DNA of 32,000 nucleotides from an uncultured archaeon (GTDB lineage: Archaea; Micrarchaeota; Micrarchaeia; Micrarchaeales; CABMGC01), in the NCBI GenBank assembly GCA_963704435.1, contig OY969902.1, forward strand, positions 90,001 through 122,000. The letters are read 5' to 3'. The position numbers and the translations under genes are program-made. The notes below the pieces were generated by a model. The model was not told where the DNA came from and ran no database searches. It worked only from the letters and a program-made list of their open reading frames with translations. Every line of letters begins with the position of its first letter. Within the stretch, counting starts at the first letter, position 1. Of this stretch, positions 1 to 32,000 are shown piece by piece.

Positions 1-2
1 TT

Positions 3-128
3 GGAATAGGTCGCCACATCAAAATCGGGGATGGTGCTTCGATAGGTCTTCTGGACAATAGCGTGGACAGGGATATTGGAGAGATGGAAAGATATCCTCC
101 TTGCAGGCATCTGCTGCGCAAAATCTGA
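3..128 (+). CDS. 3' end of a hexapeptide-repeat (left-handed beta-helix) protein, truncated by the window edge
   Basis: Frame 3 reads GIGRHIKIGDGASIGLLDNSVDRDIGEMERYPPCRHLLRKI and stops at TGA 126-128. It has the same I-G-x4 hexad pattern as the next gene. It is too short to appear in the ORF track. Confidence 0.4.
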   Translation, partial: GIGRHIKIGDGASIGLLDNSVDRDIGEMERYPPCRHLLRKI

Positions 129-231
129 AGCGCCTCAAATAAATGCTGTCTGCATCCCCTGCGCAAGTGGCAAGATTGCTGCAAATAGATAAATACGGGG
201 CGGATAATATCAAAAGCACTGGGACGATGCG

Positions 232-762
232 ATGGCAACGAAAACAAATCAAAACACCAGAGCTCTGGCTAACGTTCTGATTGAAAGGGCCGAGCTGTGG
301 CATATGTTCAAGGGGAATCAGGAAATATTTATCGCGGAATTGGGAACTACTGGAAAAATGAAGCGGTTTGAGGATTCTGTCCATTACGACAAGCCATGCG
401 AGCACGAAGGCAGCATCAACATCGGAAAGGGTACGGAGATCGGCGCGCGTGTGGCGATAGGCTCGAACGTTTCCATAGGCAAAAACGTGCGTATCGGAGA
501 AGGTGCGGTGATTTGCGATGGCGTGACAATAGGCAGCGGGGCGACGATCGGCGCAGCCGCATTCCTAGGATATTCTTCGATAGCCAATAAGGATTCCTCC
601 ATTGGCGCACTCGTCAGATTCGGGCGTTTTGCGGTATTATACGAAGGCTGCCGCGTGGGGGACGGCGCTCAGATAGGTTATCATGCGCTAGTGCGCGAGG
701 ATGTGGCCTCGCTGGGATGGATTCCTAATAATCATGATTTGCAGCGCAAAACTGAGATCTAA
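232..762 (+). CDS. Hexapeptide-repeat (LbH) family protein, probably an acyl/acetyltransferase-like protein
   Basis: The 176-aa ORF has consecutive [LIV]-G-x4 hexads (INIGKGTEIGARVAIGSNVSIGKNVRIGEGAVICDGVTIGSGATIGAAAF), typical of left-handed beta-helix transferases. Confidence 0.7.
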   Translation: MATKTNQNTRALANVLIERAELWHMFKGNQEIFIAELGTTGKMKRFEDSVHYDKPCEHEGSINIGKGTEIGARVAIGSNVSIGKNVRIGEGAVICDGVTIGSGATIGAAAFLGYSSIANKDSSIGALVRFGRFAVLYEGCRVGDGAQIGYHALVREDVASLGWIPNNHDLQRKTEI

Positions 763-839
763 AGTGCCATTTATTCTGGCAACATTTAAATCTTCCAAAA
801 ATTAAGGAGCATCTGTGATTCTTGGTTCTGGGTGAAGAA

Positions 840-1586
840 ATGGTACAAATAGCAAAATATGAGAGAAGCGTGATCCCTGCTGTTGATGTAAAGCCCGAGG
901 CGTTTACTAATCAGAAAGTTTCGCCTATGGACACATTTAAGAGTTTGGTAGAGCAGACGCATGATGTGGAAGGTATCGGAGGCTACAAAATTGGCGCGGC
1001 ATTGACAATCTATTATGGTTTGCCAAAACTGGTTAGAATAGTCAAGCGCTATACCGACCTCCCGGTTATCTTGGACCTTCAGAAAGGAATGACGGACATC
1101 CCTGACACCGGAGTGGGCGTTTTATCCGCAATTAAATCTTCAGGAGCCAGCGGCTTCATAGGCTTCCCTATGTCCGGACCTGCAACGCAAGAAGCCTGGA
1201 CAAAAGCTGCGCAAAATCTCGGGTTGCCAATAATCCTGGGAGGGGAAATGACGCATCCGAAATACAAGCGGAGTGAAGGCGGCTATATCTCTGATGATGC
1301 CTTGTCTGAAATATATCTGTTAGGCGCGAGGATGGGAGTAACCAATTTCGTGGTTCCTGGAACCAAGATTGACAAGATTAACTACTACCGGAGCATACTT
1401 GAGCCGGAGATAAAGGAGCAGATATCCTTCTGGGCCCCGGGATTCGTCACGCAAGGCGGAGTAATTACGGACGCAGCCAAAGCCGCAGGGAGATCATTTC
1501 ATGCCATAGTGGGCAGAGCGATATTCGAGGCTGAAGATATGCATTCCGCCGCGTTAGAGCTGACCAGCCAAATAAAACGTGATTGA
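840..1586 (+). CDS. pyrF: Orotidine-5'-phosphate decarboxylase-like (ODCase suprafamily) protein
   Basis: Blocks resemble archaeal PyrF: VIPAVDV, GYKIGAA, VILDLQKGMTDIPDTG, GGEMTHP, APGFVTQGG, AIVGRAIF. The stop directly abuts the start of the PRTase gene (TGAATG). ATG at 840 was chosen; the ORF track opens at TTG 822. The Asp-Lys-Asp spacing is atypical (see findings). Confidence 0.7.
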   Translation: MVQIAKYERSVIPAVDVKPEAFTNQKVSPMDTFKSLVEQTHDVEGIGGYKIGAALTIYYGLPKLVRIVKRYTDLPVILDLQKGMTDIPDTGVGVLSAIKSSGASGFIGFPMSGPATQEAWTKAAQNLGLPIILGGEMTHPKYKRSEGGYISDDALSEIYLLGARMGVTNFVVPGTKIDKINYYRSILEPEIKEQISFWAPGFVTQGGVITDAAKAAGRSFHAIVGRAIFEAEDMHSAALELTSQIKRD

Positions 1587-2363
1587 ATGGAAAAACACGC
1601 GCTGCAATTAGAAAAACTTGGAAAAGAAATAACGCAAGGAGCATACCAAGAGGGATTGATAAGAACCTGGTACAGGGACAAGCCTGAAGGTTTTACTCTA
1701 GCAAGCGGCCTGTATAGCCCGCTCTACATTAACTTAAGGTTGATTTCTAGCGTTCCGAGCGGCAGCGCAGAACTTTACAGAAAAGCCGGAGAGGCGGTAG
1801 GACTGATGCTTGAAAATGCAGGTTTCGCGCCTGATGGAAAACATAGACTTGTCGGAGTGGCCATGGCGGGCATACCCCTCGCCAATGCAGTTACATTGAA
1901 CAGGGGAATCCCCTCGCTGTATACTCGAAAACTGCCCGAAGACGTCAAGACCCCGGAAGACGTAGACGCATACATGCACGCGCACGGTCAAAAAGCGCTC
2001 GTCGAAGGGGATTTTGAATCAGGAAACATACTGGCAATCGTGGATGATCTAGTAACCACCTTTGGAAGCAAGGCATTAGCAATAAGTCAGGTAAAGCGGG
2101 AAGCCGAGCAGAGAGGCATTACTGATTTAACTCTAAAGGATATCGTAGTACTGTTCGACAGGGAGCAGGGCGGTGCTCAAAAGGCGGCGGAGATGGGCTA
2201 CACCCTTCATGCGCTGGTTCCTTTCTCAAGCAAGGGCATTCACTGGTTGAAAGACAGTCTGACCCCGGTGGAGTATCGGACAATAGTAGATTACCTGCAA
2301 AATCCAAAGGCATATCAAGACAAAAAAGTGCAGGAGCATCTAAAAAATATGTCTAGGACATAA
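1587..2363 (+). CDS. pyrE: Orotate phosphoribosyltransferase-like (type I PRTase)
   Basis: It has the PRPP-binding loop ILAIVDDLVTTFGSKA, the N-terminal FTLASGLYSPLYINLR block typical of OPRTases, and adjacency to the pyrF-like gene. Confidence 0.7.
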   Translation: MEKHALQLEKLGKEITQGAYQEGLIRTWYRDKPEGFTLASGLYSPLYINLRLISSVPSGSAELYRKAGEAVGLMLENAGFAPDGKHRLVGVAMAGIPLANAVTLNRGIPSLYTRKLPEDVKTPEDVDAYMHAHGQKALVEGDFESGNILAIVDDLVTTFGSKALAISQVKREAEQRGITDLTLKDIVVLFDREQGGAQKAAEMGYTLHALVPFSSKGIHWLKDSLTPVEYRTIVDYLQNPKAYQDKKVQEHLKNMSRT

Positions 2364-2477
2364 TCTAGAGCAGGCTTATAAAACGTGAGCACCAATCAAT
2401 GTAGCAGCGCCTGAGTGGCACAATTAAAAACCTTTCAGGCGAAATAAGTAGTATAACAGTTATATCGGCGCGTCCTT

Positions 2478-2900
2478 ATGGCTGAAAAGAACAAGCTACT
2501 CGCAGTGATAAGAGTCCGCGGAACCGTGAAGGTGCGGCACACCATAGCCGAGACGCTAATCCGCCTCAGGCTCAAGCGCGTGAACAACCTCGCGCTCGTG
2601 ACCGCGAGCCCAGGATACAGGGGCATGGTCGACAAGGCCAAGGACTTCGTGACCTTCGGCGAGATAGACGAGAAGACGCTCGCTAAGCTCTTCGAGAGCA
2701 AGGGCATAGAAGCCAAGGCGGCTGACGTGAAATCGCTCATGGAGGGCGAGAAGAACGTGAAGGACCTCGGCATAGCCATGCCGATAAGGATGCACCCTCC
2801 GAAGCACGGCTATGAGGGCATAAAGAGGGGCTACAACCAGGGCGGCGCGCTGGGCAACAGGGGCGCGGACATAAACGAGCTTATAGCTCGCATGCTGTGA
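2478..2900 (+). CDS. rpl30: 50S ribosomal protein uL30 (L30P)
   Basis: LAVIRVRGTVKVRHTIAETLIRLRLKRVNN is the classic archaeal L30 N-terminal signature. The gene overlaps the uL15 start by 4 nt (GTGA). Confidence 0.9.
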   Translation: MAEKNKLLAVIRVRGTVKVRHTIAETLIRLRLKRVNNLALVTASPGYRGMVDKAKDFVTFGEIDEKTLAKLFESKGIEAKAADVKSLMEGEKNVKDLGIAMPIRMHPPKHGYEGIKRGYNQGGALGNRGADINELIARML

Positions 2901-3304
2901 TAATCGTGGTAGTTCGAGTCAAGAAGAACAGGAAGTACTTCGGAAGCAGGAGCTGGGGCGCGGGCAACATAAAGAACGCCAGGGGCGCCGGCGACCGCGG
3001 AGGGGTCGGCCGCGGCGGAAGGAAGCACAAGATGTCCTACTACTGGGTCTACGACCGCGAGAGCACCCACAGCGAGGTGGGGTTCGTGCCCTACAGGAGG
3101 AAGAGGCTCGGCGAGATCGACCTCGGCGAGATATCCAAGCGCGCCGAGAAGGCCGGCGGGCACAAGCCTGTGCTGGAGCTGAAGGGCTACAAGGTCCTCG
3201 GCGACGGCAAGCTGTCTGCGGCCGTCGTCGTGAAGGCCAGCGGCTTCACCAAGACCGCCCACAGGAAGATAACCGAGGCCGGCGGAGAAGCGGTCAAGCT
3301 CTGA
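2897..3304 (+). CDS. rpl15: 50S ribosomal protein uL15 (L15P)
   Basis: KKNRKYFGSRSWGAGNIKNARGAGDRGGVGRGG is a Gly/Arg-rich uL15 N-terminus. The GTG start is coupled to the uL30 stop, in conserved L30-L15 order. An alternative GTG lies at 2906. Confidence 0.9.
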   Translation: MIIVVVRVKKNRKYFGSRSWGAGNIKNARGAGDRGGVGRGGRKHKMSYYWVYDRESTHSEVGFVPYRRKRLGEIDLGEISKRAEKAGGHKPVLELKGYKVLGDGKLSAAVVVKASGFTKTAHRKITEAGGEAVKL

Positions 3305-3371
3305 ACTGCCGCCACAGCGGCATAATACTTATTTGCTTACAGTCTATTCCACTGCGGTCACGAGTGTTGGG

Positions 3372-4529
3372 ATGCGGCGTTACAACATTGCTTTCTACTC
3401 CGATACGTACCTCCCTGCGACGGACGGCGTCGTGACCTCGATGCTCGACTTCAGGAAGGAGCTCGAGAGGCGCGGGCACAGGGTCTTCATATTCGCGAGC
3501 CGGCGCGGCATCGCCCGGAATGGCGCCTCCCCCGAAAAGGACGTGTTCCTCTATCCCGGCGTGGGCTTCAAGCCGTACCCGCAGTACAGCGTCGCCGTGT
3601 TCCCTTTCTATTCGCTGCTCAAGCAGAGGTCCATCGACATCGACATAGTGCACGCCCAGACGCCATTCATCATGGGCATCAACGGGATGCTCATGGCCAA
3701 GCTGGGCAAGTACCCGCTCGTGGGCTCCTTCCACACGATGGTAAACAGCAAGGCGCTTGAGGCGTACTACCCCAGGAACAGGGCGCTCAAGAGGTTCACA
3801 TCGACCTACCTGTGGAAGTACACGAAGTTCTTCTACAGGAAGTGCGATCTTACGATAGCGCCGTCGCATGCGATAGAGGACCTGCTCGAGCGCCACGGGA
3901 TAAACGACACCGCATTGGTCCCGAACGGCGTCGACCTTAAGCGGTTCAATCGCCGCATCCGCGGCGATGGCGTGCGGAGGAGGCTCGGCATAAAGGACAG
4001 CGATAAGGTCGTGCTCTACCTCGGCAGGATCAGCAGGGAGAAGAAGATCGAGGTGATGCTCCGCGCCGCGAAGAGGGTGCTGCGCTCCAGGAAGGACGTC
4101 GTCTTCGTCATAGGCGGGGCGGGGCCCGCGCAGGACTACTACAGGCGCATGGCGCGCCGCCTCGGAGTTCTGGACAGGGTCAGGTTCACCGGGTTCGTGG
4201 AGGGCAAGGCGCTGCCAGGCCTGTACGCGTCGAGCGATGCGCTCTGCCTCCCGTCGACGTTCGAGACCCAGGGGATCGTCTCGCTAGAGGCGATGGCGTT
4301 GGGCAAGCCGGTGGTCGGCGCGGACTACCTTGCGCTGCGCGAGATAATACAGAACGGCAGGAACGGGGAGAGGTTCGCGGCGGGAGACGACGCGGGCTGC
4401 GCCAGGAAGATAGAAAAGGTTTTAAATAATTGCGGGGCTTATACAAAGGATGCAGTCAGCACTGCACGCAAGTTCTCAGTGGAGAAGGCAACTGACAGGC
4501 TGCTGAAGGCTTATGATTCTGTATTCTAG
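3372..4529 (+). CDS. Glycosyltransferase, GT4 family (GT-B fold, group 1)
   Basis: N-terminal IAFYSDTYLPATDGV; C-terminal VLYLGRISREKK and PSTFETQGIVSLEAMALGKPVV (the E-x7-E region of GT4 enzymes). ATG 3372 is preferred over the TTG at 3333. Confidence 0.85.
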   Translation: MRRYNIAFYSDTYLPATDGVVTSMLDFRKELERRGHRVFIFASRRGIARNGASPEKDVFLYPGVGFKPYPQYSVAVFPFYSLLKQRSIDIDIVHAQTPFIMGINGMLMAKLGKYPLVGSFHTMVNSKALEAYYPRNRALKRFTSTYLWKYTKFFYRKCDLTIAPSHAIEDLLERHGINDTALVPNGVDLKRFNRRIRGDGVRRRLGIKDSDKVVLYLGRISREKKIEVMLRAAKRVLRSRKDVVFVIGGAGPAQDYYRRMARRLGVLDRVRFTGFVEGKALPGLYASSDALCLPSTFETQGIVSLEAMALGKPVVGADYLALREIIQNGRNGERFAAGDDAGCARKIEKVLNNCGAYTKDAVSTARKFSVEKATDRLLKAYDSVF

Positions 4530-4631
4530 AAGGTCGTTTAACTGAGCGGAGAACAAACCAACGAAATCAAGGAAGGTAGCAGTGCGGCGGGAGCGCCTAC
4601 GCCCGCGCCGGAAGGCGCGCCCCAGACCGGG

Positions 4632-5204
4632 ATGCAGCTGCTCAGGACCCAGATAGCCGAGGAGAAGGCGAAGCGCGCCGACCTCGTGGGTCAGTTCAAC
4701 AGGGTCAGGAACAAGCTCAGGTACAAGCAGGTGGAGCATGAGGCGCTGGCCAGGCTGCTCGCATCCGCGCCGCAGGAGGGGGGCCACAACGTAGGCCGCC
4801 TGAGGAGGATGAAGGAGAGCATAGAGTTCAGGATCGCCACGGAAGCCACGACCCTCAATGCCGAGAGGGAGCTGATAAAGCACCTGGGCGAGGTGAACGG
4901 CGAGCTCGAGGAGGCGCTCAAGGCCTACAGGTCCAGGAGGAAGTCCGAGCTGGTGGCCAAGGACATAGAGGAGCTCAAGCAGAGGTTCGACGAGCTCAGG
5001 AAGCAGATAGCGGAGTCCGACGGCAGGCTCGACGGCCTCTACGGCCGCCTGCGCGAGGAGACCGGGTGGGGCGACAACAGGTCGTCGTCAGCGGCCAAGA
5101 AGAAGCACGTGAAGCAGCAGGAGCCTCTGGAGATAAGCCTCGAGGACATCGCCACGATAAAGAGCAAGAAGCACAACGGCGACGAGAAGACTGACGGTGT
5201 TTGA
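4632..5204 (+). CDS. Coiled-coil protein of unknown function
   Basis: The 190-aa sequence is E/K/R/L-rich and heptad-like (LRTQIAEEKAKRADLVGQFNRVRNKLRYKQ...EELKQRFDELRKQIAESDGRLDGLYGRL). Its stop directly abuts the TTG start of the next gene. The frame is open back to 4542 but has no canonical start codon there. Confidence 0.6.
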   Translation: MQLLRTQIAEEKAKRADLVGQFNRVRNKLRYKQVEHEALARLLASAPQEGGHNVGRLRRMKESIEFRIATEATTLNAERELIKHLGEVNGELEEALKAYRSRRKSELVAKDIEELKQRFDELRKQIAESDGRLDGLYGRLREETGWGDNRSSSAAKKKHVKQQEPLEISLEDIATIKSKKHNGDEKTDGV

Positions 5205-6520
5205 TTGAGGATAACCTTCTACGGAGCGGCCGGGGAGGTCGGCCGGAGCTTCGTGCTCATAGAGAGCGGCGACACCAGGGTGGCGCTCGACGCGGGGGTG
5301 AAGCTCGGGGAGGTCGAGGAGCACCCGACCATAGACGACGCTGACCTCAAGGGCATCGACGGCGTCATACTCTCGCACGCGCACCTGGACCACTGCGGCT
5401 ACGTGCCGCACCTGTACGCCAGCGGCTACACGGGCTACCTCTACGCGACCAAGCCCACGCTGGAGCTGCTCAACGTGGTCATGACCGACTACGTCAACAT
5501 CTCGAAGCCGAAGGACGTCACGAAGGAGAGCCTGCAGAAGGTCGTCCAGCACTTCAGGATAGAGGAGTATTTCAAGGAGTTCAAGATAAAGGGAATGACG
5601 ATACGGCTGCTTCCGGCGGGGCACATACTCGGGAGCGCGATGATAGAGGTCAGCGACGGCAAGGAAAAGCTCCTCTACACCGGCGACATAAATCTCAAGA
5701 CGACGAAGCTGCTTGACGCGGCTTACACCGCGGACCTGAACGCCAACATACTGATAACGGAGAGCACGTACGGGGGGAAGAGCGACACGTTCCAGCCCGA
5801 GAAGGTCGTGCTAGGCAAGATGGTGGCGGACCTGAACGAGACGCTCAAGGCCGGGGGAAAAGTGATAATGCCGGTCTTCGCCGTAGGGAGGGCGCAGGAG
5901 GTGCTCTTCATACTTGACGACTACATAAGGTCAGGCGTGCTCCCGAAGGTGCCGATATACGTCGATGGCATGGTCAACAAGGTCGTGCGCATCTACAGGC
6001 ACAACGTCATATGCTGCAAGGAAGAGGTGCAGAAGCGCATACTCATGAGCGAGGACGATCCGTTCAAGAGCAAGAATTTCTACGTCGTGGGCGGAAGGCA
6101 GCAGAGGGCGAAGGTCCTCAAGGAGACGGGCGCGTGCATAGTGGTCACGACCAGCGGAATGCTCAAGGGCGGCCCGGTCGTCAAGTACCTAGAGAAGTTC
6201 GCGGGCGACTCAAACAACAAGATGATACTGGTCGGATACCAGGCGGTGGGCACGCCGGGAAGGGCGCTCAGGCCGGCACCAAGGAGATAGAGATAGGCGA
6301 TTCCAAGAAGAAGATAAAGATCGGGATGAAGGTGGCGTTCTACCACTTCTCTGCTCACGCGGACAGGCCGCAACTCCTCAAGCTGATAAGCAAGGTGAAG
6401 GGACTGAAGACCATATTCATAGACCACGGCGAGGAGAACAAGTCGCGCGAGTTCTACGACGAGCTGAAGCAGAAGTACGACGTCAGGCTTCCTGTCCTGT
6501 CGACCCCGTACGACGTGTGA
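5205..6520 (+). pseudogene. Metallo-beta-lactamase/beta-CASP ribonuclease (aCPSF2-like), copy 1, interrupted by a 1-nt frameshift
   Basis: It has the HAHLDH MBL motif and beta-CASP blocks, and is colinear with the intact paralog at 11955-13274. The reading frame ends at TAG 6288-6290, but the conserved C-terminus (QAGTKEIEIGD...FSAHADRPQLLKLISKVKGLKTIFIDHGEE...LPVLSTPY) continues in the -1 frame from 6269. Both halves appear as separate ORFs in the track (5205-6290 and 6011-6520). Confidence 0.85.
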
Positions 6521-6541
6521 GTTCAGATGCCCGCTGCAAAT

Positions 6542-6552
6542 CGGGCTTAATA
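6542..6552 (+). repeat. Left copy of the 11-bp direct repeat CGGGCTTAATA bounding the AT-rich island
   Basis: It is identical to 11447-11457. Extended leftwards the match is 16 nt with one mismatch (CAAA[T/G]CGGGCTTAATA). It coincides with the change in composition. Confidence 0.65.
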
Positions 6553-6571
6553 GAGGTTGTTCACAAAGTCA

Positions 6572-6605
6572 GACTTTTTAAACACATTCGGGACTTTTTA
6601 AACAC
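6572..6605 (+). repeat. Two direct copies of GACTTTTTAAACAC (island left subterminal repeats)
   Basis: Copies lie at 6572-6585 and 6592-6605, a 20-bp period. The same motif, in the same orientation, recurs three times at the right end of the island. Confidence 0.7.
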
Positions 6606-7377
6606 TTTTTTGCACTATTGGCGGATAGAAAAGAGAGATTATTAAAAAGTGATTCCACCTACTTTCAGTTCCAACAACAAAGTAAATATCTCTCTGTTGC
6701 ATCCAATCAAAATATCTATCACGTACCTTTCCAAAAGCGAGTTCGTCATTTCCAAGTTTTGCTCTTTCTGTCCTAAAAAGTTGTATCATTTCCCAATCTT
6801 CGCACATCAAATCGTGTCCACTGCATCTTTCATCGTTACAAGTAAAGCGATAACCCATCCAATAGGGTATTTTGTCTAAAGGAGATTTATATTGTTCTCC
6901 AAAGAGCATCTTCTGGGTTCCTTCTATTAGTTCCTTCTCCCAATCTCTGCAACTCTCAATTGGTTTTTTGTAGAAGTCAATAATCTTGGGCTTAATAATT
7001 CCTATTGTCTGCCTTTGCGAATCTCTTAGGTCTTCTAATTCCTCAATAGATTGATTCAGCTTAGGCAGAAGTAACCCTTTTCTATTGTCCCATTCAGGAC
7101 TTTTAAAAGAAGCCAATACCCTTATCGTTTTATCTATTACTTTGTGGCTTTCCTGTCTAAGGTATTTATCTTTGTGCGGTTCGGCCTCAACTTCTATGAC
7201 GTCAAATTTCTTGAAATGTTTATCCATAGGTAGTTTTCTATACATTATAGGAAACATTCGTATCCATTCATTAGTATCGAGATTTATGCCAGCTACACAA
7301 ACAGTCTCCTCATATTTTTCACTAAGGTTTGGATATGTTTTCGCTATTATTGCGATTTTCTTTTTTTGATATGTCAT
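6598..7377 (-). CDS. Hypothetical protein with a CX4CX2HX3C motif, co-operonic with the DUF488 gene
   Basis: The 259-aa ORF has uniform AT-rich codon usage and a 4-nt ATGA overlap with the upstream gene 7374-8174. It contains RFTCNDERCSGHDLMCEDWE, a possible zinc knuckle. I recognise no family. Confidence 0.7.
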   Translation of the reverse strand: MTYQKKKIAIIAKTYPNLSEKYEETVCVAGINLDTNEWIRMFPIMYRKLPMDKHFKKFDVIEVEAEPHKDKYLRQESHKVIDKTIRVLASFKSPEWDNRKGLLLPKLNQSIEELEDLRDSQRQTIGIIKPKIIDFYKKPIESCRDWEKELIEGTQKMLFGEQYKSPLDKIPYWMGYRFTCNDERCSGHDLMCEDWEMIQLFRTERAKLGNDELAFGKVRDRYFDWMQQRDIYFVVGTESRWNHFLIISLFYPPIVQKSV

Positions 7378-8174
7378 AAATCTATTACCTTAAATCCATC
7401 TTCGATGAGCCTTTTCTTAATTATGCTTCTATGACATTTTGTTATGTCCTTTTCAAAACACATAATTACTGTGGGTCTGACGTGGGCTAATCCTTCAAGA
7501 TCAGTCAAATACTCTTTTGCTTGTGGGGAGGAAAGCCATTTTGAATAATTTTCAAAAAACTCCTCGTAATTCCCTTCATTCCAAAGTTTATGCCGAAGTT
7601 CCCTTGGAGAACCTAATTCTTGAAAATGCCGATACACTATACCCTTTTCTTTCAAAGCGGTACTAAGTGCGGATTTTGAGTAGCCATTCTTCCTACTTAG
7701 TGCCAATTCCCTAACATCTATCAGGCATCCTATTTGATGCTCTTTCAAAATTTGAATGAGTTCTTGTAATTTTTTACCCTCGTAACCTATCGTAAATATC
7801 GTTACGCCCTTCTTTTCGAGGTACCAGTAGGTTGTGGCACCTTCTTTGCGTCTTTTGAGGCCGATTTCATTTTCTAATTGAGTTACCCATTTATTGTTAG
7901 GTACTGTCTGTTCCATATTTAGTTTTTTCCTAATTTCTTGCCAAGTAAATCCAGACTCTCGCGCGTTAAGAAGTTCCGTTAATTTTGACTTAAACTCAGT
8001 ATAGCTCAGGTCATACGTTTTCTTTACCAACAAACCTTCCGTAGTTATTTCTGTATTTAGGATTTCGCCTTCTTTCCATTTTAGCTTCTCTACCTCTTCA
8101 GGCGGAACTGTAAGTATCCACTTTGCATATTCCTTTCCCTTTAATTTGCGGGTAAGATGTCTTTGTAAGCGCAT
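7374..8174 (-). CDS. AbrB-like / winged-helix / DUF488 three-domain protein
   Basis: The N-terminus KEYAKWILTVPPEEVEKLKWKEGEIL resembles SpoVT/AbrB swapped-hairpin motifs. The middle region GFTWQEIRKKLNMEQTVPNNKWVTQLENEIGLKRRKEGATTYWYL looks like a wHTH. The C-terminus TIFTIGYEGKKLQELIQILKEHQIGCLIDVRELALSRKNGYSKSAL...GIVYRHFQELGSP...MCFEKDITKCHRSII matches DUF488 (PF04343) signature blocks. Confidence 0.8.
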   Translation of the reverse strand: MRLQRHLTRKLKGKEYAKWILTVPPEEVEKLKWKEGEILNTEITTEGLLVKKTYDLSYTEFKSKLTELLNARESGFTWQEIRKKLNMEQTVPNNKWVTQLENEIGLKRRKEGATTYWYLEKKGVTIFTIGYEGKKLQELIQILKEHQIGCLIDVRELALSRKNGYSKSALSTALKEKGIVYRHFQELGSPRELRHKLWNEGNYEEFFENYSKWLSSPQAKEYLTDLEGLAHVRPTVIMCFEKDITKCHRSIIKKRLIEDGFKVIDL

Positions 8175-8183
8175 GATTTCTAT

Positions 8184-8273
8184 TTAGGCGCCTAAATGTT
8201 TATATATCTTCCTATTAGGCGCCTAAACCTATTTATATCTTTAGGCACCTAATAATATTTGTTAGGCGCCTAA
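8184..8273. promoter_or_regulatory. Array of four 12-bp palindromes TTAGGCGCCTAA (putative operators) interleaved with TATA boxes in a divergent promoter region
   Basis: Copies lie at 8184-8195, 8215-8226, 8241-8252 (TTAGGCACCTAA, one mismatch) and 8262-8273. TTTATATAT at 8198-8206 is about 27 nt upstream of the minus-strand ATG at 8174, which fits a leaderless mRNA. ATTTATATC lies at 8231-8239, upstream of the plus-strand gene. Confidence 0.6.
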
Positions 8274-8294
8274 CAAATAGGACAGTGTATAAGT

Positions 8295-9491
8295 ATGGAT
8301 ACAAGAAGACAAAAAGCTGAACAGATCGCTAAGACAGAAACAATAAAGAAAGAAGGCAGGGGTTGGGTAGTTCCCTCTCAAAGCGGAAAGGGCTACTACA
8401 ATGTAGTGCAAGAAGGCACAGGTCTTGCCTGCACCTGCCCTGACTTTCAGCTAAGAGGTCAGCCCTGCAAGCACGTGCTTGCGGTTCAGATAGTGGTTCT
8501 GCGATGGTTCGACAAGAAAGGTAAACCCGTAATGGAAGTAAAGAGAGTGTCCTACCCTCAGAATTGGCACGCCTACAATGCCTCACAGATAAACGAGCAA
8601 GACCTATTTATGAAGCTGTTAGCTGACTTATGCCAAGATATAGAAGAGCCACTATACAAATTCGGAAGACCACAACTGCCACTAAAAGATATGGTCTTTG
8701 CGAGTGCCTTAAAGGTCTATTCGACCTTTAGCCTAAGAAGGTTTATGTCCGATATGCGAGCCTCTAAAGAAAAGGGCTTTGTAACTAAGGTCTCCTCTTA
8801 CAGTTCAGTAAGCAACTATATGAGAAGTGAGGAGCTAACGCCTATCTTGCAGAGCCTTATTTCCTTATCTTCTATGCCACTTAGGAGCGTAGAAACGAAG
8901 TTTGCCATAGACAGCACAGGGTTTAGAACTACACGATTTAACGACTATTGCAGAGAGAAGCACAACACAGAGAAACAGCATCAATGGGTTAAGGCTCATA
9001 TCTGCACAGGTGTTAAGACCAATATCATTACAGGGATAGAGGTAACGGAAGGCACAGGAGCGGACAGCTTACAGTTCATACCTCTTGCAGAAAGAACGCA
9101 TCAGAATGGCTTTAACATAGAGGAGATGAGTGCAGATAAGGCTTATTCAAGCAGAGACAACCACGCATACATAGCACAGATAGGTGGAACGCCTTTTATC
9201 CCTTTCAGAAAAGGAGCGACTGGCAAGCCAAGAGGCAGTAACCATATCTGGAGAAAAATGTATAACTACTTTGTCTATAACAAAGATGAGTTCTTGGAGC
9301 ATTACCATCTCAGAAGCAACGTGGAAAGCACAAATAATATGATTAAGGCAAAGTTTACAGATATAGTTAGAAGTAAGGATAAGATAGCACAGACCAACGA
9401 GGTATTATTAAAGATTTTATGTCATAATATTTGTGTAGTTATTCAAGAGATGCACGAGTTGGGAATAGAACCTAACTTCTTAGAGGGATAA
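8295..9491 (+). CDS. SWIM zinc-finger / DDE (IS4/IS5-like) transposase
   Basis: SWIM motif CTCPDFQLRGQPCKHVLAV. DDE candidates are FAIDSTGF, MSADKAYSSRDN and YHLRSNVESTNNMIKAKF (a Y-x2-R-x3-E-x6-K type C-terminal motif). Confidence 0.8.
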   Translation: MDTRRQKAEQIAKTETIKKEGRGWVVPSQSGKGYYNVVQEGTGLACTCPDFQLRGQPCKHVLAVQIVVLRWFDKKGKPVMEVKRVSYPQNWHAYNASQINEQDLFMKLLADLCQDIEEPLYKFGRPQLPLKDMVFASALKVYSTFSLRRFMSDMRASKEKGFVTKVSSYSSVSNYMRSEELTPILQSLISLSSMPLRSVETKFAIDSTGFRTTRFNDYCREKHNTEKQHQWVKAHICTGVKTNIITGIEVTEGTGADSLQFIPLAERTHQNGFNIEEMSADKAYSSRDNHAYIAQIGGTPFIPFRKGATGKPRGSNHIWRKMYNYFVYNKDEFLEHYHLRSNVESTNNMIKAKFTDIVRSKDKIAQTNEVLLKILCHNICVVIQEMHELGIEPNFLEG

Positions 9492-9493
9492 AT

Positions 9494-10321
9494 ATGTCTA
9501 ATCACACTTTAATTATCGGAGACTGCTCCAATATGAACGAAATTAAGAGTGGTAGCGTTCAACTTGTATGCACCTCTCCACCTTACTTCAATGCTCCTTT
9601 TGATTATAAGAAATTGTATAAGAGCTATGACCATTACTTAGAGATGTTAAGGAATGTAGCAAAAGAATTGTTTAGAGTAATAGCAGATGGCAGGATTGTT
9701 GCTCTGAATATAGATGATATGTTAGTAGATGGCGAGAAGTTCCCTATAATAGCAGATGCAACTAAAATCTTTCTTGATGCTGGATTCAGATACAGGGATA
9801 AGATAACGTGGAAAAAGCCAGATGGCTATTTGAGGATAAGCAGAAGGAGTGGAGTTATGATACAGCATCCATACCCTATGTATTTCTATCCTGATAACCT
9901 TCTTGAAAGCATAATAATATTCCAGAAGGGAAAGTTTGATTATAAATCAGTATCAGATGAGCTTAAAGAGAAATCTAAGATAGACATAGGCGAGTTTCAA
10001 AAGAAAGACTGGTATATGACTTTATGGTCTATGACAAATGTATTGCCTAATAGTGATTTGGAGAAGGGTATAGCGGCTTATCCAGATGAATTGGCATATA
10101 GAATAATCAAACTGTTTTCTTTTGTTGGTGATACTGTCTTAGACCCTTTCACTGGCTCTGGAACGACTATGAAGATAGCTCGTAAATTAGGAAGAAATAG
10201 TATTGGTATAGAAATGAAAAAAGACTTAATACCAATAATCAAGAGAAAGACAGGATTTGATGGTCAAGAAAAGCTATTAAATAATGATGACACTTTAGAT
10301 ATAGTAATCAGAAAGAAATAG
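9494..10321 (+). CDS. DNA methyltransferase, beta-class N4-cytosine/N6-adenine family (N6_N4_Mtase)
   Basis: Motif IV TSPPYFNAPFDY lies near the N-terminus and motif I VLDPFTGSGTTMKIARKLGRNSIGIE near the C-terminus, the beta permutation. SPPY is more typical of m4C enzymes than DPPY. The gene starts 2 nt after the transposase stop. Confidence 0.9.
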   Translation: MSNHTLIIGDCSNMNEIKSGSVQLVCTSPPYFNAPFDYKKLYKSYDHYLEMLRNVAKELFRVIADGRIVALNIDDMLVDGEKFPIIADATKIFLDAGFRYRDKITWKKPDGYLRISRRSGVMIQHPYPMYFYPDNLLESIIIFQKGKFDYKSVSDELKEKSKIDIGEFQKKDWYMTLWSMTNVLPNSDLEKGIAAYPDELAYRIIKLFSFVGDTVLDPFTGSGTTMKIARKLGRNSIGIEMKKDLIPIIKRKTGFDGQEKLLNNDDTLDIVIRKK

Positions 10322-10328
10322 TGTCATT

Positions 10329-11384
10329 ATGAAGATAACAGCTAAGATAATCAAAGGCATAAATTATAGTCCATTACTTTGTAGAAAACTAAGCAGTTAC
10401 AAGTTTAGTGAGCTTGAAAAGGCACTCTCTAAAGATGCTACATTTTTCCTTGACATAGACAAGCAAAACAAGATAGCGGTAAGCTGGTGGGTATCAGCTA
10501 AAAGAACGAGGTCTTATCCTTATGCAAGAGTGTATGACTCTTATGGTTTTTCTGGTAAAAAACTTACTATAATACCCATAGTAAAAGATGAAGGCTATGG
10601 TGGAGATAGAGACTTCTTGCAATGGGATACAATATCTCTTATGAGCTTACTTAAAATCTACGTCGTAATAGCATACTATAAAACTGCTTCTAAAAGCTCA
10701 AGATATGAGAGTAAGATTACAAATCAACGATTTGATATGCCATTTATTAAAGACCAGATTAAAGAACTTTTGAAATATCAAGATGACGCTCTACACTGGA
10801 ATTTAGACCAAATATCAAAGATACAAAAGATAGGTAATAATGCCATAAAATCTTATGAAGCACTATCTAAAAAACTTGGAGTAAAAATGCACTCTAAAGA
10901 GAAAGCAGAAAGAAGGATACACGAACTTATGAAGGATAAGGAGATGTTTCTTAAAACCTCAAGAGCGTTAGCAGTGATGGCCCAGAGCAGAGAGCGTTCT
11001 GTAACACATAAAGCTGAAAGTGTAGATGGGTCAAAATCAAGCCTTACTATCAGCAACTATCTTGGTGGCAACTACTACTTTACCTCTGATGAAGCAAGAC
11101 TAAGAAAGGGAAGGTTGTTTTTGGTAGAAGCAAAGAATACAAAGGAGAATAGGCTACCAAATAGAGAGGACATTAAAGACGGACTAATAAGAATGATTTT
11201 ATTCACTAATTTGGAGAAAGTAAGTATAAAATCTAAGGTTTATCCGATAACTCCTTTATTGAAACTAACCTCTAAAAAGAAATTTGTTATTGGAAAGAGA
11301 GACGCATTAGTGCTAAATATACTCAAAAAAGAAGCTAAATTAAATGGATTTAAAGTAGAAGTAAATGGTAAGCTCCTTAAATAG
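10329..11384 (+). CDS. Putative type II restriction endonuclease (PD-(D/E)xK candidate)
   Basis: The 351-aa ORF starts 7 nt downstream of the MTase. YFTSDEARLRKGRLFLVEAKNTKE fits a D...ExK nuclease core. The call rests on position and motif only; I recognise no family. Confidence 0.55.
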   Translation: MKITAKIIKGINYSPLLCRKLSSYKFSELEKALSKDATFFLDIDKQNKIAVSWWVSAKRTRSYPYARVYDSYGFSGKKLTIIPIVKDEGYGGDRDFLQWDTISLMSLLKIYVVIAYYKTASKSSRYESKITNQRFDMPFIKDQIKELLKYQDDALHWNLDQISKIQKIGNNAIKSYEALSKKLGVKMHSKEKAERRIHELMKDKEMFLKTSRALAVMAQSRERSVTHKAESVDGSKSSLTISNYLGGNYYFTSDEARLRKGRLFLVEAKNTKENRLPNREDIKDGLIRMILFTNLEKVSIKSKVYPITPLLKLTSKKKFVIGKRDALVLNILKKEAKLNGFKVEVNGKLLK

Positions 11385-11391
11385 TTAAATT

Positions 11392-11444
11392 GACTTTTTA
11401 AACAAAATCAGGACTTATTAAACAGAATTTGACTTATTAAACAA
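11392..11444 (+). repeat. Three direct copies of GACTT[T/A]TTAAACA[A/G] (island right subterminal repeats)
   Basis: Copies lie at 11392-11405, 11412-11425 and 11431-11444, a 19-20 bp period. They have the same orientation as the left-end copies and directly abut the right direct repeat. Confidence 0.7.
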
Positions 11445-11446
11445 AG

Positions 11447-11457
11447 CGGGCTTAATA
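11447..11457 (+). repeat. Right copy of the 11-bp direct repeat CGGGCTTAATA
   Basis: It is identical to 6542-6552 and is followed by GTTTATATAGG, a TATA-like box. Confidence 0.65.
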
Positions 11458-11690
11458 ACAACGTTTATATAGGTAGAACGCCATATTACTATCACTAGTA
11501 AGGGAGAAGGATAACGGAATTTACGTCAAAAATAAGACAACTTATTTTCTTAAATTCCTGGAAGTCGGGACCCGCTGACGCGGCCTCGTCTCTCCGGACT
11601 CGGTAGGGATTCGCAAGGATTCCTGCAAAACCAATCCAAAATCCCAGTCAGTAAAGCTAGAGAAAACAAAAAACAAAAAGAAGTGAAAAG

Positions 11691-13274
11691 ATGACTGAGA
11701 ACGTGACAGAAGGCAGAATGGATAATGAGAACCGCAGGAAAGTCCCATGGAACATATACCGGGACGAGCCTGGTTCGGAAAGGCGGCAGGATCAGAACGC
11801 CAAGAGGCGCGATTCCGCACCGCAGCAGAGGCCCGCGAGGTTCAACTCGCAGAGGCATCAGCAGCGCCACGAACAGCGCCCCAAACAGCATTTCGTGCAG
11901 AGGCCGGCGCCAGTTCCTGTTAGGAACACGCCAAGGCCGAAGGCAAAGGAGCGCATGACTGTGACTTTCTACGGCGCAGCAGGAGAGGTCGGCAGGAGCT
12001 GCGTGCTGGTAGAGAGCAAGAACACAAGGCTTATCCTTGACGCCGGCATAAAGCTGGGTGAGGTCGAGGAGCGCCCCGTGATAGAGGACAGCGAGCTGAA
12101 GCACATCGACGCGGTGGTGCTTTCGCACGCCCATATGGACCACTCGAGCTATCTCCCGCACTTCTTCTCCAAGGGATATACGGGGCCCGTCTACGCGACG
12201 AAGCCCACGTTCGAGCTGGTCGACATAATGACCAAGGACTACATGCACATCTCCAATCCAGAGGGCGTGACCAAGGACAGCGTGAAGCTGCTCTTCAAGC
12301 ACTGCAGGCCCGTGGAGTACTACAGGGAGTTCAGGGTGAAGGACTTAAGGATTCGCCTGCTCCCGGCGGGACACATACTCGGGAGCGCGATGATAGAGGT
12401 CAGCGACGGCAGGGACACGCTGCTGTACAGCGGGGACATCAACATGAGGAGCACGAAGCTCTTCGATCCCGCATACGACAAGAACCTGAACGCTAACGTG
12501 CTGATAATAGAGAGCACCTACGGGGGCAAGGCCGACGTCTTCCCTTCGGACAAGGACGTGCTCAACAAGCTCGCCGCAAGCGTGAAGGAGACGATAAACG
12601 CAGGGGGCAAGGTCATAATACCCAGCCTCGCGGTGGGGAGGGCGCAGGAGATACTGTTCACGCTGGACGACTACATCAGGTCGGGCATAGTGCCTAAGAC
12701 CCCCGTATACGTCGATGGAATGATTGGCAAGGTCCTCCGTATCTACAAACGCAACGTGCGCTACTGCAAGGACGAGATCCAGAGGAGAGTCAAGACCAAG
12801 AACAACGATCCGTTCGAGAGTAAGAACTTCACGATAATCGGGAGCAGGCAGCAGAGGGCGAAGGTGCTCGCGAGCGACGGCGCCTGCATAGTCGTGACCA
12901 CGAGCGGCATGCTCAAGGGAGGGCCGGTAATCCAGTACCTCGAGAAGTTCGCGGGCGACTCGAACAACAAGATAATCCTCGTCAGCCACCAGGCTGAGGA
13001 CACCCCCGGCAGGCAGCTGCTTAACGGATCCAGGGAGGTCGTGTTCGGGGATGAGAAGCTGAAGCTGAAGATCGAGGCGAAGGTCGAGTACATCCACATG
13101 TCCGGCCACGCGGACAGACCGCAGCTCCTCAAGCTGGTGAGCAAGGTCAAGGGCCTGAAGACCGTGTTCGTCGAGCACGGCGAGGAGGTCAAGGCGAAGG
13201 AGCTCTACGAGACCCTCAAGAACAGGTACGACGCGAGGCTTCCTGTCCTGTCGACCCCGTACGAGATAAAGTGA
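11691..13274 (+). CDS. Metallo-beta-lactamase/beta-CASP ribonuclease (aCPSF2-like), copy 2, intact, with a possible Arg/Gln-rich N-terminal extension
   Basis: HAHMDH motif, LLPAGHILGSAMIEV, ESTYGG, GRAQE, VVTTSGMLKGGP, HMSGHADRPQLL. By eye it is roughly two-thirds identical to copy 1 over the full length. The catalytic core starts at MTVTFYGAAGEVGRS (ATG 11955). Codons 1-88 are a low-complexity R/Q/P-rich region, so the start site is uncertain. Confidence 0.9.
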   Translation: MTENVTEGRMDNENRRKVPWNIYRDEPGSERRQDQNAKRRDSAPQQRPARFNSQRHQQRHEQRPKQHFVQRPAPVPVRNTPRPKAKERMTVTFYGAAGEVGRSCVLVESKNTRLILDAGIKLGEVEERPVIEDSELKHIDAVVLSHAHMDHSSYLPHFFSKGYTGPVYATKPTFELVDIMTKDYMHISNPEGVTKDSVKLLFKHCRPVEYYREFRVKDLRIRLLPAGHILGSAMIEVSDGRDTLLYSGDINMRSTKLFDPAYDKNLNANVLIIESTYGGKADVFPSDKDVLNKLAASVKETINAGGKVIIPSLAVGRAQEILFTLDDYIRSGIVPKTPVYVDGMIGKVLRIYKRNVRYCKDEIQRRVKTKNNDPFESKNFTIIGSRQQRAKVLASDGACIVVTTSGMLKGGPVIQYLEKFAGDSNNKIILVSHQAEDTPGRQLLNGSREVVFGDEKLKLKIEAKVEYIHMSGHADRPQLLKLVSKVKGLKTVFVEHGEEVKAKELYETLKNRYDARLPVLSTPYEIK

Positions 13275-13335
13275 AGCCCTGCGCGGGCCGCCTTTCTGGC
13301 GTGCCCTCGCATCGGCCTTTACGAAAAATTGCATC

Positions 13336-13764
13336 TTATTGGGAGATCATCACTTTCAGCAATTGACTGGTTGCAATAGGGTCTCCTCTTTTCAGCACCA
13401 GCAGGCTTTCCTTGGCGCGGTCCTCTCCTCTTCGAGTAAGTGTGAACGGGCCGTTATACAAATAATTGTCGGGCGCCTGCGATTTTATATCGCCGCCAAA
13501 CTGCCTCTCAAATAGATAATCAGCAACAACCGTGCTAACGAGTCCCGACGCATCGCGCTGGATCGGTATTTCAACGTTGAAAGCGTCTAGGATTTTTTCC
13601 GAATTCAACAGGTATATCCAGTAAGTGATCTGATTTACGCTCGATACGTTCCCGTCTGCGCATGCAACGCCTATCACGGCATCGATTACTTGCCCCGGCC
13701 AGATCTCCTCCTTTGACCTCGCCATCAAGGCGACACTATTTACAATGGCTTTACCATCGTCCAT
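13336..13764 (-). CDS. Hypothetical protein
   Basis: The 142-aa ORF has balanced composition in an otherwise non-coding gap. I recognise no motif. Confidence 0.5.
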   Translation of the reverse strand: MDDGKAIVNSVALMARSKEEIWPGQVIDAVIGVACADGNVSSVNQITYWIYLLNSEKILDAFNVEIPIQRDASGLVSTVVADYLFERQFGGDIKSQAPDNYLYNGPFTLTRRGEDRAKESLLVLKRGDPIATSQLLKVMISQ

Positions 13765-13914
13765 CCCAGCACCAATGCAACATAATCAAAATGCGTATTT
13801 ATGACTTGTGACTCGGAAAATTTATGCGAGTCAAAGATTCCGCTCCTACTTTGCTTGCAGGCTCCGCCTGACTCCCTTTTATTACTTCATAATCAAATAG
13901 AATATGATGATCTT

Positions 13915-14238
13915 ATGGCAGATGAGCAGAAACAGATGAACCTGAACTTCGTTGATACTAAGCCGATCTTCGCTGATGAAATCGCATTGGCATTCAAGGT
14001 AAATGCGTCCAAGGACAGCAAGGGCGTTATTGAGAAGGAGGGTCACGTGACCTTCATCTTTGTCGACGCGATGAAGCGCCAGGCCGTCGGCGAATTCGTG
14101 GTGAGCAAGAACACCGCGAAGGCCCTCGTCAAGGTGCTGTCAGATAGCATAGTCAACCTCGAGAAGCAGCTGGCAGACAAGTCCATGCCGAAGCCTCCTG
14201 AGATCAAGACCACGTCAGATACACGCATGTACCGGTAA
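13915..14238 (+). CDS. Hypothetical small protein (weakly DUF3467-like)
   Basis: MADEQKQMNLNFVDTKPIFADEIALAFKVN...HVTFIFVDAM...AVGEFVVSKNTAKALVKVLSDSIVNLEKQL. The internal ATG at 13915 is preferred over the track start at 13801, because the upstream codons look non-coding. The family assignment is tentative. Confidence 0.5.
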   Translation: MADEQKQMNLNFVDTKPIFADEIALAFKVNASKDSKGVIEKEGHVTFIFVDAMKRQAVGEFVVSKNTAKALVKVLSDSIVNLEKQLADKSMPKPPEIKTTSDTRMYR

Positions 14239-14295
14239 GGGCTCCGGCATCCGCCGAGAAAAGCGACGGGATGCAAAACATTTTAATAATCTGGA

Positions 14296-15093
14296 ATGCA
14301 GGTTCTAGATATGCACACGATAAAGCGATACGAGTCCGAGGCCGCCAGGACGCAGGTCATAATGGCCGTGGGCGGATCCGGGAAGCGCATGGGAATATCC
14401 TACCCAAAGTCCCTCATAAAGCTCGGCGACAGCACGCTGCTCGACAGGTGCGTCAACATGTATGTCAACTGCGGCTTCCGCAGCTTCGTGTTCCTGCTGG
14501 GGCATAACGACAAGGAGATAACTAAGCACATAGACAGCAGCGATTATTCGGGCGCATCGATAACCAAGTCATATGACTACGCGCAGGGGATAGGCCGAGC
14601 GAAGGCCCTGAAGAGCGCCCTTGTGAACGGGAAGATTGACAGGTCGAAGAGGCTGATGCTCGCATTCCCTGACGATGTCTTCACCGACAACTCATTCCCG
14701 ATGAAGGTGCTGCTGGAGCACCTGCACGCCGTCAAGGCGTTCGGCGCGCTCGCGAGCCTGGTCGTCGCGAAGGCGCAGAGGTACGCTTACGGGGTCGCGT
14801 GGGCCGACGACAGGAGCATGATAACTAAATTCGAGGAGAAGCCGCTCGTGCCGCTGCTCACCTCTACTGGCGTTCCGATAATCGAGCCGGAGGCTTACCA
14901 CTACGTCGAGGAGCTCATCGACCTGGACAAGGGCGGCCCTGTGGACGAGCACCCGCTGTACCTGCGCCTGGCCGAGGAGGGCAGGATCTACGCGATCACG
15001 ATACCCCCCGACACATGGATATCGATCAACACCGCGAAGGAGCTCGAGCAGGCGCAGAGGTTGGTGGATTCGGGCGTTCTTCCAATGAGGTAG
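14296..15093 (+). CDS. Sugar-phosphate nucleotidyltransferase (NTP_transferase family)
   Basis: It has an N-terminal VIMAVGGSGKRMG...PKSLIKLGDSTLLD (G-x-G-x-R) pyrophosphorylase loop and a Rossmann-like layout. An alternative start at ATG 14311 is about 27 nt from a TTTTAATAAT box. Confidence 0.8.
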   Translation: MQVLDMHTIKRYESEAARTQVIMAVGGSGKRMGISYPKSLIKLGDSTLLDRCVNMYVNCGFRSFVFLLGHNDKEITKHIDSSDYSGASITKSYDYAQGIGRAKALKSALVNGKIDRSKRLMLAFPDDVFTDNSFPMKVLLEHLHAVKAFGALASLVVAKAQRYAYGVAWADDRSMITKFEEKPLVPLLTSTGVPIIEPEAYHYVEELIDLDKGGPVDEHPLYLRLAEEGRIYAITIPPDTWISINTAKELEQAQRLVDSGVLPMR

Positions 15094-15148
15094 TGCTTCA
15101 TTGCCTGCGTGGTGCTTTTTAGCCTTTCCTTACAAATATTGTGTTTGT

Positions 15149-15221
15149 GCGAGTGTAGTCTAGCCTGGTAGGACGTAGCCTTGCCAAGGCTATAACCCGG
15201 GTTCAAATCCCGGCGCTCGCA
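15149..15221 (+). tRNA. tRNA-Gly (anticodon GCC)
   Basis: Manual cloverleaf: acceptor GCGAGTG/CGCTCGC (one G-U pair), D arm GTCT-AGCCTGGTA-GGAC, anticodon arm TAGCC-TTGCCAA-GGCTA, T arm CCGGG-TTCAAAT-CCCGG, discriminator A. CCA is not encoded. Confidence 0.9.
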
Positions 15222-15232
15222 GGGTAATAATC

Positions 15233-15691
15233 ATGGCTAAGAAGAAAGATAAAAGCGCAAGTCCGTACGTTGGCCACTATAGGAAGGCGACCCTTTTCGC
15301 ATTGGCCGCCACCGCGGTCTCGGTGATCGTCGCGGCATACCTCTACACGACACCACTACACGGCCATCTCGCAAGATATCCTTTGCTGGTTGCGGTGACG
15401 TTCAGCTTGATATGCGCTGTCAGCGCCTACCTGTGGAAGCGCCCTCCGCGCAACTTAACTCTGGTGCACGTGAAGCAGTTCTTCCAGGCTTTCGTGATAT
15501 TCGAGGCGCTTTATTACGTCGCGATGTTCGTTGGGCTCCAGCTCCTGCCATCGCTGCACCACTACGCTGCCATGGTCTTCGACCCTGGTTTCATGACCCT
15601 GTCCATCCTGCTCAGCGTGGGCGGCTACTACGTAAAGCTCATAATATACGAGTACCTGAATGCGCGGAAGGCTAGGAAGGCGAAACCGTGA
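15233..15691 (+). CDS. Integral membrane protein (about 4 TM segments), unknown function
   Basis: Hydrophobic stretches include LFALAATAVSVIVAAYLY, LLVAVTFSLICAVSAYLW, FQAFVIFEALYYVAMFVGLQLL and FMTLSILLSVGGYYV. The stop overlaps the next gene's GTG start (GTGA). Confidence 0.6.
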   Translation: MAKKKDKSASPYVGHYRKATLFALAATAVSVIVAAYLYTTPLHGHLARYPLLVAVTFSLICAVSAYLWKRPPRNLTLVHVKQFFQAFVIFEALYYVAMFVGLQLLPSLHHYAAMVFDPGFMTLSILLSVGGYYVKLIIYEYLNARKARKAKP

Positions 15692-16068
15692 AGTGCCTCT
15701 CGCTCAGGCAGCCGTACGCCGAGCTCGTCGTGCTTGGGAAGAAGACTATCGAGCTCAGGAAATGGAACACCCATTTCAGGGGAAGGTTCCTCGTGCACGC
15801 GTCCAAGACGGTCGACTCCAGGGCGTGCGCGCGCTTCAGGATTCGGCCCGAGACGCTCGCAACCGGAGCCATAATCGGGAAGGCGACCCTCTTCTGGGTG
15901 AAGAAGTACGGAAGCAGGAAGGAGTTCGTCGCTGACGCGCGGAGACACCTTGCGAGATACGAGGAATACGGCACCTCGCGGTACGCATTCCTGCTCAAGG
16001 ATCCTATTAGGTTGAGGAGGCCCATTTCCTACAGGGGAAGCCTCAACTTCTTCAACGCAGACATATAA
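15688..16068 (+). CDS. ASCH domain (PUA-like fold) protein
   Basis: MKCLSLRQPYAELVVLGKKTIELRKWNTHFRGRFLVHASK matches the ASCH N-terminal signature (S-[IL]-[RK]-Q-P-[WY]-A...G-x-K-x-x-E-x-R). Confidence 0.8.
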   Translation: MKCLSLRQPYAELVVLGKKTIELRKWNTHFRGRFLVHASKTVDSRACARFRIRPETLATGAIIGKATLFWVKKYGSRKEFVADARRHLARYEEYGTSRYAFLLKDPIRLRRPISYRGSLNFFNADI

Positions 16069-16084
16069 TCAGTGCGGTCCTCTC

Positions 16085-17200
16085 TCAGAACTTCTCGTAG
16101 ACCAGCGTCACTATGTCTCCGTCCTTGAGTGCGTGTTCGGAGCCGACCTTCTGGTTTGCGAACCGTGCGCTCTTTCCGGTGATGTAAGCATACTTCAGGT
16201 TCTTCGCGGCCTTCGTGTGGAGGCCTTTCGCCACGTCCATGATGGTCCCTCCCGCCTTCATAACGAACGGCTTTGAGAAGTCGGCCGCTCCGTCCTTCGG
16301 CTTCAGATATATCTTTATTATTCCGAGGTTGTCGAACAGCATGTCCTTCAGCGCGCCGATGTTCGTGCTCCTCACGGCGCTGACGGATATTACCTGCGTC
16401 TTCAACCTCGACTGGATGTCTTTCCTGATCTGCTCCGCCTTGGTCTCCCCCACCAGGTCTATCTTGTTGAGCGCGACGACTCCCTTGACGTAAACGGCGT
16501 TGTCGATGAGGAGCGCGATCAGGCCGTCGGCATCTATGTCCGAATAGAAGATGACCTTCCCATTGTAGACTCCGATCTCGTTGAGTATCGCTGCTACCTC
16601 CCTCCTGTCCGGGACCCTGTGTCCGTTGCCCTCGATCATCAGTCCGCCGGAGCTCTTCCTCTCTACCAGCACCCTCGGCTTCTCCTGGTTCACCTTTATG
16701 TCAAGGAGCGATAGCTCCTCTACGAGCTTGTCGATCTGGCTCGGGGAGGTTGCGTCCACTATGAACAGGAGCAGGTCGGCGATCCTCAGGACGCTCGCTA
16801 TCATGGTCCCTGCGCCCTTCCCCGCATGGGCGCCCTCTATAAGGCCTGGCACGTCCAGCACCTGTATCTTCGCGCCTCTGTATTCCAGCATCCCAGGTAT
16901 CACGTCCAGGGTAGTGAACGCATAGTCTGCGACCTTCGATTCCGCGCTCGTGAGCAGCCTAAGGAGGGAAGACTTGCCCGCGTTGGGGAAGCCGACGAGG
17001 ACAACTGTCGCGTCTCCCGACTTCCTTACCGCGAAGCCCGTGCCCCTCCTGCCCTTCTTCTCAGCCATCGTCTTCTTTATCTTCGCCATCTTAGAGCGCA
17101 GGATCCCGAGGTACTTGTTGGTAGCCTTGTTGTACCTGGTCTTGGAATAGGACTCCTGCAGCTCGTCCAGCTTGTTCTGCAGGACCTTCTTGTCTGCCAT
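16085..17200 (-). CDS. DRG/Rbg1-type Obg-family GTPase with a C-terminal TGS domain
   Basis: G1 GFPNAGKSSLL, G2 YAFTTL, G3 DVPGLIEGA, G4 LNKIDL. The N-terminal helical region with KATNKYLGILRSKMAKI is typical of DRG. The TGS-like C-terminus is LKDGDIVTLV. Confidence 0.9.
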   Translation of the reverse strand: MADKKVLQNKLDELQESYSKTRYNKATNKYLGILRSKMAKIKKTMAEKKGRRGTGFAVRKSGDATVVLVGFPNAGKSSLLRLLTSAESKVADYAFTTLDVIPGMLEYRGAKIQVLDVPGLIEGAHAGKGAGTMIASVLRIADLLLFIVDATSPSQIDKLVEELSLLDIKVNQEKPRVLVERKSSGGLMIEGNGHRVPDRREVAAILNEIGVYNGKVIFYSDIDADGLIALLIDNAVYVKGVVALNKIDLVGETKAEQIRKDIQSRLKTQVISVSAVRSTNIGALKDMLFDNLGIIKIYLKPKDGAADFSKPFVMKAGGTIMDVAKGLHTKAAKNLKYAYITGKSARFANQKVGSEHALKDGDIVTLVYEKF

Positions 17201-17226
17201 CTTAGATCACGCGCCCGCGCCGGCCG

Positions 17227-18105
17227 CTAGCCGGGCACGGAATCAACCACTTGCCCGTTGGCTGCGCCAGCCACAGATGTCGCGTTCAGTCCCATCGATA
17301 TGGTGTATCCGCTCATGTTGAAGCGCGTCACGAAGCTCAGCGGCACGTAGTACATGTCTGATACGCACATCTCGAACGCGCCTACGCCAGACTGCGCGCC
17401 CGCATTGGAGATGGTGCCTGCGATGTACGTGCACGGCGTACCGTTGTACGAGCTCTGGTACTCGGTCTGGTAGTTCAGGGACAGGCCGTACGACGACGCG
17501 AGTGTCGACATCCAGTAGTTCACTGACGCGGCCGGGTCCAGTCCTGCCAGCGAGTCCGTCGACCTGCAGACGTTCTTGTGGCTGCCGAACAGGAATCCCA
17601 TTATGTCCTTGGTGTTCGCCTCAGACATGTTGAAGTTCTCGCACAGCTGTGCTCCTCCTGTGAGGTTGAGGTAGGCCACCTCTATGGGCCCCGCGATTGG
17701 GACTCCCGTCGCGTTGACCGCGAGCTTCACGTCGTTGTCGTACTTGTAAACTCCCGCGCTCAAGGGCGAAGAAAGGGATATGAAAGAGAAAAATCCTGAT
17801 GGCCTTGCCGATACCTCTCCGGCGTATGCTGCTGTGAACTGCGGCAGGCTGAAGATATTGCCTGCGGAAGCGGCCAGCGTTGCGGTAGCCGCCTGGCCGG
17901 ACTGCGATGTCAGGCCTGCGATGGCCGTCGGTACGACCAGCCCCGTGTTCGGGAAGACCGCCAGGCCGTACTGGTTGGTCGGCGCGCTTGGCGCGAACCA
18001 CGGAAAAGAGAATAGCGCTATCCCGAGCAGTGCGATTCCAATGAAAGCCTTCCCTGAGGAAGGACCTGCCGAGTTCGCGGATCCGTCTATGACCCTATTT
18101 CTCAT
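17227..18105 (-). CDS. Secreted or membrane-anchored surface protein, probably N-glycosylated; unknown function
   Basis: It has an N-terminal anchor FIGIALLGIALFSFPWF, a Ser/Ala/Gly/Thr-rich body, and multiple N-x-S/T sequons (NLT, NMS, NGT, NAT). Confidence 0.6.
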   Translation of the reverse strand: MRNRVIDGSANSAGPSSGKAFIGIALLGIALFSFPWFAPSAPTNQYGLAVFPNTGLVVPTAIAGLTSQSGQAATATLAASAGNIFSLPQFTAAYAGEVSARPSGFFSFISLSSPLSAGVYKYDNDVKLAVNATGVPIAGPIEVAYLNLTGGAQLCENFNMSEANTKDIMGFLFGSHKNVCRSTDSLAGLDPAASVNYWMSTLASSYGLSLNYQTEYQSSYNGTPCTYIAGTISNAGAQSGVGAFEMCVSDMYYVPLSFVTRFNMSGYTISMGLNATSVAGAANGQVVDSVPG

Positions 18106-18237
18106 GCAATCCCTACCAATAGTTGCCCAAAAAGGCTTATAGCCTTTAGTCCGTGGCGTCTAGCTGGGTGACGCGGCCATCTTGAACAGCCGTCAGGAGG
18201 TTGGTTTTATATACAGTGCTGGCCCATTATCTGTGAT

Positions 18238-18597
18238 TTGATGGCGCGGGAAGATTCTGACGACTTCGTTCCGATGCTCTTTAGGGGACTGATAGCCCTA
18301 TTCGTTTTCGTCTGTCTCGCTATCTTCGCGGGCGTAGTTCTCTTCGTTCTTCTACCTGGAGCCCTACTCTTGTCTGCGGGCCTTGGTTGGCACGCGTTCC
18401 TGGGCGTAATCGCGCTGATTTTCTTTGTCTGGCTGTTCTTCTGGTTCTTCAGGATGGTCTTCCGCGGGGCGCACGGACACCACCGCCATGGCTGGTACGC
18501 CGACGAGCGCGACATAGCAAGGAGGAGGTACGCGCGCGGAGAGATAACCCGGAAGGAGTACCTAGCGATAATCAAGGACCTCGACAGCACGAAGTGA
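18238..18597 (+). CDS. Small membrane protein with a C-terminal SHOCT-like motif
   Basis: It has two or three TM helices (LIALFVFVCLAIFAGVVLFVLL, VIALIFFVWLFFWFF) followed by ARRRYARGEITRKEYLAIIKDL, which resembles SHOCT. TTTTATATAC lies about 25-30 nt upstream of the ATG. Confidence 0.7.
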   Translation: MMAREDSDDFVPMLFRGLIALFVFVCLAIFAGVVLFVLLPGALLLSAGLGWHAFLGVIALIFFVWLFFWFFRMVFRGAHGHHRHGWYADERDIARRRYARGEITRKEYLAIIKDLDSTK

Positions 18598-18776
18598 CCT
18601 CCGGTCCCAAAGAGCTATTTCTACTAACGATCTTCCGTTTCACGAGCGCGCTGATATTCATCAAGCTCTTCTGGCGAATATTTGTATTTAGAGAAATCTC
18701 CAGGATAGGCAAGATAGGACAATACCCCCGCAAGCTACAGGGTAGTAGACGCGATTACTTTTAAGTTCCGTTTTTA

Positions 18777-19454
18777 ATGATAATCACGCCGAATAGTCAA
18801 CGTTTCACTAATAATACTTATAAACAGCCTAAATGTAATAAATGCAGTGAAATCGTGCAGAATCCAACTAAAAATATTCATTTAGGTAACAGAGGGCCGT
18901 ATGCGCAATTGGAAAATGAAATCGGAGAAATAAAAGGCTTGCGCGACTATAGAGAACTTAAAAGAGTAGTGATTTTCGCAGACGCATTTTCAAACGTTAT
19001 GCGTAAACCTAAGTACTTAAATGTTGTCGAAATGTTGGGGCTTAGCGACAAGGGCCGCGATGAGCTTCAGGGAATATATTCGGAAGTCATTGAACCCTTA
19101 GATCAAAAGCTTCTTAGCATCAGGTCCTTGGTGATAGGGACTAGGACAGATCACGGTTTGGGTGAAAATGTCGCTCCAGCAATAAAACCGACAGACGAAA
19201 CTAAAGATTCAGCAATAAAGGAATTTACAGACCTCTTTTCTGAAATGCTGAATAAAGACGACCTCAAGGATGAAATAAACATCAAGGCCGTCATATTATA
19301 TCCCTTAGTCCTAGCCGGCATAAATACATGGAGAAAATTTGACATGGACTTTGCAGGCAAACTAATAGAAAGAATAAAATCAAACGAGGAAAATCCAGAA
19401 TTAAGAAAGGCAATAGAAATTATAGACATACCTGTCGTTTCGTCTAGAAAGTAA
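18777..19454 (+). CDS. Hypothetical protein in an AT-rich islet
   Basis: The 225-aa ORF has AT-rich codon usage unlike the backbone. I recognise no motif, and the true start may be internal. Confidence 0.5.
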   Translation: MIITPNSQRFTNNTYKQPKCNKCSEIVQNPTKNIHLGNRGPYAQLENEIGEIKGLRDYRELKRVVIFADAFSNVMRKPKYLNVVEMLGLSDKGRDELQGIYSEVIEPLDQKLLSIRSLVIGTRTDHGLGENVAPAIKPTDETKDSAIKEFTDLFSEMLNKDDLKDEINIKAVILYPLVLAGINTWRKFDMDFAGKLIERIKSNEENPELRKAIEIIDIPVVSSRK

Positions 19455-19465
19455 TTAGGGGGTGT

Positions 19466-20112
19466 GGGGTCAAGGTATACCACGGGCTTTAGCCCGCGGA
19501 CAGGAATTGACCCCACTTTGAGTGTTCCTGCTCTATTTTTAACAAATTCTGAGAAGGATTAGCGACGGCAGTGTGGCCCCAGAATTTTTGCGGTCCTGAA
19601 GTTTCTGCCGCCGAAGTGTTATTGTGAATAGTGTAAACAATGTAAGGGATATAAAGGAAAGCGCGACGGCATGCATCCACAGGTACAACTGGCAGCACAT
19701 GGTTTTTGTGTCGAAATATCGATACAGGATGTTCAAAAATCCAGAGACCTGCCGAATAATACACGATGCGATTTATGACGCCGCGCGTAGACATGGAATC
19801 GGAATTAAAGAATTCGCTGTCGGAGAAGACTTTCAACACGTGCATCTTGAGATTGACGTACCAAATACTATGTCAGTTTCAACCGCGGTGCAACTGCTGA
19901 AGGGATATTCGGCGTACGTGGTCTTCAAAGAAATGCCAAACCATCGACTTAGGTATTGGAGAGGGCATTTCTGGAGTGAAGGATACAGTAACGGAAGCGT
20001 AGGCCCTCAGAACGAGGAGACGATACAAAATTACATCAGAAAGCAGGATCAGTACGGACAAATGAGACTTGCCGCCTAGAGCGCAGGGGATACCCCCGAC
20101 TTTAGTCGGGGG
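19466..20112 (+). mobile_element. IS200-type insertion sequence (tnpA only) with subterminal hairpins
   Basis: The left structure is GGGGTCAA(19466-19473)...TTGACCCC(19507-19514), enclosing the hairpin CGGGC-TTTA-GCCCG (19483-19496). The right hairpin is CCCCCGAC-TTTA-GTCGGGGG (20093-20112). Both loops are TTTA. The size of about 650 bp fits IS200. The exact ends are not determined. Confidence 0.6.
19624..20079 (+). CDS. tnpA: IS200/IS605-family Y1 (HUH) transposase TnpA
   Basis: WQHMVFVSKYRYRMF, the HUH motif QHVHLEIDVP, LKGYSAYVV, HFWSEGYSNGSVG, and the catalytic Tyr region IQNYIRKQ. The start is GTG. Confidence 0.85.
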   Translation: MNSVNNVRDIKESATACIHRYNWQHMVFVSKYRYRMFKNPETCRIIHDAIYDAARRHGIGIKEFAVGEDFQHVHLEIDVPNTMSVSTAVQLLKGYSAYVVFKEMPNHRLRYWRGHFWSEGYSNGSVGPQNEETIQNYIRKQDQYGQMRLAA

Positions 20113-20174
20113 AGGAGGTCATTTCTATGGAAGCGTAACGCGCGGCATGGCCTATGCTGCCTTACGATATTCCT

Positions 20175-20246
20175 TGCCGCAGGCAGGATTTGAACCTGCG
20201 ACTTTCCGGTCTTCAGCCGGACGCTCTCCCACTGAGCTACTGCGGC
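20175..20246 (-). tRNA. tRNA-Phe (anticodon GAA)
   Basis: The reverse complement folds as acceptor GCCGCAG/CTGCGGC, D arm GCTC-AGTGGGA-GAGC, anticodon arm TCCGG-CTGAAGA-CCGGA, T arm GCAGG-TTCAAAT-CCTGC, discriminator A. Confidence 0.9.
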
Positions 20247-20327
20247 GCAGCAGCTACTAATTGTCGTGGATATTTATAAAGCTTTAATTCTTTTGCAGCC
20301 AATTTCCCTGCAGGTGATGCCGGTCTT

Positions 20328-21896
20328 ATGGCAGTTGACGCGCGCTGGTACGGACTTGGCGATTTCGCCAGGCTCCTCAAGCTGGAGGGGCTCGACTTCC
20401 GGGAGTACCAGTTCAACATAATACGCTCTGTGCTGAGCCGCGGCAACAGCCTCGTTGTGCTCCCAACGGGCCTAGGCAAGACGTTCATAGGCGCCGCGCT
20501 CATAGCGAAGTCGCTCTCGGAAGGCAAGCGCGCGCTGCTGCTAGCTCCCACTAAGCCCCTCGCGGAGCAGCACCGTGCCTCGCTGACCGGGCTGCTTGGC
20601 ATAGGGCCCGACGACGTGACCCTTCTCATAGGGTCGGTGGGAAAGAGGAGCAGGGCCGAGATGGAGCTCGGCGCGAAGGTCATAGTCGCCACGCCGCAGA
20701 CCATAGCCAACGACCTAAAGTCAGGGGCATTCTCGCTCGACGGGTTCGGAGTGGCGATATTCGACGAGTGCCATAGGGCGGTCGGGAAGTACGCCTACAC
20801 CTACATCGCCAACGAGTTGGCGGTCCGGGGCGTGCTGATCGTGGGCCTCACGGCTTCGCCGGGAAGCCGCGCCGACCGAATTGGCGCGCTCGCAAGCACG
20901 CTTAACATAAGGCACATAGAGGCGAGGACTTCTGCCGACCCCGACGTCATATCCTACGTGATGCCGAAGTACGTGCACGTTGTCAGGGTGGAGCAATCTG
21001 CGCGCATACGCGAGATCTCGTCGCTGCTCAAGCCCATCGGGGAGGAGAGCATAAGGAGCCTAAACCGGATGGGGCTCCTCCACGCCAAGGGCTTGGAGAG
21101 CGTGCCGAAGGGCAGGCTCATAGCGCTGGGCAGGGAGATAGACAAGATAAGCGCGCAGGGCTACAAGTTCGGCGCCCTCTACAGCTACATACGCCTGCTC
21201 AATATCTCGCATGCCCACGACCTGCTGGTTACGCAGGGCATACGCCCCTTCTACAACTATGTCGAGTCGCTGAAGGCCAGGGAGAAGAGGGGCCGTGCTG
21301 TCGAGAACCTTCTCTCCAACAAGGACTTCATCCACGCAGTACAACTCGCCTCCGAGGCCCTTGAGAGGGGTGAAGAGCACCCTAAGGTGGCCGAAGTCGT
21401 GAGGGTACTCCGCTCCCAGCCGGGCAAGGGCGCGATAGTGTTCGTCCAGTACCGTTCCACCATAAGGATGCTTGTCAACGAGCTCGCGAAGGCGGGCCTG
21501 AGCGCATCCGCGTTCGTCGGCAAGAAGGAGGGCGTGACGCAGGAGGGCCAGAAGCGCACCCTGGAGGACTTCCGGGCCGGGAAGTTCAGGGTGCTCGTCG
21601 CGAGCTCCATAGGCGAGGAGGGCCTCGACATACCCAGCGTCGACCTAGTCATATTCTACGAGCCGACGCCCAACGAGATCCGGGACATACAGAGGAAGGG
21701 AAGGACTGGGAGGTTCAGGGCGGGCGACGTGTACGTGCTGGTGGCTCTGGGCACGAAGGACGAGGTCTACCTGCTCATCTCCAGCATGAAGGAGAAGCGC
21801 ATGGCTGCGCTGCTCGAGAAGACCAACGCCGATCTCGCGAGGCGCGCAAAAATCGAGGACAACCTGAACCTGGGCCAGAGGCATCTCAAAACTTAG
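20328..21896 (+). CDS. Hef/FANCM/RIG-I-like SF2 helicase (helicase module only)
   Basis: REYQFNIIRSVL...LVVLPTGLGKTFIGA (motif I), DECH (motif II), LTASPG (III), FVQYRSTI...LVASSIGEEGLDIPSVDLVIFYEP, and RKGRTGR (VI). At 522 aa there is no room for an ERCC4 nuclease domain. Confidence 0.85.
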   Translation: MAVDARWYGLGDFARLLKLEGLDFREYQFNIIRSVLSRGNSLVVLPTGLGKTFIGAALIAKSLSEGKRALLLAPTKPLAEQHRASLTGLLGIGPDDVTLLIGSVGKRSRAEMELGAKVIVATPQTIANDLKSGAFSLDGFGVAIFDECHRAVGKYAYTYIANELAVRGVLIVGLTASPGSRADRIGALASTLNIRHIEARTSADPDVISYVMPKYVHVVRVEQSARIREISSLLKPIGEESIRSLNRMGLLHAKGLESVPKGRLIALGREIDKISAQGYKFGALYSYIRLLNISHAHDLLVTQGIRPFYNYVESLKAREKRGRAVENLLSNKDFIHAVQLASEALERGEEHPKVAEVVRVLRSQPGKGAIVFVQYRSTIRMLVNELAKAGLSASAFVGKKEGVTQEGQKRTLEDFRAGKFRVLVASSIGEEGLDIPSVDLVIFYEPTPNEIRDIQRKGRTGRFRAGDVYVLVALGTKDEVYLLISSMKEKRMAALLEKTNADLARRAKIEDNLNLGQRHLKT

Positions 21897-22537
21897 GCGC
21901 GAATCTCCTCATTACCAATGAGGCTGTAGACGGGCTTCCGGTCTGCAATGCGAAGGTCGAGGGTGTAGAAATCCAACGGTATCTGCAATCCCCTGTGCAG
22001 CTTATGCGCTAGGACATCCATCTCCTTTTCGCGATTACTTCCAGCAACCACTTCGAGTTGCGAGCCATCCTTTTTAACACTGATGCTCCCTAAGTACCTC
22101 CACCTCCCAATCTTTCCAGTCTTAAGTTCATGCCTAAATTTTGATTCTTCTGAGCCTTCTTTTAAGATGTCTGTCATTCCCATTGCCAAATCGCTATCAA
22201 GATAAGGCCGACCGAGGGTACGAATGTAACGCGCTACCACCTCAGGATACGACATCTTGCGCAGTACTGCTATGGACAGGCCCTCAATCCACTTGCCTCC
22301 ACCTAAGTACGCCACGCCGCCGCCATGGGCGCCAAGACATCCATTATCTTTCAGCCACGTCTCCACCTTGGCAACCACTTTGGTCTCATTTTCCGTCCTT
22401 TCAACCACCGCATGACCGGTTGGCACGGAATACCTGCTGAACTTCTTTTCCAAGCGGCTTTCAGTCTTAGGAAGAGATGCCTCCTTACCAGGCGCATTGG
22501 TTTCACCTATTTTCCCCGCATGTGTCGTTTCTGCCAT
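21893..22537 (-). CDS. Hypothetical protein
   Basis: The 214-aa ORF has lower GC than the backbone. It is convergent with the helicase gene and overlaps its stop by 4 nt. I recognise no motif. Confidence 0.55.
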   Translation of the reverse strand: MAETTHAGKIGETNAPGKEASLPKTESRLEKKFSRYSVPTGHAVVERTENETKVVAKVETWLKDNGCLGAHGGGVAYLGGGKWIEGLSIAVLRKMSYPEVVARYIRTLGRPYLDSDLAMGMTDILKEGSEESKFRHELKTGKIGRWRYLGSISVKKDGSQLEVVAGSNREKEMDVLAHKLHRGLQIPLDFYTLDLRIADRKPVYSLIGNEEIRA

Positions 22538-22652
22538 AGTTTTGTTTGTGCTTCTAGTGATATTTAAGCTTAACTCCGTCCATAGCTATATGTCCTACCA
22601 CTAGAGAGCACGTATACCCTTAGGACAAGATTTATGCGCAGCAATGTCGCGC

Positions 22653-23162
22653 TTAACTGTTCCCGAACATCTTGTGGAGGCTTAACAACTCCGCTTTCAG
22701 ATTTTTCAGCTCATCTTCCTCCGTCTTCCCACTCACAGGAATCAATCCGATATGCTCGTTTATCGCGTCCAGGAACTTCGCCCAGTCCTCCGTGTCCTTC
22801 TTCATGAGGGCGAGCGCCTCCTTGTCCTCCTTGAGCAGCAGTATCAATTTCAGCAGTTTCTCGTTCTCCGCCCTCTCTCCGGACGCGCCGAGCCTTTCCT
22901 TTACGTAATCCCTTAGCTCGTTTATCTCATCTATTCCCATTTCGTCGTTCCTCTCGGTGAGCTTTTCCACGCCTCGGGAAAAGGAGGATATCGCGTCATG
23001 GAGCGCGCTAAGGAGGTCATTCAGGGACAGCTTCTTATCGAAAGCCATTGGATCAGCAATTAAATCCAGACAAATACTGTGTAGGACCAAAAGCATATAA
23101 TCCTGTAGATTGGCGGCTTGGCCAAGTTCGGTGCGCTCGTATAGACGAGAATCCGAACCCAA
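22653..23162 (-). CDS. Hypothetical helical/coiled-coil protein
   Basis: The 169-aa ORF is E/K/L-rich (EKLLKLILLLKEDKEALALMKKDTEDWAKFLDAINE). An alternative internal start is MAFDKK at 23048. Confidence 0.5.
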   Translation of the reverse strand: MGSDSRLYERTELGQAANLQDYMLLVLHSICLDLIADPMAFDKKLSLNDLLSALHDAISSFSRGVEKLTERNDEMGIDEINELRDYVKERLGASGERAENEKLLKLILLLKEDKEALALMKKDTEDWAKFLDAINEHIGLIPVSGKTEEDELKNLKAELLSLHKMFGNS

Positions 23163-23282
23163 GCCAGAGACGCCCCATAGGAAATACGTCTCCTGTCAAA
23201 CCCTGATTCTGCATATAAAAAGGCGCGCTTGACGTATTTTTCGGCAGTTAAAACAATAGGCTTATATACGAGGACTTCAGTA

Positions 23283-23570
23283 ATGCTATTACTGAGGGTG
23301 GGGAATATGGGCACAATGCCTTTGCTGGTATGCGAGCGCAAGCTAAGCGAAGACATGCTTGTGGAACTGCCCGCACGCGCCAGCCCGGAACTGAGAAGGA
23401 TCGCGCAACTGAAAGAGCGCGCAATAGCGGAGCCAGAGCGAAGGAAGGCCATCGTGGCGCACCTCGAGGGCTACATGAAGAGCAAGAGGGGCACGATGGA
23501 GGGCAGGGCCGCGCAGAGAGCGATATCGATGATCATAGCGGTATCGATGCTCGAAGTGCTGCAGGGATAG
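23283..23570 (+). CDS. Small hypothetical protein
   Basis: ATG 23283 lies about 24 nt downstream of the box GGCTTATATACG. The product is 95 aa and charged/helical. Coding status is uncertain. Confidence 0.4.
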   Translation: MLLLRVGNMGTMPLLVCERKLSEDMLVELPARASPELRRIAQLKERAIAEPERRKAIVAHLEGYMKSKRGTMEGRAAQRAISMIIAVSMLEVLQG

Positions 23571-23685
23571 CGCGCGGGGAAACCCCCAACGGAAAGCGGC
23601 GGAGCGAGCGGTGCCGCGTTTTGCGGCATCGCCGCAGCATAGCCTTTGACCTTCTGCTTCTGGATCGAAGACATATCTGAAGAAT

Positions 23686-24588
23686 TCAGTCCGCCTTAGC
23701 GGATTTGCCATACCTTTTGTTGTCTTTTGTATATCTTCTAAAGAACCACTGCAGGAACGGTCCGTCAACGCGCTTGATATGTGACCTTTCCAGCGCAGTG
23801 TAATAGCTCGCCCTGTTCTCATACGCTATGTTGAGCATAGGATAACGATGCCTGTTCAGTGCAAAGTTCATGAGCAGCCTCGATATCCTGCCATTCCCGT
23901 CCGTGAACGGGTGGATGGTCACAAACTTCAGATGCGCCAGTGCAGCCAGCTCTACCGGATGCAGCTTTCCCTTGCTCCTATCGTACCACCTGAAGAATTC
24001 CCTAAAGAGGGGATGCACTTCGACGGGAGGGGGAGGAATGAATCTGCTGCCTGATATGTATATCTGGTGGTCCCTGATTTTTCCGGCAACATCCGGTTTT
24101 GTGTCCTTTAATAGCTCATAGTGCCATTCCAGAACCCGATTCGCATTCAGATCTCCTTTGTGCGATAGCATTTTATAAAATACTCTCTTGTGCGCCTCGG
24201 CCTCTCTCACATCGCGCAGAGGCTTATTCTTCGGAGTTGCTTCATGAAGGAGAAGCGCAGCCGTTTCCTTGAAGCTTAGCGTCGATCCCTCTATCCTTTG
24301 CGTATCGTAGGTAAATTTTATCATGAAAGACTCAACATACTTTTCCACCGCTTCCTGCGGCATCAATTCTTGCTCTTTACTGAACCCCTGTTTTATTGTG
24401 TCGAACTGCGAATACCATTTTTGCTTGTACAGTTCAAAAACAAATTCACGCTTTATCGTCTCGATATCCTTCGGTATGTTTCTGCCCAGATATCTCTCTT
24501 TCTTGAGCACCCTGCCTTTAATCCTGTAAGGATGCTCAAGATAGTAGTAAGCATTGCCGTTAATCATCTTCCGTTTTATCGTTACCAT
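23686..24588 (-). CDS. fic: Fic-domain protein (AMPylase family) with an N-terminal inhibitory-helix motif
   Basis: It has the canonical Fic motif HPFTDGNGRISRLLMN (HxFx[DE]GNGRxxR). TQRIEG matches the [ST]xxxE[GN] auto-inhibitory motif of class II Fic proteins, with a Fic_N-like N-terminus. Confidence 0.9.
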   Translation of the reverse strand: MVTIKRKMINGNAYYYLEHPYRIKGRVLKKERYLGRNIPKDIETIKREFVFELYKQKWYSQFDTIKQGFSKEQELMPQEAVEKYVESFMIKFTYDTQRIEGSTLSFKETAALLLHEATPKNKPLRDVREAEAHKRVFYKMLSHKGDLNANRVLEWHYELLKDTKPDVAGKIRDHQIYISGSRFIPPPPVEVHPLFREFFRWYDRSKGKLHPVELAALAHLKFVTIHPFTDGNGRISRLLMNFALNRHRYPMLNIAYENRASYYTALERSHIKRVDGPFLQWFFRRYTKDNKRYGKSAKAD

Positions 24589-24594
24589 GAATAT

Positions 24595-24652
24595 TTCTTA
24601 CCCCTACAAATTTATAAATATTTGTATTTTACATAAAATGTAGGGGTAAGAA
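24595..24652. promoter_or_regulatory. Perfect 14-bp inverted repeat bracketing the fic TATA box
   Basis: TTCTTACCCCTACA (24595-24608) and TGTAGGGGTAAGAA (24639-24652) are separated by a 30-nt A/T-rich spacer. The spacer contains TTTATAAATA (24611-20), about 27 nt from the fic ATG (24588), and smaller nested palindromes (TACAAAT/ATTTGTA). Confidence 0.6.
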
Positions 24653-24714
24653 TTCCGCACTATTCGGAAAAATTGAAGCTTTAAATATTTTCATCCCCAA
24701 TCCCCTCTGATACC

Positions 24715-25515
24715 TTGAGGAAATCCTATTTGTGCCTGACGCTCGCCGTGATAGCCGTCGTGGCGGTGGCACTGGCGGCTGTGACGCTCTTGGGTCATGG
24801 CAGTGCCGGCGCGCTTACTGCCTTCGACGGAGTTCCCGTCCCGCAGACGCTGGTAATCCGACTTAACGTTCCTTCCAATATCAGCTCCGCTGTCGGGACC
24901 GGGCTGGCCACTAACCTTCCGAAGAACGTCTCGGGAAGCCCGCTTTCCTTCGGAGGGAAGCCTGCCGTCATCTACATAGGCGCCGATTACTGCCCCTACT
25001 GCGCCATTGCCCGGTGGGGCCTCGTAGTCGCGCTGCTCAGGTTCGGAAACTTCACGGGCCTCGAGTACATGACCAGCAGCGCCAGCGACATTGCGGCAAG
25101 CACGCCGACCTTCACTTTCTCCAACGTCACGTACAGCAGCCAGTACATATCCTTCATGGGGGTCGAGACCGCAGGCAACAAGTTGGTCAACGGGACCTAT
25201 CCCAGGTTGCAGAACCTGACGCCCTCAGAGACCGCGATACTGAGCAAGTACGACGAGGGAAGCGGAATCCCGTTCATCGACTTCGCGAACCAGTCCCTTG
25301 AGCTTGGCGCGCCGTATTCCGACCCGACGGTGCTCGGAAAGGAGAACTGGACTGTGATAACCAACAGGCTCTACAACACATCATCCGTCGAATCGAGGGT
25401 CGTGTTGGGATCCGCGAACCTGTTCACCGCGGCGATATGCAGAGCTGACGGGAACCAGCCGGCCAGCGTGTGCGGCCAGGCTTACGTCGCGCCACTTGAG
25501 AGCAAGATAAAATAA
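24715..25515 (+). CDS. DUF929 family thioredoxin-like membrane-anchored protein
   Basis: N-terminal anchor [48 protein letters not shown] is the hallmark CPYC block of DUF929. The start is TTG. Confidence 0.8.
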
Positions 25516-25528
25516 GCGGCGGGATTCT

Positions 25529-26206
25529 CTACCTTACGTGCTCCAGGAACTGGACGGCGGCCCTTACCCCCCAGAAGAACTTGCTGCTGCCTCCCGCGAG
25601 CTTGGACTCGCCGTGCTCTCTGGGGTAGTACTTGATGTCGACCTCTCCCAGCCTGTCGCCCCTCTTGGCAGCCTCGGCTGCGAAGAACGCAGTGCCCGTG
25701 CTGTACGGCTCGACCCGGGACATATTGTCGAACGTGCTTTTCTTCATCACGAACAGACCGGTGAGGACGTCGTGCACCCTGGCGCCGTAGGCGGCGTCGA
25801 ATATCGCGCTGAGCGCCAGGTTCCCGAATCTGAGGTAGGGGCCCATAGAGCCCTCCTGGAGCTGGTTTAGCCTGTTTCCGAGCACGAAGTCCGCCCTGCC
25901 CGACTCCACCATCTTCACCGCCTCGGGCAGTCCGCCCACGTCGTGCGTGCCGTCCGCGTCTATGCTGGCGAGTATGTCGCCCTTCGCGCTCCTCATGCCC
26001 AGCATGATCGCGCGCGCGACCCCCTTGTCCTTCTGCCTTATGGCCCTGACTCCCGTCTTCTTGAGGCGCTCGTGGTACGCGCTGCTGCTCTTGTCCACGA
26101 CTATTATCTCGGTGCCGCTGCCCAGTTGCTCGTGGATCTCCCTGATGACCTTGAAGATGGTCACCTCCTCTATCGTTGGGATTATGACGCTTACCCTGTA
26201 CTTCAA
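25529..26206 (-). CDS. Glycosyltransferase family 2 (dolichyl-phosphate sugar synthase-like)
   Basis: VSVIIPTIEE, IIVVDKSS and SIDADGTHD (the DxD region) fit a GT-A fold of 225 aa. The overlapping alternative-frame ORFs were rejected. Confidence 0.85.
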   Translation of the reverse strand: MKYRVSVIIPTIEEVTIFKVIREIHEQLGSGTEIIVVDKSSSAYHERLKKTGVRAIRQKDKGVARAIMLGMRSAKGDILASIDADGTHDVGGLPEAVKMVESGRADFVLGNRLNQLQEGSMGPYLRFGNLALSAIFDAAYGARVHDVLTGLFVMKKSTFDNMSRVEPYSTGTAFFAAEAAKRGDRLGEVDIKYYPREHGESKLAGGSSKFFWGVRAAVQFLEHVR

Positions 26207-26261
26207 CCAAGCACCCGACTCAACAACATACGGATTCGGCGCTTTTAAACCCTTCCGCGGA

Positions 26262-27458
26262 TCAGATCCAGCCGGCCATCTGGAGGATTATCGTCACGCC
26301 CACCACGATGAGGAGAATCCCCGCTATCAGGCGCAGCTTCCTGGTGTTCTTCTCCCTGAATGCGTGCGCCCTCTCAACGCTGGTGAAGCTGGCGTAGACC
26401 AGCACGGTGATTATCAGCATCGGGAGCACGAAGAGCGCGTTGTAGTATGCCAGCCAGAGCGCTGCAGTGCCCAGCGGGAGGCTCTTCAGCAGGCTACCCG
26501 CCACGAAGTACGGGCCGGTTATGCACGGGAGCAGGAATGCCGTGACCAGAACGCCCGCGATGAACGCGGCGGGTATCGACACGAACCTGGTCATCGCCTT
26601 GTTGAGGTTTGGCTTCCAGCGCGTGGGCACCTTCAATATGAATCCCTTCTTTGAGAAGTAGTCGATGATGTTCAGCGCGCCGAGCACCAGCGTGAAGACC
26701 CCGAACGCGGCGTACACGTAGACGCTCTTCAGGTTGGACACCGCGAGCGCGGACTTTATCCCGAGGAGCAGCAGCACCCCTATCGCCAGGTAGAACACGA
26801 ATATGCCCAGCGCGAACGAGATTCCGCCGAGCAGTATTTTGTATCTCTTGTTCGGGTCCCTCATGAACAGCGTCGACAGGAAGAATATCAGCACCGCGAA
26901 CGCGCAGGGATTTATCGAGTCGACCAGCGCGAGCCCGGTAAGCTCGGCTATGCTGATTCCTCCGAGGCCTCCGAGGCCCGGGCTCGGCACAGGGGTGCCG
27001 CTAAGCGCGAAGGCCGCGACATTCTGAGAGAGGAATGCCTCGCACGGAGTGTCTCCCGCGCAGTACGTGCCGTTCACGAACAGTATCGGCACAGAGTCCC
27101 AGTACTGCTGCGAGACATTGTATCGCTGGAGGTAGCGGGACAGCAGGGACTGGTTCGTTATCGCGTCAAGGTAGGTGATCCGCAACTCGTACTTCGCGCT
27201 CAGGTTCGCCATGAATCCGTTGAGCGCCTCGCAGTGCGGGCATCCGGGCGCGTAGGCGAACACGATGTTTATGGGCTTTCCGTAGGTCCCGGTGGCGTTG
27301 ATGAACGTGATTCCTGTTCCGGTGGCGTTGAGGGAGCAGCTCCCGCTGGTGACATTGCATGTGGACGATGCGTTCGCGCACGCGATTATCATTACTGCCG
27401 CAAGCGCGAGCACCGCGATGCCGAACCTCATACTTCCAGCGGAGAAGCGCGATTCCAT
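26262..27458 (-). CDS. Thioredoxin-like domain fused to a CcdA/DsbD-type transmembrane thiol-disulfide transporter
   Basis: Signal/anchor MRFGIAVLALAAVMIIA; Trx-like FAYAPGCPHCEAL; DsbD-family TM motifs VDSINPCAFAVLIFFL and LLPCITGPYFVAG. The start was set at MESRF (27458), with an alternative MRFG start at 27431. The upstream part of the ORF is R/G/E-rich and looks non-coding. Confidence 0.8.
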   Translation of the reverse strand: MESRFSAGSMRFGIAVLALAAVMIIACANASSTCNVTSGSCSLNATGTGITFINATGTYGKPINIVFAYAPGCPHCEALNGFMANLSAKYELRITYLDAITNQSLLSRYLQRYNVSQQYWDSVPILFVNGTYCAGDTPCEAFLSQNVAAFALSGTPVPSPGLGGLGGISIAELTGLALVDSINPCAFAVLIFFLSTLFMRDPNKRYKILLGGISFALGIFVFYLAIGVLLLLGIKSALAVSNLKSVYVYAAFGVFTLVLGALNIIDYFSKKGFILKVPTRWKPNLNKAMTRFVSIPAAFIAGVLVTAFLLPCITGPYFVAGSLLKSLPLGTAALWLAYYNALFVLPMLIITVLVYASFTSVERAHAFREKNTRKLRLIAGILLIVVGVTIILQMAGWI

Positions 27459-27466
27459 TCGGCCCA

Positions 27467-27748
27467 CTACTTCTTGTCGAGTATCTTTATGACGTGCCAG
27501 CCGAACTCGGTCTTCACGGGGCCGACCACAGTGCCCTTCTCCCCGTCGAACGCCGCCTTCTCGAACTCGCGGACCATCTGGCCCCTGGAGAACCACCCGA
27601 GGTCCCCTCCGTTCTTCTTGGACGGGCACTCGCTGAACTGCGCGGCCAGGGCAGAGAAGCTCTCCCCCGCCTTTATCCTCTCCATTATCTCCTTCGCCTT
27701 TGGCTCGCTCCTCACGAGTATGTGCGCAGCGTGCACTTTGGATACCAT
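27467..27748 (-). CDS. Parvulin-type peptidyl-prolyl cis-trans isomerase (single-domain archaeal PinA-like)
   Basis: MVSKVHAAHILV...FSALAAQFSECPSKKNGGDLGWFSRGQMVREFEKAAFDGEKGTVVGPVKTEFGWHVIKI carries the full rotamase signature. Only the last 93 codons of the 392-aa track ORF look real. Confidence 0.9.
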   Translation of the reverse strand: MVSKVHAAHILVRSEPKAKEIMERIKAGESFSALAAQFSECPSKKNGGDLGWFSRGQMVREFEKAAFDGEKGTVVGPVKTEFGWHVIKILDKK

Positions 27749-27874
27749 GCTATCGCTATGTTGGTCTTCTTTAGGAATAAATAATGATACGTTGGGCCCA
27801 GCGAGAAATCGCACCGCTCCACTGCTCGGCAAAAACTTAAATACCCACAGAATACACAGTAAATCCGTGATTTC

Positions 27875-28753
27875 ATGGATAGATTCTCGAACCCTCCCGC
27901 ACTTCTTCGCGCCCGTGATCTGGTTGTGCCGCAGCCCTCCGACCTGAGGCTTAGCATCGAGAACAATCCCGAGTCGGGTGCGGAGATGATACCGCGCCTT
28001 CTGGAATCCGCGCTCATGTACGGCTGCAAGCAGGGGAGATTCAACCTGATGCTCGCTTCCGACGCGAAGGACAGGAAGCTCGAGGTCTTCTACCCTGCAG
28101 GGGGCACGCGTTTCATGGAGCCCGGATTGGCCAGGAACGTGTTCGCATACGTGTACGATACGATAGGCGGGGTCTACAAGGACCTGCCACAGGGGGCGAA
28201 GATAGGCTACCTGAACGAGATGGCGCGCATAATCGACAGGTATGAGCTCCGCGACGTGGAGGCCTACCACATGCACTGCATAGGCGACCCCTGCCTGTAC
28301 AGCGATTTCGTCGCCGTACGCCCGGACCGCGCGGTGCAGGGGCGCACTGAGATGTCTATGATAGAGCGCTACAAGGACTTCGCGGTCCTTAAGAGCATAC
28401 TGGTGCCGGAAGACGGGCACGCGTACGGGAAGAACGGCTTCCTGCTCGCGCGCGCTCTGCTGATGAGCAATAGGTTCGGGGAGGAATACGCAAGGCACAT
28501 GCTTGACGCGAATCCAGAGCACCTGAGGGAGGTGGTGAGGGCGATACTGAAGGTCGGCGCGCTGGGCGGGCTGCAGAACGATTCCGTGCAGGAGATCGAG
28601 AAGGCAAAACAGCACGTCTGCAGGTCCATATCGCCATTGCTCCATAACCTTGCGGGTGAAGTAGCGTCGTCAACGAACTGGCCGGAGTTCTTCGAGCTGG
28701 TTAAGTACGGGAGAGAGGTCTGGAAGAAACAGAGGCGCGACACGAGCATCTGA
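27875..28753 (+). CDS. Hypothetical protein
   Basis: The 292-aa ORF has balanced composition and is preferred over the R/H/P/V-rich antisense ORF. AAAAACTTAAATACCC lies about 35 nt upstream. I recognise no family. Confidence 0.6.
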   Translation: MDRFSNPPALLRARDLVVPQPSDLRLSIENNPESGAEMIPRLLESALMYGCKQGRFNLMLASDAKDRKLEVFYPAGGTRFMEPGLARNVFAYVYDTIGGVYKDLPQGAKIGYLNEMARIIDRYELRDVEAYHMHCIGDPCLYSDFVAVRPDRAVQGRTEMSMIERYKDFAVLKSILVPEDGHAYGKNGFLLARALLMSNRFGEEYARHMLDANPEHLREVVRAILKVGALGGLQNDSVQEIEKAKQHVCRSISPLLHNLAGEVASSTNWPEFFELVKYGREVWKKQRRDTSI

Positions 28754-28797
28754 GCAGGTGGGCGCAACGGCAATGGAAATAGGCGCGCAGTTTTGAA

Positions 28798-28846
28798 GCC
28801 AATGCTTAAGAACCCCGAAAAGCACAATTAATAGTGGGATGAAATG
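28798..28846 (+). promoter_or_regulatory. Conserved ~49-nt promoter/leader, copy A, ending at the ATG of 28844
   Basis: GCCAATGCTTAAGAACCCCGAAAAGCACAATTAATAGTGGGATGAAATGA aligns without gaps to 31186-31224 plus two further bases (42/49 identical), and the distance to the ATG is identical. Confidence 0.6.
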
Positions 28847-29407
28847 ATAGAAAAAGCTCTAACGTGCCAGGCTCCTCACGTAGTGGAGAGGGAAATTATC
28901 TTATTGAGCTTTGATTACGGGATGAAGGTCTACAAGTTCGACACGATACCGCCCGGAATCGATGTAAAGACCTACTTCGATGAAACAATATCTAGCTACT
29001 ACGGGACAATAATTCCGAATCATCTTTCCGGGGTAGGGTTCGTATACGGCTTCACCATAGGGGATAAGCCCGTGATAGGCATGGATATCATGTCGCTGAG
29101 GCAGACGAAATCGGATCTGAAGGGGAATCAGATGGTGGATTCCTGGGAAGTCGAAAACGGCAAATTGATACTAAGCCCGCAAGGCATAGCGTGCGAGGCA
29201 GAAGTCCTCATACTTGCTGAAGAAATAAGGGTGCGAAAGCAATCCGATGGCACGTATGGATGGCTGGCGGAGTGGCCTGACATCGGAGCGCTCGCTGCCT
29301 TGAATATGAAAGACGCTACAAACAGCGCGACCCTGGACTGGCTCAATGCAAGAAAGAAGGAGGAAGCGAAGTTGATCGCTACGTTGTATAGGAAACCAGA
29401 AAAATAA
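28844..29407 (+). CDS. Hypothetical protein (orphan cluster gene 1)
   Basis: The 187-aa ORF has a conserved leader upstream and short gaps to the following same-strand genes. I recognise no motif. Confidence 0.6.
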   Translation: MIEKALTCQAPHVVEREIILLSFDYGMKVYKFDTIPPGIDVKTYFDETISSYYGTIIPNHLSGVGFVYGFTIGDKPVIGMDIMSLRQTKSDLKGNQMVDSWEVENGKLILSPQGIACEAEVLILAEEIRVRKQSDGTYGWLAEWPDIGALAALNMKDATNSATLDWLNARKKEEAKLIATLYRKPEK

Positions 29408-29419
29408 GAGAGTGGGAAT

Positions 29420-29914
29420 ATGAGCTTCGAGCTAGTAAGAGGGCAAACAGGCACAGAGACGAACAGTAACGGAGGCGTATCGCAGACAGGTGCGCTGCAG
29501 CGGATTGCGACTCCATTCGAGAATGTGGTCTGTTTTGTGCGCGGAAGGCGAACCGAACTCGAAATGCTCAACAGGTCCGAAACAGATGAGACCGAAGGAA
29601 GCAAGTGGATTCAGAACGTGTACGCCATAGAGGAAAAGCTCCGCACCGCGATGATTAAGAAGGAACTTGCGGTAATGGGCACTTTCGGAGGTCCTCTGAT
29701 TGCGGGAGGTGGAGCAGTCATCGCATTGTCGGACCCTCATAATGCCGTAGTGCTAGCCCCTCTAGTCATCATGACGGCGGTAGGTATCGGCCTTTTCGAG
29801 TGCAGCACACAGAAGGTGACGAACTTGTCTGCTGAAATCGCAAGCCTTGCCGGAGAACTGAGGAAGGAGTATGCGGGAGTCCTTGAAGTCTTTGACATCG
29901 CGAACAGATTGTGA
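29420..29914 (+). CDS. Hypothetical membrane protein with a C-proximal two-helix TM hairpin (orphan cluster gene 2)
   Basis: The 164-aa ORF has a polar N-terminal half, then GTFGGPLIAGGGAVIAL and VVLAPLVIMTAVGIGLF. It starts 12 nt after gene 1. Confidence 0.6.
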   Translation: MSFELVRGQTGTETNSNGGVSQTGALQRIATPFENVVCFVRGRRTELEMLNRSETDETEGSKWIQNVYAIEEKLRTAMIKKELAVMGTFGGPLIAGGGAVIALSDPHNAVVLAPLVIMTAVGIGLFECSTQKVTNLSAEIASLAGELRKEYAGVLEVFDIANRL

Positions 29915-29962
29915 AGCCCATCCAAGAAAGGCTGGTACGAGCGGATTTAACTCCAATGTTCA

Positions 29963-30541
29963 ATGAACGCAGAAACGAAGAGTGCTATTGTGACCGGACG
30001 CGAATTGAATATTAATGTGGGAGATGCGACGCTAAAGGTCAACGCATGTAGGCAGATGGACGTGGCGCTTGCACCAGTAATCCCCTTATCCATAGTGGTC
30101 AGAGCGCTTGCTGGAAGGAAGGGAGGGGCCAAAATTCCGGAGATGCTGGAGGCGCTGGATAGCCTTGGAAACATCAGATCGGTGAATATGCCGTCTGACG
30201 TGGGCGAGAGGAAAAAAATGATGTTCCGCCTCCTGGAGAATCTTAGGGCCGTACGCTACCAGGACGGCAGGTGGGAGCTCGGAGTGTGGGGGAAGAACGA
30301 GAGCAACAGAAACATAAAGGATGCCCACTACCTCAATCGCACGGCCATCGAGGAGATGCTCGCGCAGTTCGATGCGTGGTGGCGGCAGAACGAGCAGAAA
30401 CGCGAGTTGCTTATGCAGCCGGAAAGGGACAAGAAGCAGCAGTGCAAGCTGCTGCCGCTCAAGGCGAACTTGGATCACAGCCTTATACGTGGGCAGGCCA
30501 AGTTCGAGAAGCTTCTCGATGCTAAGAATGCTGAAAAATAA
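29963..30541 (+). CDS. Hypothetical protein (orphan cluster gene 3)
   Basis: The 192-aa ORF has a charged helical C-terminus (EEMLAQFDAWWRQNEQKRELLMQPERDKKQQ). I recognise no family. Confidence 0.55.
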   Translation: MNAETKSAIVTGRELNINVGDATLKVNACRQMDVALAPVIPLSIVVRALAGRKGGAKIPEMLEALDSLGNIRSVNMPSDVGERKKMMFRLLENLRAVRYQDGRWELGVWGKNESNRNIKDAHYLNRTAIEEMLAQFDAWWRQNEQKRELLMQPERDKKQQCKLLPLKANLDHSLIRGQAKFEKLLDAKNAEK

Positions 30542-30561
30542 GATATTGCACAAATGACTGG

Positions 30562-31137
30562 ATGACTATGCAGAACGCCGATGGAAAGGGCAACGCAGGA
30601 ACCGCCGACCTGGCGCAGCTGGAAAGGGACGACCGCTTCGTCTATTACATATCGAACGTTGCGCCCGAGATTATTGCACGGGTGCCTTGGGAAAAGATGA
30701 CTCAGAGGGATCGCACGACCTTGAAGGGGGAGATGAAAGAGATTGGCTTCGAGCAGGACTATATCGCGATCAACGGCCATGCGCCGGCCTGGCCCAGGCC
30801 GACAAAGCGTGCGTATTCATTCAACAGGGTTTCTGAGGGTCTGGCGCAGCGTCTAGCTGAGTTGTGGGTGTTGAAGTCGAGCGCGGTCCGCGAGCTTTAC
30901 AAGGTGGACGACTCCGACCTGGTCAAGTGGGCCGACGCGTACAACACGACGGCTAGGCCGCTGGCCGAGGAGTACGACCACCTTCTCCCGAAGGATCCTG
31001 ATGGTTACCTGATCGGAAGGCCGGGGGAGTACCAGGCCGGGAGCGTGCTGAATGAGCTGCCGCCTTCTGCGGAGATAGTGATTCCCAAGCGCGCCGACGC
31101 CGGTGCCAAGCAGGTCCCCAGTAGAGTATTCAGGTGA
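30562..31137 (+). CDS. Hypothetical protein (orphan cluster gene 4)
   Basis: The 191-aa ORF has balanced composition. I recognise no family. Confidence 0.55.
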   Translation: MTMQNADGKGNAGTADLAQLERDDRFVYYISNVAPEIIARVPWEKMTQRDRTTLKGEMKEIGFEQDYIAINGHAPAWPRPTKRAYSFNRVSEGLAQRLAELWVLKSSAVRELYKVDDSDLVKWADAYNTTARPLAEEYDHLLPKDPDGYLIGRPGEYQAGSVLNELPPSAEIVIPKRADAGAKQVPSRVFR

Positions 31138-31185
31138 CTGCACCTCCCGCCGGCATCTTCAAGGGCAAATTTAACGCCAATGCTT

Positions 31186-31224
31186 AAGAACCTCGGAAGG
31201 CACAATTGACAGTAGGATAAAATG
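31186..31224 (+). promoter_or_regulatory. Conserved promoter/leader, copy B, ending at the ATG of 31222
   Basis: GCCAATGCTTAAGAACCTCGGAAGGCACAATTGACAGTAGGATAAAATG is the counterpart of 28798-28846. Confidence 0.6.
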
Positions 31225-31662
31225 AGCGTTGCGATATTCAATAAAGCTGCAGAGGGCTGCGTTGTCGAGATTCCTTCGAAGACCATCGAAACGCCAGCGG
31301 CTGCTGCAACATTGATCATGCCAAAAACCGCAGAAGCGGAAATATCCGACGGCACAGGCGCACTGAAGGCGGCACTCCAAAAAACAGAGGAAAAGACCGC
31401 GATAGAGATGCACAAAGAGGGCAAAACTACCAAGCACAGCAGGAATTGGAATGAAGAGGCCTGGAGACCGTCATACAGCTATATCGACGGGCTTGCAGTG
31501 ATAACGGCAGTCATCGCACTTGTCTATAGCGTCGAATACGCGGCCGCTTTCGCGGTCGGATGTGGAGTGACCATATTGGGATGGAGGTACTATAAAGGAC
31601 ACCAGAATGGCAAAAATGAAGCTATAAAGGCAGGCGAGCAGCCCGATGGCAAGTCCAAGTAA
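31222..31662 (+). CDS. Hypothetical membrane protein with a C-terminal two-helix TM hairpin (orphan cluster gene 5)
   Basis: The 146-aa ORF has a polar, Ala/Thr/Glu-rich N-terminus, then GLAVITAVIALVYSV and AAAFAVGCGVTILGW. The architecture is the same as gene 2. Confidence 0.6.
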   Translation: MSVAIFNKAAEGCVVEIPSKTIETPAAAATLIMPKTAEAEISDGTGALKAALQKTEEKTAIEMHKEGKTTKHSRNWNEEAWRPSYSYIDGLAVITAVIALVYSVEYAAAFAVGCGVTILGWRYYKGHQNGKNEAIKAGEQPDGKSK

Positions 31663-32000
31663 ATAGCGCCCGCACCGGCTTCCTGAGGTACGCGGTGCAC
31701 TGCGCGCGGCTGCTCTGAGCGCGCCGGGCGGAGAGGTTGATTCCCGCGCAGACAGAATAATGTTAGAAAAGCCCAGATAATTCTAGCAGAAGCAAATCTT
31801 CTCTTTATCTGCGTCCACGCGCCTGCTCGCTCCGACCTTACAAATTATCGATGAGAAATTTATCCGCTCTTTAATCGCAGATTAGGCGCTAATTCTGTCG
31901 TCGGAGCAGATGATTACCGGAATTTTCAACAGACGTTTTGAGTTATCATCAGCATGGTAATTTGGTCGCGAGTTCCATACCTATAGCAGGAAAAACGCCT

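Follow-up and report, generated by a model that had tools for sequence, protein, structure and literature searches.

An AT-rich island in a Micrarchaeota genome is probably a cargo-carrying unit transposon distantly related to IS903

What kind of element occupies the AT-rich island of this archaeal window, the whole 32,000-nt stretch that we analyzed, and how did it select its position? The initial annotation had reported a drop in composition at both edges, five ORFs filling the interval and an 11-bp direct repeat, CGGGCTTAATA, at the two junctions (6542-6552 and 11447-11457; 16 nt with one mismatch when extended). These observations were borne out: GC content falls from ~0.58 to ~0.35 between 6.5 and 11.5 kb, and the ORF list confirmed the five genes. 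Our data support a discrete, horizontally acquired mobile unit with exact borders and a real empty-site allele. With a probability of roughly 0.88, the island (6553-11448; 4,896 bp) is a unit transposon of a family whose transposase combines a SWIM zinc finger with an IS5-type DDE domain. It is most likely distantly related to the bacterial insertion sequence IS903 but equipped with cargo, and is predicted to be of the cut-and-paste type.

A sister copy of the island (L001), empty contigs and relatives together revealed that the target-site duplication that matters is the 9-bp GGCTTAATA (left copy, 6544-6552; right copy, 11449-11457), not 11 bp. The right junction of L001 reads CTGGCTTAATA, leaving an exact repeat of only 9 bp, whereas the additional CG, like the 16-nt match, stems from a chance resemblance of the host CAAATCG to the element end CAAAGCG. 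The empty site that had been predicted, ...GCAAATCGGGCTTAATAACAACGTTTATATAGG..., occurs verbatim, with GGCTTAATA in single copy, in two public contigs (L003 and L004) of the same Micrarchaeota strain. The 839-kb L003 is 100% identical to positions 1-6552 of the window and 99.99% identical to positions 11442-22189; therefore, the insertion or deletion, whichever occurred, was recent. L001 itself overhangs the island by exactly 30 nt on either side (counted from 6553 and 11448), as would be expected for a k=31 bubble against the empty allele within one sample. Our searches recovered neither a second copy of the island in another context nor an excised or circular form.

The transposase gene (8295-9491, + strand) encodes an N-terminal SWIM zinc finger followed by the DDE domain (Pfam SWIM, 2e-8; DDE_Tnp_1, PF01609, 5.3e-20). 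The protein scored 131.5 bits against the NCBIfam IS5_2 equivalog, under the 140-bit cut-off, and the DDE plus Y-(2)-R-(3)-E-(6)-K signature of the IS5 family is intact, with C46/C48/C58/H60, D206, D281, E344 and Y337-R340-E344-K351 invariant across 31 homologues. Residues 90-398 align to an IS903-type transposase at 25% identity (E 6e-15) through the IDSTG, SADxAY and Y..RS..E motifs. The SWIM and DDE family is very large, and we found no published description of it in the literature. Termini of the form (G/A)GCTTTG...CAAAGC(C/T), searched with at most 2-3 mismatches, together with 9-bp duplications were evident at 45/81 genome, 15/28 viral and 35/80 metagenome loci; 89 unique relatives were delineated after removal of duplicates. 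All of them, at 2.8-8.4 kb, exceed the ~1.2-kb transposase gene. Two (L056 and L186) share 89% identity across 4.36 kb at different insertion sites, showing that elements of the family move as whole units. By strict definition, an insertion sequence comprises its own transposition genes alone, within ~1-2 kb; here, inverted repeats closely bracketing the transposase gene alone were looked for in the island and not found. The four passenger genes, the length of 4,896 bp and the size range of the relatives thus make unit transposon the better name.

Copies of the iteron GACTTWTTAAACA lie on the + strand at 6572, 6592, 11392, 11412 and 11431, as originally described, and the window contains 7 matches with up to 2 mismatches versus 0.89 expected, a count reached by no shuffle. 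The accompanying statements that all iterons share one orientation and that inverted-repeat geometry suited to a DDE transposase is missing did not hold. A degenerate sixth copy, GACTTTGTGAACA (2 mismatches), is the outermost on the left and sits on the − strand at 6558-6570, so that the two outermost copies are inverted and the island has imperfect 18-bp terminal inverted repeats. The left repeat, GAGGTTGTTCACAAAGTC (6553-6570, +), holds this inverted iteron and is degenerate with respect to the family consensus GGCTTTGTTnAAnAAGTC; the right one is GACTTATTAAACAAAGCG (11431-11448, +). The IS903 group is characterized by terminal inverted repeats of ~18 bp beginning GGC, a pattern that the family as a whole follows. 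In the island, the right end is CGCTTTGTTTAATAAGTC and that of L001 AGCTTTG..., the right terminus of both L001 and the variant L002 reading ...AAAGCT, while GAGGTTGTTCACAAAGTC is mismatched at positions 2-4. The consensus over 178 family ends is (G/A)GCTTTG(T/C)NNAAWAAGTC, conservation of the tip being partly a product of element detection because of the limited mismatch tolerance of the search.

Judged from sequence, the iteron equals the terminal inverted repeat from position 6 to position 18, recurring subterminally, which supports its reading as a putative protein-binding repeat belonging to the element ends. The two subterminal repeats on the left, GACTTTTTAAACA (6572-6584 and 6592-6604, +), face the opposite way to the terminal copy at that end (I-end layout, whose register 6/20/40 also occurs in L043 and L089), whereas those on the right (11392-11404 and 11412-11424, +) are oriented as the right terminal copy (D-end layout). 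This asymmetry, three direct copies at one end and one inverted plus two at the other, is kept across the family, as is the register (6/24/44 and -63/-43/-18), with end types (D,I) in 57/89 and (I,D) in 8/89 elements. Subterminal sites differ from their own terminal core at a mode of 2-3 of 13 positions, as compared with a mean of 6.5 mismatches to the cores of other elements.

These repeats had initially been taken for possible arm-type sites of a recombinase or binding sites of a partner protein. The island would then be a site-specific integrative element with the 11-bp repeat as its att core, a reading in line with the exact direct repeat at both junctions and the clustered direct repeats just inside them. 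However, the sister copy retains only 9 exact base pairs, the 89 relatives encode a DDE transposase, end in IS903-like termini and show unrelated 9-bp flanking repeats that differ at every site and define no common att core, and the iteron is the inner portion of the terminal inverted repeat. Furthermore, no tyrosine or serine recombinase was found among the five island ORFs, four of which match other Pfam families and the fifth a PADLOC Type II restriction endonuclease model. This reading is largely refuted, and we regard an integrative element as very improbable. Replication iterons were equally raised at the outset; a plasmid or replicon remnant with the iterons as replication-origin repeats is hardly credible. 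The 13-bp repeats do show iteron-like spacing, with a 19-20 bp period, but they are placed at the very ends of the element, on both sides, and vary in concert with its terminal inverted repeats from one family member to another, and these members lie in chromosomes flanked by target duplications; no replication-initiator gene was detected among the five ORFs with Pfam or PADLOC.

A unit transposon of this family might nonetheless be dead at this locus, the occupied allele being ancestral and the empty one derived by precise slippage deletion between the 9-11-bp repeats. The left tip of the island, GAGGTTG, departs from GCTTTG at positions 2-4, otherwise nearly invariant over the 178 family ends, and this copy may therefore be immobile now, or have moved inefficiently. 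The exact 11-bp repeat would also favor slipped-strand deletion, a single genomic context was found and the restriction-modification genes are broken in L002. On the other hand, the five ORFs of the island are all intact, its GC content (0.35 vs 0.58) argues for a recent foreign origin and the duplicated 9 bp are exactly the insertion product of this SWIM and DDE family, which renders an ancestral, dead copy rather unlikely.

IS903B has GGCTTTGTTGAATAAATC as its inverted repeat and a direct repeat of 9 bp (PMC10569121), and the IS903 target motif is WTTYA-N9-TRAAW (PMC2577343). The SWIM and DDE family shares with them a DDE_Tnp_1 transposase bearing the DDE and Y-R-E-K signature, terminal repeats that begin GGCTTTGTT...AA (compare GGCTTTGTTGAATAAATC), a 9-bp target duplication, also present at the island, and a flanking target preference resembling ...N9-TRAAW. 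In contrast to IS903, its transposase, ~25% identical, has an additional ~90-residue N-terminal SWIM finger, its elements are 2.8-8.4 kb long with passengers instead of ~1 kb with the transposase gene only, each end holds two subterminal core copies in a conserved asymmetric layout, and insertion in archaea is precisely beside BRE/TATA. Tn7 and phage Mu likewise have several transposase-binding repeats per end, with ends that differ in site number, spacing or orientation, and carry cargo. Their likeness to the island is limited to multi-site asymmetric ends and cargo, since the transposase family is unrelated and the subterminal sites at both island ends share absolute orientation, being inverted versus the terminal site at one of them. 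Tn7-like transposons rely on TnsA/TnsB/TnsC as core machinery along with target selectors; the island ORFs include no TnsABC or MuB-type accessory genes, but a single transposition gene of IS5 type.

By analogy with characterized DDE transposases, the enzyme would bind the 13-bp core (positions 6-18) within either terminal repeat, cut at the GGCTT-type tips and join the element ends to a target cleaved with a 9-bp stagger, the repair of which would generate the duplication. The subterminal core copies may recruit additional transposase protomers and render the two ends structurally unlike, with three head-to-tail sites at the D-end and, at the I-end, two inverted sites that face the terminal one.

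Next to the right duplication, the host sequence contains a BRE-like ACAACG (11458-11463, +) and the TATA box TTTATATA (11464-11471, +), which faces outward, in the direction of beta-CASP copy 2; the host part of the window has only 4 perfect TTTAWATA octamers, this one included. A TATA box upstream of this gene had been anticipated as an outcome of island removal; it does lie just outside the right junction, but it is present in both alleles and hence not created by removal. The box marks the preferred target of the family. A TATA-like octamer (up to 2 mismatches) exactly 6 nt outside the duplication and preceded by a BRE-like hexamer was found in 44/55 archaeal-clade elements, island included, and the octamer at this offset in 0/34 bacterial-clade ones, clade labels being derived from MAG names, the GC content of the flanks and the closest neighbors among the transposases, with at least one "bacterial" MAG contig (L023) apparently mis-binned. 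TTTAWATA with at most one mismatch occurs at offset 6 in 25/104 archaeal-clade flanks, as compared with 0-4 at any other offset. Target choice in the archaeal clade is thus precise, with the staggered cut falling directly upstream of a BRE-TATA promoter, so that the core promoter of the neighboring gene survives. An ORF often starts 15-90 nt downstream of the targeted BRE and TATA unit, and insertion orientation relative to the promoter is random (11 vs 11).

The chances are about even that the 6-nt distance reflects a direct sequence preference of the transposase alone, without transcription factors, as an IS903-type motif WTTYA-N9-TRAAW extended towards A/T-rich, bendable DNA. The TRAAW stretch next to N9 in IS903 (PMC2577343) resembles the R-M-A-A-M-S hexamer in archaeal-clade flanks, the TATA offset tracks the transposase clade, and the random orientation fits as well. 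Such a preference should nevertheless be palindromic for a two-fold symmetric transpososome, whereas the signal is one-sided; it also spans 14 bp, coincides with a BRE and TATA unit often followed by an ORF start, and is independent of the iteron sequence of each element. We tentatively propose, as a possibility short of even odds, that the archaeal branch locates its targets through the BRE-TATA promoter in its TBP/TFB-bound (bent) state, with integration directly upstream of it. Ty3, a eukaryotic LTR retrotransposon, uses an integrase; Ty3-type elements integrate at TBP/TFIIIB-bound promoters, and tethering by TFIIIB has been demonstrated experimentally. The island family resembles them in the fixed nucleotide-level distance to a promoter element of TATA/TFB(Brf) type and in leaving the promoter of the neighbor intact, but differs in that its TBP/TFB involvement is hypothesized from a sequence pattern. 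If promoter sensing does operate, the family would offer an equivalent, among prokaryotic DNA transposons, of the promoter-tethered integration of Ty3-type elements, and its defense-gene cargo would gain a "safe harbor" adjoining host genes, not within them.

The cargo of the island comprises two predicted anti-virus defense systems, a Type II restriction-modification pair and the candidate PDC-M19. The Type II N4/N6 DNA methyltransferase gene (9494-10321, +; Pfam N6_N4_Mtase, 4e-43; PADLOC MTase_II, 4.7e-73) starts 3 nt past the transposase stop codon, and the Type II restriction endonuclease gene follows at 10329-11384 (+; PADLOC REase_II, 6.2e-91), with neither a Pfam nor a PDB sequence match. 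These genes are adjacent and co-oriented, the arrangement of a Type II restriction-modification system of predicted activity, and run in the same direction as the transposase gene, nearly contiguous with it. The − strand encodes a DuOB-domain protein, the candidate defense gene PDC-M19B (6598-7377; PADLOC, 1.3e-55; Pfam DuOB, 1.6e-5, below the curated cut-off), and the DUF488 protein PDC-M19A (7374-8174; Pfam DUF488, 2.7e-30; PADLOC, 2e-36). Both genes overlap and are co-oriented, matching the PDC-M19 arrangement of adjacent A (DUF488) and B (DuOB) genes, for which defense is a candidate annotation; the pair also adjoins the transposase gene in L064. An AlphaFold model of PDC-M19A (pLDDT 88) consists of an N-terminal beta-rich domain, a winged-helix domain with matches such as Rpc34 (probability 1.0) and DUF488, and relatives of the protein bear the AbrB/MazE domain PF04014. 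The divergent promoter region holds the palindrome TTAGGCGCCTAA in four copies (8184-8273), presumed operators, which are interleaved with TATA boxes at 8199-8206 and 8230-8237; three analogous TTAGACGTCTAA copies precede the transposase gene of L064.

Furuta, Abe and Kobayashi 2010 (PMC2853133) described, in the portion of their survey considered here, restriction-modification genes as generally linked to integrase or transposase homologues. The island resembles these mobile units in the linkage of gene pairs to mobility genes and in insertion/deletion polymorphism between close genomes; it differs in belonging to a dedicated transposon family whose ends are defined, whose duplication length is fixed and which follows a target rule, whereas this portion of the survey presents no such family. 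The transposon confers mobility on the defense genes, and the restriction-modification pair may in return stabilize the insertion via post-segregational killing. Cargo annotated in 43 elements (149 passenger ORFs) consists mostly of restriction-modification genes, with matches to N6_Mtase (14), Eco57I (9), MmeI_Mtase (5) and the C5, D12 and N6_N4 methylases and Methylase_S (4 each), along with Vsr, MunI, Eco47II and others.

The initial annotation had delimited the island by a sharp compositional drop at both edges, by the occurrence of CGGGCTTAATA at both junctions (6542-6552 and 11447-11457) and by the iteron GACTTWTTAAACA on the + strand at 6572, 6592, 11392, 11412 and 11431, all of which we recovered, with GC content falling from ~0.58 to ~0.35 across roughly 6.5-11.5 kb of the window. 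With up to two mismatches, GACTTWTTAAACA matched seven times in the window versus 0.89 expected, a number reached by none of the shuffled sequences. However, the claim that all iterons share one orientation overlooked the degenerate copy GACTTTGTGAACA, the sixth, which lies at 6558-6570 on the - strand; this copy is the outermost on the left, and the two terminal copies are therefore mutually inverted. The element spans window positions 6553-11448, and its target duplication is GGCTTAATA. The 11-bp junction repeat originally described is indeed present in the window, but only 9 bp of it are exact in L001 and L002, two contigs with the same element, because the right junction there reads CTGGCTTAATA; the extra 'CG' and the 16-nt near-match arise since the host sequence left of the target, CAAATCG, is by chance similar to the right tip CAAAGCG. 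The left tip of the window copy (GAGGTTG) departs at positions 2-4 from GCTTTG, which is otherwise nearly invariant among 178 ends, and this end may be crippled. Five ORFs fill the island, encoding a DuOB protein, a DUF488 protein, a SWIM + DDE_Tnp_1 transposase, an N4/N6 methyltransferase and a 351-aa protein scored by PADLOC as a Type II restriction enzyme.

Exact look-up of the beta-CASP copy 2 protein retrieved L003, a contig of 839 kb, and L004, a scaffold of 5.8 kb, and in each of them copy 2 directly follows copy 1. L003 is 100% identical to the window over 1-6552 and 99.99% identical over 11442-22189, and carries ...GCTGCAAATCGGGCTTAATAACAACGTTTATATAGG..., an exact match to the empty site that had been predicted by removing the island and one repeat copy. 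The same search with the transposase yielded the two short contigs L001 and L002. The former equals window 6523-11478 with one mismatch, and its ends, which overshoot 6553 and 11448 by exactly 30 nt each, point to a k=31 assembly bubble against the empty allele in the same sample. L002 comprises only the island (window 6552-11451) as a mosaic variant, with 100% identity from 6552 to ~9500 (DuOB, DUF488 and transposase genes), only 70-89% identity in the restriction-modification genes, whose ORFs are frameshifted, and again 95-100% identity in the last 120 bp, which suggests exchange of a cargo module or its decay. These exact-protein look-ups gave only L001, at the same site, and L002, with no junction evidence for other contexts or circular forms of the exact element. 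Protein-cluster membership additionally indicated an 852,977-bp contig with a truncated 266-aa transposase (P0124).

The two beta-CASP genes flanking the insertion are ~74% identical at the DNA level. Copy 1 (5205-6520) is split into overlapping ORFs in different frames (5205-6290 and 6011-6520), and this split recurs in the empty-site contigs L003 (8420-9735) and L004, so that copy 1 is either a pseudogene or dependent on a frameshift. The intact copy 2 (11691-13274) is extended at its N-terminus by 88 residues rich in Arg and Gln.

Homology searches with the transposase scored >7,000 homologues of ~400 aa in DPANN archaea, Methanoperedens, Thermoplasmata, Acidobacteriota, Dehalococcoidia and viral contigs, from which 80 genomic, 36 viral-contig and 80 metagenome loci were fetched. 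A search of 70 relatives for simple inverted repeats no more than 300 bp from the transposase gene gave only noise-level matches (12-15 of 18), which rules out a nested small IS consisting of the transposase gene alone. A k-mer scan revealed instead the same clustered repeats several kb apart in many loci, and reading the ends across loci uncovered common termini, GGCTTTG...CAAAGCC, with 9-bp direct repeats outside. A systematic search then found elements with such termini in 45/81 genomic, 15/28 viral and 35/80 metagenome loci, which upon removal of duplicates left 89 unique elements of 2.8-8.4 kb whose 9-bp duplications vary by site. Both the termini and the duplication length match those of IS903/IS903B; for IS903B, GGCTTTGTTGAATAAATC is reported as the inverted and CTCAGATGC as the direct repeat (PMC10569121). 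Likewise, an IS903-type transposase from Klebsiella aligns with residues 90-398 of the window transposase across the catalytic motifs (25% identity, E 6e-15), and 31 homologues conserve the DDE triad, Y-R-E-K signature and SWIM CxC...CxH residues without exception. We classify the family as IS903-type DDE transposons. Members with intact ends and 9-bp duplications also occur on viral-classified, mostly high-GC IMG/VR contigs (L096-L131), and viruses or proviruses may ferry these transposons.

The 13-bp iteron corresponds to positions 6-18 of an 18-bp terminal repeat, whose GGCTT tip is found on terminal copies only, and the iteron layout is kept in register family-wide. When elements are oriented so that the transposase gene reads on the + strand, the left sites at 6, 24 and 44 point the same way in most of them, whereas at the right end the sites at -63 and -43 share the orientation of the left sites and the terminal one at -18 is inverted. 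This arrangement of a direct left end and a right end with subterminal sites inverted relative to the terminal copy (D,I) was scored in 57/89 elements and its mirror (I,D) in 8/89, among them that of the window; relative to the asymmetric ends, the transposase gene can thus face both ways. Subterminal sites differ from the terminal core of their own element by a mode of 2-3 mismatches of 13, as opposed to a mean of 6.5 from the cores of other elements; they track their own terminal core and, therefore, one protein would read both. By analogy with multi-site DDE element ends, the extra sites would bring in more transposase protomers and break the equivalence of the two ends. Among IS5-type transposases, such a conserved asymmetric site arrangement is an apparently new design of the element ends. 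At a few loci (L065 3053-3090 and 8338-8375, L030 1985-2010, L089 8530-8560), the right end of another element abuts the 9-bp duplication exactly, reading CAAAGCC-N9-GGCTTTG, and L065 harbors tandem copies with the common spacer GTTGGACCG; such abutting ends could reflect either insertion beside existing ends or tandem amplification.

Reconstruction of the empty sites of archaeal-clade elements, a label based on MAG names, flank GC content and nearest transposase neighbours, revealed a one-sided target motif, N9 | R-M-A-A-M-S | TTTAWATA. In the 104 flanks of the 55 unique elements of this clade, outward TTTAWATA with at most one mismatch occurred in 25 flanks at offset 6 from the duplication, in four at offset 8 and in 0-2 at every other offset; with up to two mismatches, 44 flanks had it at offset 6 versus a background of ~2-3 per offset. 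No offset-6 TATA box occurs among the 34 bacterial-clade elements; the sole apparent 'bacterial' case, L023, has an atypical GC content and is probably mis-binned. Many of the targeted TATA boxes precede an ORF start by 15-90 nt, and the hexamer before them is archaeal BRE-like in character. In the window, the target reads TSD | ACAACG | TTTATATA at 11458-11471; the host part holds only four perfect octamers, TTTATATA included. The TATA box anticipated upstream of beta-CASP copy 2 at the empty site belongs to the host sequence, and the empty allele has it too. For the insertion it is the copy 2 promoter that counts, the tandem arrangement of the paralogues being incidental.

As the iteron TGTTTAATAAGTC resembles a TATA box, end mimicry was considered as a cause of targeting; this was rejected because elements with quite different iterons (TGCTCCTAAAGT, TGCACAAATAGTC and TGCCCGAAAACT) show the same offset-6 TATA box. 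A preference for flanks resembling element ends was also dismissed: true ends do lie 9 bp off in L030, L065 and L089, but most flanks lack such resemblance. The asymmetric ends show no orientation bias relative to the promoter, either end abutting it (11 vs 11). Given that IS903 prefers WTTYA-N9-TRAAW (PMC2577343), the BRE-like part of the target may descend from an intrinsic IS903-type preference. The distribution of TATA targeting matches that of the transposase clade, so that an effect of a host factor is inseparable from one of transposase lineage, and direct read-out of the TATA box from recognition of TBP/TFB-bent DNA. The archaeal target rule is nucleotide-precise, placing insertions 6 nt upstream of a TATA box, and could serve to place insertions next to promoters in archaeal genetics and to mark archaeal promoters computationally. 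Six bacterial-clade, high-GC loci from apparently bacterial hosts (L049, L078, L083, L191, L195 and L202) follow a target rule unlike that of the archaeal clade, with the 9-bp duplication in the loop of G/C-rich palindromes, e.g., CCCCTCC-N9-GGAGGGG.

On the host side, the best named homologues of the ribosome-binding GTPase encoded in the window are micrarchaeotal, with ~70% identity. Some 220 nt (11472-11690) separate the targeted TATA box from the start of copy 2, the first ~100 nt (11458-11560) being AT-rich; no Rfam match to an RNA gene was found in between, and this stretch may be a long leader or contain a small RNA or ORF that is unannotated. No family termini lie in the other low-GC patches of the window (13.3-14.0, 18.8-20.0, 22.0-22.8, 24.0-24.8 and 28.8-29.2 kb).

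A Pfam scan of 149 passenger ORFs from 43 elements evidenced that restriction-modification domains dominate the cargo, with N6_Mtase (14), Eco57I (9), HSDR_N_2 and MmeI_Mtase (5 each), and C5, D12 and N6_N4 methylases and Methylase_S (4 each), besides Vsr, MunI, Eco47II, EcoRI methylase, Mrr and HNH. In the window, PADLOC identified MTase_II (4.7e-73) and REase_II (6.2e-91), along with the candidate system PDC-M19 (A, 2e-36; B, 1.3e-55); neither the Type II endonuclease nor the N-terminus of the DUF488 protein had a sequence match in PDB or Pfam. Close transposase relatives have only the transposase gene in common, sometimes with the adjoining end, and their cargo is unrelated. The DUF488/DuOB pair also adjoins the transposase gene in L064. 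In L094, the gene of a 70%-identical transposase precedes those for a methyltransferase and a BglII-like enzyme. Transposases 90-98% identical at the protein level (~91% in DNA) are accompanied by entirely different cargo, which implies frequent internal recombination. On the other hand, L056 and L186 are 89% identical over their whole 4.36 kb at different sites. Together, these data indicate that whole units move and that their cargo is often exchanged. With defined ends and defence-dominated cargo, the family provides a concrete vehicle carrying defence systems between lineages. Cargo-carrying DDE transposons were long thought absent from archaea. No prior description of the family, its ends, its restriction-modification cargo or TATA targeting was found in the literature searched, of which coverage was partial and did not extend to ISfinder; Aloposons are unrelated tRNA-site elements. 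A 2019 survey listed composite DNA transposons with passenger genes among the classes undetected in archaea (PMC6563490).

Between the divergent DUF488 and transposase operons of the window (8184-8273), the palindrome TTAGGCGCCTAA occurs four times, interleaved with two TATA boxes. L064, with the same gene arrangement, has TTAGACGTCTAA three times (5903-5972), and other loci (L007, L055, L051 and L056) carry the palindromes TCTAATTAGA, TTCTATATAGAA and TGTAGCTACA upstream of the transposase gene. These palindromes are probably operators for an element-encoded repressor. In the structural model of the DUF488 protein (pLDDT 88), an N-terminal beta-rich domain, annotated as AbrB/MazE (PF04014) in relatives, is followed by a winged helix with a match to Rpc34 (probability 1.0) and the DUF488 domain; this protein is the obvious candidate for operator binding. 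The initial annotation had suggested assaying it or the transposase for binding to the iterons, a role for which the DUF488 protein is not a candidate. Overall, repeated palindromes overlap promoters 5' of the transposase gene in 10/76 loci.

Follow-up and report, generated by a model that had tools for sequence, protein, structure and literature searches.

The closest described relative of the gene pair analyzed here is PDC-M19, which was assigned by a "guilt-by-embedding" screen, traces back to genes lying within R-M, BREX, and DISARM loci, and was listed only as a phage-defense candidate (Payne et al. 2024, bioRxiv 10.1101/2024.01.29.577857). It is one of many candidate defense systems, and the PDCs of PADLOC are described as unvalidated candidates. 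A full-text literature search for PDC-M19 and DuOB gave nothing relevant. The two Pfam families concerned, DUF488-N3a (the "active DUF488-N3 subclade") and DuOB (the "dual OB-containing domain"), reportedly have their source in work by Burroughs and Aravind in 2023, which is said to have predicted that the RapZ-C/DUF488/DUF4326 clade includes DNA-end-processing enzymes of virus-host conflict systems. DUF488 is very widespread and has no demonstrated activity; as the original prediction had held, no experimentally established activity or substrate was found in the literature searched (DUF488, YeaO). YeaO of E. coli, a minimal DUF488 protein, belongs to the same Pfam superfamily as the protein described here, and there is a genetic hint of its link to an IS4-type transposase. 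It is apparently a single-domain protein of about 115 aa without a DuOB partner, and its subclade is probably different.

The window (the whole 32-kb stretch of archaeal DNA analyzed) contains a DUF488 gene, gene A, followed by a DuOB gene, gene B (Table 1). The pair had been presented as undescribed and the 259-aa product of gene B as an orphan. Neither description held, as gene A matched the PADLOC PDC-M19A profiles PDLC04505 (2e-36) and PDLC04504 (2.3e-23), with the alignment restricted to aa 120-258, and gene B matched the PDC-M19B profile PDLC04508 (1.3e-55) over aa 4-256. Because both genes match the HMM sets of a catalogued candidate, the pair cannot be called undescribed; the two-gene order and the adjacent R-M genes were likewise those of PDC-M19, and dedicated Pfam families exist for both products, which share the domains and the same conserved Cys/His/Arg set of DUF488-N3a and DuOB. 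The locus differs from PDC-M19 in its archaeal host and in the position of the pair within a transposon. It also differs in that the PDC-M19A model aligned at positions 145-283 of 294, which is the DUF488 part only, so the AbrB and winged-helix head found here represents a different architecture.

Table 1. Coordinates of the element and its features in the window.
Feature	Position	Strand	Remarks
Target-site duplication, left copy	6544..6552		9 bp, GGCTTAATA
Whole transposon, IS5-like	6553..11448		about 4.9 kb; GC about 35%
Left terminal inverted repeat and two subterminal repeats	6553..6604		degenerate terminal repeat GAGGTTGTTCACAAAG; subterminal repeats GACTTTTTAAACA
Gene B	6598..7377	(-)	259 aa; dual-OB (DuOB), PDC-M19B-like
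Gene A	7374..8174	(-)	266 aa; AbrB/MazE-like + winged helix + DUF488-N3a, PDC-M19A-like; upstream ORF
DUF488 putative catalytic domain, gene A aa 125-266	7377..7802	(-)	PTP/rhodanese-like fold
Winged helix-turn-helix, gene A aa 57-120	7815..8006	(-)	helices 58-103 and beta hairpin 106-119 (AF2)
AbrB/MazE-like swapped-hairpin domain, gene A aa 1-55	8010..8174	(-)	beta-rich (AF2); hhalign
Four 12-bp palindromes, presumed operators	8184..8273		TTAGGCGCCTAA; starts 8184, 8215, 8241 (one mismatch), 8262
Transposase, SWIM zinc finger + DDE (IS4/IS5-type)	8295..9491	(+)	divergent from gene A
Type II N6/N4 DNA methyltransferase	9494..10321	(+)	Pfam N6_N4_Mtase 4e-43; PADLOC MTase_II 4.7e-73
Type II restriction endonuclease	10329..11384	(+)	PADLOC REase_II PDLC03572 6.2e-91; no Pfam match
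Three subterminal repeats and right terminal repeat	11392..11448		GACTT(T/A)TTAAACA; terminal repeat ending ...AAACAAAGCG
Target-site duplication, right copy	11449..11457		9 bp, GGCTTAATA

The DUF488-DuOB pair is a real, widely conserved two-gene module, and the expectation that its genes are linked and probably co-translated was well founded. The two genes overlap on the same strand by 4 nt (ATGA; TTATGACA), and at 53 of 56 genomic loci from archaea and bacteria a DUF488 gene adjoined the DuOB gene, the other three being contig-edge cases or fragments. Two proteins, P0064 and P0065, are DUF488-DuOB fusions in which residues 153-403 form the B part. Membership in the N3a subclade extended to 49 of the 52 DuOB-linked DUF488 proteins, and the pair showed a patchy spread over distant archaeal and bacterial phyla. 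The defense and mobile context that had been anticipated was also recovered: R-M methylases, ResIII, HNH, and DDE transposases were among the most frequent families flanking the pair (raw frequencies, 150 flanking ORFs). In temperate phages of Gordonia the pair adjoins the immunity repressor and integrase, and conjugative plasmids also carry it, in one case beside a HEPN/Toprim-associated gene. The 168-aa gene that follows the DuOB homologue on the Sulfolobus plasmid pSOG2 was considered as a further DUF488 gene and was rejected, as it is not DUF488.

Gene A matched Pfam DUF488 over aa 135-256 (E 2.7e-30, 105.9 bits against a gathering cutoff of 22.2) and DUF488-N3a, the "active" subclade (E 1.2e-8, 35.7 bits against a cutoff of 27), in agreement with the domain first proposed. 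The motifs GYE, DVRE, SRK-G, Y-H, GSP, C239-x-E241, and C247-H-R249 were invariant or nearly invariant in sets of 36 and 52 sequences, and the putative catalytic residues of the active subclade (C239, E241, C247, H248, and R249) are kept. Foldseek related the domain to the PTP-fold phosphatases 8dhj (0.98) and 3ro1 (0.96) and also to tetrapyrrole-methylase-like folds; gene A is rich in basic residues as well. The AF2 model of the protein (pLDDT 87) supported the winged helix that had been recognized in the sequence, with Foldseek matches to the wHTH of Rpc34 (2dk8, prob 1.00) and to ArsR (6j05, 0.98), and its PNN-W motif was nearly invariant. For the AbrB-like motif the outcome was mixed. The head aligned with the N-termini of related DUF488 proteins (hhalign 94.7%, E 6e-8), and 8 of the 52 DuOB-linked DUF488 proteins matched Pfam MazE_antitoxin/AbrB (PF04014); isolated N-terminal segments of gene A itself had zero Pfam matches, even at E<=10, including PF04014.

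Gene B is, on its predicted structure, confidently assigned as a tandem-OB protein. Its score against Pfam DuOB (PF22557.2) was 25.5 bits, just below the cutoff of 27, and P0001, an identical database protein, has a precomputed PF22557.3 match. There were 76 close homologues and 3,259 homologous cluster representatives at E<=1e-3. With the AF2 model (pLDDT 90.7), Foldseek returned the tandem-OB proteins TEBP-alpha, RPA, HIN-200/IFI16/AIM2, and POT1 at probabilities of 0.99-1.00; TM-scores were low (0.24-0.36; E about 1e-4), and these matches establish the fold class rather than a ligand. No PDB sequence rose above noise in a search with the gene B profile (E > 0.4). Gene B resembles TEBP-alpha/POT1, RPA, and the HIN-200 proteins (the innate-immune DNA sensors AIM2 and IFI16) in its predicted fold class, with two OB barrels, the second of which has a putative zinc site, but it differs from them in an identity of 7-14%, which amounts to no sequence similarity, and in the low TM-scores; the analogy is a functional one only. 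RPA70 DBD-C has a zinc site similar to the putative one of gene B. The zinc knuckle CX4CX2HX3C that had been suggested was only partly retained in an alignment of 48 sequences: C180 (44/48), C185 (39/48), and H188 (47/48) were mostly kept, and C192 was present in only 28/48. Because C192 is poorly conserved and C27 is invariant in the same alignment, a predicted site formed by C27, C180, C185, and H188 is favored over the motif as first proposed.

A discrete IS5-like transposon makes up the AT-rich island and carries the pair, a transposase, and the R-M genes, a description that is new here. The mobile, AT-rich island beside a methyltransferase and an endonuclease that had been proposed was supported, with a GC content of 35% as compared with 60% in the host (a drop of 25 points) and with both transposon ends found. 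Contigs from independent assemblies end at the element borders, one (L057) corresponding to 6523-11478 and another (L058) to 6552-11451. The left terminal repeat matches the right end and the family consensus GGCTTTG... at 10 of 16 positions, and the right terminal repeat agrees with the ...GCAAAGC(C/T) ends of the related elements L001, L002, L016, and L017. In L001, L002, and L016, the inverted repeats match at 14-16 of 16 positions, and perfect 9-bp duplications occur at the equivalent ends. A search for the predicted empty target site, made with a 20-mer across it, found only one unrelated chance match in the metagenome contigs, and no RNA genes were found in the island. The methyltransferase and endonuclease constitute a predicted type II R-M system, judged by adjacency and profile matches.

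The transposase matched Pfam DDE_Tnp_1 (5.3e-20) and SWIM (2e-8). Its score against the NCBIfam IS5 family (IS5_2) was 131.5 bits, below the cutoff of 140, and therefore the family-level name IS5 is not secure. The DDE_Tnp_1 transposase, terminal inverted repeats, and 9-bp target duplication are those of IS4/IS5-superfamily insertion sequences with passenger genes, such as transporter IS or unit transposons that bear R-M cargo, whereas the N-terminal SWIM finger of the transposase and the inclusion of a conserved divergent DUF488-DuOB operon and operator array in the element core set this transposon apart. Seven diverged Micrarchaeota relatives had the transposase and the pair as a fixed core, with the transposase in the same position and the other cargo variable; across the eight elements, the transposases were 33-69% identical. 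In the L058 variant, the three-gene core is 100% identical and the R-M part is decayed. Within this Micrarchaeota clade the pair was locked to the transposase and not to a host defense island, which counts against a defense reading.

The TTAGGCGCCTAA palindromes flank the TATA-like boxes of the divergent promoters of gene A and the transposase. Four matches were found where 0.11 would be expected, and these are the sole copies within the 32 kb. All seven related elements had equivalent TTAG-NNNN-CTAA arrays in which the position is kept and the palindromic centers covary. By this pattern, the array looks like operators for the AbrB and winged-helix head of gene A, although it could instead be bound by the N-terminal domain of the transposase. 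The N-terminal domains of gene A had been taken to suggest a sequence- or modification-sensing regulator or effector, and autoregulation through the operator array explains them better.

With moderate confidence, we read the pair as a DUF488-N3a and DuOB module of the PDC-M19 type carried on an IS5-like transposon, with the sensing of single-stranded DNA or ends and the processing of termini as the working model. Gene B, probably stabilized by a Cys3His zinc site, would bind single-stranded DNA or DNA ends, such as those of invading or replicating foreign DNA or those made by restriction, and would partner physically with gene A. The DUF488 domain, with its PTP/rhodanese-like fold, strand-end Cys239, and Arg249, would act on the phosphate or sugar at the terminus of the bound nucleic acid, and foreign DNA processed in this way could no longer be repaired, ligated, or replicated. 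The AbrB and winged-helix head, seated on the four TTAGGCGCCTAA palindromes, would repress the operon of gene A itself as well as the divergent transposase, and the pair would act as mobile-element-borne conflict cargo with a presumptive defense phenotype. If this mainstream reading alone were true, the locus would add one more, somewhat unusual, case to a candidate system that is already catalogued. It is also a compact and well-delimited test case: the ends of the 4.9-kb element are clear, its R-M partner is intact, its presumed operator code can be read, and its pair consists of a predicted DNA-sensing OB subunit and a putative Cys-dependent enzyme.

The pair may alternatively serve the element rather than host immunity, which we consider somewhat unlikely. 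Gene A would be the repressor of the element and, together with the DuOB protein, would protect, heal, or limit the ends and gaps of DDE transposition. The fixed core shared by the eight diverged elements amid variable cargo, the placement of the presumed operators between the promoters of the transposase and of gene A, and the intact core of L058 beside its decayed R-M part all argue for this role. Further support came from E. coli, in which deletion of yeaO (DUF488) left insG, the IS4 transposase gene, as almost the sole source of spacers in CRISPR adaptation, and the authors suggest that YeaO restrains IS4 mobilization (bioRxiv 10.1101/2024.05.24.595836). Taken together, the transposase linkage and the yeaO/IS4 hint suggest the handling of transposon DNA ends as an alternative role. 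However, the transposase was present at only 7 of the 56 genomic loci with the pair, and the pair is also found in the immunity regions of phages and on plasmids that have tyrosine integrases; in addition, YeaO is a minimal DUF488 that probably belongs to another subclade. The closest transposase homologues (64-72% identity) lack the pair, and the transposase family has >7,000 members, which indicated that transposition does not require the pair; a requirement of the transposase family for the pair was rejected, as its nearest homologues have other neighbors. It is unlikely that the pair is an integral control and end-processing module of the DDE transposon in this archaeal lineage, with gene A repressing the transposase via the palindromes and acting with DuOB on transposition ends. 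If this were true, DUF488 would for the first time have a biological function, one in keeping with the yeaO and IS4 observation in E. coli.

The cargo reading was also weighed against addiction or counter-defense, by which the pair would stabilize the mobile element in a toxin-antitoxin-like manner, with the MazE/AbrB-like head as antidote or regulator, or would shield element DNA from host nucleases. MazE/AbrB-type N-termini in 8 of 52 partner proteins, SocA/Panacea antitoxin-type domains in 2 of 52, and a separate AbrB gene at a locus on a Pseudomonas plasmid point in this direction, as do the near-exclusive carriage of the pair by mobile elements and the neighboring R-M system, itself an addiction module. 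MazEF-like systems, in contrast, have a separate antitoxin and a recognizable toxin. In the locus described here, the MazE-like domain is fused to the DUF488 enzyme instead of being a separate labile antitoxin, no recognizable toxin domain was found in gene A or gene B (Pfam, PADLOC), and many A proteins (150-200 aa) lack such an N-terminal domain, and we regard this explanation as quite improbable.

A housekeeping pair for nucleic-acid repair or RNA processing, placed in the island by coincidence, is very hard to believe: repair commonly involves OB-fold proteins and phosphatase-like enzymes, and many genes flanking the pair in other genomes are housekeeping genes, but the patchy phylogenetic spread, the location within a transposon with target duplications, the occurrence on phages and plasmids, and a GC content 25 points off that of the host all speak against it. 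The fixed transposase linkage in DPANN archaea shows a route by which such modules spread in small genomes.

The two open reading frames were found as described in the original prediction, with the stop codon of gene A (AbrB/MazE-like, winged-helix and DUF488-N3a protein) and the start codon of gene B (dual-OB, DuOB, protein) sharing ATGA, a 4-nt overlap. The segment around the pair had ~35% GC, versus ~60% in the host. A scan of species-representative genomes yielded 56 gene B homologue loci, covering DPANN archaea, Bathyarchaeota, Thermoplasmata, methanogens, and many bacterial phyla. A DUF488 gene directly adjoined in 53 of them, the remaining three being contig-edge or fragment cases, and 49 of 52 partner proteins belonged to the N3a subclade. 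The commonest order was A followed by B with the identical 4-nt overlap, B preceded A in Planctomycetes, and two proteins of 409 aa each were DUF488-DuOB fusions in unchanged order. Both window genes matched the PADLOC candidate PDC-M19, a cassette that the guilt-by-embedding screen of genes nested in R-M, BREX, and DISARM loci by Payne et al. (2024) "assigned as candidate PDC-M19", a candidate rather than validated status. The adjacency, overlap, fusions, and PDC-M19 matches therefore indicated that the pair is a real, functionally coupled module, yet one already catalogued; being a PDC-M19, or DUF488-N3a plus DuOB, module, it is not the undescribed orphan pair that had been proposed.

Coordinates of the features discussed (window positions unless a locus is named)
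Feature	Position	Strand	Details
Gene A ORF	7374..8174	-	266 aa
Gene B ORF	6598..7377	-	259 aa
9-bp direct repeat, perfect	6544-6552, 11449-11457		GGCTTAATA; borders AT-rich segment
Terminal repeats, imperfect, read outward			left GACTTTGTGAACAACCTC, right GACTTATTAAACAAAGCG
Subterminal repeats			GACTT(T/A)TTAAACA; two left, three right
Contig L057	6523-11478		
Contig L058	6552-11451		
L058, DuOB-DUF488-transposase segment	6552-9499		
L058, R-M segment	9500-11451		
Palindrome copies	8184-8273		flank TATA-like boxes of both divergent promoters
Palindrome arrays in L001, L002, L003, L015-L018	about 7100-7190		
L064-L066, transposase relatives	2293-4000		
L059, Gordonia phage Eviarto (MH479912)	3030-5277		
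L060, Sulfolobus islandicus plasmid pSOG2	3998-5358		
L007, archaeal PD-(D/E)XK nuclease	5863-7026	-	
Left beta-CASP copy	4632-6520		frameshift near 6259; apparent in-frame stop 5202-5204
Right beta-CASP copy	11691-13274		527 aa
Second low-GC stretch	18100-20250		42-48% GC
Example ORF in that stretch	18777-19454		
tRNA-Phe	20175-20246	-	
Fic/DOC-domain gene	23686-24588	-	300 aa

The domain reading of gene A was essentially right, as Pfam, hhalign, and AF2/Foldseek results indicated. Pfam placed DUF488 at aa 135-256 (2.7e-30) and matched DUF488-N3a, the "active DUF488-N3 subclade", at 35.7 bits versus a cutoff of 27. GYE, DVRE, SRK-G, Y-H, GSP, C239-x-E241, and C247-H-R249 were invariant in an alignment of 36 homologues, and most of these motifs showed little or no variation across 52 DuOB-linked archaeal and bacterial homologues. 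In the three-part AF2 model (pLDDT 87), aa 2-52 made up a beta-rich head, aa 58-119 formed a bundle of helices with a beta hairpin, and an alpha/beta domain occupied aa 125-265. In Foldseek, the middle part resembled winged helices (Rpc34, probability 1.00; ArsR, 0.98), and the C-terminal part resembled PTP-fold phosphatases and tetrapyrrole-methylase-like folds, in agreement with the rhodanese-phosphatase superfamily, where Burroughs and Aravind reportedly put DUF488 in 2023. The head had no direct Pfam match and in hhalign aligned with the N-terminal regions of DUF488 relatives (94.7%, E 6e-8); Pfam MazE_antitoxin/AbrB was matched by 8 of the 52 DuOB-linked DUF488 proteins, and PF04014 and DUF488 were combined in database relatives P0174 and P0175.

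Gene B had been regarded as an orphan, a view its matches overturned: over its full length it matched PDC-M19B (PADLOC, 1.3e-55), it matched DuOB slightly under the Pfam cutoff, and it had 76 close homologues, with a library of 1.84 billion proteins yielding 3,259 cluster representatives at E<=1e-3. Its AF2 model was confident (pLDDT 90.7, pTM 0.88), and the top PDB matches were all tandem-OB DNA binders, the fold resembling telomere end-binding protein alpha, RPA, the HIN-200 domains of IFI16/AIM2/p204, and POT1, at low TM-scores that settle the fold class but not the ligand. C27, R40, R74, E76, and W195 were invariant. The proposed CX4CX2HX3C motif held for C180 (44/48), C185 (39/48), and H188 (47/48) but not for its last cysteine, C192 (28/48); a putative zinc site would comprise C27, C180, C185, and H188.

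Judged by its sequence, the AT-rich island is a transposon. Contigs from two independent assemblies ended at its borders, L057 fitting the element plus ~30 nt per side. It encoded the DuOB and DUF488 proteins, a SWIM and DDE_Tnp_1 transposase (IS5-like, scoring under the NCBIfam cutoff), an N6/N4 methyltransferase, and a type II endonuclease. All seven Micrarchaeota loci with the 266-aa gene A architecture had a homologue of the transposase, transcribed divergently from gene A at the same spacing, and L001, L002, and L016 had inverted repeats (14-16/16, starting (A/G)GCTTTG) and perfect 9-bp target duplications (CTGAAGCCT, CAACTCAAC, GATGGATCT). Between the ends of these related elements, the transposase, gene A, and gene B formed a constant core, linked despite transposase identity as low as 33-69%, and other cargo varied, from none (L017) or one small ORF (L016) to a methyltransferase-Mrr fusion (L001) or a methyltransferase and more (L002). 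Outside this set, the most similar transposase homologues (64-72% identity) adjoin other genes, and the family is very large; the pair is therefore a recurrent cargo not needed for transposition. The closest of these homologues (L064-L066, 71-72%) had two divergent upstream genes (234 and 235 aa) without a family match and, by eye, a tRNA-like sequence in the spacer, a different neighbourhood within the same transposase lineage. Contig L058 (ENA contig_105740) was 100% identical to the window across the core and ~80% identical across the R-M segment, with 10-27% mismatches, indels, and broken ORFs; as identity switched exactly at the methyltransferase start, the alignment suggests modular exchange, not uniform decay.

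Four copies of the palindrome TTAGGCGCCTAA, versus 0.11 expected, lay in the 120 bp separating gene A from the transposase, with no other copies in 32 kb. Two to four TTAG-NNNN-CTAA sites occupied the same places in 7/7 related elements, with varying, still (nearly) palindromic centres (GATATC, GACGTC, GGTACC, GGYRCC). With GGCGCC also counted across the window and relatives, the common TTAG...CTAA arms enclose variable 4-bp centres that form 6-bp restriction-site-like cores. The variation may stem from repressor specificity that co-evolves with the sites, or from a connection to R-M recognition sites. By its layout, the array bears the signature of operators for a presumptive dimeric, element-specific repressor, for which the fused AbrB-wHTH head of gene A is the obvious candidate and the transposase N-terminus an alternative.

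The argument from genomic context was sound. Among 150 ORFs around the pair (two per side, raw counts), the top families were DDE_Tnp_1 (8), N6_Mtase (5), N6_N4_Mtase (3), ResIII (3), and Eco57I (3), followed by Methylase_S, HsdM_N, MmeI_Mtase, and HNH (2 each) and mainly single housekeeping matches. Gene B homologues were present on 22 plasmids, of which 11 were conjugative, and temperate phages of Gordonia accounted for a further 7 records. The immunity repressor of phage Eviarto was immediately followed by the DuOB gene, to which the DUF488 gene, beside the integrase, was convergent; across the seven Gordonia terrae records, DuOB lay directly 3' of the annotated repressor, with a convergent 150-aa DUF488-N3a gene near the integrase. 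Lysogeny regions of this kind often carry prophage-encoded defence genes. In a Pseudomonas plasmid locus, the pair was accompanied by a stand-alone AbrB gene and a HEPN/Toprim-associated gene. In an archaeal locus (L007), a PD-(D/E)XK nuclease (PDDEXK_1, 1e-28) divergent from the pair replaced the transposase. On pSOG2, a DuOB homologue adjoined the plasmid integrase, and the 168-aa protein after it, considered as a possible DUF488 protein, was rejected as such; by eye it had a D...ExK motif resembling that of PD-(D/E)XK nucleases. Since this neighbour is not DUF488, DuOB may be a nucleic-acid-binding subunit able to pair with different effectors.

The best-supported reading, to which we give about an even chance, is that the pair is a mobile-element-borne conflict module. 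DuOB would bind single-stranded DNA or DNA ends and hand them to a Cys-dependent DUF488 enzyme that would modify terminal phosphate or sugar groups, and the N-terminal head of gene A would autoregulate the operon and transposase. Such a module fits the R-M association because R-M systems create DNA ends. The main rival, that the pair serves the transposon itself in this lineage, is appreciably less probable; it draws on the fixed three-gene core, the operator position, and the identical core of L058 beside its broken R-M part, and transposase relatives that lack the pair weigh on the other side. It also draws on E. coli, where deletion of yeaO (DUF488) left CRISPR spacers nearly all from insG, the IS4 transposase gene, and the authors proposed that YeaO restrains IS4 mobilisation (bioRxiv 10.1101/2024.05.24.595836), a parallel to the DUF488-transposase linkage in the element. 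Addiction or counter-defence is less likely still, and a housekeeping role is highly improbable. The AbrB-wHTH fusion and its operator code may be new, as may the fixation of the module in a DPANN archaeal family of IS5-like transposons.

The transposon lay between two paralogous beta-CASP/metallo-beta-lactamase genes (74% DNA identity to each other; partial match to the aCPSF1 model, under cutoff). The right copy was intact, and the left, given its frameshift and apparent stop, is by its sequence a pseudogene or an assembly error. A Fic/DOC-domain gene (Pfam Fic, 5e-23) in a lower-GC region is a further candidate conflict-related or mobile gene. The second low-GC stretch, whose ORFs included some without a Pfam match, was bounded by tRNA-Phe and may be another element integrated at a tRNA gene.
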